64,000 nt of DNA, taken from contig JBGAGQ010000004.1 of NCBI GenBank assembly GCA_044226625.1, positions 1-64,000 on the forward strand, written 5' to 3'. The position numbers and the translations under genes were made by a program. Below the pieces are notes generated by a model. That model was not told the DNA's origin and searched no databases. It was given only the letters and a program-made list of their open reading frames with translations. Below are positions 1-64,000 of the stretch, piece after piece (position 1 is the first letter of the stretch; each line of letters begins with the position of its first letter). Source of the DNA: Thermoanaerobaculia bacterium. GTDB lineage: Bacteria > Acidobacteriota > Thermoanaerobaculia > Multivoradales > UBA5704.

Positions 1-215
1 ACGTCTTCGCCGCCGTAGGGGAAAGGCAGCGCGGTACCGCAGGTCCCCCCGTAGTTCGTGATGTCGTTGGTGAAGCCGCAGGTGGTGCCGGAGTCGGAGT
101 AGGGCAAGCTGGTGATCACGGGAGCCGGCGTACAGCTGTCAACCTGCTGCGCGGCGAACGCCGCCGGGGCGAGAACCAATACGGCAAGGACGGTGAGGAT
201 CGAGACAAGCTTCAT
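1..215 (-). CDS. Secreted protein, partial (runs off the left edge); Cys-containing, possibly PPC/beta-sandwich-like
   Basis: Not in the ORF track. Read by hand: ATG at 215 preceded by AAGGAG; MKLVSILTVLAVLVLAPAAFAA (signal peptide, AFA cleavage) then QQVDSCTPAPVITSLPYSDSGTTCGFTNDITNYGGTCGTALPFPYGGEDV, open to position 1. Confidence 0.75.
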   Translation of the reverse strand, partial: MKLVSILTVLAVLVLAPAAFAAQQVDSCTPAPVITSLPYSDSGTTCGFTNDITNYGGTCGTALPFPYGGED

Positions 216-377
216 CGGAGCGGCTCCTTCGCAGGAGTTGGTGGTGGGTTCAGGACAAGCTAGCACGGAGGAGCCCCTCGAAACAATGGCCCCCGCGTCA
301 TTTCTTCGGGCTCGAACGGGCGTGGCCGCCCGGAACGCCAGGGCCCGAGGCGGGAGATCAGCTTGCGCAGCGCCCAC

Positions 378-2849
378 TCATCGATCCGCGGAAACAGGTC
401 GGCCCATCGCCACTTTGAGCTCGGCGAGGTTCTTCCGGATTCGGCTTTCGACCAAGGGAGTCGGATTCTTCGGAAGCTCGGCAAGCGCCTGCGCCAAGAG
501 CGGCTCCGCGGCGGCGAAGTCTCTCCTCTCTCTGAGGCACTGACCGATGACACCGCGCGCCTCGGCCATGGGAACCCGTTCTCTAGCTTTGGCTTCAGCG
601 AGTGAGATCGCCTTCTCCGCCAGATTCTTCGCCTCTCCACAGGCCTCGCGACGATCTGCCACGAATGCGGCCAAGTGAGAGAGGTAAGTCGAGCAGTTGC
701 GGTCCTCCTCTTTCGTCCGCTCGCAGATCGCGACCGCCTCCCGGTACCGCGCTTCTACTTCTCCCCACTCGCCGGACTTCTCGTAGAGGCGCGCGAGGTT
801 GCTGAGCGGCTTGGCAACGTCGGGATGGTTGGCGCCGAGGATCTTCTTTCGAATGCGGATCGTCTCGAGGTACAGCCCCTCGGCTTCGCGAAAGCTCTCG
901 GGAAACTCGTCGAGCACCGACGCAAGGCTGTTCATGGTCTTGGCGACCTCGATCGAGTCGTTGCCGTAGAGATCGTGCCGCAGGGTGATCGAGCGCTTGT
1001 AGAAGCCGATGCTTTCCTTCTCTCTCCCCTGGCCGGAGATGGCTTCGCCCAGGCCTGCCAATGTGATCGACGAGGCGCGCCGTTCGTCCGTCCCCTTCCC
1101 CAGAGGAACCGCCGCGGCACGCCGAAAATAGCGCTCGGCTTCTCCATAGCGTTTCTCTTGCTGAAGAACGCCCCCGACCTGGTTAAGCGCCTTGACGTAC
1201 TCGACGCCCCTTGTCCCGTCAACTACCGCGAGCCCCTCGAGCGCGGTAGCCTCCGCCTGCGCGTCCTCACCGAGATTCCGAAAGATGTCGGATAAAGCGA
1301 CGAGGGTCTCCGCCGTCTCGGGTTTACCCCGTTCTCCCGCCTCTCCATGAAGAGTCAAGGCACGCAGAGACGCTGCTTTGGCCTGTTGATACTTTCCGAG
1401 TTGACTGTAGATCTGGCCCAGCGCCGAATAGAAAACCGCCCGGGAGCTTGGCTGCTCCTTTTTCCGAATTCCCAGTTGCTCTCGAGCCCTATCGAGAAGC
1501 TCGACAGCGGTGACCTCACGCCCTTTCGCAGTGGTCGGGCTGGGAGCCCGAAAAACGTCCAGCATGAAATTCTTCGACCAGTTCGCGCGCTCCGCTTCGT
1601 TCTCTGCTCGCATCTTCTGAAACAGGGCCAGGGCGGTCGTGCCAAGAATTGCGAGAACCGCGGCCGTCGTGAACGCCACCCCCATCTTGTTCCGGCGCAC
1701 GAACTTGCCCAGCCGATAAAGGCGGCTCGCCGGGCGGGCGAGGACCGGCATTCCGTCGAGATACCTACGAACATCCGCCGCGAGCTGCTCGGCCGACTCA
1801 TAGCGCCGGGCGGGCTCCTTCGCCATCGCCTTCTGGACGATCGTGTCCAGGTCCCCGCGCAGCCGCTTAGCGAGCTGGCGTTCCGCGTCCCCCCGCTTTT
1901 CCGCGGCGACCTTGCCGCGCGAGAGAACCGCCGTGCTGGGGCGCTGCGGCTCCTGATTGCAGACGGCCTCGGCCAGCGCCGCTCGCCCCTCGACCGGCGG
2001 CCGGTAGGGCGAGCGCCCTACCAGGAGGCGATAGAGGATCACCCCGAGCGAGTAGACGTCGGTGCCCGTGGTCACCGGCTCGCCGCGGATCTGCTCGGGG
2101 CTCGCGTACTCCGGCGTCATCGGCAGGAACGCCGCCACCGTGGCGTTCGGCTCGGGATCCCCCTCGAGGATCTTCGCGATTCCGAAGTCGAGCAGGCGGG
2201 GCTCGCCGTCCGCGAGGACCAAGATGTTGCCGGGCTTGAGATCGCGGTGGACCACCAGGTTGCGGTGGGCGAAATGGACCGCGCGGCAGACCTTCTCGAA
2301 GAGCTTCAAGCGCTCTTCGATCGGCAGCGCCCGCTCGGCGCACCAGGCGTCGATCGGGCGTCCCTCGACGTACTCCATGACTAGGTAGGGTCGGCCGTCC
2401 GGCGTCGAGCCGCCGTCGAGCAAGCGGGCGATGTTCGGGTGCTCGAGCCGCGCGAGAATCCGTCGCTCCCCGCGGAAGCGGCGCACCAGGTCGTCGGTGT
2501 CCATCCCCCGCTTGAGCAGCTTGACCGCAACCCGCTTGGAAAACGAAGCGTCCGCCCGCTCGGCGAGATAGACCGCCCCCATGCCTCCTTTGCCGATCTC
2601 GCGCTCGATCTGCCAGGGACCGAGCAGGTCGCCCGCCGCGAGCCCCCCTCGGTCGCCGTGGAGATCCACGATCGGCGTCTCGATAAAGCCGCCGAGCTGC
2701 GTGTCGACCTCGAGCATGGCCTCAACTTCTTCGCGCAGAGAGCCGTCTCCGTCGCACGAGCTGTGGACGAAAGCGCGACGCTCCGTCTCCGGGAGCTCGA
2801 GCGCGCTTTCGACCAGATCTTGAATTTGCTGCCAGCGTTCCCGGGTCAC
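378..2849 (-). CDS. Membrane Ser/Thr protein kinase (Hanks type) with C-terminal TPR repeats
   Basis: GKGGMGAVY, VAVK, HRDLKPGN, DFG and TPEYASPEQ motifs; one TM segment (MGVAFTTAAVLAILGTTALALF); TPR-like repeats (HPDVAKPLSNLARLY); N-terminal 'ERWQQIQDLVESALE' helix typical of ECF-associated kinases. Confidence 0.95.
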   Translation of the reverse strand: MTRERWQQIQDLVESALELPETERRAFVHSSCDGDGSLREEVEAMLEVDTQLGGFIETPIVDLHGDRGGLAAGDLLGPWQIEREIGKGGMGAVYLAERADASFSKRVAVKLLKRGMDTDDLVRRFRGERRILARLEHPNIARLLDGGSTPDGRPYLVMEYVEGRPIDAWCAERALPIEERLKLFEKVCRAVHFAHRNLVVHRDLKPGNILVLADGEPRLLDFGIAKILEGDPEPNATVAAFLPMTPEYASPEQIRGEPVTTGTDVYSLGVILYRLLVGRSPYRPPVEGRAALAEAVCNQEPQRPSTAVLSRGKVAAEKRGDAERQLAKRLRGDLDTIVQKAMAKEPARRYESAEQLAADVRRYLDGMPVLARPASRLYRLGKFVRRNKMGVAFTTAAVLAILGTTALALFQKMRAENEAERANWSKNFMLDVFRAPSPTTAKGREVTAVELLDRAREQLGIRKKEQPSSRAVFYSALGQIYSQLGKYQQAKAASLRALTLHGEAGERGKPETAETLVALSDIFRNLGEDAQAEATALEGLAVVDGTRGVEYVKALNQVGGVLQQEKRYGEAERYFRRAAAVPLGKGTDERRASSITLAGLGEAISGQGREKESIGFYKRSITLRHDLYGNDSIEVAKTMNSLASVLDEFPESFREAEGLYLETIRIRKKILGANHPDVAKPLSNLARLYEKSGEWGEVEARYREAVAICERTKEEDRNCSTYLSHLAAFVADRREACGEAKNLAEKAISLAEAKARERVPMAEARGVIGQCLRERRDFAAAEPLLAQALAELPKNPTPLVESRIRKNLAELKVAMGRPVSADR

Positions 2850-2978
2850 CTTGAGATTCTCATGATCATGCGCGATGTCTTGGTCGATCCCAGAGGAGGG
2901 TATCGACTTGAATCAACCTGTTCAGAGACGCGAAATGCGACCTCGAAAGAGTTCGCCCTTCGTCCCAGGGGCGAAGGG

Positions 2979-3563
2979 TTACTCCGACTTTTTATCGCGA
3001 TTGATCTCGCGCCAAAGGAAGCGTCGCGCCATTTGCCAGTCGCGTTTGACCGTGGTGACCGAGACCTCGAGTACCTCGGCAACCTCTTCGAAGCTGAGTC
3101 CCATGAAAAAACGCAGATCGACGACCTGCGCCTGCCGTTCGTTGAGCTCTCGAAGCTTGTCCAGCGCCTCGTCGACCGCCACCAGGTCCGTGCCGTACGC
3201 CTCGGCGATGAGCTTCGCGCCGTCCACGTCGTCGAGGGGCACCTTCATCAGGCCACCGCCGCGCTTCTCCGCATGTTTGCCCTTGGCGTGGTCGACCAAA
3301 ATCCGCCGCATCAACGTCGCCGAGACCGCGAAGAACTGCTGTCGATTCTGCCACTGCACGCGGGTCTGGCCCACGAGGCGCAGGTAGAGCTCGTTGACCA
3401 GGGCGGTCGGCTGAAGAGTATGGTCGCTCGACTCCCGAGCCAGGTGCCGACGCGCCATCGACCGCAGATCCTCGAAGACCAGAGGAATCAGCCGCTCCAG
3501 GGCCGAAGCATCACCCTGACTCCACTCGTGGAGCAGCTCTGTGAAATCTGCGACGTCGCTCAT
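2979..3563 (-). CDS. ECF RNA polymerase sigma factor, kinase-associated (Planctomycetes/Acidobacteria type)
   Basis: HTLQPTALVNELYLRL and MRRILVDHA...KRGG motifs; region 4 LSFEEVAEVLEVSVTTVKRDWQMAR; directly upstream of the kinase. Confidence 0.93.
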   Translation of the reverse strand: MSDVADFTELLHEWSQGDASALERLIPLVFEDLRSMARRHLARESSDHTLQPTALVNELYLRLVGQTRVQWQNRQQFFAVSATLMRRILVDHAKGKHAEKRGGGLMKVPLDDVDGAKLIAEAYGTDLVAVDEALDKLRELNERQAQVVDLRFFMGLSFEEVAEVLEVSVTTVKRDWQMARRFLWREINRDKKSE

Positions 3564-3651
3564 GAGGGTACTTTACGGATCGTATCGCAGAAAGATTGGC
3601 CCGTGCGCAAGTAAACACTAGGCGCACGGACCCTCACGGCGCGCAGGCGTG

Positions 3652-5088
3652 TTAGTCGAGGTTTAGGCGGACGGCGGGATCTCCGAGAACGATGAAGTTA
3701 CCCGCGTCGGCCGTCTCACGCCACACGTCGCCGTAGATCACATAGTCGGCTGGCCGAAAGAAAGACCTCTCGTTGCGCATCTCGTGAAGGCTCGCCGCTT
3801 GAGCGCCGAAATAGGCCCCCATCGCCTCCATCGCCCAACCGACGGGCATTCCGTCGATCAACTGCTTGAGGATGTCGTTGTAGACCTGTACGTGCCCTCC
3901 TTCTCCGTTCCATGAGAACGATGAGGTCCACGCGCGATCGACATGACCGATCACCGCCAGCGCTCCCCTCTTCAGAAGCGTTTGCGGGAGCCGTGCGACG
4001 AACGAACGGGGTGCGATCTCTCCATTGACTCCGGAAAGCAGCCCGAACTGATCGAAGCGCGGTGTGCCGGCACTGTAACAACCGAACTGGAAAACGATGA
4101 GATCGGAGAGATCGGCGTCGCCGGGGACGTCGTCCGCCGCAAAGTAATGGCTTCTTTCCAGGCGGCATCCCGGACCGCCCCAATCTCGACAGACGATCGC
4201 ACCTTGAGACGCGAATTGCATCTCGGCCCCATTCAAGATGCGGACCCCATGGCTCGCCGAAAATAGAATCGACGGCCGATTTTTGGTACTCCGCAGCAGC
4301 TCGCCCAACCCCGCTCGGGTCGCGTCTTTGTTGCCGATGATCTCCGTTTCCCAAACCGGCCGGCCGGCCGAGAGCACCTTCGCCAGCTCTCCGACCAGCC
4401 CTCCGGCAACTCTCCGCGTAGCCTCGTCTCCAGCGTTCTCCACCGAGAAGAACGTCAGCTCTCTGCGCCGCCTGCAGCGTCCCTCTTCAGCGGCCTTCAC
4501 CCCCTCGGCATAGGCCCGGTAGGCTGCCGAGGAGCCTTCGGGATCGTTCGGATCGTCGAGGTCGAAATGAAGCCGGCCCACGGCGAATTGAACGTCCAGC
4601 TCGCGCTGGAAACGAAAGGAGATCTTTTCCGGATCACCTACCAGCAGAATGTAATAGGGCAGGTTCGTTCCCGCGGGTCGAGTGCCCGCCTTGAAGCCCA
4701 CGCGCGACATGAAGAGCTGTTGCGACTCCGCCTCTTCGCTGCTCAACTCGAAGTAACGCTCTCCGGCTTGCTCGCTCCGGAGCTCAAGCAAGGGCCGTAG
4801 CGCTCTGCGAACGGAGGCGGGAGTGTCCTCGGCAAAGATGACTCCCCAGCCAGCCTCCGATAGATCCGTCGGATCTTCGATGTCGACGCTCGGAGCGCGA
4901 AACGGATCCTGAACGGCCTTGCCCTCGCTCCAATCTTGGATCAGGTGGAGCATCTCCGGGTCCGGTTCTTCCTCGGCTACCAGCCTACCGAGCTGCTCTG
5001 GGGAAAGGGGAGGCAGGAGAGAGCGCCCGGCCTCGTCGAGACCGGTCGCCACGACCACATCGTCGAGGGCATTTCTCGGATCGTTCAC
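3652..5088 (-). CDS. Gingipain/peptidase C25-like clan CD cysteine protease, no signal peptide
   Basis: PYYILLVGDP and AVGRLHF motifs; catalytic-like SHG and GCYS; VIGHVD; C-terminal VLGDPAVRL. Start moved to GTG 5088 (AGGAGG RBS, GTGA overlap with the CHAT stop). Confidence 0.75.
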   Translation of the reverse strand: MNDPRNALDDVVVATGLDEAGRSLLPPLSPEQLGRLVAEEEPDPEMLHLIQDWSEGKAVQDPFRAPSVDIEDPTDLSEAGWGVIFAEDTPASVRRALRPLLELRSEQAGERYFELSSEEAESQQLFMSRVGFKAGTRPAGTNLPYYILLVGDPEKISFRFQRELDVQFAVGRLHFDLDDPNDPEGSSAAYRAYAEGVKAAEEGRCRRRRELTFFSVENAGDEATRRVAGGLVGELAKVLSAGRPVWETEIIGNKDATRAGLGELLRSTKNRPSILFSASHGVRILNGAEMQFASQGAIVCRDWGGPGCRLERSHYFAADDVPGDADLSDLIVFQFGCYSAGTPRFDQFGLLSGVNGEIAPRSFVARLPQTLLKRGALAVIGHVDRAWTSSFSWNGEGGHVQVYNDILKQLIDGMPVGWAMEAMGAYFGAQAASLHEMRNERSFFRPADYVIYGDVWRETADAGNFIVLGDPAVRLNLD

Positions 5089-8000
5089 GGACGACCTCCT
5101 CCAGAGCGAACGGGGCTTCCTTCTTCTTCGTACGTGACGGAGTCGGGCGGCGGGATCGGCAAATCGATCGGTGGGTGACCGGTCGGCGGAGAGCTGCCCA
5201 CGTCTTTGGTTTCGATCGGCCCCTGCCAACGCTGGGGATCGATCCACCAATCGCCGAGAAAGACGAAACCAGCCCAGTGGTACGGATCGCTATATTGGGG
5301 GTCGAGCCGCATCTCCCGCTGGGCCGCACGCAATGCCGCGGCCGGCGCCTGATTCTGACGCAGGAGGTGGGTATAGAAGCGGCGCATCAGCTCGACGGTG
5401 CTCTGGTCGTCGACCGGCCAGAGGCTTACCACGAGGCGAGGGGCGCCCGCGTAGAAGAATCCTCGGGCCAGACTGGCCAGGCCTTCGCCGGCGACGTCGG
5501 GGCCGATCCCGGTGCTACAGGCGGAAAGGACCACCAACTCCGCATCGAGTTCCATGCCGAAAATGTCTTCCAATCGCAATGTTCCGTCGATGCGCCTGCC
5601 GTCCGCATCGAGCTGCGCGAGCTCCAGTCCGGACAGCTCGGGGTGTCCGGGGTGGTTCGAGCCATGGGTGGCGAAGTGGAGGACCCCGTTCCCTTTGAGC
5701 TTCGAGCCGAGGACCGCGTCGCGGTTGGCGGCGACGCCGAACGCCATCGCGACCTCCCGGCTCTCGCCCGCCAGGTCTCGAATCGCCTCCGCTTCCCGGC
5801 GAGTTCCCGGCAGAGGCACGAGCGCTCCGCGCGTCCGGCCGTCGCCCGCGAAAGTGGGATCGGCGAATATAGCTAGGCGATCAAGCGAGTAATTGCGCCG
5901 AAAGCCGGAACGGAGAGCGGCCAGAGCGGTCCCGGAGGGGATCGAGACCACCTCGATTCGCTCGACCACCGGCGACCCCGACGGTGACGCCGGATTCGGC
6001 ACCGCGGCGAAGGGCACGCGCTGAAGGATTCCGTCGGCCGCCACGATCCATCGGGTGCCGGCAAGGTCCCTCTTCGCGGGCGCGAGGATCTTCGCGGCCA
6101 GCGCCCGCCCCGCCGCGAAGCTGTCCTCTGGAGCACGCGGATCCTGGGTCGAGAGCAGCCGTATGAAATTCCCGGCGAGCCGCTCGATTTCAGCGCGCGG
6201 CGGCAACTCGAACCACTCTCGGCGCCCCTTGGAGACGACCCAAAGGAAACTCCGCGGCTCAGCCAACCAGTAGACCAGCAAGACGTCGCCGGTTTGGAGT
6301 TGCTCGTCCATCCCGGCCGCGTCCAAGGTCTTCGCGGGCTCAAGCTGGGAATAGCGAGGGTCCGCCAGGCGAGCCGCCGCTTTCAGCTGGTCGAGCCGGG
6401 CGAGGAGCCTCCCTTCCTCGTCGTTCAGCCGAGACAGAAGGGCCGGATCGGATTCTTCATGGTACAGATCCAGCCGTCGCCGCTCGAATGATTCGAGGTT
6501 CTCTCGGACCCGGCTCATGCCATCGGCGATCAGAGGCGGGACCTTCTTGCCGATCGACGAGCGAGCCTCACCGAGCAGGTCGACCAGCTGGCGCGCCCGT
6601 GCCCTTTCGGTTGCGGCGAGGGCGCGATCGTCGAAGCTGGACGCCGGACTGCGCTCGGCCAGCTGCATCAGGATCTCTACCTGAAGCTCGGCGTAGTCTC
6701 TCTTGTTGGCGAGCTGGGTCGTCCTCAGGTCGAAGTTCGCGGTAGCCGAGCGCAGGCTCTCGAGGGCCTCGAGCGAATCGTCGATCTGGCGCAGCGCAGC
6801 TTCGAGCCGGCCGTCCCGGTAGAGCGACCGCGCGGCGCCAAAGCGATTCGCCGCGATGCCCACCTGGTCGCCAAGCCGCTCGAACAGCGAGATCGCCTTC
6901 TCGTGCTCGGCCACCGCGAGAGCGTTCTCTTGCCGAGCGAAGTGGTACCGGCCCATGTTCATCGCGGCGACTGCCTCGATGTTCGTCGCGTGATCGGCTT
7001 GGGCAATCGCTCGCGCTTTCTCGAACTGCTCGCGCGCCGCCTCGAGCTCCTTGCCGCGCAACAACGCGGCACCGAGTCCCAACCGGGCGGAGGCGGCGTC
7101 GCGTATGCTTCCCCTCTCTCGAAAGACAGCAAGGGCGTGCTCGAACCTCTCCTTGGCGGCCGGTAGCCGCTCTTCGCGGAGGTCGATTTCACCGAGAGGG
7201 AGAAGAGCCAGAGCCTCAAGGTCTTTCCTGCCGATCGCGTGTGCCTTGTCGACCGCGGCCTCCAGGAAAACCCGCCCCTGGGCAAGCTCTCCGCGAGAGA
7301 CCACGAGCTCTCCGAGCTTCCAACGAGCGGTCACTTCCTGGTCGAGCATTCGAAGTTTCTCGGCCAGGTCGGCGCCGCTCTGAAGCGTCGCCGCCGCCTC
7401 GTCGAGCTTTCCGGCTTCCAGCTGATCGATCCCCAGGTTCAAGAGAGCCCCGACCCGGCCGTCGTCGTCCTGGATGGCCTCAAAAAGCTCGAACGAGCGT
7501 CGGTGAGCAGCGAGCGCCGCATCGACCTGGAAGAGCGTCCGATAGGACTCACCCAAGCGGTTTAAGTTCATCGCCCGCAGGAACGTATCGTCGACCTCCG
7601 CGAAGATTCGGTCCGCCTGCTCGAAGGGCTCGATCGATCGTTCCCAGCGCTCGAGATTTCTCTCCATCCAACCGGTGCGATAGAGGAGGATCCCCTCGCA
7701 ATTCCGATCGTTCAGTTCGCGGGCCAGCGGAAGGAGGTCCTGGTAGGCCGCGAGGGCCGCCTCATGCTGGCTCGTCCGGCGCAGATCCTCCACCGCGGCG
7801 AACTTGGCGACCAGCTCAGCCTCCTTGCGGTCCCGATCCGTCGCCAGGCGACGTTCCTCCAGCTTGATGTCGAAATAGCCCTCGGCCTTGACCTCTTCGG
7901 CCTGGACCATCAGCCGATAGGTACCGGCTTTGGAGGCTATCGCCACAAGCTTCTCGACGCCCGTGCTCCCGACTGGACTGTCGATGAAGAGGGTCGGTCG

Positions 8001-8276
8001 TTCCTCGCCCGGGGCGAACCAGTGGAGCGAGACGTCGATTCCTTTCTGTTCGGCGGTGATGCGGACCATCTCGTTCGCCGCGAGATCCAAAGTGGCGGTT
8101 ACGCTGGTATCCAGCGCGAGGGCGCGCCGTTGGCTTTCGCCGAGTTTCAAGGTGAACGGGGTATTGGGTTCCATCGGATTCGCCTCCCTCCCGGCAGACG
8201 GATTGCGCTCGCAGCCACCCCCGAAGGCGAGAAGGCAGGCGAGGGCGAGACCCGCTCGGGGCACTCCAAGCTTCAT
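5085..8276 (-). CDS. TPR-CHAT (caspase/HetF-like) protease, predicted lipoprotein
   Basis: VLHFATHG and LVVLSACSTG catalytic His/Cys, VVSLWPVDD, PYHWAGFV; long TPR array; N-terminal lipobox-like LLAFGGGC followed by a PPC-like beta domain. Start 8276 (MKLGV) preferred; 8321 possible. Confidence 0.92.
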   Translation of the reverse strand: MKLGVPRAGLALACLLAFGGGCERNPSAGREANPMEPNTPFTLKLGESQRRALALDTSVTATLDLAANEMVRITAEQKGIDVSLHWFAPGEERPTLFIDSPVGSTGVEKLVAIASKAGTYRLMVQAEEVKAEGYFDIKLEERRLATDRDRKEAELVAKFAAVEDLRRTSQHEAALAAYQDLLPLARELNDRNCEGILLYRTGWMERNLERWERSIEPFEQADRIFAEVDDTFLRAMNLNRLGESYRTLFQVDAALAAHRRSFELFEAIQDDDGRVGALLNLGIDQLEAGKLDEAAATLQSGADLAEKLRMLDQEVTARWKLGELVVSRGELAQGRVFLEAAVDKAHAIGRKDLEALALLPLGEIDLREERLPAAKERFEHALAVFRERGSIRDAASARLGLGAALLRGKELEAAREQFEKARAIAQADHATNIEAVAAMNMGRYHFARQENALAVAEHEKAISLFERLGDQVGIAANRFGAARSLYRDGRLEAALRQIDDSLEALESLRSATANFDLRTTQLANKRDYAELQVEILMQLAERSPASSFDDRALAATERARARQLVDLLGEARSSIGKKVPPLIADGMSRVRENLESFERRRLDLYHEESDPALLSRLNDEEGRLLARLDQLKAAARLADPRYSQLEPAKTLDAAGMDEQLQTGDVLLVYWLAEPRSFLWVVSKGRREWFELPPRAEIERLAGNFIRLLSTQDPRAPEDSFAAGRALAAKILAPAKRDLAGTRWIVAADGILQRVPFAAVPNPASPSGSPVVERIEVVSIPSGTALAALRSGFRRNYSLDRLAIFADPTFAGDGRTRGALVPLPGTRREAEAIRDLAGESREVAMAFGVAANRDAVLGSKLKGNGVLHFATHGSNHPGHPELSGLELAQLDADGRRIDGTLRLEDIFGMELDAELVVLSACSTGIGPDVAGEGLASLARGFFYAGAPRLVVSLWPVDDQSTVELMRRFYTHLLRQNQAPAAALRAAQREMRLDPQYSDPYHWAGFVFLGDWWIDPQRWQGPIETKDVGSSPPTGHPPIDLPIPPPDSVTYEEEGSPVRSGGGRP

Positions 8277-8461
8277 TGACTCGAATGGACGTGAAGATCC
8301 GACGCTAAACGGCCTTCTCATCGTTCGACCCTGCCTCGATCGACGACCTCCTGAATCACTTCATGGAGGAGACGCGAGAAAACGGGACGCCGAGGGTCAA
8401 TGTCGCCACACGTCCGACGCGGTGCTTGGTCTAAGAGACACGTTTCGGCCTAGTTTGTGAT

Positions 8462-9469
8462 TTAGCGCTCCGAGGAACCATCGATGACATTGATCGTCCA
8501 CGATTGGATCATGTTCCCGTCGCTGCCCTGAAGCTCGAGTCGGTACAGGCCCACAGGCAGCGCCCTACGCGTCAAGTTCAGGTTCCACCCAACCTGGAAA
8601 TTCGGCGGCTCCAACGGGCCCCGAGCCAGCTCCCGATCCCGTCTGTCGAACAGCACGATCGACACCGCCTTCGAAGGAGGCAGGTCGATTGGAAAACTAC
8701 CGTACAAACCCACCCGGTCGTTCAAACCGCCGCTGGCTGGAGGAAGCTCGAAATCGACCGCTCCCCGCACCGTGCCAGGCGAGAGAAAGCGCCGCGGCTC
8801 GTTGAACCGAGGAGCCGTCAAGCCCACTCTCAACCGCCGTAGCTCCGAGCGCTGTAAGCCCAGGGTGACCGCAAAGCACGCGGCGACCAACCAGGGAAGA
8901 ACATGACGGGCGATCGCAATCCGCCGCTTGGGACGAGCCTCGAAGGGCAGGACCTTCGGCTCCGTCTTCCGCTCCTCATCCACTCCCAAACCCTTAATCG
9001 CCGCCCGGGCCGGGCCAACGGTCTCCTCCACCCAATCGCGGTACTCCGGATCGCGTTCGATTTCTTCGGCCATGGGGTCTTGGAGCACGTTCCCAGCGGC
9101 GATCGATTCCGCGAGAGCGCGCGCCGCGGCGAGCGTGCTGGGATCGAGAACCCCCGTGCGAAGCTCGGGGCGCAGTCGAGAGGCGGAAATCTCTACCGCG
9201 TGACCGCAACGCAGGACGAGCGGCCCCGAGAGGACGTCAGCGCCAAGGGAGAGGTCGTGGCTTCCCGCGAGGGATTGGGTATCGGCGGGTACGGCGAGAA
9301 ACGTCTCGGACAGCGCTTCGAGAAGCGCCCATTCGACCGGCAGCTCGGCCGTCTCGGGCAGGACGAAGATCTCCCCCGGACGCGCGGGCCGGCCCCGGCG
9401 CTCTTGCAGCTCACGCTCCAACAGGGAGCGGAGATCGACAGGTTCCGAAGAGGGCGGTTGGCTCGACAT
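8462..9469 (-). CDS. Single-pass membrane protein, putative anti-sigma factor / CHAT substrate
   Basis: C-terminal 335 aa of ORF 8462..11053, from MSSQPPSSEP. N-terminal cytoplasmic domain, TM LPWLVAACFAVTLGL, short coiled coil, extracytoplasmic beta-rich domain. Lies between a sigma-like gene and the CHAT gene. Confidence 0.7.
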   Translation of the reverse strand: MSSQPPSSEPVDLRSLLERELQERRGRPARPGEIFVLPETAELPVEWALLEALSETFLAVPADTQSLAGSHDLSLGADVLSGPLVLRCGHAVEISASRLRPELRTGVLDPSTLAAARALAESIAAGNVLQDPMAEEIERDPEYRDWVEETVGPARAAIKGLGVDEERKTEPKVLPFEARPKRRIAIARHVLPWLVAACFAVTLGLQRSELRRLRVGLTAPRFNEPRRFLSPGTVRGAVDFELPPASGGLNDRVGLYGSFPIDLPPSKAVSIVLFDRRDRELARGPLEPPNFQVGWNLNLTRRALPVGLYRLELQGSDGNMIQSWTINVIDGSSER

Positions 9470-9498
9470 GTCGTCTCTTTCGCTTCCGGACCGTTCCG

Positions 9499-10698
9499 TC
9501 AGTGCGAACCGGGCCGCGGGGTCTCGGGACGGTTCCAATCTCGGTCGGCGATGTCGGCGCGCGATCCCCGGCAGGCGTCGATCAGCCGGCGCAAGACGTC
9601 CATCGCACCCGGGATTCGCTCTCTCGGCAGACCGAGGAGCACGGAGAGCTCGCGGTTCGAGGGAAGCCGGTCCCCGACGAGCCCCCCTTCCTTCGCCCAG
9701 ATCCGAAGATAACCCCACAGCCGTTCGACCGGGCGGCGGCTTCGTTCGTCGCCCGGCATTCGCGCGACGGCCCGAACCACGCAGGCGACCAACGCGCGAA
9801 AGCCGTCGCGTTGCTCGAGCAGGAGGTCCGACGCGGGCTCGATCGCATCTGCGGTCTTCGCCCGGTCGCCCCATGCGGTCCCGTCCCCCGCGGACGCCGG
9901 GGCGGGCCCCGCGACGCCGAGGCGCTCGCGACCGCTCCCCAGGATAGTCGCCCAGCGGCCTCGGACCTCGGCCTTCAGCGGATCGATCAGCTCCTGGAAC
10001 GAAAAGACGTCGAATCCCTCGTCCCACAGCTCGACCAATCGCACTCGCAGCCGTTCGACAAGGGGGTCCTCTTTCCGTCCGGTCGCCGTGACGAGATCGG
10101 GCAAGAGATCGTCGCACCAGCGCGCCACCCGATGGGCGACTCGCTCCGCGCGATCCTGAACGGGAACGTCCTCCCCTCCGGAATTGAAGGTGAGCATCGT
10201 CTCGTTGCGGATCCGCGGATCGCCCGCGAGCACTGCCAGGTCCCCCTCCTCGACCGCAGCCCGGAGGGCCCGATGGAGCACCTGGAAGACACGGGCCCCG
10301 AGAGGGTCGCAATCGCGTTGCCGCTCGTGCACGAAGTGTCGGACGTTCAGATAGACCAGCCCTTCGATGTCGGGCTTGACCCGCAGCTGGGCGCCGAGCG
10401 ACCGGAGCCGATCGACGAAGATGTAGCTGAAGCAGTCGGCCAACAGCTCCTCGAGCGCCCCGCCGCGTCCTGAGGACCCCGGCTCCCATCGTTCGGCGCC
10501 ATAGACACCGAGATAGGTGGGCGAGGTTTCCCAAAGACCTCGTCGCTTGATTTCGGCACGGAGTGCCCGCTTGAGCTCGGCGAGGACCGGAACCACGTCC
10601 CGCTTCTCGGGCTCGGACGTGCGCACGTAATCCGTGAATACCCGGGACGTTTCGCCAAGCCCACGACCGCTTCCACCCTTCAAAGTGCGTCCATTCAA
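9499..10698 (-). CDS. Atypical sigma-70/ECF-like DNA-binding regulator
   Basis: Region-2-like EELLADCFSYIF...GLVYLNVRHFVHERQR; C-terminal HTH-like LPSNRELSVLLGLPRERIPGAMDVLRRLI; GC-rich codon pattern typical of coding DNA. Start uncertain (may be the GTG near 10640). Confidence 0.6.
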   Translation of the reverse strand: MNGRTLKGGSGRGLGETSRVFTDYVRTSEPEKRDVVPVLAELKRALRAEIKRRGLWETSPTYLGVYGAERWEPGSSGRGGALEELLADCFSYIFVDRLRSLGAQLRVKPDIEGLVYLNVRHFVHERQRDCDPLGARVFQVLHRALRAAVEEGDLAVLAGDPRIRNETMLTFNSGGEDVPVQDRAERVAHRVARWCDDLLPDLVTATGRKEDPLVERLRVRLVELWDEGFDVFSFQELIDPLKAEVRGRWATILGSGRERLGVAGPAPASAGDGTAWGDRAKTADAIEPASDLLLEQRDGFRALVACVVRAVARMPGDERSRRPVERLWGYLRIWAKEGGLVGDRLPSNRELSVLLGLPRERIPGAMDVLRRLIDACRGSRADIADRDWNRPETPRPGSH

Positions 10699-10874
10699 TC
10701 ACGAAGACGGGAGTTTTAGCCCCCTCCTCGTCGATCGATCCAGCCAGTTCCGAAAAACCGCGCGTTAGAAGCGTACGGAGGCGGCAAGCGGACCGCCACC
10801 GCAAATCGGGGATCCCCAAACCGCAAACCAAGAAGGTCTGCCGCGGCTCTCGTGGAGCCGCCAAGGGGAGCTCT

Positions 10875-11387
10875 ATGTCTACGAACGTCAATTCTTCGCC
10901 CGCATCCTGTCGCAATCGCGTTTCGCTCGTCGCCACCCTCGTCGCACTCGCGTTCTTCGCCTTTGCTTTCGGCGATCCCGCCGCCGCCGCCACCTGCGGC
11001 GAAGGGCTCGCGAGCTGGACCTCCGGAAGCCGTCTGGTCCACAGCATCACCACTTCGTCGAGCTATGCCAACGAGATCGACGAATGGGACAGCGACGTGG
11101 TGAAGATTCGCCACAACATCGCGGGCATGCTCGTGCTGGGCGCCAAGGGCGTCGCAATCTCCGGGACCCTCTACGTCTGGAACCCGGCGACCGAAGAAGC
11201 CGATGTGGTGGGAACCATGTCGCTCGGCGGCGGCTCGGGCAACACCTTCACGACCGCAGTGGACGTGGGTGACTACTGCCTCGAGATCGCTGACGACGAA
11301 TCGGAGGGCTACTACGAGCTGAACATCAACTTCCTCGACGGCTGCACCCTCGGTACCCTGTCTCCGACCTTCTGCGAGAATCAGTAA
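10875..11387 (+). CDS. Secreted Cys-containing protein, PPC-like beta-sandwich
   Basis: AAGGGGAG RBS; signal peptide (VSLVATLVALAFFAFAFGDPAAAA); beta-strand pattern ending GDYCLEI...GYYELNINF; followed by a terminator. Confidence 0.8.
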   Translation: MSTNVNSSPASCRNRVSLVATLVALAFFAFAFGDPAAAATCGEGLASWTSGSRLVHSITTSSSYANEIDEWDSDVVKIRHNIAGMLVLGAKGVAISGTLYVWNPATEEADVVGTMSLGGGSGNTFTTAVDVGDYCLEIADDESEGYYELNINFLDGCTLGTLSPTFCENQ

Positions 11388-11416
11388 CCCTCGCTCCAAG
11401 CCGCGGAACCCCGACG

Positions 11417-11447
11417 ACGCCGAGGTCCCAAGGGACCTCGGCGTTTT
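11417..11447. terminator. Intrinsic terminator, probably bidirectional
   Basis: Perfect inverted repeat ACGCCGAGGTCCC-AA-GGGACCTCGGCGT followed by TTT, between convergent genes. Confidence 0.8.
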
Positions 11448-11460
11448 CGTCTTCCCGGGC

Positions 11461-12423
11461 TTAAGCCTTGAGCCCGATCTCGGCAAGGCGCTGATTCAAG
11501 AAGTCGCCGGCGGAGATCGGCGGATACTTCGCGGGTTGGTCGTCGGTGACGAACCGGGGCAGAACCGACAGATCGGCCTTCGAGTAGGGATGGACGAAGA
11601 ACGGCATCGAGTAGCGCTCCCGGCCGGCGTCGCCGGGGTTGACCACCCGATGGGTGGTCGCCGGCACCACCCCGTTCAGGTGCCGGGAGAGCATGTCTCC
11701 CGCGTCGACCACGATCTCTCCCGGTCCAGTCTCGACCGGCAGCCATTCCCCCTCACGCGTGAGGATCTCCAATCCCGAATCGGTGGCCTCGCAGAGCAGG
11801 GTGATGAGGTTGATGTCTTCGTGCTCCGCGGCTCGCACCGCGCCCGGCGGCACCCCTTCGCCCAAGGCAGGGTAATGGAGAATGCGCAAGAGGCTGTTGC
11901 CATGGACCGTCATGTCGGCCAGCTGGCGCCGAGGAAGCCCGAAGTACTCGGCGAGCGCCTCGAGCAAGATCCGGGCGGTCGCTTCGAGCCGCCGATAGAG
12001 ATCGACCGTGGTGTCCCGGATCCCGGGGATCGAGGCAGGCCAGACGTTCGGGGGATAGGGTTCCCTGCCCGGATGGTCGTCCGGCAGAGCCGCGGCGGCA
12101 TCCGGTTCCTGGCCGACGTGGTAGAACTCCTTGAGGTCGGGCGTGGGGTTGTCTTTGGCGTGCTCCACCCCGAACGGGGTGAAGCCGCGGCTGCCGCTGG
12201 CGACGTAGCGCCTCTTCTCCTCTTCAGGCAGGTCAAAGAAACGCCGCCACAAATCGTAGGTCTTGCGGATCACGGCGGCGTCGACGCCGTGCGCTTCGAC
12301 GTTCAGGAACCCGAACTCGACCAGACCGGCGCCGAGCGTATCGATCATCTGCGTCCGCCGCTCGGGGGTACCCGACCGGTAGTCGTCCAAGTTGACGCTG
12401 GGAATGTTGCGAGCTGCGGCCAT
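11461..12423 (-). CDS. Isopenicillin-N-synthase-family 2OG-Fe(II) oxygenase
   Basis: GFLNVEAHGV, DLKEFYHVG, HEDINLITLL (HxD), THRVVNP, RYSMPFF; ATG 12423 with GGAG RBS. Confidence 0.9.
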   Translation of the reverse strand: MAAARNIPSVNLDDYRSGTPERRTQMIDTLGAGLVEFGFLNVEAHGVDAAVIRKTYDLWRRFFDLPEEEKRRYVASGSRGFTPFGVEHAKDNPTPDLKEFYHVGQEPDAAAALPDDHPGREPYPPNVWPASIPGIRDTTVDLYRRLEATARILLEALAEYFGLPRRQLADMTVHGNSLLRILHYPALGEGVPPGAVRAAEHEDINLITLLCEATDSGLEILTREGEWLPVETGPGEIVVDAGDMLSRHLNGVVPATTHRVVNPGDAGRERYSMPFFVHPYSKADLSVLPRFVTDDQPAKYPPISAGDFLNQRLAEIGLKA

Positions 12424-12513
12424 CGCGGGACTCTCCTCGAAGGTTGTACGGGGGACCGTGCGGACCAACGAGGAGAGTTTACCAGGCGATGCGAGAAGGG
12501 CTTCGAGACGGGC

Positions 12514-14238
12514 CTATACCCGAACGCTTTCGGTCCGGACGAAGGAGGCGGCCATCGCCTCGGGATCGATCCGGGGCACGTCGAACTCCACCTTCCCCGC
12601 GTCGAGCTTGATCAGCCGGTCCGCCACGTCGTAGTAGTGATCGTCGTGACTGATGACGAAGACGGTCTTTCCCCGGCGTTTCAGCTCGGGCAACAGCTCG
12701 CGGTAGAAGATCTGCTTGAAGTAAGGATCCTGGTCCGCCGCCCACTCGTCGAACAGATAGATCGGTCGATCTTCGAGGTAAGCCGCGAGCAGGGCGAGCC
12801 GCTTGCGTTGGCCTTGCGAGAGTTCCAGGGTCGACAATCGTGCGCCGCTGACTCGGACCTTGGAAGAGAGGCGGAGGCGCTCCAGATAGTGGACGGCGTG
12901 CGCGTCGAGCTCATCGGCCGAAGCTCCCGTTCCGACCAGTCGGTCGAACAGATGGAAGTCGGAAAACACCACCGCGAAATGGTCGCGGTAGTCCGCACGA
13001 TCCGCATCGCTCACCGTCCGGCCCGCGAGTCGAATCTCGCCCACTTCCGGCGGATACAGGCCGAGCAGGATCTTCGCGAGAGTCGTCTTGCCGCTTCCGT
13101 TGCCGCCGACCAGGAACACAATTTCCCCCGGTACGAATCGGAGGTCGAGCGGTCCCAGCGTGAAACTCTCGCTCTCTCCCCCGGCGCCTTCCGCGCGGTA
13201 GGTATGGACGATCCCGGACAGCTCGATCGACTTCCAATCCGCGTCGAGATCTTGTGGCGCTCGCGCGAGGCCGGGAGCCTCGATCGCCTCGTGGGCGAGC
13301 GATAGACCCAACCTCTCGACCGCCCGCGCCGAAACCACCGCGCGGCCGATCAGGGGCAGCATGTTGAGAAGGATCTCGAGGGGAGTCATCAGTTGGAAAA
13401 GGACGAGCGCGGTCCCCACCAGCGTCGCCGCCGGCATCTCCTGCCCCCGGGGCACGACGAAGATGATCAGGCCCAGGAGAAGGAAGAAGACGATCTGTCC
13501 CCAGCTCGCCGCGACGGCGAAGAGCAACCCTCCACGTTTGGCCTCGCGCTGAAGCGTCCGCGCGTTGATCTCGACGTCGGCCATGTAGGACTCGCGCCGA
13601 AGGCCGTGCATCTTGAGCTCTTTGGTCCCTTCGGTGAGCCCCCGGAGGTTCTTGAGCACGCCGTCCATCTCTTTCCGGACGCGGTCGAAATAGACCATTC
13701 CCCGATCGACCGGAAAGCGGTACGTCGCCACCCCGAAGACCATGAAAAGGAGGACGTACGACAGGGCCGTCGGAGAGAGCCAGCCGAGGTACCCGAGGCA
13801 GCCGATCACGATCGCGACGTGCATGAAGAGCAACGGAAGCTGGGTCAGAGCCTCGACGATCTGATTGATGTCGTTGGTGAGGACGGTCATCAACCGGTGG
13901 GGACCGATGGTCTCCAGCTGGCGCAAAGGCGCGGCGAGGACGCGGCGGGCGAGGGCGATGCGCGCCTGCAGCATGCTGCGCTGCGACAGGTGAAGCAGCA
14001 GATACTGCGACGTCATTCGGAAGAGCGGCAGCAGAGCGCACAACCCGATGAACCGCCAACCGAGGCCGGAGGCCGGCCCGCCGTGCGCGATCGCCGAGTT
14101 GAGCGTCGCCACCAATGCCGTGTTCGACAGACCACTCGCAACGCCTGCGAGGATGACCCCGGCGATCAGCAATCCCGAGAACGGAACGCCGCGCGAAAGC
14201 CGGCGCAGGAACGACAGCAGCGCGACGAGATCAGCCAT
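12514..14238 (-). CDS. Cyclic-peptide export ABC transporter (PvdE/SyrD/YojI family), fused TMD+NBD
   Basis: Six TM segments; GTKELK; GGNGSGKTT Walker A; LSQGQRKRLAL; DEWAADQDP family signature; ISHDD. Start MADLVALL at 14238 overlaps the TauD stop. Confidence 0.93.
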   Translation of the reverse strand: MADLVALLSFLRRLSRGVPFSGLLIAGVILAGVASGLSNTALVATLNSAIAHGGPASGLGWRFIGLCALLPLFRMTSQYLLLHLSQRSMLQARIALARRVLAAPLRQLETIGPHRLMTVLTNDINQIVEALTQLPLLFMHVAIVIGCLGYLGWLSPTALSYVLLFMVFGVATYRFPVDRGMVYFDRVRKEMDGVLKNLRGLTEGTKELKMHGLRRESYMADVEINARTLQREAKRGGLLFAVAASWGQIVFFLLLGLIIFVVPRGQEMPAATLVGTALVLFQLMTPLEILLNMLPLIGRAVVSARAVERLGLSLAHEAIEAPGLARAPQDLDADWKSIELSGIVHTYRAEGAGGESESFTLGPLDLRFVPGEIVFLVGGNGSGKTTLAKILLGLYPPEVGEIRLAGRTVSDADRADYRDHFAVVFSDFHLFDRLVGTGASADELDAHAVHYLERLRLSSKVRVSGARLSTLELSQGQRKRLALLAAYLEDRPIYLFDEWAADQDPYFKQIFYRELLPELKRRGKTVFVISHDDHYYDVADRLIKLDAGKVEFDVPRIDPEAMAASFVRTESVRV

Positions 14239-15325
14239 GCAGCGCCACCGCGGTGGCGGCATCGTCCACCAAGACCGGAGAGAGCTCGGACCAGGTCTTG
14301 GGGTCGGCCATCGCGACGAGGACCTTGCGCTCGCCGGTGAAGGGCGAGCGACCGTGCGCCGAGAGCATGTTGTCGAGCACCAGCAGGTCGCCGGGTTCCC
14401 AAAGGAACTTGATCGTCTCGGCGTCGTAACAGGCGCGCAAGTGGTCGAGCACGTCGTCTTCGATCGGCGACCCGTCGCCATAGTAGGTATGGGTGGGCAG
14501 ATCTTCGATCTCGAACTCGTCGAGCAAGGCGTCGCGAACGATCGGTGTCATCGTCGACAGGTTGAAGAACGTCGCGTGGTTGAACCAGACCAGCTCGCCG
14601 GTATAGGGATGACGCGAGACGGCGGGACGGACGGCTCGGGTACGCAACCGGTCGCCCTCTTTCCACTCGACCTGGATGCCGTTCTTCGCGCAATGCGCTT
14701 CGACCTGCGCGCGATCGTCGGTCTGAAACACCTCGCGCCATGCGAGCCCGAAGCCGTCGCCGAAGTTGCGGACGTACGTCCACTTCTTTTCGACGAACTT
14801 CTTGCGAACTTCCGGATCGATCCGCTGGTAGATGCGACGGGTGTCGGCGATCGGCGTCTCTCCCCCTTCCTTGGCGCAGATGTAGGAGAAGAAGCCGATG
14901 CGCATCGGCCAGACGTTCTGGTAGGAGTTCTCGTTGTGCAAGAAGATCGGCTGATCGGGCGGATAGTCGGTCGACGTATAGACCTTGCCGGCCACCGCGT
15001 GACGGGGCGAAGAGCGCTCCTTGTACTCCAGCATGTCTCCCGCGATGGCGCGGAAGGCACGCTCGAAGTCGGCGATCTCCTTGAGCGGGAAACCGCGGAA
15101 CAGCAGGCCACCATGGCGGTAGAGCTGGTCGGTGAGCTGATCCCGGTGCGCCTCGGCCCAGGCGAGGAGGTCGACACCGGGGACGGCGGGCCGCAAGACG
15201 ACCGGCAGCGTCCCACCGCCGGGAAGCGATCCAAAATGCACGAGGTCGTCGGTCGATACGCTCACGGCACGCCGGATGGGCTGGCCGATCGAAGACAGCG
15301 AAGGTTTGGTCGTACTTTCGGTCAT
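14231..15325 (-). CDS. TauD/TfdA-family dioxygenase, SyrP-like (amino-acid beta-hydroxylase)
   Basis: GGLLFRGF, YTSTDYP, IFLHNENSY (HxE), GGETPIAD, WFNHATFF, DNMLSAHGR. Confidence 0.9.
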   Translation of the reverse strand: MTESTTKPSLSSIGQPIRRAVSVSTDDLVHFGSLPGGGTLPVVLRPAVPGVDLLAWAEAHRDQLTDQLYRHGGLLFRGFPLKEIADFERAFRAIAGDMLEYKERSSPRHAVAGKVYTSTDYPPDQPIFLHNENSYQNVWPMRIGFFSYICAKEGGETPIADTRRIYQRIDPEVRKKFVEKKWTYVRNFGDGFGLAWREVFQTDDRAQVEAHCAKNGIQVEWKEGDRLRTRAVRPAVSRHPYTGELVWFNHATFFNLSTMTPIVRDALLDEFEIEDLPTHTYYGDGSPIEDDVLDHLRACYDAETIKFLWEPGDLLVLDNMLSAHGRSPFTGERKVLVAMADPKTWSELSPVLVDDAATAVALHG

Positions 15326-15534
15326 TGAAAGGGCTCCGTCAGGAAAGCGGGAAAGAGGCGCACGATTCCTGCCTGTAGTAGTGGGGGGAGCCGGGGCAAG
15401 CGAGACATGAAAGGGCCGTTCGTCCCAGGTCCGAGGGGTTCGGTCACAAAGAGTCTTCGCAGATGTGCGCTCGCGCGAACCCCCTCCATAGAATCGAGGC
15501 GAGAGAGGGGCAAACCACGACGAAGGAGTTCATC

Positions 15535-15696
15535 ATGCAGAAGAAAGCCCGCAAACTCGAGCTCGGCCGCGAGACCCTCCGACTCCTGGAGATGAACCCC
15601 GGCACCCCCGTCCTCGGCGGCGCGCTGACCGACACCTGCACCCAGCGGGAGAGCTGCGGCGGCACTTGCCTGAGCCGCTGTACGAGCTGCTGCTAG
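15535..15696 (+). CDS. RiPP precursor peptide A1 (53 aa): double-Gly leader plus Cys/Thr/Ser-rich core
   Basis: AAGGAG RBS; MQKKARKLELGRETLRLLEMNPGTPVLGG|ALTDTCTQRESCGGTCLSRCTSCC; LxLxRx5L leader motif. Confidence 0.88.
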   Translation: MQKKARKLELGRETLRLLEMNPGTPVLGGALTDTCTQRESCGGTCLSRCTSCC

Positions 15697-15791
15697 ACGG
15701 CCGAGCCCCGGGCGCCCACGCCTCCAGCGGGGCGCCCATCCCGCCCAGATGACGGTCGGATCCCATAGAATCCTCCCGATCGAAGCCCCTT

Positions 15792-16991
15792 ATGAACTGG
15801 AACTCTCGCTACCGGACCACCGGCTCGCTGACGTTCGCCCTCACCCCATCGGGCAAGCTCGTCGCCACCCACTCGATCTCCCGCCCCCCCCAGGAAGTCG
15901 ACCTCGATGCGATGCCGGTCCTCCGGGCTTTCGCTCCGGGCGCCACCTCGCGCGAGGTCTTCGACCGATTGGCCGAGGACTGGGAGGTCGAGGAAGCCGG
16001 CTTCGAGATCGTCGTCCAGACACTGGTCGAGCAAAATCTTCTCACCCCCGAAGGGTCCGAGGCGACCTCGCTCGCCACCTCGGGGTTCGCCTCGCCGCTC
16101 TCCCACCACCACATGCTGAGAGACGATCTCCGGGTCTCGGCCTACCGCCAGGCGATTGAGCGCCATTGCGCGGGGCGAAAGGTACTCGAGATCGGCTGCG
16201 GCACGGGAATCCTCTCCCTGTTCGCCGCCCGCGCCGGCGCTCTCTCGGTCGACGCGATCGAGGAGAGCACGATCGCCGAGGCCGCGGCGGAGCTGTTCGC
16301 GGCCAACGCTCCCTTCGGCGCCAAGATCGCCCTTCACCGAGGCAACAGCCGGGACGTCGCGCTGGATGCCCAGGCCGAGATCCTGATTCACGAGCTCTTC
16401 GGGACGGATCCCTTCGAGGAGAACCTACTCCCCGCCCTGGCGGATGCTCGAGAGCGCCTACTCCTCCCCGGATCACGATTCCTTCCCGCGCGCCTGGAGG
16501 TCGCCTGCATAGGAATCGACGCCGGGGCGAGCGGCGTCACGGACCCCCGCAAGATTGTGAACGAGGCTCTCGAGTACGCCGGTCGTTTCGGCCTCGAAAT
16601 GGCCCCCTGGCTCGCGCGGCTCGCTCAGGTCGATCCGCAAAGCCTCCGCGCCACCGCGCGCGCCACCTCGTTTGTGGTGCTCTCGACCGAGTGCCGGCTC
16701 CTCGCGCTCGATTTCGCGGCCGACGACCTCGCTACTCCATCGCTGGTGGCCACTCCACGCTTCCGGATCCAGAATGCCGGCACCTTGAGCGCTCTCGTCG
16801 TGTTCTTCCGGGCCACTTTCGACGAGGACATCGCGATCTCGACTGCACCGGACGCGCCCGGCACGCACTGGGGGCACGACTTACGGATCCTGCCGGTATC
16901 GCGCGAAGTTGCGCCGGGCGACGAGATTCCCTTGGTCGCGACGCTCGAAGGGGCGTACGGCCGCCAGAAGCTCAAGGTGGGCCTCGCCTGA
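15792..16991 (+). CDS. PRMT-like SAM-dependent (arginine) methyltransferase with N-terminal RRE/PqqD-like domain
   Basis: HHMLRDDLRVSAYRQAI, VLEIGCGTGILSLFAARAGA, double-E loop ELFGTDPFEE, THW loop GTHWG; N-terminal ~90 aa strand+helix pattern ending LVEQNLL. Confidence 0.85.
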   Translation: MNWNSRYRTTGSLTFALTPSGKLVATHSISRPPQEVDLDAMPVLRAFAPGATSREVFDRLAEDWEVEEAGFEIVVQTLVEQNLLTPEGSEATSLATSGFASPLSHHHMLRDDLRVSAYRQAIERHCAGRKVLEIGCGTGILSLFAARAGALSVDAIEESTIAEAAAELFAANAPFGAKIALHRGNSRDVALDAQAEILIHELFGTDPFEENLLPALADARERLLLPGSRFLPARLEVACIGIDAGASGVTDPRKIVNEALEYAGRFGLEMAPWLARLAQVDPQSLRATARATSFVVLSTECRLLALDFAADDLATPSLVATPRFRIQNAGTLSALVVFFRATFDEDIAISTAPDAPGTHWGHDLRILPVSREVAPGDEIPLVATLEGAYGRQKLKVGLA

Positions 16992-17114
16992 CATCCGCGA
17001 GCGGACGAGAGCTCAGCGGTTCGCTTTCGCCCATCACCGACACCTTCTTTTCTATAGAGACGCTACGCCGCGAGACCTCACTCCGGCGAGTACGTCTCCC
17101 CAAAGGAGCCCTCG

Positions 17115-17282
17115 GTGAAGAAGAAACTCTCCAAGCTCGCGCTCAGCCGTGAAACCGTCCGCCGCCTGGAACCGTCCCAGCGCAGCCTCGTCGCAGGGGG
17201 CTTCACCGAGGTCGAGACCTGCGGATTCACCTGCAAAGAGAGCTGCGGCGAGCGGACGCGCTGCTCGATCTGCTGTTTCTAA
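17115..17282 (+). CDS. RiPP precursor peptide A2 (55 aa), absent from the ORF track
   Basis: AAAGGAG RBS, GTG start; MKKKLSKLALSRETVRRLEPSQRSLVAGG|FTEVETCGFTCKESCGERTRCSICCF-stop; paralogous to A1. Confidence 0.88.
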   Translation: MKKKLSKLALSRETVRRLEPSQRSLVAGGFTEVETCGFTCKESCGERTRCSICCF

Positions 17283-17290
17283 CCCCCCGA

Positions 17291-17320
17291 TTCGGCCCGC
17301 CGTCCGTCGCGCGGGCCGAA
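17291..17320. terminator. Hairpin between convergent precursor A2 and pstB
   Basis: TTCGGCCCGC-N10-GCGGGCCGAA perfect 10-bp stem; no strong U tract. Confidence 0.6.
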
Positions 17321-17333
17321 GCTAACCCTCGGA

Positions 17334-18176
17334 TCAGCCGAAGCGCCCCGTAATGTAGTCCTCGGTCTGCTTCTTCGCCGGGTTGAGGAAGAGGCGACCG
17401 GTTTCGCCGAATTCGATCAGCTCACCCAGATAGAGAAACGCCGTGTAATCCGAGACCCGCGAGGCCTGTTGCATGTTGTGGGTGACGATCACTTGGGTGT
17501 ACTGATCCTTCAAATCCTGCATCAGCTCCTCGATCCGGGCGGTGGCGATCGGATCGAGCGCCGAGCAAGGCTCGTCGAGCAGGATGACCTCGGGCTCGAC
17601 GGCGATGGCGCGGGCAATGCAAAGACGCTGCTGCTGGCCACCCGACATACCGAGCGCGCTCTCGCCGAGGCGATCCTTCACCTCGTCCCACAGCGCCGCC
17701 CGTAAGAGGCTCCGTTCGACGATCTCGTCGAGTTCCGCCTTCTTCTTGATGCCCTGGATGCGCGCGCCGTAGGCGACGTTCTCATAGATCGATTTCGGGA
17801 ACGGGTTCGACTTCTGAAACACCATGCCGATCCGCTTGCGCAATCGATTGATGTCGAGGTTGGGGTCGTAGATGCTCTCCCCTTCGAACCGGATGTCCCC
17901 CTCCGTCCGCACGCCGTCGACGAGGTCGTTCAGCCGGTTGATGCAGCGCAGGAGGGTCGACTTGCCGCATCCCGACGGTCCGATGAAGGCGGTGATCTTT
18001 TTCGGCTCGACCTCGAGCGAGATCTCCTTGAGAGCCTTCTTCTCGCCGTACCAGAGCGACAGATGATCGACCTCGAGGATTGGAGCGTCCGTGCGTGAAA
18101 CCGGCGCGGACTCGCGTGCTTCGGCTCTCGGCGAAGGCACAGCGACCCCGCCGGGGCTCGGGGCGATCTCCTGCAT
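17334..18176 (-). CDS. pstB: Phosphate ABC transporter ATP-binding protein
   Basis: [51 protein letters not shown]; start 18176 with AGGAGG (18221 alternative). Confidence 0.97.
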
Positions 18177-18217
18177 GCGCTCCCTCCTGGATGAGGTTTC
18201 CGAATGGACGACGTCGA

Positions 18218-19888
18218 TCATACGGCGCTCCCGGCGTACTTCTTGCGCAGATGGTTACGCAGCGCGATCGCGGCGAGGTTCATGATCGTCACGACCACGA
18301 TCAGGAGCAGCGCGGTCGCGAACACCAGAGGCGTCGTCGCCTCGACGTTCGGGCTTTGGAAGCCGACGTCGTAGATGTGGAATCCGAGGTGCATGAACTT
18401 ACGCTCGAAATGGACGAACGGTGCATGGCTGTCCACCGGCAGGGCCGGCGCCAGCTTCACCATGCCGACGATCATCAAGGGCGCCACCTCGCCGGCGGCA
18501 CGCGCCATCGCGAGGATCATGCCGGTGAGGATCCCGGGCGCGGCGGCCGGCAGGACGACGCGCCACAGTGTCTCGAACTTCGTGGCGCCGAGCGCGAGCG
18601 ACCCTTCGCGGACGATGCGCGGGACCGCCGCCAGCCCCTCCTCCGCCGCGACGATCACCACCGGCACGGTGAGCAGCGCGAGCGTCAGCGCCGCCCACAG
18701 GATTCCGCCGGTGCCGAACGTAGGGGTCGGCAGCGCTTCGGGATAGAAGATCCGGTCGATCGACCCCCCGATCAGGTAGACGAAGAAGCCGAGGCCGAAG
18801 ACTCCGAAGACAATCGAGGGAACGCCGGCGAGGTTGTTCACGGCGATCCGGACCATACGGACGAGGGGCCCCTGCTTGGCATATTCCCGGAGATAGAGCG
18901 CCGCGAGCACGCCGAGCGGAACGACTGCGAAGCTCATCAGGAAGACCATCATCACGGTGCCGAAGATCGAAGGGAAGATCCCCCCTTCGGTGTTCGCCTC
19001 CCGAGGATCGTCCGAGACGAAACTCCGGATCCGTCGCAGGTAGAGGAGTCCCTTGCTCCAAGCGCTCATCGCGTTCGGCCGCAGCGCCTCGACCACGCCC
19101 GAAAGCGGCATTTCTTTGCTCTCCCCGTCCGCCGAGACGAGCACGACCATGTCCCGATCGAGGGCCTCGCGCATCGTCGAAAGCCGATCCGCGAGCCGTT
19201 GATACGCGGCTTCGCGACGTCCGATCTCGGCGTCGAGAGCCGCGGTCTGCGACGCTTTCTCAGCGGCAGGGAGGCTCTCGAGATCGAGCCTCTTCTTGTC
19301 CAAACGCAGCGACTCGATCGCGGCGTTGACGTTGCCGATCTCGCCTTTCTCGAGCGCTTCGACCCGTCGCCGCTCGGTGCCCTTCTTCTCGAGCAGAGGA
19401 CCCAGGGCCCGCCACGACTTCGCCGATCCCTCGGCAATCACCTGGCCACCCACCTTGATCTCACCGATCGAGCCGTAGAAGTTGCCGTACTCCAACCGCT
19501 CGACGACGAGTGCGTCGGCCGGGTAAGAGATGCGCGCCACGTCTTTCCGATCGATCCAGGCGAAGTCGAGGCCGGCGAGGTCGCGGTTGCCGATCTTCAA
19601 TCGGAGGCGATCGACCGCCGGCCGCTGTCCCACCGCCGGCCGCTTCTCGACCTCCCAGACCTCGCCGAGGACCTTCCGGCCGTCCCTCAGGGTCAACTCG
19701 ACGAGATCCCGCTGCCAGAAGTGACGGCCGCCGTTCCAAGCGAGCAAGGCGAGGATGCCGACCACCAACAGGAGGTTGAGGGCGAGCGCTCCGCCGCAGA
19801 GGGCGGTGAACGAATCGCCGAGCACGTCGGAGCGTCGGCGGCGGGCTTTCGGTCGGGAGGGGATCATCGAAGCTCGAGACGCTCTCAA
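18218..19888 (-). CDS. pstA: Phosphate ABC transporter permease PstA, long type
   Basis: [40 protein letters not shown]. Confidence 0.95.
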
Positions 19889-22146
19889 AGTTGAGAATAC
19901 CGCTCGCGCAGGCGCTGCCTCACGAGCTCAGCCAGGGTGTTGACCAGAAAGGTCATGGCGAAGAGGAGCAGGGCGGCCAGGAACAACGTCCGATAGAGCG
20001 TTCCGCCCTGGGCGGCCTCGGGGATTTCGACCGCGATATTGGCCGACAGCGTGCGGAAGCCATTGAACGGGTTCCATTCGAGGATCGGGGTATTGCCGGT
20101 CGCCATGAGGACGATCATCGTTTCCCCCACCGCGCGACCGAATCCGATCATGATGCCGGAGAAGATCCCGGGCGACGCGGTCGGCAGGACCACGCGGGTC
20201 ACCGTCTGCCAACGGTTCGCGCCGAGAGCGAGGGATCCCGCGACCAGGTTCGGCGGCACGTTCGAGAAAGCGTCCTCGGCGATCGCGAAGATGATCGGAA
20301 TGACCGCAAACCCCATCGCGAGCCCGACGACGATCGCGTTCCTTTGATCGTAGGTCCAGCCGGTCGTCGTATGGAGCCAGGTCTGGAAGCTGCCGCCGAA
20401 CGCGAGATCCGCGAATGGCTTTTCGAGCGCCAGACAGAGCCAGAGGCCACCGAGCAGGGCTAGCCCGTACAAGGCCACTTCGCTCCCGGTCCTGAAGCGG
20501 TTCCTCGTCTTCCTGGGGACGAGATGCCAGAGGCTCCCGGCGAGCCAGACGACCGCCGGCAGGATCACCAAGGCGAGGAAGAGGGCCGGCAAGACCTGTT
20601 CGAGGCGCGGCGCGAGCCAGAGGCCGGCGAGGAAGCCGAGCACCACGCTCGGCAACGACGCCATGATCTCGATCGCCGGCTTCAAGATCCGCTTGTACGC
20701 CGGGTGCATGAACTGCGAGATGTACATTGCCGAGAAGATGCCGAGCGGGATGGCCAGGAGGAGCGAGTAGAGCGTCCCCTTGAGCGTTCCGACGAGCAAG
20801 GGAACGAGCGACAGCTTGGGCTCGAAGTCGTCCGTCCCGGAGGAGGATTGCCAGACGTATTGCGGCTCCTGATACCCCTCGTACCAGACCTTGCCGAACA
20901 GCGCGCGCCAGGAGACCTCCGGATGAGGGTTGTCGACCGACACGCCCGCGAGCTTGGCGCCGGAAGCGAGCACGGCCCCGTCCGCTTTGGGGCTCCAGGC
21001 GAGGCCGGTCGGTCGTTCGAACGGACCGGCGCCCCGCCAGAGTGTCCTCTCCGAAGTAGACCAATAGAGGCCCAGCTGGCCCGTTTCGTCGGCCGCGAGG
21101 AATCCCTTGCCGCGGCCTGAAGGTGCGAGATCGAGCACCGGACCCGGCAGCGGCGGAAAGTCACGTACGCGGGTGAGCCGCTTGGAACCGTCTTTCTGCT
21201 CGACTGGAAACCAGACCGAAAGGGCGCCGTTCGCCTGGCCCACGACCAACGAACGACCGCCGATCAGAGACGTGAGGGCGGTCACCCCGGACCGGCCCAC
21301 CGCCCCGATCTCGGGTTCGCCGAGTTGCGCGCCGTCGAGCCGCCACCAGAGCAGGCCGCCGTCGGCGGCGCCCGCCCAGAGGTTCTTCTGTTCCTCGTCA
21401 AAGACGAGAGCGGCGAGCGGCCGCGCGATCTTGGCCTCGCCGCGATCGACCGATTCGACCGACTCGCCGGTGATGGCGTTGGTCTCAATCGAGCGACGGA
21501 CTACGACCAGCGTGCCGTCGGCCAGCTGCGCGGCCGCAATTGCGGCGCCGTCCTCGCCGAGCTGGGCGGCGAAGACCCGAAGCGGACGGCTCTCGGGATC
21601 CATCGGCAGGAGGAGCGGCGGATCGAGACGGGGCGAGATCTTCCGCGTCGAGCCGTCGGCCCCACCGAAGGTCACGTCGAACGCCACTGGAGAGATCGCC
21701 ACCCGGCCGTCGCTCAATGCGGCGCCCAGCCCGCGGCCGCCGGACAGCGACGACGCGGCGGTCGCCGCGACTCGCGGCTCGGCGAGCGATCGCTCGGCTT
21801 CGATCGCACCCGAGGCCATCCGTACCGCGACGACCCGGCCGTCCAAAGCGATCGCGGCGGCGAGCTCTCGATGCTCGTCGGAAAGCGCTCCCGCGAGCTT
21901 CGCGCCGGGAACCTGGGCGGCCAACTCCTGGCGCACCTCAGGCCGGGTGAAGATGGGCCGAATTTCCGCCAGGATGAACGCCAAAATTCCGAGAATGCTC
22001 GCGATGATCGCGATTCCGCCTCCCGAGACGACGACCTTGGCGACTTTGTCGGCCCAGAGCCGGCGCCGCGGCGTGGGCGCGGGCAGCAACCGGCGATGGA
22101 CGGTACGTTTCGGGGCCACGGGGGGCTGAGCGTGAGAATCAGACAT
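19885..22146 (-). CDS. pstC: Phosphate ABC transporter permease PstC with large extracytoplasmic WD40-like domain
   Basis: VWYEGY...WQSSSGTDDFEPKLSL, GRAVGETMIVLMATGNTP; start probably MSDSHAQ near 22146 (ORF open to 22251). Confidence 0.93.
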   Translation of the reverse strand: MSDSHAQPPVAPKRTVHRRLLPAPTPRRRLWADKVAKVVVSGGGIAIIASILGILAFILAEIRPIFTRPEVRQELAAQVPGAKLAGALSDEHRELAAAIALDGRVVAVRMASGAIEAERSLAEPRVAATAASSLSGGRGLGAALSDGRVAISPVAFDVTFGGADGSTRKISPRLDPPLLLPMDPESRPLRVFAAQLGEDGAAIAAAQLADGTLVVVRRSIETNAITGESVESVDRGEAKIARPLAALVFDEEQKNLWAGAADGGLLWWRLDGAQLGEPEIGAVGRSGVTALTSLIGGRSLVVGQANGALSVWFPVEQKDGSKRLTRVRDFPPLPGPVLDLAPSGRGKGFLAADETGQLGLYWSTSERTLWRGAGPFERPTGLAWSPKADGAVLASGAKLAGVSVDNPHPEVSWRALFGKVWYEGYQEPQYVWQSSSGTDDFEPKLSLVPLLVGTLKGTLYSLLLAIPLGIFSAMYISQFMHPAYKRILKPAIEIMASLPSVVLGFLAGLWLAPRLEQVLPALFLALVILPAVVWLAGSLWHLVPRKTRNRFRTGSEVALYGLALLGGLWLCLALEKPFADLAFGGSFQTWLHTTTGWTYDQRNAIVVGLAMGFAVIPIIFAIAEDAFSNVPPNLVAGSLALGANRWQTVTRVVLPTASPGIFSGIMIGFGRAVGETMIVLMATGNTPILEWNPFNGFRTLSANIAVEIPEAAQGGTLYRTLFLAALLLFAMTFLVNTLAELVRQRLRERYSQL

Positions 22147-22253
22147 GGGGGAAAATATCGAGACGCGCTTCGATTGCGAACCTCGAATGGCGAGACGACG
22201 ACCCCCGAGTCGGGACGAACCGCGCCCCGATCGGGAGTCGCCCTCCGTCATTC

Positions 22254-23246
22254 TTACTTGACCTTCGCCAGCTCCTGTCCGGCAATCGAGGCGCGAAGCG
22301 GCAAGAAGCCGTCCTTCACCACGATCTGCTGCCCTTCCTGCGACAGGATGAACTTCACGAACTCGCGCACCAGCGGATCGAGCGGCTTGTTCGGGGCCTG
22401 GTTGACGTAGACGTAGAGGTAGCGCGAGATCGGATACTTGCCCGCGTAGACGTTCTCTGCGTCGTCGCTGAAAACGGCGGCCGCGGTCTTGCCGAGCGCC
22501 AGGGCCTTCACGCCCGAGGTCTTGTAGCCGATGCCGCTGTACCCGATGCCGAACCGGTCGGCCGAGATGCCCTGGACGACCGACGCAGATCCCGGTTGTT
22601 CCTTGACGGTATCCTTGTAATCGCCTTTGCAGAGGGCGACTTCCTTGAAGTACCCGTACGTGCCGGAGGCGGAGTTACGGCCGTAGATGCTGATCGGCTG
22701 GTTCGCCCACTCCCCCGTGCCTCCCACGTCGCCCCATTTCACGGCGTTCTTCTTGCCACCGCAGGCGCGTCCCTTCGAGAAGATCATGTCCACCTGCTGG
22801 ATCGTCAGGCTCTGGATCGGGTTGTCCTTGTTGACGAACACGCCCACGCCGTCGAGCGCCACCCGGATCTGGGTCGGCTTGTAGCCGTACTTCTTCTCGA
22901 ACTGATCGATCTCCTCGGCCTTCATCTCCCGGCTCATCGGACCGATCTGGGAGGTGCCGGCGATCAGCGCCGGGGGCGCGGTCGACGAGCCCTTCCCTTC
23001 GATCTGGATCCGGACGTTCGGGTACTGCTTCTTGAACCCCTCGGCCCACAGGGTCATCGCGTTATTCAGCGTGTCCGAGCCGACCGAGTTGAGGTTTCCC
23101 GAGACGCCGCTCACCTTCGAATAGCCGGCGATCGCCGCGTCGACCTTTCCCGCCTGCGCCCAAAGGGCGCCGCCGCCGAGCATCGCAACCGACAGAAAGG
23201 CCACGGACGTGGCGATCTTCGCGCGCTGCTTCATCGTCTTCTCCAT
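22254..23246 (-). CDS. pstS: Phosphate ABC transporter substrate-binding protein
   Basis: Signal peptide; SVGSDTL, GKGSSTAPPAL, GRNSASGTYGYF, YPISRYLY. Confidence 0.97.
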   Translation of the reverse strand: MEKTMKQRAKIATSVAFLSVAMLGGGALWAQAGKVDAAIAGYSKVSGVSGNLNSVGSDTLNNAMTLWAEGFKKQYPNVRIQIEGKGSSTAPPALIAGTSQIGPMSREMKAEEIDQFEKKYGYKPTQIRVALDGVGVFVNKDNPIQSLTIQQVDMIFSKGRACGGKKNAVKWGDVGGTGEWANQPISIYGRNSASGTYGYFKEVALCKGDYKDTVKEQPGSASVVQGISADRFGIGYSGIGYKTSGVKALALGKTAAAVFSDDAENVYAGKYPISRYLYVYVNQAPNKPLDPLVREFVKFILSQEGQQIVVKDGFLPLRASIAGQELAKVK

Positions 23247-23348
23247 TCTCCCAACCAGGGTAGATGACTGAGGTTCTCTTCGCGCAGCCCGAAGCCGCTT
23301 GCGCGAGGGAACGATCGCATCGGGGTTTGGCAGGTGGGGAAACGAGAC

Positions 23349-23366
23349 GTGACAGCGGTGTGACAG
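23349..23366 (-). promoter_or_regulatory. Pho box (PhoB-type binding site) upstream of pstS
   Basis: Minus strand reads CTGTCAC-ACCG-CTGTCAC: two 7-bp repeats at 11-bp period matching the CTGTCAY consensus, ~100 bp upstream of pstS. Confidence 0.85.
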
Positions 23367-23401
23367 AGGGACGCCTAGGTACGTATTAAGGCCGAGGTAG
23401 C

Positions 23402-24079
23402 GTGGCCAGGAATAAGATCGCGTTCAGAGATGCCGACCTCGGCGGCGTCGCATACTGGTACGGTGTCGTGGAACTCGTGTACAAGGATGGGAGACCAGCT
23501 CCAACCGATGGGCTTGGCGTGATTCGCGCCAGGGTTGCGACCAGCTATACGTCAAATCTACCCATTCAAGACCTCCAAGCTTGGACGTCGGGAGGATGGA
23601 CAAACTTGCCACTTTCGAGCGACCCCGCATTTCTCTTTGAGCTACCCGCCAACGGCTCGGTTCAGCCGAGCATAATTTGGTCTGGAGTTCGACATCCCAG
23701 CTTTCACATACTCAATAATGGCCAGTGGCAAGTCTTCGCCTCCGGAACGAATGCCGTCTACTCGAACTGTGGCTGTTTCGTCGCGGGCGCGGCAAGAAAC
23801 CAGATCGTTTTCCGCAATGTCGACAAATTGGGGGCCGCCAATCCGGCAAAGATGTTCGGTGATGTTGCAACCCAAGTTATCGGGGCCGACAGCCTCGGTG
23901 TCCCACGGTGTATGCCGGGAGATCACTCCAACTCCCGCAACTACCCATTTCTGTTGGAGTGGACAGCAAATCGACTTTTCTATTCCGCTACCAACGATCC
24001 AACTACTGCCCGGCCTCAGTGTCCCGTTACATCGTTCCCGGGAATGCACATAATCCGCACCTTCCTAAAGGACCGCTAA
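23402..24079 (+). CDS. Hypothetical protein, AT-richer; possibly a truncated beta-propeller/carbohydrate-related fragment
   Basis: 225-aa ORF with beta-rich aromatic sequence and atypical codon usage; stop overlaps the next start (TAATG); no signal peptide and weak start context. Confidence 0.5.
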   Translation: MARNKIAFRDADLGGVAYWYGVVELVYKDGRPAPTDGLGVIRARVATSYTSNLPIQDLQAWTSGGWTNLPLSSDPAFLFELPANGSVQPSIIWSGVRHPSFHILNNGQWQVFASGTNAVYSNCGCFVAGAARNQIVFRNVDKLGAANPAKMFGDVATQVIGADSLGVPRCMPGDHSNSRNYPFLLEWTANRLFYSATNDPTTARPQCPVTSFPGMHIIRTFLKDR

Positions 24080-25557
24080 TGCCGGCTGGCGAGGAGCACC
24101 GAGTCAAAGCAACGCAGGAGGGCTCCTCGCCCCGACTGAGTCGAACCTTGAAACTCGCGACCACCGGCTGGGCAGTCTGTGCCGCAGCCCTGGCGTTTTT
24201 CCTTAAGGGCAGGGCTGAAGACGATTTCTTCATTACCTATCGCTACGCCCAGAATTTGGCGACGTCTCGAGGCTTCGTGTTCAATCCAGGCGAGAGAGTC
24301 TCCGGCACCACCGAACCTGGGTTAGGCCTTTTGCTCGCGTTAATGAAAATCGCAACCGGTCTTCCAATACCGACCCTCGGCACGATCGTCTCCGCCGCAA
24401 GCGCCGTACTCATCGCTGCGTGTGTCGCTTGGGAAGTTGCGGACTCGAAATCAGGCAGGCTCGCCGCGGTTCTCGGCGGCAGCCTCTGGGTCCTGTCGCC
24501 GTTTCTTTGGATCCACCAGGGCGCCGCCGCTCCGCTCGCTCTCGCGATGCTCACCCTAGCGGTACTTCTCGAACCAAAGAAACCCGTCATCGCCGGGTGC
24601 TTCGCGGGCATCGCGGTCTGGTGTCGGCCGGACGCGGGACTGGGGGTTGTCCTGATCGTCCTGCTCGAATGGGCGGGTCGACGCCGATTCCCGCGGGCTT
24701 TCGCCGCGTTTGCAACCCTGATGATCGCGCTCGGCCTCGCGCTCGCGACAGGGTACTTCGGCGACCCGCTTCCAGGAACGCTCGGAGTCAAGAGAACGCT
24801 ATCGGAGATCTCGAGCGTGCCTCGGACCGGGATCCACTTTTGGTCGAGCGGCTGGCCGCTTTGGAAACGGACCGCGGGACCTTGGCCTTTCGCAAGCTTG
24901 GTCGCCATGCCTGCTGCGTGGGTCGCCCTGGCAAAAGTTCAGAGAAGGGTCCCACGCCTCTTGGGGTGGAACGCCTTGGGACTCACCCTAGCTTACCCCT
25001 TACTCGGCGTGCCTTTCATGAATTGGTATGCGTTGCCTTGTCTCGTCGCGACATTCTTCGGCCTGCCTCTTTTAGCGGTCGAATTGTGGCCGAAAGGACG
25101 AAATCCGGGTGCTTACACCGGTTGGCTTCGACGGGGTGGCACGGTCGGCGCAGGTGCCATCGTCCTTTCGCTATTTATCGGATCCGCTCGGTGGCTGAGC
25201 GATCCACCTCCTCCGCCTCGGCTGAAGCTCTACCGTCAAGCCGCCGGGTGGCTCTCGACGCACGCCCAACCGGGCGATCTCGTCGCGCACACGGAGGTCG
25301 GGACGCTGGGCTACTTCTCGGACCTCCGCATGCTCGATCTCGCCGGGTTGGTGAGCCCAGAGCTCGTCGGCTTCATCCGTCGCGGCGACTATCGGGGGAT
25401 CGTCTCGGCCCGCTCTCCGCGATTTGTCCTGTTGCGCGGCGATCGCAGCCGGCTCTCGCGGATGGCATCCTCCCCTTGGTTCCAGACGCGCTATCGGGAA
25501 GCCGCGATCTGGATAGGCGAGCGCGAGGAACGGCTCGTGGCCTACGAGCAGTACTGA
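24079..25557 (+). CDS. GT-C-type integral membrane glycosyltransferase-like protein
   Basis: EDDFFITYRYAQNLA..GFVFNPGERVSGTT, RPDAG and DLAGLVSP motifs; many TM segments; ATG 24079 is in frame with ORF 23908. Confidence 0.75.
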   Translation: MPAGEEHRVKATQEGSSPRLSRTLKLATTGWAVCAAALAFFLKGRAEDDFFITYRYAQNLATSRGFVFNPGERVSGTTEPGLGLLLALMKIATGLPIPTLGTIVSAASAVLIAACVAWEVADSKSGRLAAVLGGSLWVLSPFLWIHQGAAAPLALAMLTLAVLLEPKKPVIAGCFAGIAVWCRPDAGLGVVLIVLLEWAGRRRFPRAFAAFATLMIALGLALATGYFGDPLPGTLGVKRTLSEISSVPRTGIHFWSSGWPLWKRTAGPWPFASLVAMPAAWVALAKVQRRVPRLLGWNALGLTLAYPLLGVPFMNWYALPCLVATFFGLPLLAVELWPKGRNPGAYTGWLRRGGTVGAGAIVLSLFIGSARWLSDPPPPPRLKLYRQAAGWLSTHAQPGDLVAHTEVGTLGYFSDLRMLDLAGLVSPELVGFIRRGDYRGIVSARSPRFVLLRGDRSRLSRMASSPWFQTRYREAAIWIGEREERLVAYEQY

Positions 25558-25574
25558 CGTTTGGTCCCCTGCAT

Positions 25575-26450
25575 CTAGTTCGGCGAGATCTCGTCGATCG
25601 AATAGCGGTAGATCGCGCCGCAGAAGGCGCATTCGGCGGGAATCGAGCCGTCCTCGGCGCTGTGTAGCGGCGAGAGCTCCTCGCGGGGCAGGCGCTCGAG
25701 CATCTCGAGCAGGCGGCCCCGGCTGCAGCGGCAGCGGTACCTCACCGGGCGCTCGTCCAGCGATTCCCAGTCGAGACCGCTAAACAGGGCTTCGAGGGCG
25801 CCGTCGAGGCTCTCCCGGCCGAGGATCTGTCCCACCCCCGGCAGCGCGGCGATGTTCGCCTCCAGTCGTTCGAGCGTCTCCTCGGCGACGCCGGGAAACG
25901 CCTCGACGATCACGCCTCCCGCGGCACCGATACCGGTCGGATCGAGCAGGACGCCGAGCAGCACGGCCGAGCGCGTCTGTTCGCTCTGGTCGAGGTAGTG
26001 GGCGAGCTGTTTGCCCATCGCGCCCGACGAGAGCTCGACCTGACTGTCGTAACGGCCGCCGTCCGGCAGCTCGCGAATCACCCGCAGGGTTCCTTGGCCG
26101 ATCGCATTCGCCACCGGAAGCCCCCCTTCGGCGAGCGGCGAGAGATCGAGCTGCGGCTCGCCCACGGTGCCGCGCAGGTTTCCCTCGGCATCGGCCTCCG
26201 CGTAGACCTTGCCGAGCGGGCCGTCGCCGCGCAGCTCGATCGAGACCGAGCCGATCTCCTTGAGCCACAGGCGGAGCAGGAGCGCGGCGCTCGCGAGCGC
26301 TTGCCCGAGCGCGGCGGTCGCGACCGGCGACAGATCGAGGCGATCGCGGACATCGGCCACAACCGGCGCCACGTCGACCGCCACCCAGCGGAGCCAACCG
26401 CCACCGGCGAGTCCGGAACGAAGGGTGCCCGGTGCCCCGGCGAGGCTCAT
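25575..26450 (-). CDS. hslO: Hsp33 redox-regulated chaperone
   Basis: C-terminal part of ORF 25575..27773 from MSLAGAPG; GDGPLG, YLDQSEQ, CRCSR and CAFC zinc motifs. Confidence 0.92.
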   Translation of the reverse strand: MSLAGAPGTLRSGLAGGGWLRWVAVDVAPVVADVRDRLDLSPVATAALGQALASAALLLRLWLKEIGSVSIELRGDGPLGKVYAEADAEGNLRGTVGEPQLDLSPLAEGGLPVANAIGQGTLRVIRELPDGGRYDSQVELSSGAMGKQLAHYLDQSEQTRSAVLLGVLLDPTGIGAAGGVIVEAFPGVAEETLERLEANIAALPGVGQILGRESLDGALEALFSGLDWESLDERPVRYRCRCSRGRLLEMLERLPREELSPLHSAEDGSIPAECAFCGAIYRYSIDEISPN

Positions 26451-27907
26451 GCCGCCTCTCCTTCGACCCGTCCGCGCACGACCGCGGCGAGGCTGGCCGC
26501 CCGGTAGACCTCTCGCCAGGGCACGCCTAGGGCGAGCGCGATCCGCCGGCAATCTTCGAACTCCGGGGCGGCGACGAGCGGCCGGCCGGCCAGGCGCGCC
26601 CGTTTGACCGCGACCGGTCCGAACTCGGTCTCGACCGTGACGACCTCGCGGTCGGCTTCGATTCTCTCTGCCCGCTGGATGCGGCAGCCGAGCGACCCGG
26701 ATTCCAGCAGCAGCAGCCCAGCGAGCGCTTCCAGCTGCTCGGGCCGGCAGAGCATCGTGACGAGGGTACCCGGCCGGTTCTTCTTCATCTGGACCGGCGT
26801 GAAGTAGACGTCGAGCGCGCCCCCGCCGAGCAGACGCTCCATCAGGAATCCGAAACCTTCGCCCGCCAGGTCGTCGATCTCGCACTCGACGACCGCGACC
26901 TCGGACAGCCGGCCGAACGTGCCGAGCGATTCCCTCCAGGAACCGGCGAGCGGCTGGGCCGCGAGGGCGTGCACTCCCCGGCCGCGGATCAACCGAAAGA
27001 CGTTCGGCCGGCCCGGGGTATCCCGCTTGCCGAGGCCGTAGCCGATCGCGTCCGAGACGATCGCCGGAAATTCGAGGTATTCGTCGACCAGCTCGGCGAG
27101 CAGGGTCGCGCCGGTCGGCGTCGTGAGCTCTCCCCCACCGCTTCCATAGACGGGGATCCCCCCAAGCAACAGCGCGGTCGCCGGAGCGGGCACCGCGAGC
27201 TCGCCGTGGGCCGCCTTCACCCGCCCACCCCCGACGTTGATCGCCGAAGCGGTGATCCGCGCCGGCCGGAAATGCTCGATCGCCGCGGCGGCGCCGACCA
27301 GATCGACGATCGAATCGATCGCGCCGACCTCGTGGAAATGGACCTGCTCGATCGAAACGCCGTGCACTTTCGCCTCCGCCTCGCCGAGGCGCACGAACAG
27401 GCGCTCGGCGCGTTCCCGCACCGGAGCCGCAAGTCCGCTCGCGGCGAGGAGGGCGCGGATCTCCGCAAGATGCCTCCCGTGGACGTGGGCTCCTTCCGAG
27501 CCGTGCGTGTGCTCCTGAGGGTGTGAATGCGGGTGCGGATGAGAGTGGGGATGGGGGTGCGGATGCGGGTGATGGGGATGCCCCGGTGTCGATGCCCCTT
27601 CGACCTCTTCCGGATCGGGCCCCTCGATCGAACGGCCGTGGTCCAGCACTCGGAACCGGACGCCGGTGACCCCGCCACGCACGGCGCGGCGCATCTCGAA
27701 CCCGATCCCCGGCAGGTTCAAACGCTCGATCGTCTCGACCAGTACCTCGGGAGGAAGCCCCGCGTCGAGACACGCGCCGAGAAACATGTCCCCCGCGATG
27801 CCGCTTGCGGCATCGAAATGAAGATGGACGCCGCTGGCGCTATCGAGATGAAAATGACCGCCGCCGAGCGAGGCGTTCGAATCGGAAGGAGGGGACGAGG
27901 CGCGCAC
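26447..27907 (-). CDS. larC: Nickel-pincer cofactor biosynthesis protein (Ni insertase)
   Basis: SGIAGDMFLGA, His-rich linker, VHFHEVGAIDSIVD, ELTTPTGA, MKKNRPG, PEFEDC; start uncertain. Confidence 0.93.
   Translation of the reverse strand: MRASSPPSDSNASLGGGHFHLDSASGVHLHFDAASGIAGDMFLGACLDAGLPPEVLVETIERLNLPGIGFEMRRAVRGGVTGVRFRVLDHGRSIEGPDPEEVEGASTPGHPHHPHPHPHPHSHPHPHSHPQEHTHGSEGAHVHGRHLAEIRALLAASGLAAPVRERAERLFVRLGEAEAKVHGVSIEQVHFHEVGAIDSIVDLVGAAAAIEHFRPARITASAINVGGGRVKAAHGELAVPAPATALLLGGIPVYGSGGGELTTPTGATLLAELVDEYLEFPAIVSDAIGYGLGKRDTPGRPNVFRLIRGRGVHALAAQPLAGSWRESLGTFGRLSEVAVVECEIDDLAGEGFGFLMERLLGGGALDVYFTPVQMKKNRPGTLVTMLCRPEQLEALAGLLLLESGSLGCRIQRAERIEADREVVTVETEFGPVAVKRARLAGRPLVAAPEFEDCRRIALALGVPWREVYRAASLAAVVRGRVEGEAA
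27500..27582 (-). repeat. His-Pro low-complexity repeat within larC
   Basis: Encodes HPHHPHPHPHPHSHPHPHSHPQEHTH; degenerate 6-nt repeats. Confidence 0.85.
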
Positions 27908-27916
27908 GAACGGAAG

Positions 27917-28669
27917 CTACCACGGCCGCCGATCGCGGATCGACGCCCAACGCCCGGCGGCGCCGAGGATCAGGTGGTCGACCAGGCGCATCCCCATGAG
28001 GTCGGCCGCCTGCGCGAGGCGGCGGGTGAACTCGTAATCCTCCAGGCTCGGCGAGGGGTCGCCGCTGGGATGAGTGTGGAAGACCACGAACCCGGTGGCC
28101 CCGCGTAGCAGCGCCTCCTTGAGCACCTCGCGCGGCTCGACCGCCGCCCGATCGATCGTGCCGCGGTAGATCTCGCGCTCCCCGATCAGCCGGTTGCGTA
28201 GGTTCAGGAACAGGGCGCCCATCACCTCCTGGTCGCGCTCGCCGTAGCGCAGCTTCAGGTAGCGGACCACCTCGTCCGGCCGGGTTAGCGGCTCCTCGGG
28301 CAGTTGCTCGCGGGCGAGCCGGCGACCGATCTCGAGCGCGGCGAGCAGCGCCGCCGACTTCGCCGGGCCGACGCCGAGCCGGCGGATCTCATGGACGTCG
28401 ACGTTTTCGAGCCCCGCAAGGCCACCGTGCGCCTGGAGCAGCTCGCGCGCGAGGTCGAGCGCGGAAGCGCCCGAACGACCGGTGCGCAGCAGGACGGCGA
28501 TCAGTTCGGCGTCGGCGAGCGCGCGGCCTCCCTGCGCGAGCAGACGCTCGCGCGGCCGATCGTTTTCGGGAAGCTCGCGGATCAGGCTGGAGCCAGTCGA
28601 GGGGCGAGATCGGGAAGAAGGGTCGGGAAAGGCAGGGGGAGAATGAAGTGGGTCGGGATTCTGTTTCAT
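27917..28669 (-). CDS. radC: RadC (JAB/UPF0758) family protein
   Basis: RPRERLLAQG..LADAELIAVLLRTG, HTHPSGDPSPS, DHLILG; start MKQNPD at 28669. Confidence 0.93.
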   Translation of the reverse strand: MKQNPDPLHSPPAFPDPSSRSRPSTGSSLIRELPENDRPRERLLAQGGRALADAELIAVLLRTGRSGASALDLARELLQAHGGLAGLENVDVHEIRRLGVGPAKSAALLAALEIGRRLAREQLPEEPLTRPDEVVRYLKLRYGERDQEVMGALFLNLRNRLIGEREIYRGTIDRAAVEPREVLKEALLRGATGFVVFHTHPSGDPSPSLEDYEFTRRLAQAADLMGMRLVDHLILGAAGRWASIRDRRPW

Positions 28670-28766
28670 ACCCCCCGAGACGTAAGACGCCGTCTTCGAT
28701 CGCGATGGTCCCGATTCTTGCTGGAAGAATTCTGCTAAAAACTGCCGACCCTTGGAGGAGCCTCTC

Positions 28767-29660
28767 ATGTCTCACGCTTCGCAGAACTTCGGCCTGCTCG
28801 AAGAGGAGCACAGCCGCTACGAGACCGCCCGCGCGGTCGTCATGCCCGTACCGTTCGAGCGCACCACGTCGTACGGCAAGGGCACCGTTCATGGGCCCGC
28901 GGCGATCGTCCGGGCGTCGCAATCGATGGAGCTGTGGGACGAAGAGCTCGGCGACGAGCCGTTCACGCAGGGCATCGCGACACTGCCGCCGTTCCATCCC
29001 GAGGCGTTCGGGATGAAGGAGGCGTTCGACGAGCTGGAGGCGGCCTGCCTACCCCATCTCGAGGCACGGAAGTTCCTGACCGTCCTCGGCGGCGAGCACT
29101 CGCTGTCGATCGCCCCGGTGCGGGCGACCCGGAAGGCCTGGGCCGGCGAAGGAGAAATCGGCGTCGTCCAATTCGACGCCCACTCCGACCTGCGCGAGGA
29201 GTTCGAGGGGACCCCCTACAGTCACGCGAGCGTGCTGCGACGCATTCACGAGGACGGGATTCCGTCGCTCGCCGTGGGCATCCGCTCGCTGTCGAGCCCC
29301 GAGGCCGAGCTGATCCGGGCGAAGAACCTCCCTGTCATCTGGGGGCATCAGCTCGACCGCGCCGAGGAAATGTTCCCGGAGATGCTCGCCACCCTCCCCG
29401 AGCGGATCTATCTTACCTTCGACATCGACTTCTTCGACCCGTCGCTGGTCCCCGCAACCGGCACTCCGGAGCCCGGCGGCGGCACCTGGTGGCCGACGCT
29501 CCGGCTGCTCCGCCAGCTGTTCAAGACCAAGAAGGTGGTCGCGATGGACCTCGTCGAGCTCGCACCGTTCGGGCCCCTTCCGGCGAGCGACTTCGTCGCG
29601 GCGAAGCTGGTCTACAAATGCCTGGGGTATTTGAAGGCCGCCGAGGAAGGACGACTGTAA
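28767..29660 (+). CDS. speB: Agmatinase (ureohydrolase)
   Basis: GGEHSLS, DAHSDLR, SHAS, TFDIDFFDP, TGTPEPGG; GGAGG RBS. Confidence 0.92.
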   Translation: MSHASQNFGLLEEEHSRYETARAVVMPVPFERTTSYGKGTVHGPAAIVRASQSMELWDEELGDEPFTQGIATLPPFHPEAFGMKEAFDELEAACLPHLEARKFLTVLGGEHSLSIAPVRATRKAWAGEGEIGVVQFDAHSDLREEFEGTPYSHASVLRRIHEDGIPSLAVGIRSLSSPEAELIRAKNLPVIWGHQLDRAEEMFPEMLATLPERIYLTFDIDFFDPSLVPATGTPEPGGGTWWPTLRLLRQLFKTKKVVAMDLVELAPFGPLPASDFVAAKLVYKCLGYLKAAEEGRL

Positions 29661-29707
29661 ATAAGGCAGGAAAGGCCGAGCGGCCGGGACGCGAGAGCGC
29701 GCGGGGC

Positions 29708-30484
29708 TCACCCGCAAAGCACGCTTCCGCCGTTCACGTTCAGCACCTCTCCCGTAACATGGCGGGCGAGCGGCGAAGCGAGGAAGAGGATCGGCCCGGC
29801 GATGTCGTCCGCCGTGGCGATTCTTCCGAGCGGAATGCCCGCGGCGGCTCTCGTTCCCTCGGCTCCGGAAAGCGCTTCCTCGGTCATGTCGGTCGTCACC
29901 CAACCGGGAGCGACGGCGTTCACCCGGATCCGCGGCGCGAGCTCGACCGCCCAGGATTTGGTCGCGGCAATCAAGCCCCCTTTGCTCGCGGCGTAGGCGC
30001 CGTAGCGCGATTCGCCGCGCTGGCCCGCGGTCGAGCTGACGTTGACGATCGAGGGATCCGGTGCGCCGCCGAATAGCGGCAATACCTCTCGAACGAGCAG
30101 GAACGTCGCCCGCAGATTGAGCGCCATCGTCCGGTCGAAATGGTGGAGGAATCCGGCGCCGTCGAGTTCCTCGAGCGCTCCTTCCTCCCAGATCCCGGCG
30201 TTGTTCACCAGGACGTCGAGACCGCCCCAGGCCTCGTGGACGAAATCGAGCAGCGCCGGGATCTCCTCCGGTTCCGCGAGGTCGGCTCCTCGGGCGAGAT
30301 GACGGAATCCCGCCGGGGCGGGAAGCTCGCCGAGCAGCCGCTCGGCGGCGTCGGCCCGGTCTCGGTAATGGAGGAGCACGGCAGCTCCCGCCTTCGCAAA
30401 ACCCAGGGCGCAGGCGGCGCCGATCCCCCGGCTCCCGCCGGTGATCAGCACCCTCCGTCCTTCGAGACCGAGGCCTAACCTCAT
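29708..30484 (-). CDS. Short-chain dehydrogenase/reductase, FabG-like
   Basis: TGGSRGIG, NNAG, YAASKGG, NAVAPGWV. Confidence 0.92.
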   Translation of the reverse strand: MRLGLGLEGRRVLITGGSRGIGAACALGFAKAGAAVLLHYRDRADAAERLLGELPAPAGFRHLARGADLAEPEEIPALLDFVHEAWGGLDVLVNNAGIWEEGALEELDGAGFLHHFDRTMALNLRATFLLVREVLPLFGGAPDPSIVNVSSTAGQRGESRYGAYAASKGGLIAATKSWAVELAPRIRVNAVAPGWVTTDMTEEALSGAEGTRAAAGIPLGRIATADDIAGPILFLASPLARHVTGEVLNVNGGSVLCG

Positions 30485-30491
30485 CGCAATT

Positions 30492-31679
30492 TTAGGCGAT
30501 CGACTCGATCACCATCGCGATGCCCTGGCCGCCGCCGATGCAGGCCGATGCGACGCCACGGCCGCCGCCGCGCCGTTTGAGCTCTTTGGCGAGGGTGATC
30601 AGGAGGCGCGTGCCCGACGCGCCGAGGGGATGGCCGAGCGCGATCGCACCGCCGTTGACGTTCAGCTTGTCGACGTCGAGGTCCAGGTCCTTGATCACCG
30701 CGAGGATCTGGCCAGCGAACGCCTCGTTGATCTCGATCAAGTCGAGGTCGGCGAGCGCCATCCCAGCCTTCCCGAGCGCCGCGCGGATCGCCGGGGCGGG
30801 ACCGATCCCCATGCGCGAGGGCTCGACGCCGACGACGCTCCAGGAGACGATGCGCGCGATCGGCGCCCAGCCGCGCTCCTTCGCCCGATCCTCCGTCGAC
30901 AGCAACATCATCGCCGCGCCGTCGACGATCCCCGAGGCGTTGCCGGCCGTGACGAAGCCGTCTTTGTCGAACGCGGTCGGCAGACCGGCGAGGTCCTCCA
31001 TCGTGGTCTCGGGACGCAGGTGGTCGTCGCGCTCGATCCGCTTCGCGCGCTTGCCCTTGCCCACTTCCATCGGCGCGACCTCCTCGGCGAGCCGGCCCGA
31101 GGCCCAGGCCTCCCCGGCGCGCTGCTGCGAGCGGATCGCGAACCCGTCCTGCTCCTCGCGCGAGATGGCGAAATCCTTCGCCAGGTTGTTGCTCGTCTGC
31201 GCCATGTAACAGCCGCAGAACGGATCGAGCAAAGAGGTCATGAGGAGGTCTTCGAGCTGCCCTTGGCCGAGCCGGAAGCCCTTCCGCGCGCCGCGGATCA
31301 CGTGCGGCGCCTGCGACATGTTCTCCATGCCGCCGACGAGGCACGTCGTGGCCTCGCCCGCGAGGACCGCGTGCGCGCCGGAGATCACCGACTGGATCCC
31401 CGAACCGCAGAGCCGGTTCACCGTGAGCGCTGGAGCCTCTTTCGCTACTCCCGACTTCAAGGCCACGTGCCGCGCACCGTAGATCGCGTCCGACGAGGTC
31501 TGGAGCGCGTTGCCCACGAACGTCTGCTCGATCTCGGCCGGAGCGATCCCCGTCCGTTCGAAGAGTGCCCGCGCGGCGTGCGCCGCGAGATCGATCGCGG
31601 TGACGTCGGCGAAATCGCCGTTGTACTCCAACATCGGGGTGCGAACCCCGTCGACTAGAACCAGATTGCGAATGTCCAT
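30492..31679 (-). CDS. Acetyl-CoA acetyltransferase (thiolase)
   Basis: NRLCGSG, NEAFA, GGAIALGHPLGASG, CIGGGQG; start MDIRNLV with GAGGAGG RBS. Confidence 0.95.
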   Translation of the reverse strand: MDIRNLVLVDGVRTPMLEYNGDFADVTAIDLAAHAARALFERTGIAPAEIEQTFVGNALQTSSDAIYGARHVALKSGVAKEAPALTVNRLCGSGIQSVISGAHAVLAGEATTCLVGGMENMSQAPHVIRGARKGFRLGQGQLEDLLMTSLLDPFCGCYMAQTSNNLAKDFAISREEQDGFAIRSQQRAGEAWASGRLAEEVAPMEVGKGKRAKRIERDDHLRPETTMEDLAGLPTAFDKDGFVTAGNASGIVDGAAMMLLSTEDRAKERGWAPIARIVSWSVVGVEPSRMGIGPAPAIRAALGKAGMALADLDLIEINEAFAGQILAVIKDLDLDVDKLNVNGGAIALGHPLGASGTRLLITLAKELKRRGGGRGVASACIGGGQGIAMVIESIA

Positions 31680-31787
31680 CGAGCCTCCTCGGACCGCTCG
31701 GATGATTGCTCTTTCGAGAGTTTTGCAGGGGTGAAACCTAGCCGGGGACGACACCCTCGACCCCGAACGCTTATCCTATTCGACGCC

Positions 31788-32396
31788 ATGCCTCCGCACC
31801 GCGCGCCGGCCGTCAAGCCCCGCCCACGCCTCGCCAGTCGGATCGACGAGGAAGGTTGGCTTGCCGGTGTCCGGCGGGTCCCCTCGCCGAACTTCGACGA
31901 ACGTCCTTCCGGTGCTCTCGTTCGCCTGCTGGTGATCCACGCGATCAGCCTGCCGCCTGGCGAGTTCGGCGGCGAGGCGGTCTTGGACTTCTTCACCAAC
32001 CGGCTCAACCCGGCCGGGCATTCCTTCTACGCGACGATCGCGACCCTCCGGGTCTCGGCCCATTTCTACATCCGGCGACGAGGAGAGCTCATCCAATTCG
32101 TCCCCTGCGCCCGGCGCGCCTGGCACGCGGGGGTCTCCGTCTGGCATGGCCTGCCCGCCTGCAACGACTTCTCCGTCGGCATCGAGCTCGAGGGGTGCGA
32201 CGAACGCCCGTTCACCGAGAAGCAGTACCTGCGCCTCGCGCGGCTCACCCGCATCCTCCAGGCGACGTATCCGATCGAGGACGTGGTAGGCCACTCCGAC
32301 ATCGCTCCGGGACGAAAGACCGACCCGGGGCCGTGCTTCGGTTGGGGGCGCTTGCGGGCGCTCCTTTCTAGGGCAGCAACTTCCCCGGGTTCATGA
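31788..32396 (+). CDS. ampD: 1,6-anhydro-N-acetylmuramyl-L-alanine amidase
   Basis: SPNFDERP, VIHAISLPPGEFG, VSAHF, RAWHAG, CNDFSVGIELEG, GHSDIAPGRKTDPG. Confidence 0.92.
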   Translation: MPPHRAPAVKPRPRLASRIDEEGWLAGVRRVPSPNFDERPSGALVRLLVIHAISLPPGEFGGEAVLDFFTNRLNPAGHSFYATIATLRVSAHFYIRRRGELIQFVPCARRAWHAGVSVWHGLPACNDFSVGIELEGCDERPFTEKQYLRLARLTRILQATYPIEDVVGHSDIAPGRKTDPGPCFGWGRLRALLSRAATSPGS

Positions 32397-33756
32397 TCCC
32401 GTTCGGATCGAACGCCTTCTTGATCTCCCGCATCGCCGCGATCTCCGCCGCGCTCCGGCTGTGGTGGAGCACTTTCCGCTTGAGCAGGCCGACGCCGTGC
32501 TCCGCCGAGACGCTGCCGCCGAAGCGGTCGACGAGCGCGGACATCCGCTCGGTCATCCGATCGCAATGGGCGAGGAACTCCTCCCGGGAGACGCCGTCGG
32601 GCGCGAGCACGTTCAGGTGGAGGTTGCCGTCGCCCATGTGGCCGTACCAAAGAACCTCCCAGCCAGGATAGCTCGCCCGGACGAGATCGTCCGCGGCGGC
32701 GAGGAACTCGGGCAGCGCCGAGATCACCACGGACAGGTCGTTCTTGTAGGGCAGGCGGGGAGCGATCGACTCGGAGATCGACTCGCGCAGCTGCCAAAGC
32801 CTCCGGCATTCCCCCTCGTCGGTCGCCACGACGACGTCGCCCACCTCGCCCGATGTGAGCTTCTCTTCGAGCACGGCGAGGACGGCCGGCTCGGCCGCCG
32901 CGTCGACTTCGACCAAGGCATAGAAGGGATACCTTGCGGCGAGCGGCGCTTTGAGCTTTCGGGCGGCGAGCACCGCCGAGAGCGCGGTTTCGGAAAGGAA
33001 CTCGTACGCGGACGGTGGCGCGGCCCGCCGCAACGAACCGAACAGGTCGGAGAGCGGGCCGAACCCTTCAACTCCCGCAAGGAGCACGACGCGCGGACCG
33101 GGAGGCGGTACGAGCCTCAGAGTCGCTTCGACCACGATCCCGAGCGTTCCCTCGCTTCCAACGAAGAGGTGGCGTAGGTCGTAGCCCGTGGCGTTCTTGA
33201 CCAGCCCACGGTTCAGGTCGAGCAGTTCCCCCGCTCCCGTGACGACGCGGAGCCCCATCACCTGCTCGCGCATCGAGCCATAGCGCACGACCCGGACGCC
33301 GCCGGCGTTGGTCGCCACGGTGCCGCCGATCTGGGCGGAGCCCGCGGCGGCAAAGTCGATCGGGAAGAACAGCCCGCGCTCCCGGGCTTCCGCTTGGACG
33401 GCGGCGGTGACGACGCCCGCCTCGACCCGAAGCGTGCGATCGACCGGCGAGAACTCGAGAACTCGATTGAGATCCCGGAGGGAGACCACCAGCTCCCGTC
33501 GCGCCGCGACCGCGCCGCCGGAGAGGCCGGTGCGCCCTCCGGACGGAACGATCGGCAGCTGCCGCTCGTTGGCGAACCGGACCACCCGGACTATTTCCTC
33601 GACCGAGCGTGGAAACACCACCGCCAGAGGATCGGGAGGAAAGACCCGCGTCCAATCGGTACCGTAGACGGCGCGCGATTCCGGATCGTCGAGCACCCGT
33701 TCGGGTCCGAGGAGCGCGCGGAGGGCGGAGATCGTCTGGGATTCTCTGCCGGACAC
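32368..33756 (-). CDS. FAD-linked oxidase, D-2-hydroxyacid dehydrogenase/GlcD family
   Basis: PSGGRTGLSGG, ATNAGG, KNATGYDL, GSEGTLG, GHMGDGNLH, SAEHGVG. Confidence 0.92.
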   Translation of the reverse strand: MSGRESQTISALRALLGPERVLDDPESRAVYGTDWTRVFPPDPLAVVFPRSVEEIVRVVRFANERQLPIVPSGGRTGLSGGAVAARRELVVSLRDLNRVLEFSPVDRTLRVEAGVVTAAVQAEARERGLFFPIDFAAAGSAQIGGTVATNAGGVRVVRYGSMREQVMGLRVVTGAGELLDLNRGLVKNATGYDLRHLFVGSEGTLGIVVEATLRLVPPPGPRVVLLAGVEGFGPLSDLFGSLRRAAPPSAYEFLSETALSAVLAARKLKAPLAARYPFYALVEVDAAAEPAVLAVLEEKLTSGEVGDVVVATDEGECRRLWQLRESISESIAPRLPYKNDLSVVISALPEFLAAADDLVRASYPGWEVLWYGHMGDGNLHLNVLAPDGVSREEFLAHCDRMTERMSALVDRFGGSVSAEHGVGLLKRKVLHHSRSAAEIAAMREIKKAFDPNGIMNPGKLLP

Positions 33757-33783
33757 CGCGCGATCGTAACAGCGCCTCCGCCG

Positions 33784-35082
33784 CTAAGAGAGGTACTTCC
33801 TCCCGCGTGCCGCGGCGAGCAATTCCGACCGGAAATCGGGGTGGGCGATCGCGATCAGCGCCTCGGTCCGCTCGCGGATGTTCTTGCCCCAGAGGTCGGC
33901 TACCCCATACTCGGTCACCGCGAAATGGACGTCGCCGCGGCTCGTGACGACGCCGGTCCCTTCCTCGAACAGCGGCTGGATGCGCGAGACCGTTCCGCCC
34001 TTGGCGGTCGCGGGGAGCGCGATGATCGGGCGACCGCCGTGGCTGCGAGCCGCCCCGCGGATGAAGTCGACCTGGCCGCCGATGCCGGAGAAGAACTTGC
34101 CGCGGACCGTGTCGGCCGCGACCTGGCCGGTGAGGTCGATCGCAAGCGCCGAGTTAATCGCCACCATCCGATCGTTGCGCGCGATCTGCACGGGATCGTT
34201 GGTAAAACCGCTCGGCCGCATCTCGACCGCCGGATGGCCGTCCACCCAGTCGTAGAGCGCCCTCGATCCCATGACGAACGAGGTGACGATCTTTCCCGGG
34301 AGGAGGGTCTTCCGCCGCCCCGTGATCACCCCCGCATCGGCCAAGCGCATCACGCCGTCCGAGAACATCTCGGTATGGACGCCGAGATCGATCCGCTCGT
34401 CGAGCGAGGCGAGAACCGCGTCGGGAATCCGGCCGATCCCCATCTGAAGCGTCGCGCCGTCCGGGATCAGGCTCGCCACGTTCCTCCCGATCTCTCGGCA
34501 GACGTCGTCGAGCGGCTCGCTCCTGAGCTCGGGAAGGGGATCCTCGACGGGTACGAGGCGCGCGATCCGGGCGACCGGTAGGAACGAGTCACCGAGCGTC
34601 CGCGGCATGTTCGGGTTGACCTCGGCGAGGATCAGCTCCGCCGTGTCGACCGCGGCGCGGACCACGTCGACCGAGACGCCAAGGCTCACGAAACCGTGGC
34701 GGTCGGGCAACGAGACCTGGATCAACGCAGCGTCGATCTTCACCCGGCCGGAACGGATCAACGTCGGGATGTCGGACAGGAAGACCGGCATGAAGTCGGC
34801 CCGACCGGCCTGCACCGCCTCGCGGACGTTCGCGCCGATAAAGAACGCCGTGTGGCGGAACCGGCCTTCGAGACCCGGAGCCACGTACGGAGCGTGCCCG
34901 AGGGTCATGAGATGGACGACTTCGTTGCCTTCGAGGTGATGGCCGTCGTCGACCATCGCCGCGACCAGGCGCCCCGGCTCGGCGGCTCCCGAGCCGATCA
35001 AGATCCGCTGGTGGGGAGAGAGGAGGGAGATCGCCTCGGCCGGCGAAGCGATCTTCTGAGAGTAGCGCTGTTGCCAATCCAC
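33784..35082 (-). CDS. Acetyl-CoA hydrolase / 4-hydroxybutyrate CoA-transferase family protein
   Basis: LQMGIGRIPDAV, HTEMFSDG, SGIGGQVDF, VTEYGVA, IAHPDFR. Confidence 0.93.
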   Translation of the reverse strand: MDWQQRYSQKIASPAEAISLLSPHQRILIGSGAAEPGRLVAAMVDDGHHLEGNEVVHLMTLGHAPYVAPGLEGRFRHTAFFIGANVREAVQAGRADFMPVFLSDIPTLIRSGRVKIDAALIQVSLPDRHGFVSLGVSVDVVRAAVDTAELILAEVNPNMPRTLGDSFLPVARIARLVPVEDPLPELRSEPLDDVCREIGRNVASLIPDGATLQMGIGRIPDAVLASLDERIDLGVHTEMFSDGVMRLADAGVITGRRKTLLPGKIVTSFVMGSRALYDWVDGHPAVEMRPSGFTNDPVQIARNDRMVAINSALAIDLTGQVAADTVRGKFFSGIGGQVDFIRGAARSHGGRPIIALPATAKGGTVSRIQPLFEEGTGVVTSRGDVHFAVTEYGVADLWGKNIRERTEALIAIAHPDFRSELLAAARGRKYLS

Positions 35083-35091
35083 GGCCGGAGT

Positions 35092-36021
35092 TTATCCGAC
35101 CGTGGTGAGAACCCTAGGCCCGGAAGGCAGAGGAGAACCGGCCGCGGGCTCGATCGTGATGACGATCGCGCGCGTCCCGGCCGGCATCGACGCGGCGGAG
35201 AGCTCGACTTTTTCGCCCACGCGCGCCGTGAAGGTACCGCCCGAAACCGCCGTCGTCTCGCCCATGAACCAGAGCTGGTAGCCCTTCCCCACCTCGGCGG
35301 CCGGGAGCCCTGAGAGCGAGAGCACCCAATGGTTGTGATCGGCCGCGACGAACAGAATGCCGCTCGCGTTCGACGCGCTCGGCTGCCCAGTCGAAGCGAG
35401 CCGGTTTACCGAAACGCCCGGATCGGTCACCAGCGAGTACTTCTCCTCCATCTCGGTGAGCTTGCCGCTCGCCTGACGCAGGCTGGATACCTCCCGCTCG
35501 GCAGCCGCGAGCTTGACGTACAGCTCGGAGACCTTGTCGGACTGCTCGTCGAGGTTGCGTACCAGGAACAAGGACAGGCCGGCAAGCGAGAGCGCGAGGG
35601 TCGCCGCGAGCGCGAGCGGCCAGCGCGCGTGGCGCCGCATGGCGGCCCGCGTGGGAACCGGCGCGGGGGCCGCGAACGGCACGACCGTGGCCCGCCTCGG
35701 CGCAAGATCCGTCGCCGCCTCGACCGTCGGCGCCGGGCTCGGAACCACGCTCGCCACGACAGGGGCCGGAGTCGCGGCGGAAGCCTCAACCGAGGGCAGA
35801 TCGAGCTCCGCGGCGACCCGTTGCCAGACCCGGGCCGCAGGCGGTTCCGGGTCGAGGGCCGCGGGGAGGAGACCCAGAACCTCGACGTAGAGCCGGCGCA
35901 AGGCGTCGTCGCCGGAGCCCGCCTCGGGCGTGTCGCCGGAGGCCAAAGCATCGATCGCGAGGAGGATAGCCCGCTCCTCGGGATCGGCCGAATCGAGCAT
36001 CAGGTCGGTGTCGGTGTTCAC
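35092..36021 (-). CDS. Anti-sigma factor, RskA-like
   Basis: One TM segment, coiled coil and RskA-type C-terminus (YQLWF...ITIEPAAGSPLPSG); coupled (GTGA overlap) to the sigma gene. Confidence 0.88.
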   Translation of the reverse strand: MNTDTDLMLDSADPEERAILLAIDALASGDTPEAGSGDDALRRLYVEVLGLLPAALDPEPPAARVWQRVAAELDLPSVEASAATPAPVVASVVPSPAPTVEAATDLAPRRATVVPFAAPAPVPTRAAMRRHARWPLALAATLALSLAGLSLFLVRNLDEQSDKVSELYVKLAAAEREVSSLRQASGKLTEMEEKYSLVTDPGVSVNRLASTGQPSASNASGILFVAADHNHWVLSLSGLPAAEVGKGYQLWFMGETTAVSGGTFTARVGEKVELSAASMPAGTRAIVITIEPAAGSPLPSGPRVLTTVG

Positions 36022-36611
36022 AGAAGCTCTCGGATCTCTTGACGAAGATTTTTTCGCAGTTTTTTCATCGCGAGGAGGGTTCGGGTCTTCACCGTGCCCA
36101 GCGGAATACCGGTCCGCTCGGAGATCTCGCTCTGCGTCAGGCCGTCAAAAAAGGCCATTTCCAGGGCTTGTCGTTGCTCGGGGGGCAGGGCGAGAAGCTC
36201 GGACCGCACGCGTCCCTCTCTCTGTCGATCTAATACGGTTATCGCCCCCTCCGGGGATGTATACGCCTCACCCGATTCCTGATGTGCCGCGCTGTGGACC
36301 TTCTCGATCACTCGCCGATTGCGCAGCCGATCGATCGCGCGGCTGCGCATGATCAGCACCAGCCACGTCGCCACCGAAGATCGCTCCGGGTCGTACCGGA
36401 GATGCTCTTGCCAGACTCGAACGAACACCTCCTGTAGTACCTCCTCGGCGTCCTCGAGGTTGGCGAGGATCCGCTTGCCCAAGGCGAGGAGCACCGAAGC
36501 GTGGCGTCGATAGAGCTCTTCGAGCGCCTCCGGTTGACGCTCGCCGATTCGGCGCATCAATGCGGCGTCGGAAACCGGCGCAATAGCGGGTTCTGGGCTG
36601 GGAGCGGACAT
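36018..36611 (-). CDS. ECF sigma factor, SigK-like
   Basis: AEEVLQEVFVRVW, RSRAIDRLR, GLTQSEISERTGIPLGTVKTR; start MSAPSP at 36611. Confidence 0.92.
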   Translation of the reverse strand: MSAPSPEPAIAPVSDAALMRRIGERQPEALEELYRRHASVLLALGKRILANLEDAEEVLQEVFVRVWQEHLRYDPERSSVATWLVLIMRSRAIDRLRNRRVIEKVHSAAHQESGEAYTSPEGAITVLDRQREGRVRSELLALPPEQRQALEMAFFDGLTQSEISERTGIPLGTVKTRTLLAMKKLRKNLRQEIRELL

Positions 36612-36856
36612 CGATTGCGGGGGTCGATCGGGTCTGGCTGGGTCCAGGCTGAGTCGATTTGCCTCGGTCGAGGCCAACAAGGGAAAACTCCTCTGAAGGA
36701 CCCTAGGATAGCATGCCACTCGACACTCCAGCGAAGGCGTCCCGAAGGCGAACGTTCGGCTTCCATGGCGTCGACGCTCCGGACGCGAGGCCGCTCCGCG
36801 GTCGCGCAAATGCCGGTCCTTTCCGGACTTCCATCGATAGAGAGCGAGCTCCACCC

Positions 36857-37255
36857 ATGATCGACGATTCCATTCGCCAACCGGCGATTCGCGTGCTGAT
36901 GATGCCCAAGGACACCAACGCCCTGGGGACCATTTTCGGCGGCATCATCCTGTCTTACATCGACCAGGCGGGAGCGGTCGAAGCGTATCGCTACGGCACC
37001 GGACGTCTGGTCACCGTGGCGATGCGTGAGGTGGTCTTCCACCAACCGGTCTTTGTCGGCGACCTGGTGTCGTTCTTCACCTACACCGAGCGATTGGGCC
37101 GGACGTCAATCACCGTTCGCGTAGTCGTCGAGGCGGAGCGCCAACGCGGCGAGCAGGCGCACGTGCGCGTCAAGGTCACCGAGGCCGAGGTCGTCTACGT
37201 CCATGTCGACGCCCAAGGGAAACCGGCGCCCATGGAACCCTCAAGCCCGGCATGA
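36857..37255 (+). CDS. Acyl-CoA thioesterase (YciA-like hotdog fold)
   Basis: MPKDTNALGTIFGG, DQAGA, PVFVGD, GRTSITV. Confidence 0.92.
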   Translation: MIDDSIRQPAIRVLMMPKDTNALGTIFGGIILSYIDQAGAVEAYRYGTGRLVTVAMREVVFHQPVFVGDLVSFFTYTERLGRTSITVRVVVEAERQRGEQAHVRVKVTEAEVVYVHVDAQGKPAPMEPSSPA

Positions 37256-38463
37256 GCACGAGCTACTCCGGCACCTCGGAGATCGAGCGCTTTCCCCGCT
37301 TGGTCCGCCAGTATGACGGGCTACGGCAGGTCGTCGAGGAGATCTCGAGCGAGCTCGAGCTGCGCCCGCTGCTCACGTCGATCGTCCGCCATGCATGCGA
37401 GCTGCTCGACGCATGGGACGGCTCGATCGGCCTCCACGACGAGCGACTCGGGGTCTTCCGGACCGAGGCTATCTATCGCATGCCGCTCGCCGAGCTGGGA
37501 CGCGAGATGGGCCCCGGAGTGGGGCTCGCCGGCCTCGTGCTCGAACGGCGCGCCGCCGTGGTGCTCGAACGCTACGATCAGGCTCCCCTTCCTCTTCTTC
37601 CGGAGCTCGCCGCCAACGCCGTCATCGGCATGCCGATCCTCTGGCGCGAGCGCCTGATCGGATTTTTCGGCATCGGAGCGCCGCCTCCGCGACGGTTCGA
37701 CGGCGAAGACGTCGAGATCCTCAGCTTGTTTGCCCGCCACGCCGCGGTGGCGATCGAGAACGCCCGGCTCTACGAGCAGGCGCAGCAGACCGCCGTTCTC
37801 GAAGAGCGCAACCGCCTCGCACGCGAGCTGCACGACTCCGTGACGCAGAAACTGTTCAGCCTGTCGCTCATCGCCCAGACCCTCACCTCCGCCTGGAAGC
37901 GCGACCCGGAGGAAGGAGAACGGCGGACCGCGCGGCTGGTCGAGCTTTCCGGCACGGCGCTCGCCGAGATGCGGAGCCTCCTCGACGAGCTACGGCCCCA
38001 GACCTCGCGCGCCGATGCGACACCGCCGACGACCGGCGGCCCGGGCCTCCCCGGGGGGCTCCTCCTCGAGCTGCGCAAGCTGCTCCGCGAGCACGGCAAG
38101 GACGGGCTCAAGGTCGGCTTTCTCTTGCGCGGCTACGAGGAGGAGGACGAGGCGCTGGAGCACGCGCTCTTCCGCGTGGCCCAAGAAGCCCTCGCTAACG
38201 TGGCCAAGCACGCGCGGGTCGAAGAAGCGACGCTCCTGCTCGGCAAGGAAGGATCTCGGATCGAGCTCCGCGTGGTCGACGCCGGTGTGGGCTTTCATCC
38301 GGCCCGACGGAGCAGGTCGAAAGACGCCGGCGCGCGCGGCGGCTTGGGGATCCTCGCGATGCGCGAGCGGATGGAACGCTGCGGCGGCGAGCTGCGCCTC
38401 GAGTCCCGTCCAGGCGGTGGAACCGTCGTCCGCGCAACCGTCTATCGGAGGGAGAAGTCATGA
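37252..38463 (+). CDS. GAF sensor histidine kinase (HisKA_3 type)
   Basis: GAF domain; EERNRLARELHDSVTQ; QEALANVAKHA; DAGVGF; GLG..MRER. Confidence 0.93.
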   Translation: MSTSYSGTSEIERFPRLVRQYDGLRQVVEEISSELELRPLLTSIVRHACELLDAWDGSIGLHDERLGVFRTEAIYRMPLAELGREMGPGVGLAGLVLERRAAVVLERYDQAPLPLLPELAANAVIGMPILWRERLIGFFGIGAPPPRRFDGEDVEILSLFARHAAVAIENARLYEQAQQTAVLEERNRLARELHDSVTQKLFSLSLIAQTLTSAWKRDPEEGERRTARLVELSGTALAEMRSLLDELRPQTSRADATPPTTGGPGLPGGLLLELRKLLREHGKDGLKVGFLLRGYEEEDEALEHALFRVAQEALANVAKHARVEEATLLLGKEGSRIELRVVDAGVGFHPARRSRSKDAGARGGLGILAMRERMERCGGELRLESRPGGGTVVRATVYRREKS

Positions 38464-39110
38464 CCGCGACCATCCGGGTCCTCGTCGCCGACGATCACGA
38501 GATCGTGCGCGAAGGGCTCTCGACCCTATTTTCCGAAGAACCCGATTTCGCCGTCGTCGGCGAAGCGAGAGACGGCGAAGAGGCGGTGGCGAAGGCGCTC
38601 GAGCTCGCGCCCGACGTCGTCCTGATGGACCTCATGATGCCTCGCCTCGACGGCATCGAGGCGACCCGCCGCATCCTCGCGCAGGCTCCGGGGACCCACG
38701 TGCTCGTCCTCACCTCCTACGCCGACGAGCCGCACGTCCGCCGCGCGATCGCCGCGGGCGCGCAGGGCTTCCTGCTCAAGGACGTCCTCAAGGAAGAGCT
38801 CTTGCGCTCGATCCGGAATGTCGCCGACGGGCGGCCCGCGCTCCACGCCGAGGCTCAACGCCACCTGATGCGGCGCGTCGTCGGCGGAGGCCGCCCCGTG
38901 GCCGAAGAGCTTACCGAGCGTGAGCTGTCCGTCCTCCAACTGATCGGCCGCGGGCGATCGAACAAGGAGATCGCGAAGACCCTCCACCTCTCGGAAGGGA
39001 CGGTCAAAGGGCACGTCTCCGCCATCCTCTCGAAGATCGGGGTCGAGGACCGCACCCAGGCGGCGCTCTTCGCCGTGCGCGAAGGGTGGGTACCGCTCCG
39101 GGACGACTGA
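38460..39110 (+). CDS. NarL/LuxR-family response regulator
   Basis: [19 protein letters not shown]...[17 protein letters not shown]; ATGA-coupled to the kinase. Confidence 0.95.
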
Positions 39111-39196
39111 CGACTGCGAGCGTGGACCCGTCCCGCACCGAAAGCGATTCCGCGGCGCGTCCGATACAATCCGCGCCGAACGCGAGGAGACCCCCG

Positions 39197-40324
39197 ATGA
39201 GCCATTCCCAGAGCCGGCACCTCGCCGGCAAACGCATCTTTCCCGAGCCGCTCACCGGCACGGAGAGCCTGGTCGAGGTGATCGACCGGGCGTTCACCGC
39301 CTACAACGGCGCGCGGCTGCGCGAGGCCTGCGAGCTGCTGACGCGAAAGATGCTCCAGGCCGACGTCACGGTCGGCATGTCGCTCTCCGGCGCGCTCACT
39401 CCCGGTGGCTACGGCAAGTCTTGCCTGGTGCCGCTAATCGATGCGGGGGCGATCGACTGGATGATCTCGACCGGGGCGAACCTCTACCACGACACCCACC
39501 ACGCGATCGGACTCAAGCTCCACCGGGGCAACCCCGCCTGGAACGACGTCGCACTCCGCGAGGAGGGGGTCGTGCGCATCTACGACATCGTGTTCGACTA
39601 CTCGGTCCTGCTCGAGACCGACAAGTTCTATCGGATGGTGATGCGCCAACCGGAGTTCGACCGGCCGATGTCGACCCCGGAGTTCCATTACCGGATCGGG
39701 CGGTACGTCGCCGCGGTCGAAGAGAAGCTCGACCTCGTCGGCACGTCGCTGCTCGCGGCGGCCTACCGCCACGCGGTGCCGATCTTCACCTCGTCGCCCG
39801 GCGACAGCTCGATCGGCATGAACGTCGCCGAGCTGTCGCTCGAAGGGTCGAAGCTCAACTTCGACATCAACGCCGACGTCAACCAGTCGGCGTCGATCGT
39901 CTGGCAGGCCAAGGAATCGGGAGGCAAGTCGGCCTGCTGGATCCTGGGTGGAGGCAGCCCCAAGAACTTCCTTCTGCAAACCGAGCCGCAAATCCAAGAG
40001 GTCCTGGGCCTCACCGAGGCGGGTCACGACTACTTCCTTCAGGTCACCGACGCACGCCCCGATACTGGCGGCCTCTCGGGCGCCACGCCGGGAGAGGCAG
40101 TCTCGTGGGGGAAGGTCGATCCCGAAAAGCTCCCGGACGCGGTCGTGGTCTACAACGACTCGACGATCGTCCTGCCGCTGCTCACCGCTTACGTCTTGGG
40201 CCAGGGAGTCCGGCGCAAACCCAAGCGGCTGTACGAGAGATTGCCCGAGTTCATGGAGCGGCTGAAGACGCAGTTCGCCGAGAAGCGGGACGAGCGGATC
40301 GCCGAAGGACAGTTCGCAGGCTAG
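39197..40324 (+). CDS. Deoxyhypusine synthase-like protein (probable homospermidine synthase, SpeY-type)
   Basis: [50 protein letters not shown]. Confidence 0.88.
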
Positions 40325-40384
40325 TCGGGAAAGGCCGCAAAAAGCAGGCGTGGAAAGGCCGGTCCCCAGCCCGGCCTTACATCG

Positions 40385-43317
40385 TCAGTGCGGGCGGCCC
40401 AGCTCTTCGATGCGGGCGACCACGTCGCGGTAGTTGCTGTTGATTCCGTACAGCTCGACGAAGGTCTTGTAGGCCGAATCGACGTCGCCGGTCGACAGGT
40501 AGGCGTTCCCGAGGTCGTAGAGAAGGCCGAGCGAGTCGTCTTCCGATACACCGGGGGCGTCTAGACCGCGGCGATACCACTTGACCGCGAGCTCGGGGAT
40601 CCCCTTTTCGAGGAAGCAGAGGCCGAGGTTCGAGCAGCACGACACCAGGTAGTTCCGGTCCTTGGCCGCGAGCTGGAACTCGCCGATCGCCTCGTCGATC
40701 AGGCCCATCTCGCGATAGGCGATGCCGAGGTTGAAGTGAGTGTCGTAGTCGGTCGACGAGAGGTTCTCCGAGACCCCCTTCTTGAATCCCTCGACGATCT
40801 CTTCGAGCGTCTGCTCGACCGGCCCGGCTAGAAGATCCCCGCCTCCGACCTCCCGCTCCAGCTCCTGCTCGAGCTCGCCCGCGAGATCGAAGAAATCGTC
40901 GTCCGGGAAGGGCGAGTGGCTGCGCGCGGCTGGCGGAGGGGGCGGCGGTGCGGCATCCGCCGAGCGGAGCGCCTCCGCCTCGTCCAGCCAGCTCATGCCG
41001 GTGTCGTCCAGGCTCGAGGCGTCCGGCGATGGGCTGATCGGCGGACCATCCGCGCGAAGACCCGGGACGACGAAATCGTCGTCGAGGTCGTCGAGCGAGG
41101 CGGCGATTCCGCGGGGATCGAACAGATCGTTGCCCTGGAGCGGCTCCTGCCAGACCGGCTCGGTAGGCGCCAGGGGTAAGGCGTACGCCGCGGGAGGAGC
41201 CGGCGGCGGCATCACGGACGGCGGAACGATCGCCGGCTTGGCCGCGGCGGGCGGAGCGGTGGAAGGGGGCGCGGGCCGTTTCGCCGGCTTGCCCTTGCCC
41301 GCGGTGCCGATCAGTGCCTCGAGCTCCCGGTCGATGACTCGCGACGGTCGCGGCTTCGCCGACGGCGACGGAGCGGCAGGAGCCGCCGTAGCGGGAGGAG
41401 CCGACGCGGCGGCCGCGGGCGGGATCGGAGCCGGCAGCTCCAGCGGCTCCATCGGCTCGATCGGGAACGGCGCGGGCGGCTCGACCTCCAGCTCTACCGA
41501 GAAGTCCGGCTCAAACTCGGGAGCGCGGGAGGAGGGCTCCGGCTGCGGCGGCGACAGGTCTTCGAACATGCCGCCGAAATCGGCCCGTGGCAGCGGTTCC
41601 GGAGCGCCCACGCGGGGCGGCGCCTTCGCCTGCGTCTCTTCGACCGAGATGCCGACGCTCGCGAGCTTGCGTCGCACCTGCTCCCAGACTTCGGACTTCT
41701 TCCGCCCGACCGCCTGGGCCATCTTCTGGCCGGCCTCCGCCGCGGGCCCCAGGCGTCCGCGGTCGAGATGCAGCTGGATCAGCAGGGCGTACGCTTCCAG
41801 ATGGCGCGGGTCCGCGCGCAACGCGTCGTGCAACCGCTCGATCGCCTTGTCTTCCAGGCCGTAGCGCGCGAGTACCTCCGCCTCGGTGAGGAGGTCCTCC
41901 TGTTTTTCCGGAGCCCGCGCATAGAGCCCCGCGGCGGTTCGCTCCAGCTCCTCAGCGTCCAGGCGGGCGCTCGGAGCGCCGGTTGCGGCGGCTGACGGAT
42001 CCGATTCGAGCATGTGGCGGAATGGATCGACCAGCTCGAACGAACCGGTTCGGCCCATTTCGCCGAGATCGATCTCCGAGATCTCCTCCCACGACGCCTC
42101 GTCGGTCGGCGCGGGGGCCGGCGCCTCGAACGCTTCGGCGGGGGTGGGCTCGCGAACAGAGGGGGCGGACGGCGGCGCGACCTCGATCGGCGGTAGCGGC
42201 GGCGAGGCCGGCTCCTGGGCGACCTCGGCATCCAGCGCCCACGCGGGGCGGCGCGGTGCCCCGGCCAGCATGTCGGGAGGCGGCTTGACCAGGCTGGCGG
42301 GCTCTTCCTCCTCCATCTCGAGGACGAACACGTCGTCGAGGTCGAGGTCGATCTCGTCGCTCTCCGGCTCGGCCTCCCGCGCGCTGGGGATCTCGACCTC
42401 TCGGGCCCTGGTGGCTCCGGCTTCCCGCGTCGCCTCCTGGATCGCTTGGTCCCGATCGGCGACGCCAGACCGACCAGCCGCGGGTTCCTCCGATTCCGGC
42501 TCGTCCTGATCGAGATCCAGATCGAGATCCACTGAAAACGGTTGCGTCGCGGGAGCCGGATCGGCAGGGGCCGGACGGACCGCGGTCCTCTCCATCGGCA
42601 CCGTCGCCGCCGGAGGCGCGGCGGCGGGCGCGCGATCGCGAGCGCGAGGAACCGAGAGGCGGCTGCCTGCCCCCCGGCCTGCCGCAGCTTGAGCACGGCG
42701 TCGGTGAGGAAGGGGATGTTCTGCGCGTCGATCGCGAGCGCCCGCTCGTAGACCTGCGCCGCTTCCGGCAGGTGGCCAGCGCTGATCATCAGCTCGGCGA
42801 TCGTGCGATATTCGCCCAGCGCCTTCTCATAAAGCTTTTGCTGCTGGTAGATCTCCGCCAGCTTGACGTGGTGAGAAGGATTGTCAGGCTCGAGGTCGAC
42901 CAGCCGGCCGTAGATCGCGCTCGCCGACGTCGCGTTGTCGTGCTTCTGGTAGTAGTCGGCGAGCACCTGGAACTGCGTGCGCGCCTCGTTGATCAGCCCC
43001 TGTTTGGCGTACAGCTCGGCGAGCGCCTCGTACACCTCGAGCAGGGTCGGATTGAGCTTGATGATCTTCTTGTAGATCGCGATCGCTTTGACGAAGAAAC
43101 CTTCCTCGGTGTAGCGCTCCGCGATTTGGGTGAAGAAATCGATCGCCTCGTCGACGCGCTGGATCCGCGCGTAGAGGTCGCCGATCCGGTTCAGCGTGTT
43201 GATGTCGTTCGGGTTGTCGGCGAGCAGCTTGCGATACTCGCGGATCGCCGGCTCGATTTTGCCGCGCGCAACGTACTTCTCTGCGGTCTGTACGATCTGG
43301 TCACGCGCGACAGCCAT
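40385..43317 (-). pseudogene. Large TPR protein (SgmX-like architecture) interrupted by a frameshift near 42630; real lesion or assembly error
   Basis: The N-terminal TPR frame (43317 down to ~42630) turns into Arg-rich nonsense after LALAIAR, while the acidic/Pro-rich and C-terminal TPR part (THFNLGIAYREMGLIDEAIGEFQ) continues in another frame to 40385. Confidence 0.7.
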
Positions 43318-44099
43318 CAGCGCATCCCTTCCAAAGCGATCTGGGCCGGAAACGACGCGGGCGGCATCGAACCCGTATTTTCGGCATCCACGATCTCGGG
43401 CCTCACCTTACGAAACGTCAGCCGATGGACCGGGGACGGTCCAAGCCGCTCCAGCGCCGCCACGTGCTCGGGCACGCCATAGCCCTTGTGCGCCGCGAAA
43501 CCGTAGCCCGGATGGCACTCCTCGAGCGCGACCATCGCTCGGTCGCGTTCCACCTTGGCGAGGATCGAAGCGCAGGCGACGGCGTAGCAGAGGGAGTCGC
43601 CGCGCACCACGGGGAGACAGGGGTACGGGAGCCCCGAGAGGAACAGCGCGTCGGTAACCGCGCAATCCGGGGAGAGCGGCAAGCCAGCCAACGCCCCGCG
43701 CATCGCGAGGCGGCTCGCCTCCAGGATGTTGACGCGGTCGATGACCTCGGCCGGAATCGAGCAGACCGACCAGGCCCGCACCGTCCGGCGGATCTCGGCG
43801 GCCAGCCGCTCGCGCTCCATCGCGTCGAGCTCCTTGCTGTCGTCCACTCCGGGGATCAGGAACTCACCGTCGACGATCACCGCCGCGGCGACGACGGGAC
43901 CGGCGAGGCAACCGCGCCCCGCCTCATCGACGCCGGCCACTCGGCAGAATCCGGAGCGGGACAGGAGGCCCTCGAGCGAGCAGAGCAGCCGCAGGCGGTA
44001 AGCCTCGGCATACAGCTCGAGAAACGTCGGGCTCGTCCGAGCGGCCGACGACGAAGCTCTCGTCACCGCGCTCCTTTCACCCCGCGGATTACGCCGCAA
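43317..44099 (-). CDS. rnhB: Ribonuclease HII
   Basis: GVDEAGRGCLAGPVVAAAV, DDSK, ASILAKVERD, HKGYG; start uncertain. Confidence 0.95.
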   Translation of the reverse strand: MRRNPRGERSAVTRASSSAARTSPTFLELYAEAYRLRLLCSLEGLLSRSGFCRVAGVDEAGRGCLAGPVVAAAVIVDGEFLIPGVDDSKELDAMERERLAAEIRRTVRAWSVCSIPAEVIDRVNILEASRLAMRGALAGLPLSPDCAVTDALFLSGLPYPCLPVVRGDSLCYAVACASILAKVERDRAMVALEECHPGYGFAAHKGYGVPEHVAALERLGPSPVHRLTFRKVRPEIVDAENTGSMPPASFPAQIALEGMR

Positions 44100-44142
44100 T
44101 AGTCACCCCGCGGATGGCCCCGACGCATCGGGGCTCGGGGGT

Positions 44143-44499
44143 TTAGCCGCGCTTGTCTTCTCGCCGCTCGTCGATGCGCGCCGCCTTACCGCGCAGATCG
44201 CGCAAGTAATAGAGCTTCGCCCGGCGGACCCGGCCGCGACGCACCACCTCGATCTTGTCGATCAAAGGGGCATGGAGCGGGAAGATGCGCTCGACGCCGA
44301 TGCTACCCGACATCTTGCGCACGGTGAACGTCTCGCGCGTCCCACCCGCGCGCCGACCGATGACCACCCCTTGGAAGATCTGGATGCGCTCCTTGTCTCC
44401 CTCTTTAACCCGGACGTGGACCTTCACCGTGTCGCCGGCGCGGAAATCCGGCATGCCCGCGCGGAGATAAGCGTTCTCGACCTGCTGTAGCTGATTCAT
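44143..44499 (-). CDS. rplS: 50S ribosomal protein L19
   Basis: [31 protein letters not shown]. Confidence 0.99.
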
Positions 44500-44649
44500 G
44501 TCCTCACCTCGAAACCTGCTCCGATCCTGATTCGATGCCGCAACTCGGCCCTACCCGCAACCCGCCGTGCCGGCGAAGTCGCCGATTATCGTCAAAGACG
44601 CACCCCTCGCGCAAGCGGGTCGCGCGTCCTTCAAACCCCTTCCCGTGGA

Positions 44650-45387
44650 CTACTCCGTACCCGCGCCCTCTCGCAGCGACGCGAGCTCCCGCTCCTGCTC
44701 GGGCGTCAGACGCGCCCGGGCGATCAGATCGGGGCGCTTTTCCCAGGTGGCGCGGAGCGCCATTCGATCGCGCCACCGGTCGATCGCCGCGTGGTTGCCC
44801 GAGAGCAAGACCTCCGGCACGCCCTTCCCTTCGAAGACCGGCGGCCGGCTGTAGTGCGGAAAATCGAGCAGCCCCGCTCGAAAGCTGTCGTTCTCGACTG
44901 AGCCCGAAAGCTGGACCACCCCCGGCACCTGGCGCGAGACCGCCTCGATCAGCACCATGGCGGGCAGCTCGCCGCCCGAAAGCACGTAGTCGCCGATCGA
45001 GATCTCTTCGTCGACCACCGTCTCCCGCACCCGCTCATCGATCCCCTCGTAGCGCCCGCACAGGAGGATCAGGTCGCCACGGGCGGCAAGCTCCCGGACC
45101 TTCGCCTCGTCGAGCCGGCGCCCCTGGGGGGTGAGCAGGACGCGCCAGGGGCTCGCCCCTTCGGCGAGCGCGCGGACCCCCCGCACGCAAGGCGGAGCCG
45201 TCATCACCATCCCGCCGCCGCCGCCGTACGGCTCGTCGTCGACGCTGCGATGCCGCCCCTCGGCGTAGTCCCGCAGGTCGAAGACCCGCAGATCGAGCAG
45301 CCCCTTCTCTCGGGCTTTCCCGATTAAGCTGGTCGCGAGGAACGGCGCGAACAGCTCCGGGAAGATGGTCAGGACCTGGACGCGCAC
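44650..45387 (-). CDS. trmD: tRNA (guanine37-N1)-methyltransferase
   Basis: VDDEPYGGGGGMV, CGRYEGIDER, SIGDYVLSGGE. Confidence 0.98.
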   Translation of the reverse strand: MRVQVLTIFPELFAPFLATSLIGKAREKGLLDLRVFDLRDYAEGRHRSVDDEPYGGGGGMVMTAPPCVRGVRALAEGASPWRVLLTPQGRRLDEAKVRELAARGDLILLCGRYEGIDERVRETVVDEEISIGDYVLSGGELPAMVLIEAVSRQVPGVVQLSGSVENDSFRAGLLDFPHYSRPPVFEGKGVPEVLLSGNHAAIDRWRDRMALRATWEKRPDLIARARLTPEQERELASLREGAGTE

Positions 45388-45941
45388 GTCTCGACCAACC
45401 CCGCCGGCAGCTCAAGGTCGATCCGGCCTCGGTCGACGTCCACCTCGCGCAGAAAGCTCTGAACGAACGGGATGGGCAATCGCCGATCGCCGTCCTCGAC
45501 GATCAGCAGCAGCCCACCACCGTCCTCCACCACGTCCACCACCATGCCGAGGTCTTTCTCCCCCTCGGTGCAGCGGCAACCGATCAGCTCGAACTGGTAG
45601 TAAACCCCCGGCTCGGCTGGAGGTACGCGCTCGCGCTCGACCTCGAACGACGCCCCTCGAAGAGATTCGGCCGCATCGCGGTCGGCGATCCCCACGAACG
45701 TGAGCAGGGCACCGCCGCGAAAATCACGTCGGCTTGCGACTTTGACCCGCCGCGTCGGCTTGCCCGGGACGACCGCGAGCAGCTCGCTCCCTGGGTCGAA
45801 TCGACCGGAAACCTCCGATTCGATCCGTACCGACAGCTCCCCGCGGAGGCCGTGCGGGCGCACGACGCTCCCGACCGTGACGGTCGTGGGCAGGTCGTCG
45901 CGCGAAGTGCCGCGCGCGGCGGTCTCGGAGGTTTCAGCCAT
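45369..45941 (-). CDS. rimM: Ribosome maturation factor RimM
   Basis: VGSVVRPHGLRGEL, DRDAAESLRG, YYQFELIG, IPFV; position in the trmD operon. Confidence 0.95.
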   Translation of the reverse strand: MAETSETAARGTSRDDLPTTVTVGSVVRPHGLRGELSVRIESEVSGRFDPGSELLAVVPGKPTRRVKVASRRDFRGGALLTFVGIADRDAAESLRGASFEVERERVPPAEPGVYYQFELIGCRCTEGEKDLGMVVDVVEDGGGLLLIVEDGDRRLPIPFVQSFLREVDVDRGRIDLELPAGLVETCASRS

Positions 45942-46087
45942 TGGACATTTGCCGAGGACATCGTCAGGAAGTGGCGGGGCGTACCCCGCCCCCTGGCCTT
46001 CCTTCCGAAGATCCGACGTTCCGTTTTCGATCGCCCGTTCGAATTTCGCCCGGACGCTTTCAGGTGTGCCGCCCCGGGGGCCGGGAG

Positions 46088-46330
46088 TCAGTCCTCGATG
46101 ATCTCCAGACCGTACGGGATCGGCTCGCGCGCGTTTCGGGTATCGAGCAGTGTTCGTAGAGCTCGCACCGTTCGCCCTTGACGACCGATCACCTTGCCGA
46201 GGTCCTCCGGCGCCACCTCCACCTCGAGCAAAATCTCGTCACCGCTGGGAAACTCGGCGACTTTCACCTGGTCGGGATGGTCGACCAGGCGACGGATCAG
46301 CTCTTCGACTTCGGACCGGACTTGCCCCAC
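46088..46330 (-). CDS. khpA: KH-domain RNA-binding protein
   Basis: LVDHPDQV, DLGKVIGRQGRTVRALRTL; follows rpsP. Confidence 0.93.
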   Translation of the reverse strand: MGQVRSEVEELIRRLVDHPDQVKVAEFPSGDEILLEVEVAPEDLGKVIGRQGRTVRALRTLLDTRNAREPIPYGLEIIED

Positions 46331-46333
46331 GGG

Positions 46334-46567
46334 CTACGACGCCTTCGCGAAGAGCTTCTTGACGGTCGGCGAGAGCTGCGCTCCCTTGCTCACCCAGTAC
46401 TTGAACCGGTCGCCGTCGATCTGCATCTGCGCGGGCTGCTTCTTGGGGTCGTACCAACCGATCTCCTCGACCGCGACGGCCGACGGGGTACGGCGGGTGT
46501 CGGAGACGACGACCCGGTAAAACGGCGCGTTCGTCGCGCCCATCCGGCGGAGCCGAATTCTGACCAT
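46334..46567 (-). CDS. rpsP: 30S ribosomal protein S16
   Basis: MVRIRLRRMG..PFYRVVVSD, IGWYDP, WVSKGAQ; start corrected to 46567. Confidence 0.98.
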   Translation of the reverse strand: MVRIRLRRMGATNAPFYRVVVSDTRRTPSAVAVEEIGWYDPKKQPAQMQIDGDRFKYWVSKGAQLSPTVKKLFAKAS

Positions 46568-46631
46568 TGCTCGATTGACCTCGAATCTCGTTGAACTGAA
46601 ACGCCCAGGGTCCTGGGGTACAGGCTTCGCC

Positions 46632-46668
46632 CTCGGGCTGGAACCGCACGAAGCCCGAGACTTTAACA
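46632..46668 (-). promoter_or_regulatory. Putative extended -10 promoter and leader hairpin of rpsP
   Basis: Minus strand TGTTAAAGT followed by the CTCGGGCT...AGCCCGAG stem, ~65-100 nt upstream of rpsP. Confidence 0.45.
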
Positions 46669-46766
46669 GAAATGAACGCCGCAGCCAAGGCGGGTCACCA
46701 AGCCTCGGCGCCGAGTCGGAGCAGCAAGGCATTCCGGAAAGGTCTTTCTCTCTTTCACCCCCATCG

Positions 46767-48104
46767 CTACCGCATCTTCCCCTTCATGCCCATCGCCCGG
46801 CGCAGGAACTTGCCCTGGACGCCCTTCATCATCTTTTTCATCATCTTGTGCTGCTTGAGAAGCCGGTTGACCTCCTGAACCGAGGTGCCGGATCCCTTGG
46901 CGATGCGGATCTTCCGACTGCCGTTGATCACGTCGGGCCGGCGGCGTTCCTGGGGGGTCATCGAGTTGATCATCGCCTCGATGCGGACCAGTCCGGACTC
47001 GTCGACCTTCGAGGCGTCGAGGTCGCGGAGCGGTCCCATCTTCGGCAGCATCTCGAGGACCGAGGCGAGCGGTCCCAGCTTCCTCATCTGGCGCAGTTGA
47101 TCCCGCAGATCTTCGAGCGAAAATTCCTGGGAGACCGCGCGCTCGGCGAGGCGCTTGGCCTCCTCGACGTCGAGCCCCTTCTCAGCTCTCTCGATCAGGG
47201 ACAGGACGTCGCCCATGCCGATCATGCGCGACGCCATCCGCTCGGGGTGGAACAGCTCGAGGTCGTCCACCTTTTCGCCCACGCCGACCATGCGGATGGG
47301 GACCTTGGCGACCGTGCGGATCGAGAGCGCCGCTCCGCCGCGCGAGTCACCGTCGAGCTTGGTCAGGATCGCCCCGGTGAGCGGCACCACGGCGGCGAAC
47401 TGCTCGGCGCTCTTCACCGCGTCCTGACCGGTCATCGAATCGGCGACGAACAGCGCCTCGTCCGGCTTGACCCGAGCCGCCAACTGGCCGATCTCGGCCA
47501 TCAGCGCCTGGTCGACGTGGAGTCGTCCCGCGGTGTCGACGATCACCACGTCGTGGCCGCGGTCGCGCGCCACCTTGAGCGCCCGATCGGCGAGCCGGAT
47601 CACGTCCTCTCCCGCCTCCGGGACGACGACGGGGACTCCCGCGATCTTGCCCACCTGCTGAAGCTGCTCGACCGCCGCAGCGCGCTGAAGGTCGCCCGCG
47701 ACTAGGATCGGATGACGCCCCTTGCTCACGAGGCGCTTGGAGAGCTTGCCCGCCGTGGTCGTCTTGCCGGAGCCCTGGAGGCCGCAAAGCAGAACGACCG
47801 ACGGCCGGCTGGTCAATCGCAGCTCCTGCCCCTCCTCCCCCAGCAGCTCGGCGAGCTCGTCGCGGACGATCTTTACTACCTGCTGCGAAGGCGACAGGCT
47901 CTCCATCACCTCGGCGCCGAGCGCCCGTTCGCGGATCCGCTCGACGAACGGCTTGACCACGCGGATGTGGACGTCCGCCTCGAGCAGCGCGAGCCGAATC
48001 TGGCGAAGCGCGCCCGAGAGCACCTCCTCCGAGATCCGCCCCTCGCCCTTCAGGTTGCGGAAGACCTCTTGCAGCTTGTTTTGCAGCCCGTCGAACATCG
48101 CCAT
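46767..48104 (-). CDS. ffh: Signal recognition particle protein
   Basis: GLQGSGKTTT, DTAGR, TKLDGDSRGG, Met-rich M domain. Confidence 0.99.
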   Translation of the reverse strand: MAMFDGLQNKLQEVFRNLKGEGRISEEVLSGALRQIRLALLEADVHIRVVKPFVERIRERALGAEVMESLSPSQQVVKIVRDELAELLGEEGQELRLTSRPSVVLLCGLQGSGKTTTAGKLSKRLVSKGRHPILVAGDLQRAAAVEQLQQVGKIAGVPVVVPEAGEDVIRLADRALKVARDRGHDVVIVDTAGRLHVDQALMAEIGQLAARVKPDEALFVADSMTGQDAVKSAEQFAAVVPLTGAILTKLDGDSRGGAALSIRTVAKVPIRMVGVGEKVDDLELFHPERMASRMIGMGDVLSLIERAEKGLDVEEAKRLAERAVSQEFSLEDLRDQLRQMRKLGPLASVLEMLPKMGPLRDLDASKVDESGLVRIEAMINSMTPQERRRPDVINGSRKIRIAKGSGTSVQEVNRLLKQHKMMKKMMKGVQGKFLRRAMGMKGKMR

Positions 48105-48319
48105 CGGGAAGCTCTCCAGAAAACCGTGCGGCGCACGGGGCGCCGAATGGTCGCAGGCCGAAAGCGCGCCGTCAACCAGGCGAGGGCCCTCCCGCGGGTA
48201 CCGGTGGCCTAGCCGCGGATTGCCAACGTCCTGGAAAAAGAGACGCGCGGGGCCTCCGAACGGTCACCGCGCGGCAGAGAATAAGGCGCCGCCGAGCGAC
48301 GGCAGGGCTCTCGTCAGGC

Positions 48320-51300
48320 TTACGGCCCCGGCGTCGCCGTAATCGCGCTCGGATCGGTGCTCAGCTTGCGCCAGTCGGTGACCGGGGTCCCTCCGAAACC
48401 GAGGCCGATCTTCTCTCCCGTCCGCTGGAACTTGTTCGGTACGTTCTGAGCCGGCGGGTAGTAGCCGATCTCCTGGCTGAACCCGATCACCTTCGCCTTG
48501 AAGAACTGGGCGACCGCTTTGAGGAAAGTAGCGTTCTGCCCGGAGTGGCAGGCGTAGAGGACGATCTCGGCGTCCGAGGTGAACTTCTTCTGGACGTCCG
48601 CGATCGTGAAAGTGGTCTTCTTACCGATCGGTTTCGGCGCGATGAACGTAGTGCCCGGTTGGTTGAGGCTCGTCATGCTCGCGGTGTCCATCGCGATCAG
48701 ACTGTTGTTCGGTGTGTTGATGTTCAGCAGGACGTCGGGCTTGGCGAGCGACATTTGCTTGATGCTGCCGCCGAAGGCAATCAGCCCTGAGTTCGCGTGG
48801 GTGAACAGGTTCACCCGTTTGACGGTGCCGTCACCCTCCTGGAGAATCGCGCCGAGCATCTCGGCGAACGTCGAGGCGACCGCGACGGTGCCGCCGGGCA
48901 CCGCGACGAAATCGTTCGTGCTCGGGCTCCACCGGCCCGCCGCGAGCTCGGCGATCTCCACCGCGTCGGTGATCGCCGGATCCCAGGAGAAATCTCCGGC
49001 GAGGTTCAACTCCTTGGTCTGGACGGTCTTCCCCGTTCCGGAGGCGCCGTCGAGCAGGTCCGCCGGAATATCCGTGGCAAAGCCGTCGATCACACTTCGG
49101 ATCAACGACGAGCGCGGCTCGCCGTCGCCCCAGGTTGCGGCGAGCGCTGCCGGATTTTGGGTGTAGCTCGCGGGAACGAAGCCGGCCGAAGCCATTCCGC
49201 CTCCGCTGCTGCTCCCGCCGCCCGATAACGGCGCCACGGCGCCGCCACCGGAACTGGAGGATCCCGCGGGCGCCTGTCCCTGGGTCTTGTCGAAGTAGTT
49301 GATCTTCGCGCCATCCTGCGAGTGGTTGCCGCCGCCGCTGATTCCCCCACCACCGCCTCCCGCGAGCCCGCCCGTGTACGCCGAGGCCGCAGTCTTCGCT
49401 AGGCTCGTGATCATCTCGGCGGCGATCCTCTGCCGCTCGGTATTCGCCTGGAGCAGGCTGTTCATGTTCGTACCGGCCTGCTGCCCGGCCGTCGCCGCCC
49501 CGGCCGAGGTCGCCTGCAGAGCGGCCTGGGCGAGCGCCAGCGTTCCTTGCAGGCCGCTCATATCGCGGAACATGCCGCCGTTCTGGATCGCCGCGAGCAC
49601 GGCCGCGGTGCCGGTCGGATCGGGCAGGCTCGCCGGGGTCGTTATGTTGATGATCGGGTTGCTTAGCTGGCCAGGTTTCACGTCCTCGTTCGTCGCCCGG
49701 CTGCCGGTCTGGATCACGGAGATCTCGGTCGGCTGGAGCGGGATCGGCGAGTCCTGCCAGTTCCAGAAACGAGTGATGTCGAGCTTTTCGGCGCAGTTCG
49801 AGCGGCCGAGCACCGCCTCGGCGAACGTGCCGCCCGAGGCGAGAGGCACGATGTCCTCCTTCGCGCTGCCGAGCCGAATGCCGTGGTCGCGCAGCCAGGT
49901 CGCCCAGCCCTCGTCGCTCGAGGCGTCAGTGTTCATCTTGAACGCGAGGTAGTTGCCCACGTAGCGGATCGGCTTCGGCTCGACCACTTGAGCGACCGGT
50001 ACCATCCTTCCGTTTATCTGGATGCCGTAGCCGGAGAGCAGGAGAGCGATCTGAGCGCCGTCGAGCGAGCGGAACACCGCGCGGCTGTAGTGCATCCGGT
50101 TGGAGTTCAAGTGTTGCTTCACGTTCGCGTTCACACCGCCCGGACGGATCTGCACCACCCGAGTCTCGCCGCCCGCTCCCTTCTTCACCGTGACTGCGGG
50201 CAGCTCGAGCGGGAAGCGCACGCCGTTGCGATTCAACGTGAGCGTCACCGTCGCCGAGACGTCGCGCTCGGAGCTGCTGCCGCTCAAACCGATCCGGCTG
50301 ACTTCCGAGAGGGCGAGGGGATGCTCCGCGCCCACCGCGCCGACCGCCGTACCCGTGAGGTTGCGGAACACGATCTTCATCGGCGTACCGCCCGCCGAGA
50401 CGACGCCCCCCTCGATCGCGACGTCGGTCGGCAGGTAGATCGAGCTCGTGTCGGGGCGCAGAACCGAGCGGTTGAGCAGGCCCGAGATCCGCGCCGATTG
50501 ATCGGCCGACCAGAGGCGGTCGTTGACCTGCTGGAACAGCGGCAGCACGTCGGAGGCACGGTACCTCACATTGCCGCCGCCGTCGGTGCGCAGCACCAAC
50601 GGCACAGGAGCCTCCACCGCCGCCGCGGGCTCGGCCGGCTCCACCGCAACGGCCAGCGCGGTGCGGCGGGGCATCGTGTAGCTGACGCCCGTCCGCGTCG
50701 TGAGCGCCTCACGCAAGAACGCACCCAGGGGGCTGCCGATGCCGGTGAAATGGGCCTCCGGCTCGGGCGCTACCTCGATGACGTCGAGGTTCAAGAGCGC
50801 TTCACGGATCGGGTAGGTGAGCGCGGCGCGCGCGAGCACGCCCTGGAACCGGCGGACCATCGCGTCGTCGTTCCAGTCGACCAGTTGCACCGGGATGAAC
50901 ACCACTTTGTCCGCTTTGACGATCGCGACCTCAACGCGGTAGACCTGCACCACCTCGTAGTAGTGGATGGTGAGGGCGTGCATGTGGTTGTAGTTCGCGA
51001 GCACCCGCGTGCTCACCCCCTCGTGCTCTCTTTGCGAAACCTCTTTGACCACCGAGGCACGCCGGCTCCGACTGCTGTGGGCGTGCTGGTGGGTCCGGTC
51101 GTTGACGCTCTGCATCATCGTGCTGCCGATTTCGCGGTGGCCGAACGAGGTGGAATAGCTGTCGGCGTGAGTGTCGGTGGTCGCCTCGCTGCTGGTGTGT
51201 CCCATCGAGCCGCTCGGCCCGCCGAACAGACCGCCGAGCGGCGCCGAGATCTCGCCCGCGGCCGAGGTCCCCTGCTCCGTCGAGCGGCTGTTGCTGTTGG

Positions 51301-52237
51301 CTTCGGAGAACCCTTTTTGAGCCTCGTTCGCTACCGCTTGGGTAACCTCGCTGATCGATCGGTTCTGCGACGTGTCGTTGGTGAGGTCGTCGGTCTCGCT
51401 GATCACCTCGGTCTCGCCCGCGCGGCTCTTCCGCGACCAGTCGATCACCGCCACGCGCGTGCTCTCGCCCGGTGCGAGCGAGGTGCTGTGGAGCAGTTGA
51501 CCGAGCGTCACTCCTTGGGCGTACCACGATTGGTTGATCGTCAGGAGCGCGCCGAAGGCGATGCGCTTGAAGCCGGCGTCTCCGGCGGCGAGCTTTGCAA
51601 GGTCGAGCGGTTTGAACGCGGCACCGGCAATGTCGACGACGGCCTCGCGGTTCTCGAGCTGGATCTCATCCATGAGCAGTGTCGTGTACTGCACCCGCTC
51701 GGTTGGATACTCGCCCGTCTTGGGCAGCAGGTCGGTCGGCCGCTCGGGATCGAAATCGGGGGCGTTCTCCGGAAAATACAACGTAGAAAGGATCTGGAGC
51801 GCCGCCCGATACGGCGGGTAGAGCGCAAGGTCGCGAACGCTCTGAACATCGAGCACCTTCTCGACGTCGGCCACGCGGGAGGTCGGAATGCTTTCGAGCA
51901 CCCCGACCGGGAGGAATTGGAGCTCCTCGACCTTGCGCCCCACCGCGAGCCCCTCGCGCACGAGGTCGGTGGGAGCGCTGCCATGTTGATAAAGCGGAGA
52001 GCGGAGGTTTCCTCCCGCCTCCAGCACTTTGCCCGCGGCGGAGAAAACCGCCGAGGTGGCGAGATCGAAAACCGTTTCGATCTCCAAGCTCTGGAGAAGG
52101 GCAGCGGCTTCGGGGCCGACGCCCAACAGAACGTGCGGCGAGCGGTGCAACAGATCGCGCAGGGGAAGGTTGCGGAACTCGGTGCGTATCAGGTCGAGCA
52201 GTTCGTCCGTCGAGCTGCGGTTGATCGTTGCGGGCAT
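48320..52237 (-). CDS. Large hypothetical protein; putative beta-pore-forming/translocation region plus C-terminal His-Cys protease-like domain
   Basis: 1305-aa ORF with GAGGAGG RBS; Ser/Thr-rich hairpin region; Gly/Ser linkers; C-terminal VNLFTHA...IVLYACHSG. Confidence 0.75.
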   Translation of the reverse strand: MPATINRSSTDELLDLIRTEFRNLPLRDLLHRSPHVLLGVGPEAAALLQSLEIETVFDLATSAVFSAAGKVLEAGGNLRSPLYQHGSAPTDLVREGLAVGRKVEELQFLPVGVLESIPTSRVADVEKVLDVQSVRDLALYPPYRAALQILSTLYFPENAPDFDPERPTDLLPKTGEYPTERVQYTTLLMDEIQLENREAVVDIAGAAFKPLDLAKLAAGDAGFKRIAFGALLTINQSWYAQGVTLGQLLHSTSLAPGESTRVAVIDWSRKSRAGETEVISETDDLTNDTSQNRSISEVTQAVANEAQKGFSEANSNSRSTEQGTSAAGEISAPLGGLFGGPSGSMGHTSSEATTDTHADSYSTSFGHREIGSTMMQSVNDRTHQHAHSSRSRRASVVKEVSQREHEGVSTRVLANYNHMHALTIHYYEVVQVYRVEVAIVKADKVVFIPVQLVDWNDDAMVRRFQGVLARAALTYPIREALLNLDVIEVAPEPEAHFTGIGSPLGAFLREALTTRTGVSYTMPRRTALAVAVEPAEPAAAVEAPVPLVLRTDGGGNVRYRASDVLPLFQQVNDRLWSADQSARISGLLNRSVLRPDTSSIYLPTDVAIEGGVVSAGGTPMKIVFRNLTGTAVGAVGAEHPLALSEVSRIGLSGSSSERDVSATVTLTLNRNGVRFPLELPAVTVKKGAGGETRVVQIRPGGVNANVKQHLNSNRMHYSRAVFRSLDGAQIALLLSGYGIQINGRMVPVAQVVEPKPIRYVGNYLAFKMNTDASSDEGWATWLRDHGIRLGSAKEDIVPLASGGTFAEAVLGRSNCAEKLDITRFWNWQDSPIPLQPTEISVIQTGSRATNEDVKPGQLSNPIINITTPASLPDPTGTAAVLAAIQNGGMFRDMSGLQGTLALAQAALQATSAGAATAGQQAGTNMNSLLQANTERQRIAAEMITSLAKTAASAYTGGLAGGGGGGISGGGNHSQDGAKINYFDKTQGQAPAGSSSSGGGAVAPLSGGGSSSGGGMASAGFVPASYTQNPAALAATWGDGEPRSSLIRSVIDGFATDIPADLLDGASGTGKTVQTKELNLAGDFSWDPAITDAVEIAELAAGRWSPSTNDFVAVPGGTVAVASTFAEMLGAILQEGDGTVKRVNLFTHANSGLIAFGGSIKQMSLAKPDVLLNINTPNNSLIAMDTASMTSLNQPGTTFIAPKPIGKKTTFTIADVQKKFTSDAEIVLYACHSGQNATFLKAVAQFFKAKVIGFSQEIGYYPPAQNVPNKFQRTGEKIGLGFGGTPVTDWRKLSTDPSAITATPGP

Positions 52238-52307
52238 AGCTCCTCCTCGTCACCCCACGTTGGCGGCCGGCGGAGCGATTTGTTACAGGAGGAGCTGGAA
52301 CATGGGG

Positions 52308-52961
52308 TTACCGCCGCATCAACCGGAACGCGAATTCCCGGCCCAGACCGCGCGGATAGGCGAGGGTGATCCAGAGGAGCGCCTGGGCTTCGAGGAGCGA
52401 GGAGGCGGAAAGCGGCCCGAAATCCTGCGGCTCGAACCCGAGGTCGGCGGCGAGCGCGTGAGCGACCGACTTCGCCTCCGCGTCATCGCCCGCGTATAGC
52501 ATCGTGGCGGCGCCGTCCGGGTAGGCGGGTTTCTCCATGTTGTTCGCGCCGGTCGAGTTGAAGATCTTGACCACTTTGGCGCCCGGAACCCACGCGGCGA
52601 CTTGCTGGCCGCCGCTGCCCGCCGATGGAACGTCGAGCCCGGTGAGGTTCGGCAGCAGCGGATTCGTCGCGTCGAGCACGATCTTTCCGGACAGATCGCC
52701 CGCGCTCCGCAAGGCCGCCTCCGTGGCATCCCACGGCACCGCGAGCACGACGACGTCGGCGAACGCCGCCGCCTCGGCAGCCGAGCCGCTCCGGCCTCCC
52801 GTTTCTGAAATCAAGGCGGCGAACCGGTCCTTGGATTTCTCCGAGCCGCCCCGCGAAACGAAGAACAGCTCATGCCCCGCTTTCGCCCAGCCGCGCCCTA
52901 AGGCGCCGCCCACGCTGCCGGTGCCGAAGACGGCGATCTTGCTCTTGGACGTCCCTGTCAT
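52308..52961 (-). CDS. NADPH-dependent F420 reductase-like (Rossmann) oxidoreductase
   Basis: GTGSVG, VVLAVPW, DATNPL, VVKIFN, AGDDAEAK. Confidence 0.88.
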   Translation of the reverse strand: MTGTSKSKIAVFGTGSVGGALGRGWAKAGHELFFVSRGGSEKSKDRFAALISETGGRSGSAAEAAAFADVVVLAVPWDATEAALRSAGDLSGKIVLDATNPLLPNLTGLDVPSAGSGGQQVAAWVPGAKVVKIFNSTGANNMEKPAYPDGAATMLYAGDDAEAKSVAHALAADLGFEPQDFGPLSASSLLEAQALLWITLAYPRGLGREFAFRLMRR

Positions 52962-53033
52962 GCGTTCCTCCTGTTTCTTCCGATCGAAAGTCGGCTCCGA
53001 AAACCATCGGCCCCGGCGGCGAAATTCCAGGTT

Positions 53034-56000
53034 TCATCCCAAGAACCCGAACGTCTCCACCGCCCGTGCCCGTCCCTCCCCCGCGTCGATCCGTTCGATC
53101 TCGGCGAGGTAAGCCTCCTCGAGGTTCGGTTCGGCCAGGTCACCTTGGATCGGATCTCCGGGGCGGGCGACGGCGCGGACTTCGAGGCCTTCCAGGCGCC
53201 GGACGCGGGCGGTGACGCGGTAGCGATGGCTAAACGAGGTCAGATCGGAGTCAGCGAGGAGCGCCGAGAAGACCTGGCCTCGGGCTCTTTCGAGGAGGGC
53301 GTCGGGGGCGCCGTCGAAGCGGAGTCGGCCGCGGTGGATCAGAAGGATGCGCGAGGCCGCGGCCTCGATGTCGCTCGCTATGTGAGTGGAGAAGAGCACG
53401 ATCCTGTCGGCGGCCTGTTCGAGAAGGATCTGGCGGAAGCGGGCCCGCGATTCGATGTCGAGGCCGGTCGTCGGCTCGTCGACGATCAGGATCGGCGGCG
53501 CGCCGAGCAGCGACCGGGCGATTCCGACCCGCTGCCGCATTCCACCCGAGAAATCGCGTACCTTCCGGCCGGCATGCTCGGCAAGGCCGACCGCGGCGAG
53601 CAGCGTTTCGATCTCCGCAGATCGCCTTGTCGGATCGTCGATCCGCCGCTCACGCGCCCAGTGATCGAGGAACTGTTCGGCGGTGAAATCCGGATAAGCG
53701 TTGAACTCCTGCGGGAGAAATCCGATTCGTAGCCTGTAGTCCGCGAGGTTCTCCGGCGTGACCTCGACGTTTCGGAAGGAAACCGAGCCGCGAGTGGGCG
53801 ATAGAAGCCCCGTGAGCAGACGGAGCAGCGTGGTCTTGCCCGCGCCGTTCGGCCCGAGCAAGCCGGTGATTCCGGGGGTGAGCTCGAAGCTCACCTGCCG
53901 GAGCGCCCGGTGGCCCGAGGAGTAGGTCTTCGCGAGACTCCTCACGGCGATCCGCGGCGGATCCACGCCCACCTCCGCGTTCCAGGCGGGAGGATGTCGG
54001 CGGCGGCGGTTCAACTCAGGATCCCGGGCCTGAAAGCGAGCGACCGCGAGGAGCAGCGGCGGCACTACGAGCAGGGCGACCGCGAGCGCGACCGAACCGG
54101 ACACGGCGGCGACGCGTAGCGGCACGACCCAGCGCGCGCGGATGAAATCGGCGCCCAGGGTGGGAAGAAAGCAAACGAGCGCGACCGGCACGAGCGCGCA
54201 GGTGAGCCACGGCGTCTCGCGGCGCAGCTGGCGATACACGCGATAGAGGGAGTCGGCGCCCGCCGACCGGACTCGCCGGCCGAGCCCGGATCCCGCATCC
54301 GCTGCCGCGGCCACCGTGGCTGCCTCCGCCGCCTCCGCCGTTGCGGGGAGAGACAGGCAGAGACTCGCGATCAAGGCGAGAACGGACAACTCGTCCACCT
54401 CGCCGAGGGTCGCCGCAACGAGCGGCGTCGCCGCGAGGAGGCCTGCCGCGAGCGGCACCAGGGCGACCCACGCCGCCAGGATCCCGTTCAGGCGCCAACC
54501 GGCGACCGCGAACAGCAGCAGCGGCACGGCGAGGCCGAACGCGAGAAGCCGTAGCCGCTCTTGTCGCCAGTAGAGAAACGACAACCGCGGCCGTTCGAGG
54601 TCGACCCCGGCGGGCAGCCGCAGACGCTCGAGCCCCCGGTCGACGTCCTTCCGTCGCAGGACGCGGGCATCGCGCGCCCCCTCGTGGAAACGAACCTCGA
54701 TCGGCACCACCCACCGACCGGACTGGCGTTCGACCCTCGGGATCACCGAGTCTTCCCGCAAGGCGAAAAGCGCGGCGGGCACGACCGTCCGGTCGCCGAT
54801 CGGCAGCGGCTTCGAGAGAAGCGACGCCATCTGCGGGATCTCGCGATCGGGATCGAGCGCAGAGCCCGCAGGCACGACGACCAAGGACCGCGAAACACCC
54901 CCGAGACCGGGGGAGAGCGGCCGCCGAGAAGGGGCGGTGCTCGCCAGAGCCAGGGCTCGAGTCACCGCGTCGACGTCGGTTCGGGAGGCGCTCGGAAGCG
55001 GCTCGAGCGTGAGCAGGGCCGAGGGGGCATCCCAGCCCGTGATCGATCGCGAGCGGATCTTGGCGTCGGCCAATCGGCCGAGAATCCGGACGTAGGCGGC
55101 CGACAGGGCCTCGAGGTCGCCTCCGCGCAGGACCATGCGATACCAGAGCGCCTCCTCGTCGGCTTCCGCTCGATCTTCAAGCTCGGCGGCGAAGGCTCCG
55201 GCGCCGGCCGCCCCCGCCCCGGTCTCGATGCGTGCCGAGGCCGCCGCAGGAATCTCGTACCGGAGGGTGGTCGCGAGCGCGGCCAACCGGTCGGGGCGCC
55301 GGTCGCTCGGGCGAACCTCCACTCTGAGGTAGGCATGTCCGGCGCGGAAGCTGCTCCAGTAGCGTTCGATCGCCCCGGAGCGATCGAGCCGGAGCTCGAC
55401 CGCCCGCACCTGTGTCGCGGTCTCTTCGAGCGTCGCGCCTTCGGGGAGATTCATTCGAATCTCGAAGCTGCCGCCGTCGGGCGAGAGATCCCCCGGACGG
55501 GGAACGAGCGCGCCGCCATAGAGCGCAGCGAGCAGTCCGCACACGGTCCCGAGGACCAGCACGGCGGTGCCCGGGTCGCGCAGCGTCCGCCGTAGCCAAG
55601 GAAGCGGCCCGGCGGTCAGCGCGCGCCATCCGGCGACCAGGGCGCGGCGCGGCGAATTCCGAAATTCGGCGGAGACACTTCGCGACACCGAAGCCCGAGG
55701 GCCGCTCCCTGACTCCCCTGATCTCGCGGGCGGTAGAGCGGCGGCGAGGACTGCTGCGGCGGCGGCGAGAAACAGGGCGCGCGCAGGCTCGGAAAGCAGC
55801 GGAGAAAGAGCGGGACCGGCGAAGGCGACGGAGGCCGGCAACGTCGCGGCGGCCAAGGCCGTGGTCAGCGCGAACGACCGATAGCCGCGGCCCCCTGATC
55901 GGCCCAGTCGGAGAGCGACGGCCGGGAGCGCCGCCGTAGAGCCGAGAAGGAGCGCCACCAACGTGGTCACATCGAGCGGAAGCCCGGCGAGCCAGAGCGC

Positions 56001-57134
56001 GTTGACGGCTGCCGCGAGGCCAGCCGGAAGGGCTAGACCGAGGCTCCACGCTCCCGTCGTGCCGGCGAGCCGGTAGCCGAGACCGGCCGCCACGACCGCA
56101 GCCGCGAGCAACCCGAGCGCCATCCTGAGGAGCAGAGATCGGAGCGGCTCGGCCTCGCTCCAATCGATGGTGCCGCGGACGTGGAGGGAACTCTGGGCGA
56201 GCTGCTCGATCTGGAGCCGGAGCGCGCGGTCGGCCGCGAGAACCGACGCCCCCTCCGCCCGCCAGACGAACAGCGCGCGGGCGGGTCGGCCGCGGTAGCG
56301 GACCTGGAATTCGGGCGGCGGGTAGCGCTCGCGTACCGCGGCCACGGTGGAAAGCGGAGCCGCGCCCGTGGCGAGAGAAGCCCCATCCGCCTCCTCGATC
56401 CGGCTCGACGGCGCCGATCGGAGATCGGGCCGAGCTCCCGGCCAAGGTACTGGCACGCGAACCAACGTCTCGGGCGCCGCCGGCTCGACGACGACCGGCA
56501 TTCGAAAGTCCCCGCTCCGCGCCGTACCAAGATCGCCACGGCGGAACGCGCCGTCCAGAATCTCCCGGATTCGGCCGACGGCCGCCGCCGGATCGCGGAG
56601 GCCGGCCGCGAGCTCCACCCGGATCTCCTCGCGCCGGAGCCCGAGGGCATCCACCGAGCGGACGCCGGGAACGCCACGCAACTCCTCGGCCGCCGCCTCG
56701 GCCGCGGCGTCGGACGTCGCGCCGGATAGCCAGACCAGCGCCAGCAGATGTCCCTCCACTTGAGAGGCTGGATCGACAGATAGCGTCGCACCTGGTGGCA
56801 ACCGCCGCCGCAACGGGGCGAGCTCCGACAGGAGGCGCGCCGCCTTGCTCTCCGGATCGGTGCCGGCGGCGAAGCGGACGCGGATCTCTGCGCCGTCCGA
56901 GCGTACTTCGCCCGCGCTCCCTCGCACCCGGCCGAGCGAGCGGATCGCCGCCTCGATCTCTTCCACCCAGTCGCGCGCGACCGAGGCCGGTTCGCGCGCC
57001 TCAGGCAGCGCGAGGGCGATCGTCAGCTCGGGGAAGCTCCGCCGCGGGAGATAGTCGAGCGACAGCCGGGAGAACGAGACGCTCCCCAGGATCAACAACC
57101 CGAAGGTAGCCACCCGGCGGGCGATCGGCTTCAT
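53034..57134 (-). CDS. Degenerate RND (AcrB-like) permease fused to a C-terminal ABC ATPase
   Basis: AcrB-like N-terminus (RLSLDYLPRRSFPELTI, VEEIEAAI), two TM blocks and LPEGATLEET; then an intact NBD (GPNGAGKTT, FLPQ, FSGGMRQ, IVDEPTTGLD, STH) in one open frame. Confidence 0.85.
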   Translation of the reverse strand: MKPIARRVATFGLLILGSVSFSRLSLDYLPRRSFPELTIALALPEAREPASVARDWVEEIEAAIRSLGRVRGSAGEVRSDGAEIRVRFAAGTDPESKAARLLSELAPLRRRLPPGATLSVDPASQVEGHLLALVWLSGATSDAAAEAAAEELRGVPGVRSVDALGLRREEIRVELAAGLRDPAAAVGRIREILDGAFRRGDLGTARSGDFRMPVVVEPAAPETLVRVPVPWPGARPDLRSAPSSRIEEADGASLATGAAPLSTVAAVRERYPPPEFQVRYRGRPARALFVWRAEGASVLAADRALRLQIEQLAQSSLHVRGTIDWSEAEPLRSLLLRMALGLLAAAVVAAGLGYRLAGTTGAWSLGLALPAGLAAAVNALWLAGLPLDVTTLVALLLGSTAALPAVALRLGRSGGRGYRSFALTTALAAATLPASVAFAGPALSPLLSEPARALFLAAAAAVLAAALPPARSGESGSGPRASVSRSVSAEFRNSPRRALVAGWRALTAGPLPWLRRTLRDPGTAVLVLGTVCGLLAALYGGALVPRPGDLSPDGGSFEIRMNLPEGATLEETATQVRAVELRLDRSGAIERYWSSFRAGHAYLRVEVRPSDRRPDRLAALATTLRYEIPAAASARIETGAGAAGAGAFAAELEDRAEADEEALWYRMVLRGGDLEALSAAYVRILGRLADAKIRSRSITGWDAPSALLTLEPLPSASRTDVDAVTRALALASTAPSRRPLSPGLGGVSRSLVVVPAGSALDPDREIPQMASLLSKPLPIGDRTVVPAALFALREDSVIPRVERQSGRWVVPIEVRFHEGARDARVLRRKDVDRGLERLRLPAGVDLERPRLSFLYWRQERLRLLAFGLAVPLLLFAVAGWRLNGILAAWVALVPLAAGLLAATPLVAATLGEVDELSVLALIASLCLSLPATAEAAEAATVAAAADAGSGLGRRVRSAGADSLYRVYRQLRRETPWLTCALVPVALVCFLPTLGADFIRARWVVPLRVAAVSGSVALAVALLVVPPLLLAVARFQARDPELNRRRRHPPAWNAEVGVDPPRIAVRSLAKTYSSGHRALRQVSFELTPGITGLLGPNGAGKTTLLRLLTGLLSPTRGSVSFRNVEVTPENLADYRLRIGFLPQEFNAYPDFTAEQFLDHWARERRIDDPTRRSAEIETLLAAVGLAEHAGRKVRDFSGGMRQRVGIARSLLGAPPILIVDEPTTGLDIESRARFRQILLEQAADRIVLFSTHIASDIEAAASRILLIHRGRLRFDGAPDALLERARGQVFSALLADSDLTSFSHRYRVTARVRRLEGLEVRAVARPGDPIQGDLAEPNLEEAYLAEIERIDAGEGRARAVETFGFLG

Positions 57135-60100
57135 CGACGCGCGCCCCGAGAAGGCACCCGAGCAACGAGCGCCCGGTAGAGAACCGGCACCAGGAGGAGC
57201 GAAGCGAAGATCGAGGTGAACGTGCCGCCGAGGACGGCGAGGGCGAGCGAGCGCCGCAGCTCGACGCCCGGCCCGCCGAGCAGGGCGAGCGGCAGCATAC
57301 CCGCCAAGGTGCAGATCGTCGTCATCGCGATCGGCCGATAGCGCTCGGCCGCGGCGCGGCGGATCGCGGCGGTCGTCCGTTCGATCCGCGTGCTGGGTGC
57401 CGAGTCGGACACCGATGCGGCAGCCGAGATGCGCCGATGCTCCTCGATGCGATGGACCAGGACGATCGCATTGTTGGCGACGATTCCGCCGAGCAGGATC
57501 AACCCGAGGAAAGAGAGAACGTTCAGGCTCTGCCCGAAAAGGGCCAAGACGCCCAACGCGCCGCCGATCGCGATCGGCACGGTCACCAGGACCACGAGCG
57601 GCAGGCGGAACGATTCAAACAGGGCGGCCACCGCGAGGAAGACCAGGGCAAGCGAGAGCAGCAGCGCGAGCCGGAGCTGACCGAACGCCTCGCGCAGCTC
57701 GCGCGCCTGGCCCGTCCATTCGACGTCCTCGCCCGCGGCGCGGCGTGCCACCCGCTTCAAGCGCGCGAGCGCATTCTCCGGATCGCCACGCAGTGTGGCG
57801 AACGCCCGTCGGGCCGCCGGCCGGCCGGCCTGTCGTTCCAGGACCTCGGGGCGAGCTCCCGGAACGATCCGCGCGAGAGCGGAGAGCGGCACCACCTCGC
57901 CCGGAAGACCCCCCGATTGGCTCGGCAGCCGCACCGGAAGGAGCCCCGGACCGGACGACTCGACCGGCTCGGCGGCGCGCACCAGGATCTCCGGCTCGAT
58001 GCCGGGAAGGCTCACCCGACCGGCCTCCTGCTCGGTAAGCCCTTCCCGCACCTCCTGCTCGACCTCCGATCGCTCGACGCCGAGCGCCCCGAGCCGGGCG
58101 AGATCCCATTGGAGCAGCCAAGCGCCCCGAGGGCCACCGTTCGGAGCTCCGCCGCGCCTCCCGGCCGAAGACGCGCCGAGCACGTCGAGCTCCTTTTCGG
58201 CGCGCGCAGCCAGCGCCTCGGCCCGCTCGGGCGTTGGCGCGGTCGCGACCATTTCGAGCCGCCGGCCGGAGCTGCGGATCGCGTCGACGAATGCGCTCGG
58301 TCGCGGCTCGATCCAGCTTTCGACCCCCGGGAGCTTTCCGAGCTCCGAGCGCAGGCTCTGTCGCGCCCGGTCGGCGTCGCGCTGCCGGGCGAAGGAAAGA
58401 ACCACGCGCCCCGTCTCCTCCCGGTCCTCCCCCGGCTCGGGGGGAGGGAGCTGAAGCGCGGTTCGCTCCCGCGCGCCGAGGCCCTCCACGGCTCGGGCGA
58501 CGGCGTCGTCGACCGAGAGGCCCAGCCGCCGCGCCACCTCGGGCGCGAGCTCGGACGGCAAGCGGAACCGCACCACGAGATCGGACGTTCCCGCCTCGGG
58601 CACCAGCTCGCGCGGCAGGACGGACCACGCCGCCGCCGCGAGCGCCGTGACGGCGAGCGCTCCGGCCACCACCGGAAGCGGCCGGGCGAGAACCCGATCG
58701 AGAAGGGCCAGATATCGCGCGCGGCCGAGATGTCGACCGGCGGGCTCGGCGAGCCCTCGGCCACGCCGGCCAGCCAGCACGGGCGTCAGGGTAAGCGAAA
58801 ACAGAAGAGAGGCCGCGAGCGAGGCGACGATCGCGAACGCCTGAACTCCGAAGAAGGCGCGGGCGAGCCCGCGCAGGTAGACCAGCGGCAGGAAGACCAC
58901 CGCCGTGGCGCAGAAGCTCGCGATCACCGGCGGCGCGATCTGAATCGCCCCGGACAGAGCGGGCGTCGCGACGCCTTCCGAGCGGGCGGTCTCGATCGCT
59001 TCGAGCACGACGATCGAGCTGTCGACCAGAAGCCCCGCGGCGAGCGCGAGGCCGGCCAGCGAGACGACGTCGAGCGCCGACCCCGCGATCGTAAAACCGA
59101 CGAACGCCGCGAGCAGCGAAGCCGGAACGACAACGATCAAGCCGAGCGTAGGCCGCCAGGCGCCGAGGACGAGCCGGAGCACGGCCGTGCCGAGCAGCAG
59201 GCCGAACAGCGCGCCGAGCCCGAGCTCCCTAAGGGCGCCCATCACCTCGCCGCTCCGGTCCGAGACGACGGCGAGGTGGACGCCGGACGCTTCTCGGGAG
59301 GAGAGATCTGCGGTCCGGGTCCGGACCGCGCGGGCGAGCGTCACGGCGTTCGCCTCGGGCGCGCGAAACACCCGCACCAGCGCGCCGTCCCGTCCATCGA
59401 AGCGGAAGAAGGTGCCATCGGTGACCTCTTCCAGGTGGACTCGGGCGACGTCGCCGAGCACACTCTCCCCGCGCGGTCCGGCGATCCGTAACGCTCGGAG
59501 CGCGTCGAGCGTCGACGCTTCGTCGCGCACCAGCAGCGGCCGGACCGATGCGCCGGAGCGCGCCCGGCCGGCCGAGACGTCGACCCCGACCGTGCGCAGG
59601 CGGGCGAGCAGATCGGCCGGGACGAGACCGCGCGCGGCGAGCGCCGCGCCGCGCGGGCGGACTACGGCGTGGCGCGGCAGGAGCCCCACCGTTTCAACCC
59701 GTCCCACCCCCTCGATCCGCGCGAGCTCCGGCACCAGGAGCTTCCGCGCGTACGCACTACGCGCCGCCCCCGACTCGCCGCCCAGGACCGCCACCTCGAC
59801 GATCGGCTCAGCGTCGCCCGCGGTCATCTCGATCGAGACCGTCGCCTCGTCCGACGCGGCGCCTTCGAGATCGGCGAGGCGCCGCTCGGCCTCGATCCGC
59901 ATCCGGTCGGCGTCGGCTTGCCACTCCCCCAGGACCCGGGCGCGGACGAAGCCGTCGCCGGTCGCGGTTCGCACCGTCGAAACCCCCGACATTGAGGCGA
60001 GGCGCCGTTCGAGCGGCCGGGCGTAGCGGTCGAGCATCTCGTCGCGCGAGCGCCCCGCCGCCTCGATCTCGACCTCCAACCGCGGCCGTTCGAGCGCGGG

Positions 60101-60205
60101 CAAGAGGGAGACCGGCAGCCGCAACAACGAGACCGCACCGAGCACCACCAGCGCGGTGGCGCCGATCAATGTCGATACGGGCCTCTCGTAGGCGCGTCGG
60201 ATCAC
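57131..60205 (-). CDS. RND efflux permease (AcrB/AcrD/AcrF family)
   Basis: RLPVSLLP, PLERRL, GLLVDSSIVVLE, LFESFRLP, GIVANNAIVLV, RYRPIAMTT. Confidence 0.92.
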   Translation of the reverse strand: MIRRAYERPVSTLIGATALVVLGAVSLLRLPVSLLPALERPRLEVEIEAAGRSRDEMLDRYARPLERRLASMSGVSTVRTATGDGFVRARVLGEWQADADRMRIEAERRLADLEGAASDEATVSIEMTAGDAEPIVEVAVLGGESGAARSAYARKLLVPELARIEGVGRVETVGLLPRHAVVRPRGAALAARGLVPADLLARLRTVGVDVSAGRARSGASVRPLLVRDEASTLDALRALRIAGPRGESVLGDVARVHLEEVTDGTFFRFDGRDGALVRVFRAPEANAVTLARAVRTRTADLSSREASGVHLAVVSDRSGEVMGALRELGLGALFGLLLGTAVLRLVLGAWRPTLGLIVVVPASLLAAFVGFTIAGSALDVVSLAGLALAAGLLVDSSIVVLEAIETARSEGVATPALSGAIQIAPPVIASFCATAVVFLPLVYLRGLARAFFGVQAFAIVASLAASLLFSLTLTPVLAGRRGRGLAEPAGRHLGRARYLALLDRVLARPLPVVAGALAVTALAAAAWSVLPRELVPEAGTSDLVVRFRLPSELAPEVARRLGLSVDDAVARAVEGLGARERTALQLPPPEPGEDREETGRVVLSFARQRDADRARQSLRSELGKLPGVESWIEPRPSAFVDAIRSSGRRLEMVATAPTPERAEALAARAEKELDVLGASSAGRRGGAPNGGPRGAWLLQWDLARLGALGVERSEVEQEVREGLTEQEAGRVSLPGIEPEILVRAAEPVESSGPGLLPVRLPSQSGGLPGEVVPLSALARIVPGARPEVLERQAGRPAARRAFATLRGDPENALARLKRVARRAAGEDVEWTGQARELREAFGQLRLALLLSLALVFLAVAALFESFRLPLVVLVTVPIAIGGALGVLALFGQSLNVLSFLGLILLGGIVANNAIVLVHRIEEHRRISAAASVSDSAPSTRIERTTAAIRRAAAERYRPIAMTTICTLAGMLPLALLGGPGVELRRSLALAVLGGTFTSIFASLLLVPVLYRALVARVPSRGARR

Positions 60206-61350
60206 GGCGTCGGCTCTTTCGCCGTGCTCTCGGCGTCCTTCGGGCTGTCCGGGTTCTCCCGACTCGGCTCAGGCGTGGCGACGGCGGCCAGCGCATCCCC
60301 TTCCGCGAGCAAGGCGGCACCCGCGACCACGACCCGGTCGCCTGGCGAAAGGCCGCGCAGGATCTCCACCCGTCCGCCGCCGCGTGCGCCCGTTTCGACC
60401 GCCTGGCGGTGGGCGATGAGGCGCCCACGGGCCCTTTCGGCGACGAACAACGCACCCCCACCTTCCGCCAGCACCAGGGCCTCTTCGGGGACCGTGAGCG
60501 CTTGGTCGTGCCGGTCGAGCAAGACGCGGATCTCCACCCCTTCTCCCGGCGCCGGCAGACCCGTCGGGTTTTCCACTCCGATTACCAGGGCGACGGTTCC
60601 GCCGGCGTCGACCATCGGCGCCACCTCGAGCACGCGGCCCGAGCCGGTTTCCTCCTTTCCCGATCCGCTCAAAAAGCGCACGGCGAGCCCCGGATGCAAG
60701 CGGTCGCGATCGGCCGCCGCCGCGCGCCCCTCGACGCGTAACGCGCCGTCGGCGGCGACGCGCCCGAGGACGCTTCCCGCGGCGACCTCCGATCCCGGCA
60801 CGATGGGTTCCGAAATCACGAGGCGACCGGACAGCGGAGCCGTGAGCGACAGGCGACCGAGCCGGTTTTCCGCAGCGGCGAGGCGACCTCGGGCGAGATC
60901 GAGCTCAGCTTTGTAGGCGGCGAGCGTCACCGCCGGCTCGACCCCAGCATCGAAGGCCCGCTGGTGGCGCGCCACTTCCGACTCGGCGCCCCGAACCTTG
61001 AGGCGTGCCTCGGCGAGATCCGCCTCGACATCGCCGAGCGAAATGCGGGCGAGCACCTCCCCCTTCCTCACCTCAGCCCCGGTTGCCAGCCCGCCGGCGA
61101 ATCGCCCTGGATACGACAGCCGGCCGGCCAGGGGCACCGTCACCTCGGCCATCCCCCCCGGCCTCACCACACCGAGCAGCGAAAGTTCCGGCTCGAAGGT
61201 CGTGCGTCGGGCGACCTCCAACCTCACCGGAGCCGGCGGCGCCTCCTCGGAAGGTGGCGCGGGAGCCCGGCCGCAGGCGGCGAGGAGGATCAGCGCACAG
61301 AATCCGAGGGCACCAACGCGGGGGCGGGTTTTCATCGCAATCTCCGTCAT
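60202..61350 (-). CDS. RND periplasmic adaptor (membrane fusion protein), lipoprotein
   Basis: Lipobox LLAAC; VRKGEVLARI, LTAPLSG, VPEEAL, GLSPGDRVV; start 61350 overlaps (ATGA) the upstream stop. Confidence 0.9.
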   Translation of the reverse strand: MTEIAMKTRPRVGALGFCALILLAACGRAPAPPSEEAPPAPVRLEVARRTTFEPELSLLGVVRPGGMAEVTVPLAGRLSYPGRFAGGLATGAEVRKGEVLARISLGDVEADLAEARLKVRGAESEVARHQRAFDAGVEPAVTLAAYKAELDLARGRLAAAENRLGRLSLTAPLSGRLVISEPIVPGSEVAAGSVLGRVAADGALRVEGRAAAADRDRLHPGLAVRFLSGSGKEETGSGRVLEVAPMVDAGGTVALVIGVENPTGLPAPGEGVEIRVLLDRHDQALTVPEEALVLAEGGGALFVAERARGRLIAHRQAVETGARGGGRVEILRGLSPGDRVVVAGAALLAEGDALAAVATPEPSRENPDSPKDAESTAKEPTP

Positions 61351-62042
61351 GACACGAGGGTCTCCGGCCGGCGCAAGCGACGGCGGGCGTAGAGGAAGAA
61401 GATCGAAGCGGCACCGAGGAGCACGATCGAATCGCCGAGAAAGGCGAGCGATTCCTCCCCGCCGGCGACCCAACCGTTCCAGACCGCGAAATGCCGGTCG
61501 GGGATCGGGTTCGAGAAGAACCAACGCGAGAAGGCGAGCACCGTCCCCATCGACGCGAGCCAGACCGCCCCGCCGCTCTTCGTGCGCACCGCCCAGAACA
61601 GCGCCACCGCGGCGAGGAACAACGAGACGATCGCGACCTTGACGAGCGCCGGCAGGAGCGGGAAACCGGTTCCCCCTTCGAACAGCCAGTCGAGCCCCAG
61701 AAGCAGCCATCCCTGGGCGCAGAGCACACTGGCCACCGCCGCCGCCCGACGAAGGAAGTACGCCTCAGCCGCCGGGGTGGTGAGCGCGAGATCGAGGCAG
61801 CCGGCCCGCCGCTCGACCTCGACGATGCCGGACAGCGCCGGCAGACCGAGCAGCAGGAACGGCGGCAGGACGACCCCCGACCAGACCGCCGCCGGCTCGT
61901 CCCCGTCGCCAAGCAACATCGACAGGAGCGCGGCCAGGATCACCAAACCATCGACCACCGCAAAGAGGACGAGACGGCGGCCGAGCAGCAGCTCGAGCGA
62001 CGACCGAAAACTCGCGAATCGGCTTCTCAATTGGCGCCGCAT
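61347..62042 (-). CDS. ABC-2-type membrane permease
   Basis: About six TM segments; ERRAGCLDLALTTP resembles the ABC-2 'ERxxGTLExLLxTP' coupling motif. Confidence 0.75.
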   Translation of the reverse strand: MRRQLRSRFASFRSSLELLLGRRLVLFAVVDGLVILAALLSMLLGDGDEPAAVWSGVVLPPFLLLGLPALSGIVEVERRAGCLDLALTTPAAEAYFLRRAAAVASVLCAQGWLLLGLDWLFEGGTGFPLLPALVKVAIVSLFLAAVALFWAVRTKSGGAVWLASMGTVLAFSRWFFSNPIPDRHFAVWNGWVAGGEESLAFLGDSIVLLGAASIFFLYARRRLRRPETLVS

Positions 62043-64000
62043 CTAACGCACTCCGTTGAAATAGACCCGGTCGCGCGGCACGCCCTTCCGGACCAGGCGA
62101 TGGCATTCCTGATCGGGATCGAGGAAGACCCCTTGCGGCCTGTGGCTGGAGGTGAACGCGAACGACGCGCGGGTGCCCGTCTCGGTCCGCACCTCGGTTT
62201 CCGCCGGCCCGAGATCGGTCGTGAGCACGAGGCGACAGATCGACTCGCCGTCACCCAGATTGTGGACCTGCCCGGTAACGCGCCAACCGCCCCCAGCCGG
62301 CTGGAGGACCACCTCTTCGAGCACCAGCTCGGGAAGACGGCCGGCGACGAAGAAATCGCGGATCATCGGCCGGACGTCGCGCTCGCTCCGGCGCTCCAGA
62401 ATCGCCGCCAGCTCGGCGAATCTCGCCGGGGTTTCGGCGTGGGCGGGTCCCGGCGCGAGCAGCTCCTCGATCGAGGCGCGAAGCGCCTCGGCTCCAGCTC
62501 GCCGGCCGAGCGCCGAAACCAGGGCTGGGAAGCGGTCCTGCCAATACGAGTAGTTCTTCGGATCGAGGGCTGCGTCGTGGACCGCGTCCATCCGCCCGAG
62601 GGGTAGAGGCCCCACGACGGCGCCGGAAGGCGATCCCAACCCGAGACGCTCGAGCACCAGGGTCCGTAGGAGCTGGCGGAAAAACAGCGACTCCTCCGGT
62701 GCGAACCGTCGCCGCCGCAGCAGGCGCGAAGTGACGATCTCCGCCGCCAAACGCTCCGGCGGCAGAGGCTCCGTTCCGATCAGGTCCACCTCTCGGACGA
62801 AGGCAAGGTTGCCCGCGACCCCGATCCACGAATCGTAAGGATCGCGCCAGCGATTGGTGAGCAGGCTCTGATGGTTCCTTTCATGGACCCCCTCGTCGGG
62901 CCATTCGAGGAGGATCAAGCCACCTCGACCCGTGGCTTCGCGCGAGCCGCCCCCGGGCCACGCCTCTTCCATTCGCTGCGCGCTGCCGGCGAGCGAGCCG
63001 AGATGGAGCTCCCCCGGCGCCCGATGGGCCGGGAACACGGCGACCGCGATTCCGCTCCCGGCCGGTCGCGAACCCGCTGCATCCGACAACAGGCGCTGCC
63101 GCCCACCACGAACCGTAAGCTCGGCGAGTGGGAGCGTGCAGGCGCTTTCGAGCCGCCCGTCGCGACCGCCTTGCTCGGAGCTGCGCCCTTCCGGATCGGC
63201 GAGGCCGCCACAGCTGTCCGCGACGAGCAGGCCGCGCGGCACCCCGAGCGATACCGACAGCCGCGTGGCGGGGAAGAAGACCTCCGGCGGAGGGTTTCCG
63301 TCGGCGTCCGGCGCGAAGCTCGAATAGCGCGGAACGGGAGTGAGAGCCTCGGCCGGAAGATCGATCCTCACGCCGGAGACCGCGGGAACCTCGTAGCTCC
63401 AGGAGAGATCGTAGCGATCGTGCCCGAGGCGGACTTTCCGGTTCCGGTCGAAAGCGTGCGCGAACGAGGCGAGATCTCCCCCCTGCCAGGGAGGAAGGTT
63501 GAACTTTGGCGCCCCGGGGCGCCCCTGGATCTCGAACCGCAGCTCGCGGGAACCCCCGGGCGGAATCGGCGGATCGACCTCCGCTTCGAGCCGGTCCCAG
63601 GACCGCCGCAGCCGCACCGTCCCCCGGTCCGCCGAAGCCGCCCGCACGGCGACCTCGGGGTTCAGCGAAAGCGCGAGACGCCGCTCGGGCTTTCGGCCGT
63701 CGTTCCTGAGCACGCCGCGGACGGACACCTCCATCCACCCCTGCCGGCCGAACGCCCCCTCGATCCGCCAGCTCTCCGGCGCGAGCGTCACCGCGGTGGG
63801 CGCCGGCCAGGCGGAGGTCTCGGTCCGATAGCGCCGCGCACCGAGCGCGTCGTAGCCGAGCCAGCGCTCCGTTTCGAGCGCGACGGCCCCGGCCGCGAGG
63901 GCAAGGGCCAAACCGAGCAGGGTGAGGTCCGCCGGTCCTGGCGCCGGGTCGGGCGTATACCGCTCGCGCAGCCGGCCGAACGAGACGAGGAAATTGCGCA
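62043..64000 (-). CDS. Membrane-anchored M1-aminopeptidase-like protein lacking HExxH, partial (probably an ABC-permease fusion; runs off the right edge)
   Basis: Frame is open to the window end. TM segment, then M1-like beta domains (LSLNPEVAV, RELRFEIQG) and C-terminal FLDPDQ; the zinc-motif position reads LAAEIVTS. Confidence 0.65.
   Translation of the reverse strand, partial: RNFLVSFGRLRERYTPDPAPGPADLTLLGLALALAAGAVALETERWLGYDALGARRYRTETSAWPAPTAVTLAPESWRIEGAFGRQGWMEVSVRGVLRNDGRKPERRLALSLNPEVAVRAASADRGTVRLRRSWDRLEAEVDPPIPPGGSRELRFEIQGRPGAPKFNLPPWQGGDLASFAHAFDRNRKVRLGHDRYDLSWSYEVPAVSGVRIDLPAEALTPVPRYSSFAPDADGNPPPEVFFPATRLSVSLGVPRGLLVADSCGGLADPEGRSSEQGGRDGRLESACTLPLAELTVRGGRQRLLSDAAGSRPAGSGIAVAVFPAHRAPGELHLGSLAGSAQRMEEAWPGGGSREATGRGGLILLEWPDEGVHERNHQSLLTNRWRDPYDSWIGVAGNLAFVREVDLIGTEPLPPERLAAEIVTSRLLRRRRFAPEESLFFRQLLRTLVLERLGLGSPSGAVVGPLPLGRMDAVHDAALDPKNYSYWQDRFPALVSALGRRAGAEALRASIEELLAPGPAHAETPARFAELAAILERRSERDVRPMIRDFFVAGRLPELVLEEVVLQPAGGGWRVTGQVHNLGDGESICRLVLTTDLGPAETEVRTETGTRASFAFTSSHRPQGVFLDPDQECHRLVRKGVPRDRVYFNGVR

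What the first reader, a model, noticed from the sequence alone, without database searches (positions are those of the whole stretch)
15535..17282. Candidate new RiPP class: twin 6-Cys double-glycine precursors flanking an RRE-fused PRMT-like arginine methyltransferase
Seen: two short paralogous ORFs with strong RBSs sandwich a single enzyme gene. Both have a K-rich N-terminus, an LxLxRETxRxL leader and a GG cleavage site. Both cores have exactly six Cys and share ESCG and R-C-x-x-C-C (A1 ALTDTCTQRESCGGTCLSRCTSCC; A2 FTEVETCGFTCKESCGERTRCSICCF). Known: LxLx(K/R)x5L leaders occur in pinensin-type class I lanthipeptides, and RRE domains bind leaders. No LanB/LanC/LanM, radical SAM, YcaO or C39 peptidase is in this window. 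Inference: the dedicated maturase is a PRMT-fold methyltransferase that N-methylates core Arg (the conserved Arg of S/T-R-C is the prime candidate). The product would be a disulfide- or metal-stapled methyl-arginine peptide, or a lanthipeptide cyclised in trans. I know of no described RiPP family defined by this architecture.
Basis: partly seen in the sequence, partly recalled or inferred. Interest (0 to 1): 0.92.

Follow-up and report, generated by a model that had tools for sequence, protein, structure and literature searches.

The report
Arginine methyltransferase flanked by lanthipeptide precursors
Two small cysteine-rich peptide genes really do flank an enzyme that joins a leader-peptide-binding domain to an arginine methyltransferase, but this looks like a new decorating step for an already known kind of ring-forming bacterial peptide (class I lanthipeptides), not a new peptide class.

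Summary
A1 (15535-15696), a 399-aa enzyme (15792-16991) and A2 (17115-17282) exist as described, with AAGGAG ribosome-binding sites and coding-type GC3.

The enzyme is a true PRMT. Its profile hits only PRMTs in the PDB (best E 2e-53), and the double-E and THW loops are invariant. Its N-terminal 90 residues fold as an RRE; the best structural matches are the leader-binding regions of MibB, MccB, MadB, NisB and lasso B1.

The "new RiPP class" reading is only partly supported:
- A2's leader passes NCBIfam's class I lanthipeptide leader model.
- The genome carries 43 same-leader peptides, one LanB and two LanC.
- In 8 other loci the RRE-PRMT sits beside LanC, with or without LanB.
- In two close relatives, peptides with the same RC(S/T)xCC tail lie directly upstream of a LanC gene.
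- All 5 genomes with the fusion, of 151 sampled in the class, also hold the leader family, against 6 of the other 146.

Best reading (0.55): a leader-guided arginine N-methylase tailors a subfamily of class I lanthipeptides whose rings are made in trans. I found no such enzyme in the searchable literature. It is a new variant of a known kind.

The parts
15535..15696 (+). A1, precursor peptide gene (53 aa). It has an L1a-type leader ending in GG. The 24-aa core has 6 Cys and 8 Ser/Thr and ends in SRCTSCC.
   Evidence: Leader HMM E 3e-14 in the own genome. GC3 0.91. An A1-like peptide is found in relative G002 (L085).
15523..15528 (+). AAGGAG ribosome-binding site of A1, 6 nt before the ATG.
   Evidence: Read directly.
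15710..15737 (+). G+C-rich stem-loop between A1 and the enzyme gene; a possible attenuator. The evidence is weak.
   Evidence: Centroid structure. The z-score of the whole 98-nt spacer is only -1.2.
15792..16061 (+). N-terminal RRE-like domain of the enzyme (residues 1-~90; three strands followed by three helices).
   Evidence: AF2 model, pLDDT 88. VIA-align: MibB 189-291 Z 10.5, MccB Z 9.9, MadB Z 8.8, NisB 136-233 Z 7.7, lasso B1 Z 7.7, PqqD Z 7.1. Foldseek: TbtB, TbiB1, TigE, MccB, PqqD at E 0.04-0.1.
16089..16991 (+). PRMT catalytic core (residues ~100-399): a Rossmann SAM-binding domain plus a beta-barrel. GCGTG motif I, the double-E loop (E201, E210) and the THW loop (T358, W360) are present.
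   Evidence: Pfam PRMT_C 31.4 bits against a cut-off of 27. Invariant columns in 33 homologues. Profile against PDB: all 60 listed hits are PRMTs, best E 2.1e-53, with both loops aligned. Foldseek: PRMT3/6/8/CARM1 at E 1e-20 to 5e-23.
17115..17282 (+). A2, precursor peptide gene (55 aa, GTG start). It has an L1a-type leader ending in GG. The 26-aa core has 6 Cys and 6 Ser/Thr and ends in TRCSICCF.
   Evidence: NCBIfam NF038153, 26.4 bits against a cut-off of 22. GC3 0.84. An A2-like peptide is found in relative G005 (L082). A 222-nt contig of an RNA library is identical to 17066-17287.
17103..17108 (+). AAGGAG ribosome-binding site of A2, 6 nt before the GTG.
   Evidence: Read directly.
17291..17320 (.). 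Strong G+C-rich hairpin between the convergent A2 and pstB genes; a likely two-way terminator without a T-run.
   Evidence: MFE -26.5 kcal/mol, z -3.5, 1 of 200 shuffles as stable.
14231..15325 (-). TauD/TfdA-family Fe/2OG dioxygenase, divergent from A1. A possible accessory hydroxylase; the link is unproven.
   Evidence: Pfam TauD, 173.9 bits. Adjacent to the enzyme in 5 close relatives (L002-L005, L016), but these are near kin in which pstB is syntenic too.
12514..14230 (-). Cyclic-peptide-type ABC exporter (permease plus ATPase, no C39 domain). A possible exporter; the start codon is uncertain.
   Evidence: TIGR01194, 484 bits against a cut-off of 286. The listed ORF 12514-14481 overlaps TauD, so the true start is probably near 14230.
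11461..12468 (-). 2OG-Fe(II) oxygenase (DIOX_N plus 2OG-FeII_Oxy). A possible accessory enzyme; the link is unproven.
   Evidence: Syntenic in L002, L006 and L016.

Best explanation
A1 and A2 are precursors of class I lanthipeptides of the 'L1a' leader type. The 399-aa protein is a tailoring enzyme.

Proposed mechanism:
1. The N-terminal RRE domain docks on the shared K-rich L-x-L-x-(R/K)-E-T-x-R-x-L leader. This is inferred.
2. The tethered PRMT core transfers one or two methyl groups from SAM to a guanidino nitrogen of a core arginine. The most likely target is the Arg of the (S/T)-R-C-(S/T)-x-C-C tail. This is inferred from the conserved motifs.
3. Ser/Thr dehydration and thioether ring closure are done in trans by the genome's single LanB (contig C93) and by LanC (C4 or C114). 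This is inferred from relatives where these genes are in cis.
4. The leader is cut after GG by a protease encoded elsewhere. The divergent TauD and 2OG oxygenases and the ABC exporter may add hydroxylation and export. This last step is weakly supported.

Shown here: the genes, the two folds, the catalytic motifs, the leader family, and the genomic association with peptides and with LanB/LanC. Not shown: any chemistry.
For: Enzyme:
- Pfam PRMT_C is over its cut-off.
- A profile of 33 homologues hits only PRMTs among the 60 listed PDB sequences (best E 2.1e-53). The family's hE..G.Dpf.En stretch aligns to the double-E loop, and its ThW to the THW loop.
- E201, E210, T358, W360 and the GCGTG motif are invariant.
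- The AF2 model (pLDDT 88.3) matches PRMT3/6/8/CARM1.

RRE:
- The separate model of residues 1-95 (pLDDT 88.1) is closest to the leader-binding regions of MibB (Z 10.5), MccB (9.9), TigE (9.8), MadB (8.8), TbtB (8.3), ThcOx, lasso B1, NisB, PbtF RRE, TbiB1 and PqqD.
- Foldseek gives the same set.

Leader: A2 passes NF038153 'class I lanthipeptide'.

Linkage in cis elsewhere:
- Of the 78 homologue loci, 10 hold a leader-HMM hit, all among the 31 Acidobacteriota-type loci. About 2.1 of those 31 would be expected by chance (binomial P 2e-5).
- In 6 of the 10, a peptide gene lies within about 130 nt of the enzyme gene on the same strand (L008, L010, L014, L019, L022, L027).
- LanC is adjacent in L010, L019 (two copies), L024 (two copies), L026, L027 and L030. 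LanB is adjacent in L026 and L030.
- Two further loci from the class sample (L140, L141) have MT, LanC and LanB side by side.

Motif:
- RC[ST]xCC occurs in 2 of 43 own-genome peptides, and these are exactly the two flanking the enzyme. The chance of that pairing is 1 in 903.
- The same tail occurs in the enzyme-linked peptides of L019/L110, L024, L026 and L030.
- In relatives G002 and G004 a peptide with a ...KRCTECC tail lies directly upstream of a LanC gene.

Genome level:
- In one sample of 151 genomes of the class, the full-length fusion is in 5 and the leader family in 11.
- All 5 are among the 11 (Fisher P 8e-7). This overstates the case, because the five come from roughly three lineages.

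Tree: peptide- and LanC-linked enzymes are scattered over the Acidobacteriota part. The peptide-linked L008 is sister to the window's clade with SH-aLRT 100 (quick tree).

Expression hint: in an RNA library of another study, a 222-nt contig is identical to 17066-17287 (all of A2 plus 49 nt upstream). A 178-nt contig is identical to 16121-16298 inside the enzyme gene.
Against: - No LanB or LanC lies in the window, nor within 6 kb of the enzyme in the seven closest relatives. Lanthionine formation here rests on trans action.
- Those seven closest homologues (L002-L007, L016; 64-76% identity) have no adjacent peptide gene.
- 21 of the 31 Acidobacteriota-type loci show no leader peptide within the stretch held. 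Several of these are short contigs.
- One enzyme-adjacent peptide (the second one in L019) has no Arg in its core.
- A1 itself does not reach NCBIfam's leader model at E 0.1.
- Homologues in Myxococcus, Corallococcus and Sorangium (36-38% identity, with the N-terminal domain present) lie beside an NRPS and a CmlA-like hydroxylase, with no leader-type peptide found. The fold therefore does not by itself prove a ribosomal substrate.
- Kin share genes, so the co-occurrence statistics are inflated.
- RNA-library contigs cannot show strand, ends or level, and may derive from DNA.
- No chemistry was tested.
Confidence: 0.55

Rival explanations
1. One reading: a self-contained new RiPP class. The RRE-PRMT is the only class-defining maturase. 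The six Cys form disulfides or bind metal, and no lanthionine is made.
For: - The window has no LanB or LanC.
- L008, L014 and L022 show a peptide plus the enzyme with no LanB or LanC in the stretch held.
- The genome has only one LanB for 43 peptides.
- In both cores most Cys are directly preceded by Ser/Thr (TC, SC), which is an unusual spacing for lanthionine rings (read; the judgement of what is usual is recalled).
Against: - The leader belongs to the class I lanthipeptide leader family.
- The enzyme is in or beside lanC/lanB sets in 8 loci.
- Same-tail peptides sit directly upstream of LanC in G002 and G004.
- Every genome searched that has the fusion also has LanB or LanC.
- The cores are as rich in Ser/Thr as in Cys.
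Confidence: 0.13
2. The enzyme does not act on A1 or A2. It methylates free arginine or a carrier-bound or non-ribosomal substrate for a small-molecule pathway, possibly with the neighbouring TauD and 2OG oxygenases and the ABC exporter. The peptide genes landed beside it by chance in a genome littered with them.
For: - The closest relatives keep 2OG-ABC-TauD-MT without any peptide.
- Myxococcota homologues lie beside an NRPS, a CmlA-like beta-hydroxylase and a JmjC-type hydroxylase.
- A free-arginine guanidino methyltransferase (SznE/StzE) is known in streptozotocin biosynthesis (passage read in PMC11705231).
- RRE-Finder's authors treated their methyltransferase hits as false positives (passage read).
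Against: - The N-terminal domain matches leader-binding RREs best.
- Two insertions of the only two RC[ST]xCC peptides on both sides of the gene are unlikely by chance.
- Cis linkage to peptides and to LanC recurs in several lineages.
- TauD synteny is confined to near kin in which the unrelated pstB is syntenic too.
- TauD was found in none of the more distant loci.
Confidence: 0.14
3. The fusion binds the leader but its chemistry is something else. It might methylate another nucleophile (Cys thiol, Lys, N-terminus), or act mainly as a leader-binding scaffold or chaperone for the trans-acting LanB and LanC.
For: - No activity data exist.
- One enzyme-adjacent peptide lacks a core Arg.
- The residues after the second Glu differ from the type I PRMT that was aligned (family 'En.L' against PRMT8 'ESML').
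Against: - Both guanidinium-binding Glu, the THW loop and the SAM motif are invariant in 33 homologues. This argues for a working arginine methyltransferase.
- Every other enzyme-linked peptide has at least one core Arg.
Confidence: 0.1
4. A1 and A2 are not expressed genes, only chance ORFs or decayed copies.
For: - They are very short.
- No sigma-70-type promoter was found by the consensus scan.
Against: - Strong AAGGAG sites are present.
- GC3 is of coding type only in the stated frame.
- Peptide-level conservation extends to other genomes (L082, L085).
- HMM E-values are about 1e-13 to 1e-14.
- An RNA-library contig spans A2 exactly.
Confidence: 0.03

Closest known systems
Class I lanthipeptide gene clusters with an added tailoring methyltransferase (for example the PF01135 O-methyltransferases of actinobacterial class I clusters; passages read in 10.1101/2020.03.13.990614)
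   Same: - The leader is of the lanthipeptide type and the core is rich in Ser/Thr and Cys.
- A SAM-dependent methyltransferase recurs next to LanB and LanC.
- A conserved core residue is the presumed target.
   Different: - The enzyme here is a PRMT-fold arginine methyltransferase with its own RRE, not an isoaspartate or Asp O-methyltransferase.
- In this window LanB and LanC are not in the cluster at all.
Eukaryotic type I protein arginine methyltransferases (PRMT1, 3, 6, 8, CARM1)
   Same: - Both share the Rossmann domain plus beta-barrel fold.
- Motif I, the double-E loop and the THW loop are present.
   Different: - Sequence identity is only 21-26%.
- The host is bacterial.
- The N-terminal substrate-recruiting module is an RRE.
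- The presumed substrate is a small secreted peptide, not a cellular protein.
- The product type (mono-, asymmetric or symmetric dimethyl) is unknown.
RRE-containing RiPP enzymes (NisB, MibB, MadB, MccB, lasso-peptide B1, PqqD)
   Same: - The winged-helix domain has three strands and three helices (Z 7-10.5).
- It is fused to a catalytic domain, as in NisB and MccB.
   Different: - I found no RRE fused to a PRMT in the searches made.
- No sequence-level match to any solved RRE was seen.
Prochlorosin-type systems, with many precursors sharing one leader and one synthetase (recalled, not from a call)
   Same: - Dozens of same-leader, different-core peptide genes are scattered over the genome (43 here, and 23-56 or more in five relatives).
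- Very few synthetase genes are present.
   Different: - Those systems are class II (LanM) and cyanobacterial. This one is class I (LanB plus LanC) and acidobacterial.
- Here a sub-family-specific tailoring enzyme is added.
SznE/StzE, the arginine guanidino N-methyltransferase of streptozotocin biosynthesis (PMC11705231, passage read)
   Same: It is a bacterial secondary-metabolism enzyme that N-methylates an arginine guanidino group.
   Different: - It acts on free L-arginine.
Plantazolicin N-terminal arginine dimethylation (recalled, not from a call)
   Same: A RiPP carries a methylated arginine.
   Different: The methylation is on the alpha-amine and is made by a different methyltransferase family, not on the guanidino group by a PRMT.

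Membership tests
Protein arginine methyltransferase (PRMT) superfamily | SAM-binding Rossmann domain with motif I (GxGxG) | tested here: met
   EIGCGTGILS is present, and G135, C136, G137 and G139 are invariant in 33 homologues. It aligns to motif I of PRMT8.
Protein arginine methyltransferase (PRMT) superfamily | Double-E loop (two Glu that hold the guanidinium) | tested here: met
   E201 and E210 are invariant. They align to the E...E of PRMT8 'SEWMGYCLFYES'.
Protein arginine methyltransferase (PRMT) superfamily | THW loop | tested here: met
   T358 and W360 are invariant. 'ThW' aligns to the THW of PRMT8.
Protein arginine methyltransferase (PRMT) superfamily | C-terminal beta-barrel domain | tested here: met
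   Pfam PRMT_C, 31.4 bits against a cut-off of 27. Foldseek TM-score 0.7-0.83 on the target length to PRMT3/6/8.
Protein arginine methyltransferase (PRMT) superfamily | Methylation of arginine guanidino nitrogen | not testable with these tools
   This needs an enzyme assay and MS/MS.
RiPP recognition element (RRE, PqqD-like) | Winged helix-turn-helix with three strands followed by three helices | tested here: met
   Strands at 6-9, 14-17 and 23-26; helices at 38-47, 53-64 and 68-80.
RiPP recognition element (RRE, PqqD-like) | Structural likeness to solved RREs | tested here: met
   Of the top 15 VIA-align rows, 12 are RRE-bearing RiPP or related enzymes (MibB, MccB, TigE, MadB, TbtB, ThcOx, lasso B1, NisB, a sactipeptide synthase, PbtF RRE, TbiB1, PqqD). 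Z is 7.1-10.5. The tool warns that Z under 8 can be a common arrangement.
RiPP recognition element (RRE, PqqD-like) | Sequence match to a known RRE or PqqD model | tested here: not met
   No Pfam PqqD hit was found. The PDB profile search with the N-terminal domain gave only chance-level rows.
RiPP recognition element (RRE, PqqD-like) | Binding of the precursor's leader | not testable with these tools
   This needs a binding assay, such as fluorescence polarisation or pull-down.
Class I lanthipeptide (precursor and cluster) | Leader of a recognised class I lanthipeptide leader family | tested here: met
   A2 hits NF038153 at 26.4 bits against a cut-off of 22. A1 does not hit at E 0.1, but it aligns with A2 and seven other such peptides and scores E 3e-14 with the leader HMM built here.
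Class I lanthipeptide (precursor and cluster) | Core with Ser/Thr and Cys for thioether rings | tested here: met
   The A1 core has 8 Ser/Thr and 6 Cys. The A2 core has 6 Ser/Thr and 6 Cys.
Class I lanthipeptide (precursor and cluster) | LanB dehydratase and LanC cyclase encoded with the precursor | tested here: not met
   Neither is in the window. LanB is at C93:87211, and LanC at C4:58712 and C114:7388. The feature is met in the homologous loci L026, L030, L140 and L141.
Class I lanthipeptide (precursor and cluster) | Lanthionine or methyllanthionine rings in the product | not testable with these tools
   This needs MS and NMR of the product.
Free-arginine N-methyltransferase of the SznE type | Sequence kinship to SznE, and an SznF-like partner next door | tested here: inconclusive
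   No SznE sequence was available. The 466-aa protein next to the Myxococcota homologues has no PDB sequence match, although SznF is solved. No such gene is present in the window.

The most novel reading that the evidence does not exclude
This would be the first leader-guided (RRE-tethered) peptide arginine N-methyltransferase. It would define methyl-arginine lanthipeptides.

It would work inside a genome-wide, trans-acting class I system. About 43 precursors share one leader, one LanB and two LanC. The RRE-PRMT picks out one sub-family by its (S/T)RC(S/T)xCC tail.

If so, PRMT chemistry, known mainly from eukaryotic protein regulation, was recruited into bacterial natural-product tailoring.
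Probability: 0.45. Interest if true: 0.75.

Novelty: new variant of a known kind. Interest (0 to 1): 0.62.

Why it matters
- Guanidino N-methylation of arginine does not appear among RiPP modifications in anything I could search. An RRE-PRMT fusion would add a new tailoring reaction and a compact, leader-addressable arginine methylase for peptide engineering.
- The locus escapes rule-based cluster finders, because LanB and LanC are elsewhere. It shows that in these Acidobacteriota lanthipeptide pathways are dispersed: dozens of precursors and few enzymes. That changes how their biosynthetic potential should be counted.
- The same fusion next to NRPS genes in cultivable Myxococcus, Corallococcus and Sorangium gives a tractable entry point for biochemistry.

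Tried and rejected
- **Complex prediction.** I submitted the whole enzyme (alignment A1) with the A1 peptide (alignment A2). The result was no verdict (score 0.17, mark 0.32). This counts neither for nor against binding.
- **N-terminal domain against PDB sequences.** Only chance-level rows came back, so the RRE call rests on fold alone.
- **Promoter and terminator scan.** It found no promoter and one terminator-like site on the wrong strand inside A2, and so was not informative. These bacteria may use other promoter types.
- **First regex scan.** It missed several peptides. It was replaced by tblastn and a leader HMM.
- **SznF idea for the Myxococcota 466-aa neighbour.** There was no PDB sequence match and no Pfam hit, so the idea was dropped.
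- **tblastx among Myxococcota loci.** It was too noisy in high-GC DNA to show conserved small ORFs, so no conclusion was drawn.
- **Careful tree search.** It did not finish in 300 s. The quick tree (SH-aLRT, midpoint root) was used, so no root, donor or order of events is claimed.
- **TauD, 2OG oxygenase and ABC exporter as firm members of the cluster.** I did not accept this. Synteny is limited to near kin in which pstB is syntenic too, and the PDB relatives are generic.
- **RNA library X3.** No contig lay on A1 or on most of the enzyme gene. A gap in contigs proves nothing.
- **Runs X4 and X6-X9.** No habitat is inferred.
- **Supplementary tables** of the RRE-Finder and lanthipeptide-mining papers could not be opened. 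They may list PRMT or PrmA-type methyltransferases among co-occurring genes.


Full report
**What is there**

The three ORFs exist exactly as described. A1 is 15535-15696 (53 aa, ATG start). The enzyme gene is 15792-16991 (399 aa). A2 is 17115-17282 (55 aa, GTG start). All three are on the + strand.

Each peptide gene has AAGGAG 6 nt before its start. Each has third-position G+C of coding type only in the stated frame: 0.91 and 0.84, against 0.51-0.58 at the third position of the other two frames.

Both peptides have a Lys-rich N-terminus, an L-x-L-x-R-E-T-x-R-x-L stretch and a GG. The core after the GG has six Cys, an ESCG and an R-C-(S/T)-x-C-C tail. They are 45% identical to each other.

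A strong hairpin at 17291-17320 (-26.5 kcal/mol, z -3.5) separates A2 from the convergent pstB gene.

The pstBAC genes lie to the right. To the left, on the other strand, lie a TauD-family dioxygenase, a cyclic-peptide-type ABC exporter without a peptidase domain, and a 2OG oxygenase.

The window holds no LanB, LanC/LanM, C39, YcaO or radical-SAM gene.

**The enzyme**

Pfam's PRMT_C domain is over its cut-off. A profile built from 33 homologues matches only protein arginine methyltransferases among the 60 PDB sequences listed, the best being PRMT8 at E 2.1e-53. The printed alignment puts the family's two invariant Glu (E201, E210) on the double-E loop, and its invariant T358-H-W360 on the THW loop.

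The AlphaFold model (pLDDT 88.3) is closest to PRMT3, 6, 8 and CARM1. No NCBIfam model claims the protein.

Residues 1-90 form three strands followed by three helices. Modelled alone (pLDDT 88.1), this domain's best matches among 48,161 representative chains are as follows:

| Match | Z |
|---|---|
| MibB, residues 189-291 | 10.5 |
| MccB | 9.9 |
| TigE | 9.8 |
| MadB | 8.8 |
| TbtB | 8.3 |
| ThcOx | 8.1 |
| Lasso-peptide B1 with its leader | 7.7 |
| NisB, residues 136-233 | 7.7 |
| PbtF RRE | 7.4 |
| TbiB1 | 7.4 |
| PqqD | 7.1 |

Foldseek gives the same set at weak E-values of 0.04-0.3. There is no sequence-level match to a solved RRE. 'RRE-fused PRMT' is therefore supported at the level of fold and motifs. 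Leader binding and chemistry remain untested.

**The peptides belong to a known leader family**

A2 passes NCBIfam NF038153, 'class I lanthipeptide' leader L1a (26.4 bits, cut-off 22). A1 does not reach E 0.1 with that model, but it aligns well with A2 and with peptides from other loci.

A leader HMM built here finds 43 distinct such peptides scattered over the 6.6-Mb genome. Five relatives' genomes gave 23-56 matches each.

The genome has one LanB (contig C93), two LanC (C4, C114) and one C39-type transporter (C93). No leader hit lies on C93 or C114. Trans action on dispersed precursors therefore seems to be the rule in this organism.

**Is the enzyme tied to such peptides?**

The enzyme is single-copy in this genome. 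It has roughly 80 full-length relatives at 40-76% identity in the protein collection, mostly labelled Thermoanaerobaculia or Acidobacteriota. A scan of species-representative genomes returned 78 loci.

- **Leader peptides in cis.** Ten of the 78 loci hold a leader-HMM hit (L008, L010, L014, L019, L022, L023, L024, L026, L027, L030). All ten are among the 31 Acidobacteriota-type loci. Given the peptide density of this genome, about 2.1 of those 31 would be expected by chance (P 2e-5).
- **Tight adjacency.** In L008, L010, L014, L019, L022 and L027 a peptide gene lies within about 130 nt of the enzyme gene on the same strand.
- **LanC and LanB next door.** LanC is adjacent in L010, L019 (two copies), L024 (two copies), L026, L027 and L030. 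LanB is adjacent in L026 and L030. In L026 and L030 the order is peptide-LanC-LanB-enzyme.
- **Two more loci from the class sample.** L140 has peptide, LanB, LanC and enzyme. L141 has enzyme-LanC-LanB.
- **Genome-level co-occurrence.** In one sample of 151 genomes of the class, the full-length fusion occurs in 5 and the leader family in 11. All 5 are among the 11. The naive Fisher P is 8e-7, inflated by kinship, since the five come from about three lineages.
- **PRMT core without the RRE.** A further 17 genomes have a PRMT core without the N-terminal domain.

**The tail motif**

Only A1 and A2 among the 43 own-genome peptides carry RC[ST]xCC. The same tail occurs in the enzyme-linked peptides of L019, L024, L026 and L030 (TRRCSACC, TRRCSVCC, TRCSECC, TRCSYCC).

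In relatives G002 and G004, which carry the enzyme without flanking peptides, a peptide ending ...KRCTECC lies directly upstream of a LanC gene. A1-like and A2-like peptides also exist elsewhere in relatives' genomes (L085, L082).

This ties the conserved Arg-Cys tail both to the enzyme and to lanthipeptide cyclases. Other enzyme-linked peptides have different cores, though nearly all have an Arg next to or near a Cys. One of them, the second peptide in L019, has no core Arg.

**What argues against a simple picture**

- The seven closest homologues (L002-L007, L016; 64-76% identity) are syntenic with the window but have no A1 or A2. The spacers are too short, and neither HMM nor tblastn finds them. 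The twin-flank layout is therefore a local novelty, and the enzyme normally works on peptides encoded elsewhere, if it works on them at all.
- The same relatives share TauD, the ABC exporter and the 2OG oxygenase beside the enzyme. They share pstB as well, so this synteny may only reflect close kinship. TauD is not found in the more distant loci.
- In Myxococcus, Corallococcus and Sorangium the homologue keeps its N-terminal domain. There it lies beside a conserved 466-aa protein of unknown family, an NRPS (FAAL-T-C-A), a CmlA-like hydroxylase or a JmjC-type hydroxylase, with no leader-type peptide.
- In the quick tree this Myxococcota group is nested among acidobacterial sequences. Peptide- or LanC-linked members are spread across the acidobacterial part, and the peptide-linked L008 is sister to the window's clade. 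That tree is midpoint-rooted, so no direction is claimed.
- A free-arginine guanidino methyltransferase, SznE, is a known precedent for the rival reading (passage read).

**Expression hint**

In contigs of a metatranscriptome library from a different study, a 222-nt contig is identical to 17066-17287. That covers A2 with 49 nt upstream and ends 5 nt past the stop codon. A 178-nt contig is identical to 16121-16298 within the enzyme gene.

Contigs cannot prove strand, ends or level, and RNA libraries can hold DNA, so this is a weak hint only.

An AT-rich C-Y-A-T-A-G-A-R element lies upstream of each of the three genes (15486, 15763, 17052). There are 5 matches at 4 sites in the 64-kb window, and 3 of those sites are here, against 1.15 matches expected. 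I chose the motif after seeing it, so this is a lead and not a test.

**Comparison with what is known**

The system works like a class I lanthipeptide pathway with an extra tailoring enzyme. As a gene cluster it fails one defining feature, since LanB and LanC are not encoded with the precursors in this window. I therefore file it as a variant and not as a plain member.

The enzyme is a member of the PRMT superfamily by every sequence and fold criterion tested. Its N-terminal domain is an RRE by fold but not by sequence.

I made six literature searches. I also read passages in four papers:

- PMC12710340
- the RRE-Finder preprint
- the lanthipeptide-mining preprint
- PMC11705231

None of these turned up a description of an RRE-PRMT fusion or of guanidino-methylated arginine in a RiPP. 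Subscription journals and all supplementary tables were out of reach, so 'not in print' is not proven.

**Verdict**

The most likely reading (0.55) is a leader-guided arginine N-methyltransferase that tailors a sub-family of trans-matured class I lanthipeptides.

The rivals are:

| Rival | Confidence |
|---|---|
| Stand-alone new class | 0.13 |
| Free-arginine or non-ribosomal substrate | 0.14 |
| Other chemistry or a scaffold role | 0.10 |
| Non-genes | 0.03 |

Novelty: a new variant of a known kind. Interest: 0.62.

Noticed in passing
whole genome G000 (e.g. C4:57643-58497, C16:23769-24314, C16:67207-67380, C25:47898-48071, C84:194725-194922): 43 distinct peptides with the same class-I-type leader and very different Cys/Ser/Thr-rich cores are scattered over the genome, against one LanB and two LanC. 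Five relatives' genomes gave 23-56 matches each. This looks like a class I counterpart of many-precursor, one-synthetase systems.
   Followed up: partly
L034:5956-13212, L038:4789-13221, L037:4452-11279: In Corallococcus terminator, Myxococcus sp. CA023 and Sorangium sp. So ce315, the RRE-PRMT homologue (36-38% identity) is followed by a conserved ~466-aa protein with no Pfam or PDB sequence match. After that comes an NRPS (FAAL-T-C-A) or a CmlA-like diiron hydroxylase. A JmjC/cupin hydroxylase lies upstream in Myxococcus.
   Followed up: partly
window 15486-15493, 15763-15770, 17052-17059: An AT-rich CYATAGAR element (-10-like) lies upstream of A1, the enzyme gene and A2. Three of the 4 sites (5 matches) in the 64-kb window are here, against 1.15 matches expected. 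The RNA-library contig over A2 begins 7 nt after the third one. The motif was chosen after the fact.
   Followed up: partly
window 17066-17287: A 222-nt contig from a metatranscriptome library of another study matches A2 plus 49 nt upstream without a single difference. Its word depth is far above that of the one contig lying on the enzyme gene. Only contigs were available, so strand, ends and level are not shown.
   Followed up: partly
class sample, e.g. G025:C15:154328-155185, G017:C31:7632-8441: 17 of 151 genomes of the class carry a PRMT catalytic core without the RRE-like N-terminal domain (profile positions ~100-395 only). Bacterial PRMTs therefore seem fairly common in this class.
   Followed up: no
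window 8462-11053 (-) and 10716-11486 (-): An 863-aa ORF and a 256-aa ORF have no Pfam family. Both are conserved next to the 2OG oxygenase in relatives: 50% identity over about 700 aa in L006, and 41-48% for the smaller ORF in L002, L006 and L016. Their function is unknown.
   Followed up: no
G070 (same family as the window's genome): This complete genome has LanB-like and LanC-like genes but no L1a-type leader peptide at E 1e-6 and no RRE-PRMT. Its lanthipeptide systems must use another leader type.
   Followed up: no
L019:7569-9320 and L024:7277-9026: Two tandem AIM24-family genes with N-terminal Cys-x-x-Cys zinc-ribbon-like starts follow the enzyme in the two loci that have two LanC copies. 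The first gene was confirmed by Pfam; the second was judged only from its translation.
   Followed up: no
window 53034-57134 (-): A 1366-aa ORF carries an AcrB-type N-terminal piece (residues 2-175) and an ABC ATPase domain (1078-1223). It lies next to a full RND pump (57131-60205) and a membrane-fusion protein (60202-61710). This is probably two genes read through, or an odd fusion.
   Followed up: no

What the first reader, a model, noticed from the sequence alone, without database searches (positions are those of the whole stretch)
53034..64000. Hybrid RND-ABC export machine: RND permease fused to an ABC ATPase in an operon with a second RND, an MFP, an ABC-2 permease and a dead peptidase
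Seen: five tightly coupled genes (overlapping or abutting stops and starts). The last is a 1366-aa open frame joining an AcrB-like body to a complete NBD (~53960-53034). Known: RND pumps are proton-driven and ABC exporters ATP-driven, and the two superfamilies normally meet only through shared MFP/TolC partners. Inference: a composite transporter in which the fused NBD energises the ABC-2-type permeases while tethering them to a heteromeric RND/MFP conduit, perhaps exporting a protein, peptide or lipid. I know of no characterised example.
Basis: partly seen in the sequence, partly recalled or inferred. Interest (0 to 1): 0.82.

Follow-up and report, generated by a model that had tools for sequence, protein, structure and literature searches.

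The report
RND pump subunit fused to ABC ATPase
A real, conserved gene joins an AcrB-type efflux-pump body that has lost its proton-relay residues to an intact ABC ATPase, inside a fixed six-gene cassette that mixes ABC and RND transporter parts, and no described system looks like it.

Summary
The ORF at 53034-57134 (-) encodes 1366 aa. Residues 1-1055 model as a complete AcrB-like RND fold (pLDDT 88.7; Foldseek E~4e-38, TM~0.7). A conserved ~25-residue linker joins them to an ABC NBD with every catalytic motif intact.

The fusion is not an assembly artefact:
- 110 of 120 listed homologues carry both domains.
- All 42 representatives of 1200 aa or more have the NBD.
- Contigs from two studies cross the junction without indels.

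The operon has six genes, not five. A second stand-alone NBD lies just past the window end. The "dead peptidase" is the periplasmic M1-like domain (no HEXXH) of a 952-aa ABC-2-like permease. The order NBD1, big permease, small permease, lipoprotein MFP, RND, RND::NBD2 is kept in 10 of 10 genomes of the class.

The fused RND body lacks the TM4 Asp pair and the TM10 Lys. Five Bacteroidota genomes carry the same component set, with an OMF, around an RND::NBD fusion.

Best reading (about 0.5): a heterodimeric ABC-2 transporter whose second ATPase is anchored on a non-protonatable RND subunit of an RND/MFP duct. The mechanism is inferred. The NBD2-small-permease model gave only weak support. Six literature searches found no description.

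The parts
53034..57134 (-). Fusion gene (P0001, 1366 aa): RND-like body, linker and ABC NBD2
   Evidence: Uninterrupted ORF. Pfam ACR_tran plus ABC_tran. Full-length homologues at 38-70% identity.
53970..57134 (-). RND-like body, residues 1-1055: about 12 TM helices and two large periplasmic loops, with no proton-relay residues
   Evidence: AF2 model pLDDT 88.7. Foldseek match to AcrB/AdeB/CusA at E~4e-38. hhalign to the cassette RNDs at prob 99.7%, 921 columns. The TM4 DD segment is absent and the TM10 Lys position is Pro930.
53955..54038 (-). Conserved basic juxtamembrane linker (residues ~1033-1060) between TM12 and the NBD
   Evidence: R1037 in 76/81, P1048 in 75/81, W1051 in 78/81 sequences. 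P1005 to W1051 is 46 residues in 65 of 80. W1051 to Walker A is 40 residues in 41 of 80, range 39-70.
53034..53954 (-). NBD2 (residues ~1061-1366 plus stop). Walker A 1094-1102 (53829-53855), Q-loop 1140-1143, signature 1196-1200, Walker B 1215-1220, H-loop H1251
   Evidence: ABC_tran 111.6 bits. The best NCBIfam hits are GldA, DrrA and NodI types, all below their cut-offs. Motifs are canonical in 15 of 15 fused NBDs examined.
57131..60205 (-). Full-length RND permease (P0002, 1024 aa)
   Evidence: ACR_tran 454 bits over 5-1012. Aligned end to end with chain 6ows_A. TM4 reads VD[SN]S, TM10 has N in place of Lys, TM11 reads RYRP, in 10 of 10 cassette orthologues.
60202..61350 (-). Periplasmic adaptor (MFP), probably a lipoprotein, start taken at M121 of ORF 60202..61710
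   Evidence: TIGR01730 119.2 bits against cut-off 94.9. HlyD_3. Signal peptide and LLAAC read by eye. ATGA overlap with the upstream stop.
61347..62042 (-). Small polytopic membrane protein (P0004, 231 aa), probable ABC-2-like permease ('TMDsmall')
   Evidence: Five clear hydrophobic segments plus one weaker read by eye. No Pfam family in 0 of 8 members. Conserved ERRAGxLDLALT motif, which aligns with the equivalent motif of the big permease. Atlas neighbours are 'ABC-2 type permease' clusters, a lead only.
62043..64000 (-). Window part of the 952-aa big permease (P0126, continues to contig position 64901). Six TM plus a seventh TM, then a ~600-aa periplasmic M1-aminopeptidase-like domain without HEXXH
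   Evidence: AF2 pLDDT 90.4. Foldseek hits to ERAP1, IRAP and APN at E 2.5e-13. HExxH appears in only 3 of 63 family members, at non-conserved columns. ABC2_membrane_3 scores only E 0.032.

Best explanation
The window ends inside a six-gene, translationally coupled cassette: NBD1, big ABC-2-like permease with a periplasmic M1-like domain, small permease, lipoprotein MFP, RND, and RND-like::NBD2.

I read it as one composite envelope exporter.
- The two permeases and the two ATPases form a heterodimeric ABC-2-type (type V-like) transporter.
- One of its ATPases, NBD2, is joined covalently by a short, conserved, basic linker to TM12 of an AcrB-fold subunit.
- That subunit has lost the titratable TM4/TM10 residues and so cannot itself use the proton gradient.
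- It assembles with the neighbouring RND paralogue, which keeps the TM4 Asp and the TM11 Arg, and with the MFP into a periplasm-spanning duct.
- The duct uses an outer-membrane factor encoded elsewhere.
- ATP binding and hydrolysis at the NBD1/NBD2 dimer drives the ABC-2 half and, through the tether, is coupled to or gates the RND half.
- The catalytically dead M1-like domain would act as a periplasmic substrate-binding or hand-over module. A peptide or other envelope component is a guess for the substrate.

Shown: the gene fusion, its conservation, the folds, the motif status and the fixed gene set.

Inferred: every protein-protein contact, the stoichiometry, the direction of transport and the substrate.
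For: Fusion real and conserved:
- 110 of 120 listed homologues have PF00873 and PF00005 together.
- Of 73 representatives at E<=1e-30 in 1.84 billion proteins, all 42 of 1200 aa or more carry a Walker A and a signature motif.
- The junction is crossed without indels in contigs from two studies.

Fixed component set:
- The same six genes in the same order occur in 10 of 10 genomes of the class. Fusion identity falls to about 33-38%. Flanking genes are not conserved.
- The cassette is single-copy in this genome.
- The same set plus an OMF surrounds an RND::NBD fusion in 4 of 4 Bacteroidota loci, and a rearranged version occurs in a fifth genome.
- Every cassette therefore has two NBDs and two permeases, as a heterodimeric ABC transporter needs.

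Both ATPases look active: canonical Walker A, Q, signature, Walker B D-E and H motifs in 14 of 14 NBD1 and 15 of 15 NBD2.

The RND body is complete in fold but lacks the relay:
- A 5-residue gap sits where the RND has LLVDS.
- Pro930 stands at the Lys position.
- No D/E/K/R majority occurs in TM4 398-408 or TM10 920-933 of 81 sequences.

The linker is short and conserved in length and sequence, which suggests a structured connection.

The MFP passes its curated cut-off.

Complex prediction, NBD2 (1055-1366) with the small permease:
- ipSAE 0.57, best of 3 controls 0.00, verdict 'weak support'.
- The mark was reached by 58 of 80 solved complexes and 2 of 110 mismatched pairs.
- At 0.60 or under, only 7 of those 80 solved complexes reached it, as did both mismatches that passed.
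- The runs agree in at least 82% of contacts, and the partner's pLDDT is at least 74.

In the four Bacteroidota 7-gene cassettes the small-permease gene directly follows the fused NBD gene.
Against: - No contact, stoichiometry or activity is shown.
- The complex model is only a weak pass, and it may reflect a generic NBD-permease likeness.
- RND pumps are trimers and ABC transporters are dimers. How the two symmetries would be reconciled is unknown.
- The small permease belongs to no Pfam family. Its profile match to the big permease is 38 columns at 15.8% probability.
- NBD1 and NBD2 are not each other's closest paralogues in the genome. The deep order of the NBD clades is unresolved.
- NBD1 could serve both permeases as a homodimer, which would leave NBD2 for another role.
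- No OMF gene lies on this contig: 18 OEP matches in the genome, none on C84.
- The partner RND itself lacks the TM10 Lys and the second TM4 Asp, although the Bacteroidota cassette RNDs share that pattern.
- No expression data were obtained.
Confidence: 0.5

Rival explanations
1. ATP-driven RND. NBD2, alone or dimerised with NBD1 or with a neighbouring protomer's NBD2, directly powers the conformational cycle of the RND-like body. ATP replaces the lost proton relay. The ABC-2 permeases are accessory or form a separate feeder.
For: - The body keeps a complete, well-conserved AcrB fold yet has no titratable TM4/TM10 residues. It has therefore lost the usual energy input while staying under selection.
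- The linker is short and conserved.
- The NBD is catalytically intact in all 15 fusions examined.
- The fusion is essentially obligatory in the family.
Against: - No coupling-helix-like element is known in RND TMDs.
- The Bacteroidota fusions keep the TM4 Asp and the TM11 Arg, so loss of the relay is not a general feature of RND::NBD fusions.
- Several of them insert 4-6 extra hydrophobic segments between the RND body and the NBD, which argues against a fixed direct mechanical link.
- Two permease genes always accompany the NBDs.
Confidence: 0.2
2. Co-localisation or regulation only. The cassette encodes two transporters of one pathway, an ABC-2 exporter run by an NBD1 homodimer and a proton-driven RND/MFP pump. 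The fused NBD2 acts as an ATP-sensing or assembly domain, or as a scaffold that keeps the two machines adjacent, without energy coupling.
For: - One NBD gene with two permease genes is a common ABC-2 layout (established knowledge, recalled).
- Four of 5 Bacteroidota NBD1 sequences cluster (89/85) with NBDs of simple two-gene NBD + ABC-2/M1-permease systems, which points to a self-sufficient ancestral ABC module.
- The partner RND keeps an Asp/Arg pair that could carry protons.
Against: - A purely regulatory NBD would be expected to tolerate degenerate catalytic motifs. All motifs are canonical in 15 of 15.
- The RND-like body it is attached to has lost its relay, which is hard to explain for an ordinary independent pump subunit.
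Confidence: 0.2
3. Artefact: a lost stop codon or a mis-assembly joins two separate genes.
For: None found.
Against: - The fusion is conserved in 110 of 120 listed homologues.
- It is present in 10 of 10 syntenic genomes.
- All 42 long representatives carry the NBD.
- Independent contigs cross the junction.
- Only two short representatives (P0283 of 997 aa, P0253 of 803 aa) end about 25 residues after the body. They could be unfused or frameshifted forms.
Confidence: 0.01

Closest known systems
Heteromeric RND pumps with two permease paralogues in one operon (MdtABC of E. coli, MuxABC-OpmB); recalled, with MdtB chain 9lyq_B among the hits
   Same: Two adjacent RND-fold genes downstream of one MFP gene. 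An OMF may be supplied in trans.
   Different: The second paralogue here is extremely diverged (BLASTP finds only 40 N-terminal residues). It lacks the proton-relay residues and carries a C-terminal ABC ATPase. The operon also encodes a further NBD and two ABC-2-like permeases.
MacAB-TolC and related tripartite ABC pumps (reviewed in PMC8277102 and PMC5985334; I saw the listings and the 'find' passages of the former only)
   Same: An ATPase, an MFP and an outer-membrane duct would act in one envelope-spanning exporter.
   Different: MacB has an N-terminal NBD, four TM helices and its own periplasmic domain. Here the NBD is C-terminal to a 12-TM AcrB fold, and its sequence class is DrrA/GldA/NosF/ABCA-like.
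YbhGFSR-type ABC-2 exporters with an MFP (E. coli; PMC7190983 seen in a search listing only)
   Same: Two ABC-2-type permeases, two NBDs and an MFP in one operon.
   Different: No RND component. Its two NBDs are fused to each other and not to a pump body.
Two-gene 'NBD + ABC-2 permease/M1 aminopeptidase' systems, e.g. Aquimarina locus L006 (1190-aa protein with ABC2_membrane_3 plus Peptidase_M1)
   Same: An ABC-2-type TMD followed by a periplasmic M1-fold domain, preceded by a closely related NBD.
   Different: Those proteins match Pfam Peptidase_M1. The window's protein does not and lacks HEXXH. They also have no RND, MFP or second NBD.
Uncharacterised Bacteroidota RND::NBD cassettes found here (L112, L109, L110, L111; L014/L108)
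   Same: The same component set: NBD1, big permease, MFP, RND, RND::NBD2, small permease. The NBD class is the same and all motifs are intact.
   Different: They include an OMF gene. The small permease follows the fusion gene. The fused RND body is a strong ACR_tran match (532-561 bits) and keeps the TM4 Asp. The 1567-1589-aa forms insert about 290 aa with 4-6 hydrophobic segments before the NBD. Their RND bodies group with their own neighbouring RND, so a common origin of the fusions is not shown.
NosDFY and GldAFG ABC-2 systems (7o0y NosF among the PDB hits; GldA is the best NCBIfam hit)
   Same: The NBD subclass, and an ABC-2 permease that works with a large periplasmic partner domain.
   Different: Scores are far below the equivalog cut-offs (GldA 158.6 against 402.6). 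There is no NosD/NosL or Gld context, and those systems have no RND part.

Membership tests
RND superfamily, AcrB/HAE-type permease (fused body, residues 1-1055) | 12-TM architecture with two large periplasmic loops (porter and docking domains) | tested here: met
   Hydropathy scan. AF2 model pLDDT 88.7. Foldseek full-length matches to AcrB/AdeB/MtrD/CusA at E~4e-38 and TM 0.66-0.72.
RND superfamily, AcrB/HAE-type permease (fused body) | Sequence-level homology to RND permeases | tested here: met
   ACR_tran 57.4 bits against cut-off 28, but only over residues 2-175. The family profile hits PDB RND chains over its first half at E 2e-28. hhalign to the cassette RNDs gives prob 99.7% over 921 columns.
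RND superfamily, AcrB/HAE-type permease (fused body) | Proton-relay residues: TM4 Asp pair and TM10 Lys (AcrB D407/D408/K940; numbering recalled) | tested here: not met
   The DD of chain 6ows_A aligns to the family's 'pl'. There is a 5-residue gap opposite LLVDS, and Pro930 stands opposite the Lys-equivalent position. No D/E/K/R majority in TM4 398-408 or TM10 920-933 of 81 sequences.
RND superfamily, AcrB/HAE-type permease (fused body) | Trimeric assembly docking to MFP and OMF | not testable with these tools
   The size limit of complex prediction (1000 residues) excludes it. A low-confidence loop at 231-257 lies where AcrB has its inter-protomer loop (the position in AcrB is recalled).
ABC ATPase (NBD2, residues ~1061-1366) | Walker A, Q-loop, signature, Walker B D-E, H-loop | tested here: met
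   ABC_tran 111.6 bits. Motifs located. Invariant across 22 sequences and canonical in 15 of 15 fusions.
ABC-2 / type V exporter permease (big permease P0126, small permease P0004) | Match to an ABC-2 membrane family model | tested here: inconclusive
   P0126 scores ABC2_membrane_3 at E 0.032, 13.8 bits against cut-off 31.6. Two of the 120 listed homologues carry PF12679, and three bear a source's NosY-type permease name. For P0004, 0 of 8 members match any relevant family. Atlas neighbours are named ABC-2 permease, a lead only.
ABC-2 / type V exporter permease | About six TM helices and an adjacent, co-transcribed NBD gene | tested here: met
   Hydropathy scan. The NBD1 stop overlaps the big-permease start, and the gene order is conserved in 10 of 10 genomes.
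M1 zinc aminopeptidase (periplasmic domain of P0126) | M1 fold | tested here: met
   Foldseek hits to ERAP1/ERAP2/IRAP/APN/EryP at E 2.5e-13 over about 640 columns. Weak profile hit to aminopeptidase N chain 5zi5_A at E 3.5e-4.
M1 zinc aminopeptidase (periplasmic domain of P0126) | HEXXH(X18)E zinc site (motif recalled) | tested here: not met
   HExxH occurs in 3 of 63 family members, at non-conserved columns. No Pfam Peptidase_M1 hit.
RND-type periplasmic adaptor (MFP) | Score over the curated family cut-off | tested here: met
   TIGR01730 119.2 bits against cut-off 94.9. HlyD_3 41.8 bits against cut-off 22.2.
MacB-type tripartite ABC pump | N-terminal NBD, four TM helices and a periplasmic domain in one polypeptide (recalled) | tested here: not met
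   The NBD is C-terminal to a 12-TM AcrB fold. The best NBD hits are GldA/DrrA/NodI and ABCA/NosF classes.

The most novel reading that the evidence does not exclude
An AcrB-fold pump subunit that has exchanged proton coupling for ATP. The covalently attached NBD, dimerising with the cassette's free NBD, would drive or gate the RND conformational cycle. The cassette would then be a single machine in which ABC and RND mechanisms are mechanically coupled. That would be a third way of energising tripartite efflux, present in at least two phyla.
Probability: 0.25. Interest if true: 0.95.

Novelty: new variant of a known kind. Interest (0 to 1): 0.78.

Why it matters
RND and ABC exporters are treated as separate energetic classes. 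They are known to meet only through shared adaptors and outer-membrane ducts.

Here a conserved polypeptide welds an intact ABC ATPase to a complete RND fold that has lost its proton relay. It always sits with a second NBD, two ABC-2-like permeases, an MFP and a second RND. This is genetic evidence in the Rosetta-stone sense that the two machineries work in physical contact.

If the contact is confirmed, two questions become directly testable with a defined six-gene set: whether an RND scaffold can be powered or gated by ATP, and how a dimeric ABC engine docks on a trimeric pump.

Related cassettes in Bacteroidota, including Bacteroidales and Porphyromonadaceae MAGs, suggest the principle is not confined to one obscure lineage.

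Current annotation hides the architecture. Sources name these proteins 'efflux RND transporter permease subunit' or 'ABC-2 type transport system ATP-binding protein'.

Tried and rejected
Artefact. Rejected.

Split forms. Among 73 representatives at E<=1e-30, 22 lack NBD motifs:
- Nearly all are fragments.
- P0251 ends in the first residues of the NBD.
- Only P0283 (997 aa) and P0253 (803 aa) end about 25 residues after the body. I could not decide whether they are unfused or frameshifted.

The search for related loci with the full-length alignment. It chose NBD motifs as patterns and returned 80 generic ABC loci.
- tblastn of the permeases and the fused body against them found nothing.
- The loci were still useful, because L010 and L014 turned out to hold RND::NBD fusions.
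- The long 'matches' in the Burkholderiales loci L011, L059, L066 and L069 are two separate NBD genes, not fusions.

Common origin of the Acidobacteriota and Bacteroidota fusions. Not resolved.
- NBD tree: 38 rows. The split NBD1 of L100 was left out. The deep nodes are open.
- RND tree: quick method, 7 of the 10 Acidobacteriota cassettes (L100, L103 and L104 left out as close kin of L099/L102) plus 5 Bacteroidota cassettes. Each Bacteroidota fusion groups with its own RND. Strong composition heterogeneity was flagged, so convergence and artefact cannot be told apart.

Other negative or weak results:
- Alignment A4 of the small permease used 8 of the 10 loci. L097 and L100 were left out because their longest-ORF calls were over-extended.
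- No promoter-like or terminator-like site was found downstream of the fusion gene.
- Expression: no RNA holder was listed.
- The profile of the small permease found nothing in the PDB (best E 0.13).
- The Bacteroidales 238-aa protein aligns to the small-permease profile over 202 columns, but at only 6% probability.

Limits on the literature claim:
- The searches were made, plus a term search inside PMC8277102 (first 300,000 characters held).
- Subscription papers and supplementary files were not visible and could hold a mention.

Full report
**What is in the sequence**

The window's last 11 kb carries a run of minus-strand genes with overlapping or abutting ends:
- 53034..57134, 1366 aa.
- 57131..60205, 1024 aa.
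- 60202..61710.
- 61347..62042, 231 aa.
- An ORF from 62043 that runs off the window.

The window is contig C84:1-64000 of a 6.6-Mb, 133-contig genome. Reading on shows that the open ORF is a 952-aa protein ending at contig position 64901. It is preceded, with a 4-nt overlap, by a 303-aa ABC ATPase (NBD1, 64898-65809). An M23 peptidase gene lies further upstream, after a gap.

The adaptor gene most likely starts at M121 of its ORF. That start gives an ATGA overlap with the 231-aa gene and a signal peptide with an LLAAC lipobox (read by eye). The operon therefore has six tightly coupled genes, not five.

**The fusion protein**

- Pfam finds ACR_tran only on residues 2-175 (57 bits) and ABC_tran on 1078-1223 (112 bits).
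- An AF2 model of residues 1-1055, built on 81 homologues, is confident (pLDDT 88.7, pTM 0.86).
- The model superposes over about 1120 columns on AcrB, AdeB, MtrD, AcrD and CusA (E~4e-38, TM 0.66-0.72, 13-16% identity).
- Profile-profile comparison with the cassette's ordinary RND gives 99.7% probability over 921 columns.

The body is therefore a complete but very diverged RND permease.

The NBD has every catalytic motif: Walker A 1094-1102, Q-loop, signature 1196-1200, Walker B with E1220, and H1251. It belongs to the DrrA/GldA/NodI/NosF/ABCA sequence class.

About 25 residues separate TM12 from the first strand of the NBD. They are basic and conserved (R1037 in 76/81, P1048 in 75/81, W1051 in 78/81 sequences), and their length is constrained.

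**Is the fusion real?**

- Of the 120 best homologues listed, 110 carry both domains at 1187-1434 aa and 38-70% identity. The other 10 are short, and several are marked partial.
- A search of 1.84 billion representatives with the body alone gave 73 hits at E<=1e-30. All 42 of at least 1200 aa have a Walker A and a signature motif.
- Below E~1e-10 the hits become ordinary 1000-1050-aa RNDs.
- Contigs of run X1 tile the junction with no difference. A contig from another study crosses it with 17 substitutions and no gap.

**The cassette**

The body occurs in 11 of 151 genomes sampled from the class. It occurs in 5 of 401 sampled from the phylum, and all five are of that class. Sources name homologues Thermoanaerobaculia or Acidobacteriota.

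In all 10 genomes examined the same six genes stand in the same order, while the flanks differ. In one of them NBD1 is split into two ORFs. The cassette is single-copy here. The genome has 18 OEP matches, none on this contig.

**The partners**

- P0002 is a full RND (454 bits). It keeps the first TM4 Asp and the TM11 Arg but has Ser/Asn and Asn where AcrB-type pumps have the second Asp and the Lys. This holds in 10 of 10 orthologues. The Bacteroidota cassette RNDs share the pattern, so it is a clade trait and not a sign of decay.
- The adaptor passes TIGR01730.
- The 952-aa protein has six N-terminal TM helices, a seventh, and then about 600 periplasmic residues.
- Its model (pLDDT 90.4) matches M1 aminopeptidases (E 2.5e-13).
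- HExxH occurs in only 3 of 63 family members, at non-conserved columns. The domain is an M1 fold without the zinc site.
- Its membrane part is only weakly ABC-2-like by Pfam (E 0.032).
- The 231-aa protein has no family. It shares the ERRAGxLDL-type motif after TM2 with the big permease, and its Atlas neighbours are named ABC-2 permeases (a lead only).

**Loss of the proton relay**

- Against chain 6ows_A, the family consensus has 'pl' where the pump has DD.
- Against the cassette RND there is a 5-residue gap opposite LLVDS, and Pro930 stands opposite the Lys-equivalent position.
- In 81 sequences no acidic or basic residue is the majority anywhere in TM4 398-408 or TM10 920-933.

The fused body cannot use the canonical relay, yet it is conserved in fold and sequence.

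**Beyond this class**

The NBD-pattern scan returned, among generic ABC loci, Bacteroidota loci whose NBD lies at the end of RND proteins of 1437-1589 aa (ACR_tran 532-561 bits).

- All five genomes examined have both a free and a fused NBD about 13 kb apart.
- Four show NBD1, big permease, OMF, MFP, RND, RND::NBD2, 238-aa permease.
- The fifth is rearranged. Its 922-aa protein matches the big-permease profile (97.9% probability).
- These fusions keep the TM4 Asp.
- In the long forms, 4-6 extra hydrophobic segments lie before the NBD.
- Trees do not resolve whether the two phyla share one fusion event.
- Simple two-gene NBD + ABC-2/M1-permease systems also exist (L006), and their NBDs cluster with 4 of the 5 Bacteroidota NBD1 sequences (89/85).

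**Mechanism**

Every cassette has two NBDs with canonical motifs (14 of 14 NBD1 and 15 of 15 NBD2) and two permeases.

The simplest reading is a heterodimeric ABC-2 transporter whose second ATPase is anchored on an RND subunit that no longer handles protons. That subunit sits with a proton-competent-looking RND and an MFP in a duct.

The one direct test allowed was NBD2 with the small permease:
- ipSAE 0.57 against 0.00 for the best control, verdict 'weak support'.
- The mark was reached by 58 of 80 solved complexes and 2 of 110 mismatched pairs.
- At 0.60 or under, only 7 of those 80 solved complexes reached it, as did both mismatches that passed.
- The runs agree in at least 82% of contacts, and the partner's pLDDT is at least 74.

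I put 0.5 on this reading, 0.2 on direct ATP drive of the RND body, 0.2 on mere co-localisation or regulation, and 0.01 on artefact. The substrate is unknown. The dead M1 domain hints at a peptide-like ligand, but that is a guess.

**Novelty**

Six full-text searches and a term search in the 2021 Chem Rev review (first 300,000 characters) found no RND-ABC fusion. Supplements and subscription journals were not visible.

The parts are of known kinds.

Noticed in passing
Loci L112, L109, L110, L111 (whole 7-gene cassettes); L014:6524-10837 and L108: Bacteroidota genomes carry RND::NBD fusions of 1437-1589 aa in cassettes with NBD1, a big permease, OMF, MFP, RND and a 238-aa permease. The long forms have about 290 aa with 4-6 hydrophobic segments between the RND body and the NBD.
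   Followed up: partly
L006:9992-14457 (Aquimarina), also L013, L016, L022: Two-gene systems of an NBD plus a ~1200-aa protein with ABC2_membrane_3 and Peptidase_M1. This is a likely simpler relative of the NBD1/big-permease pair.
   Followed up: partly
L100:12886-13714 (-): In one genome of the class the NBD1 gene is split into two overlapping ORFs, from a frameshift or a sequencing error. The rest of the cassette is intact.
   Followed up: no
window 48320-52237 (-): A 1305-aa ORF directly downstream of the region. It has Gly/Ser-rich stretches and only a weak DUF4347 hit (E 0.0015). It is not conserved next to the cassette in other genomes.
   Followed up: no
window 52308-52961 (-): A 217-aa F420_oxidored/NADP-oxidoreductase-like gene lies 72 nt downstream of the fusion gene. 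No terminator-like site lies between them, and the gene is not part of the conserved cassette.
   Followed up: partly
contig C84 65936-66796 (-), outside the window: An M23 peptidase gene with a signal peptide lies 126 nt upstream of NBD1. It is not found beside the cassette in the other nine genomes.
   Followed up: partly
window 53820-53867: Contig depth rises more than 100-fold in all four metagenome runs, exactly over the Walker A codons. This reflects cross-mapping of many unrelated ABC genes and is not a feature of this locus.
   Followed up: yes
P0126 residues 626-649 (window ~62955-63026): In the M1-like domain, H626 is invariant and H633, E646, W648 and P649 are nearly invariant, on one helix. 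This may be a non-canonical metal or ligand site.
   Followed up: no
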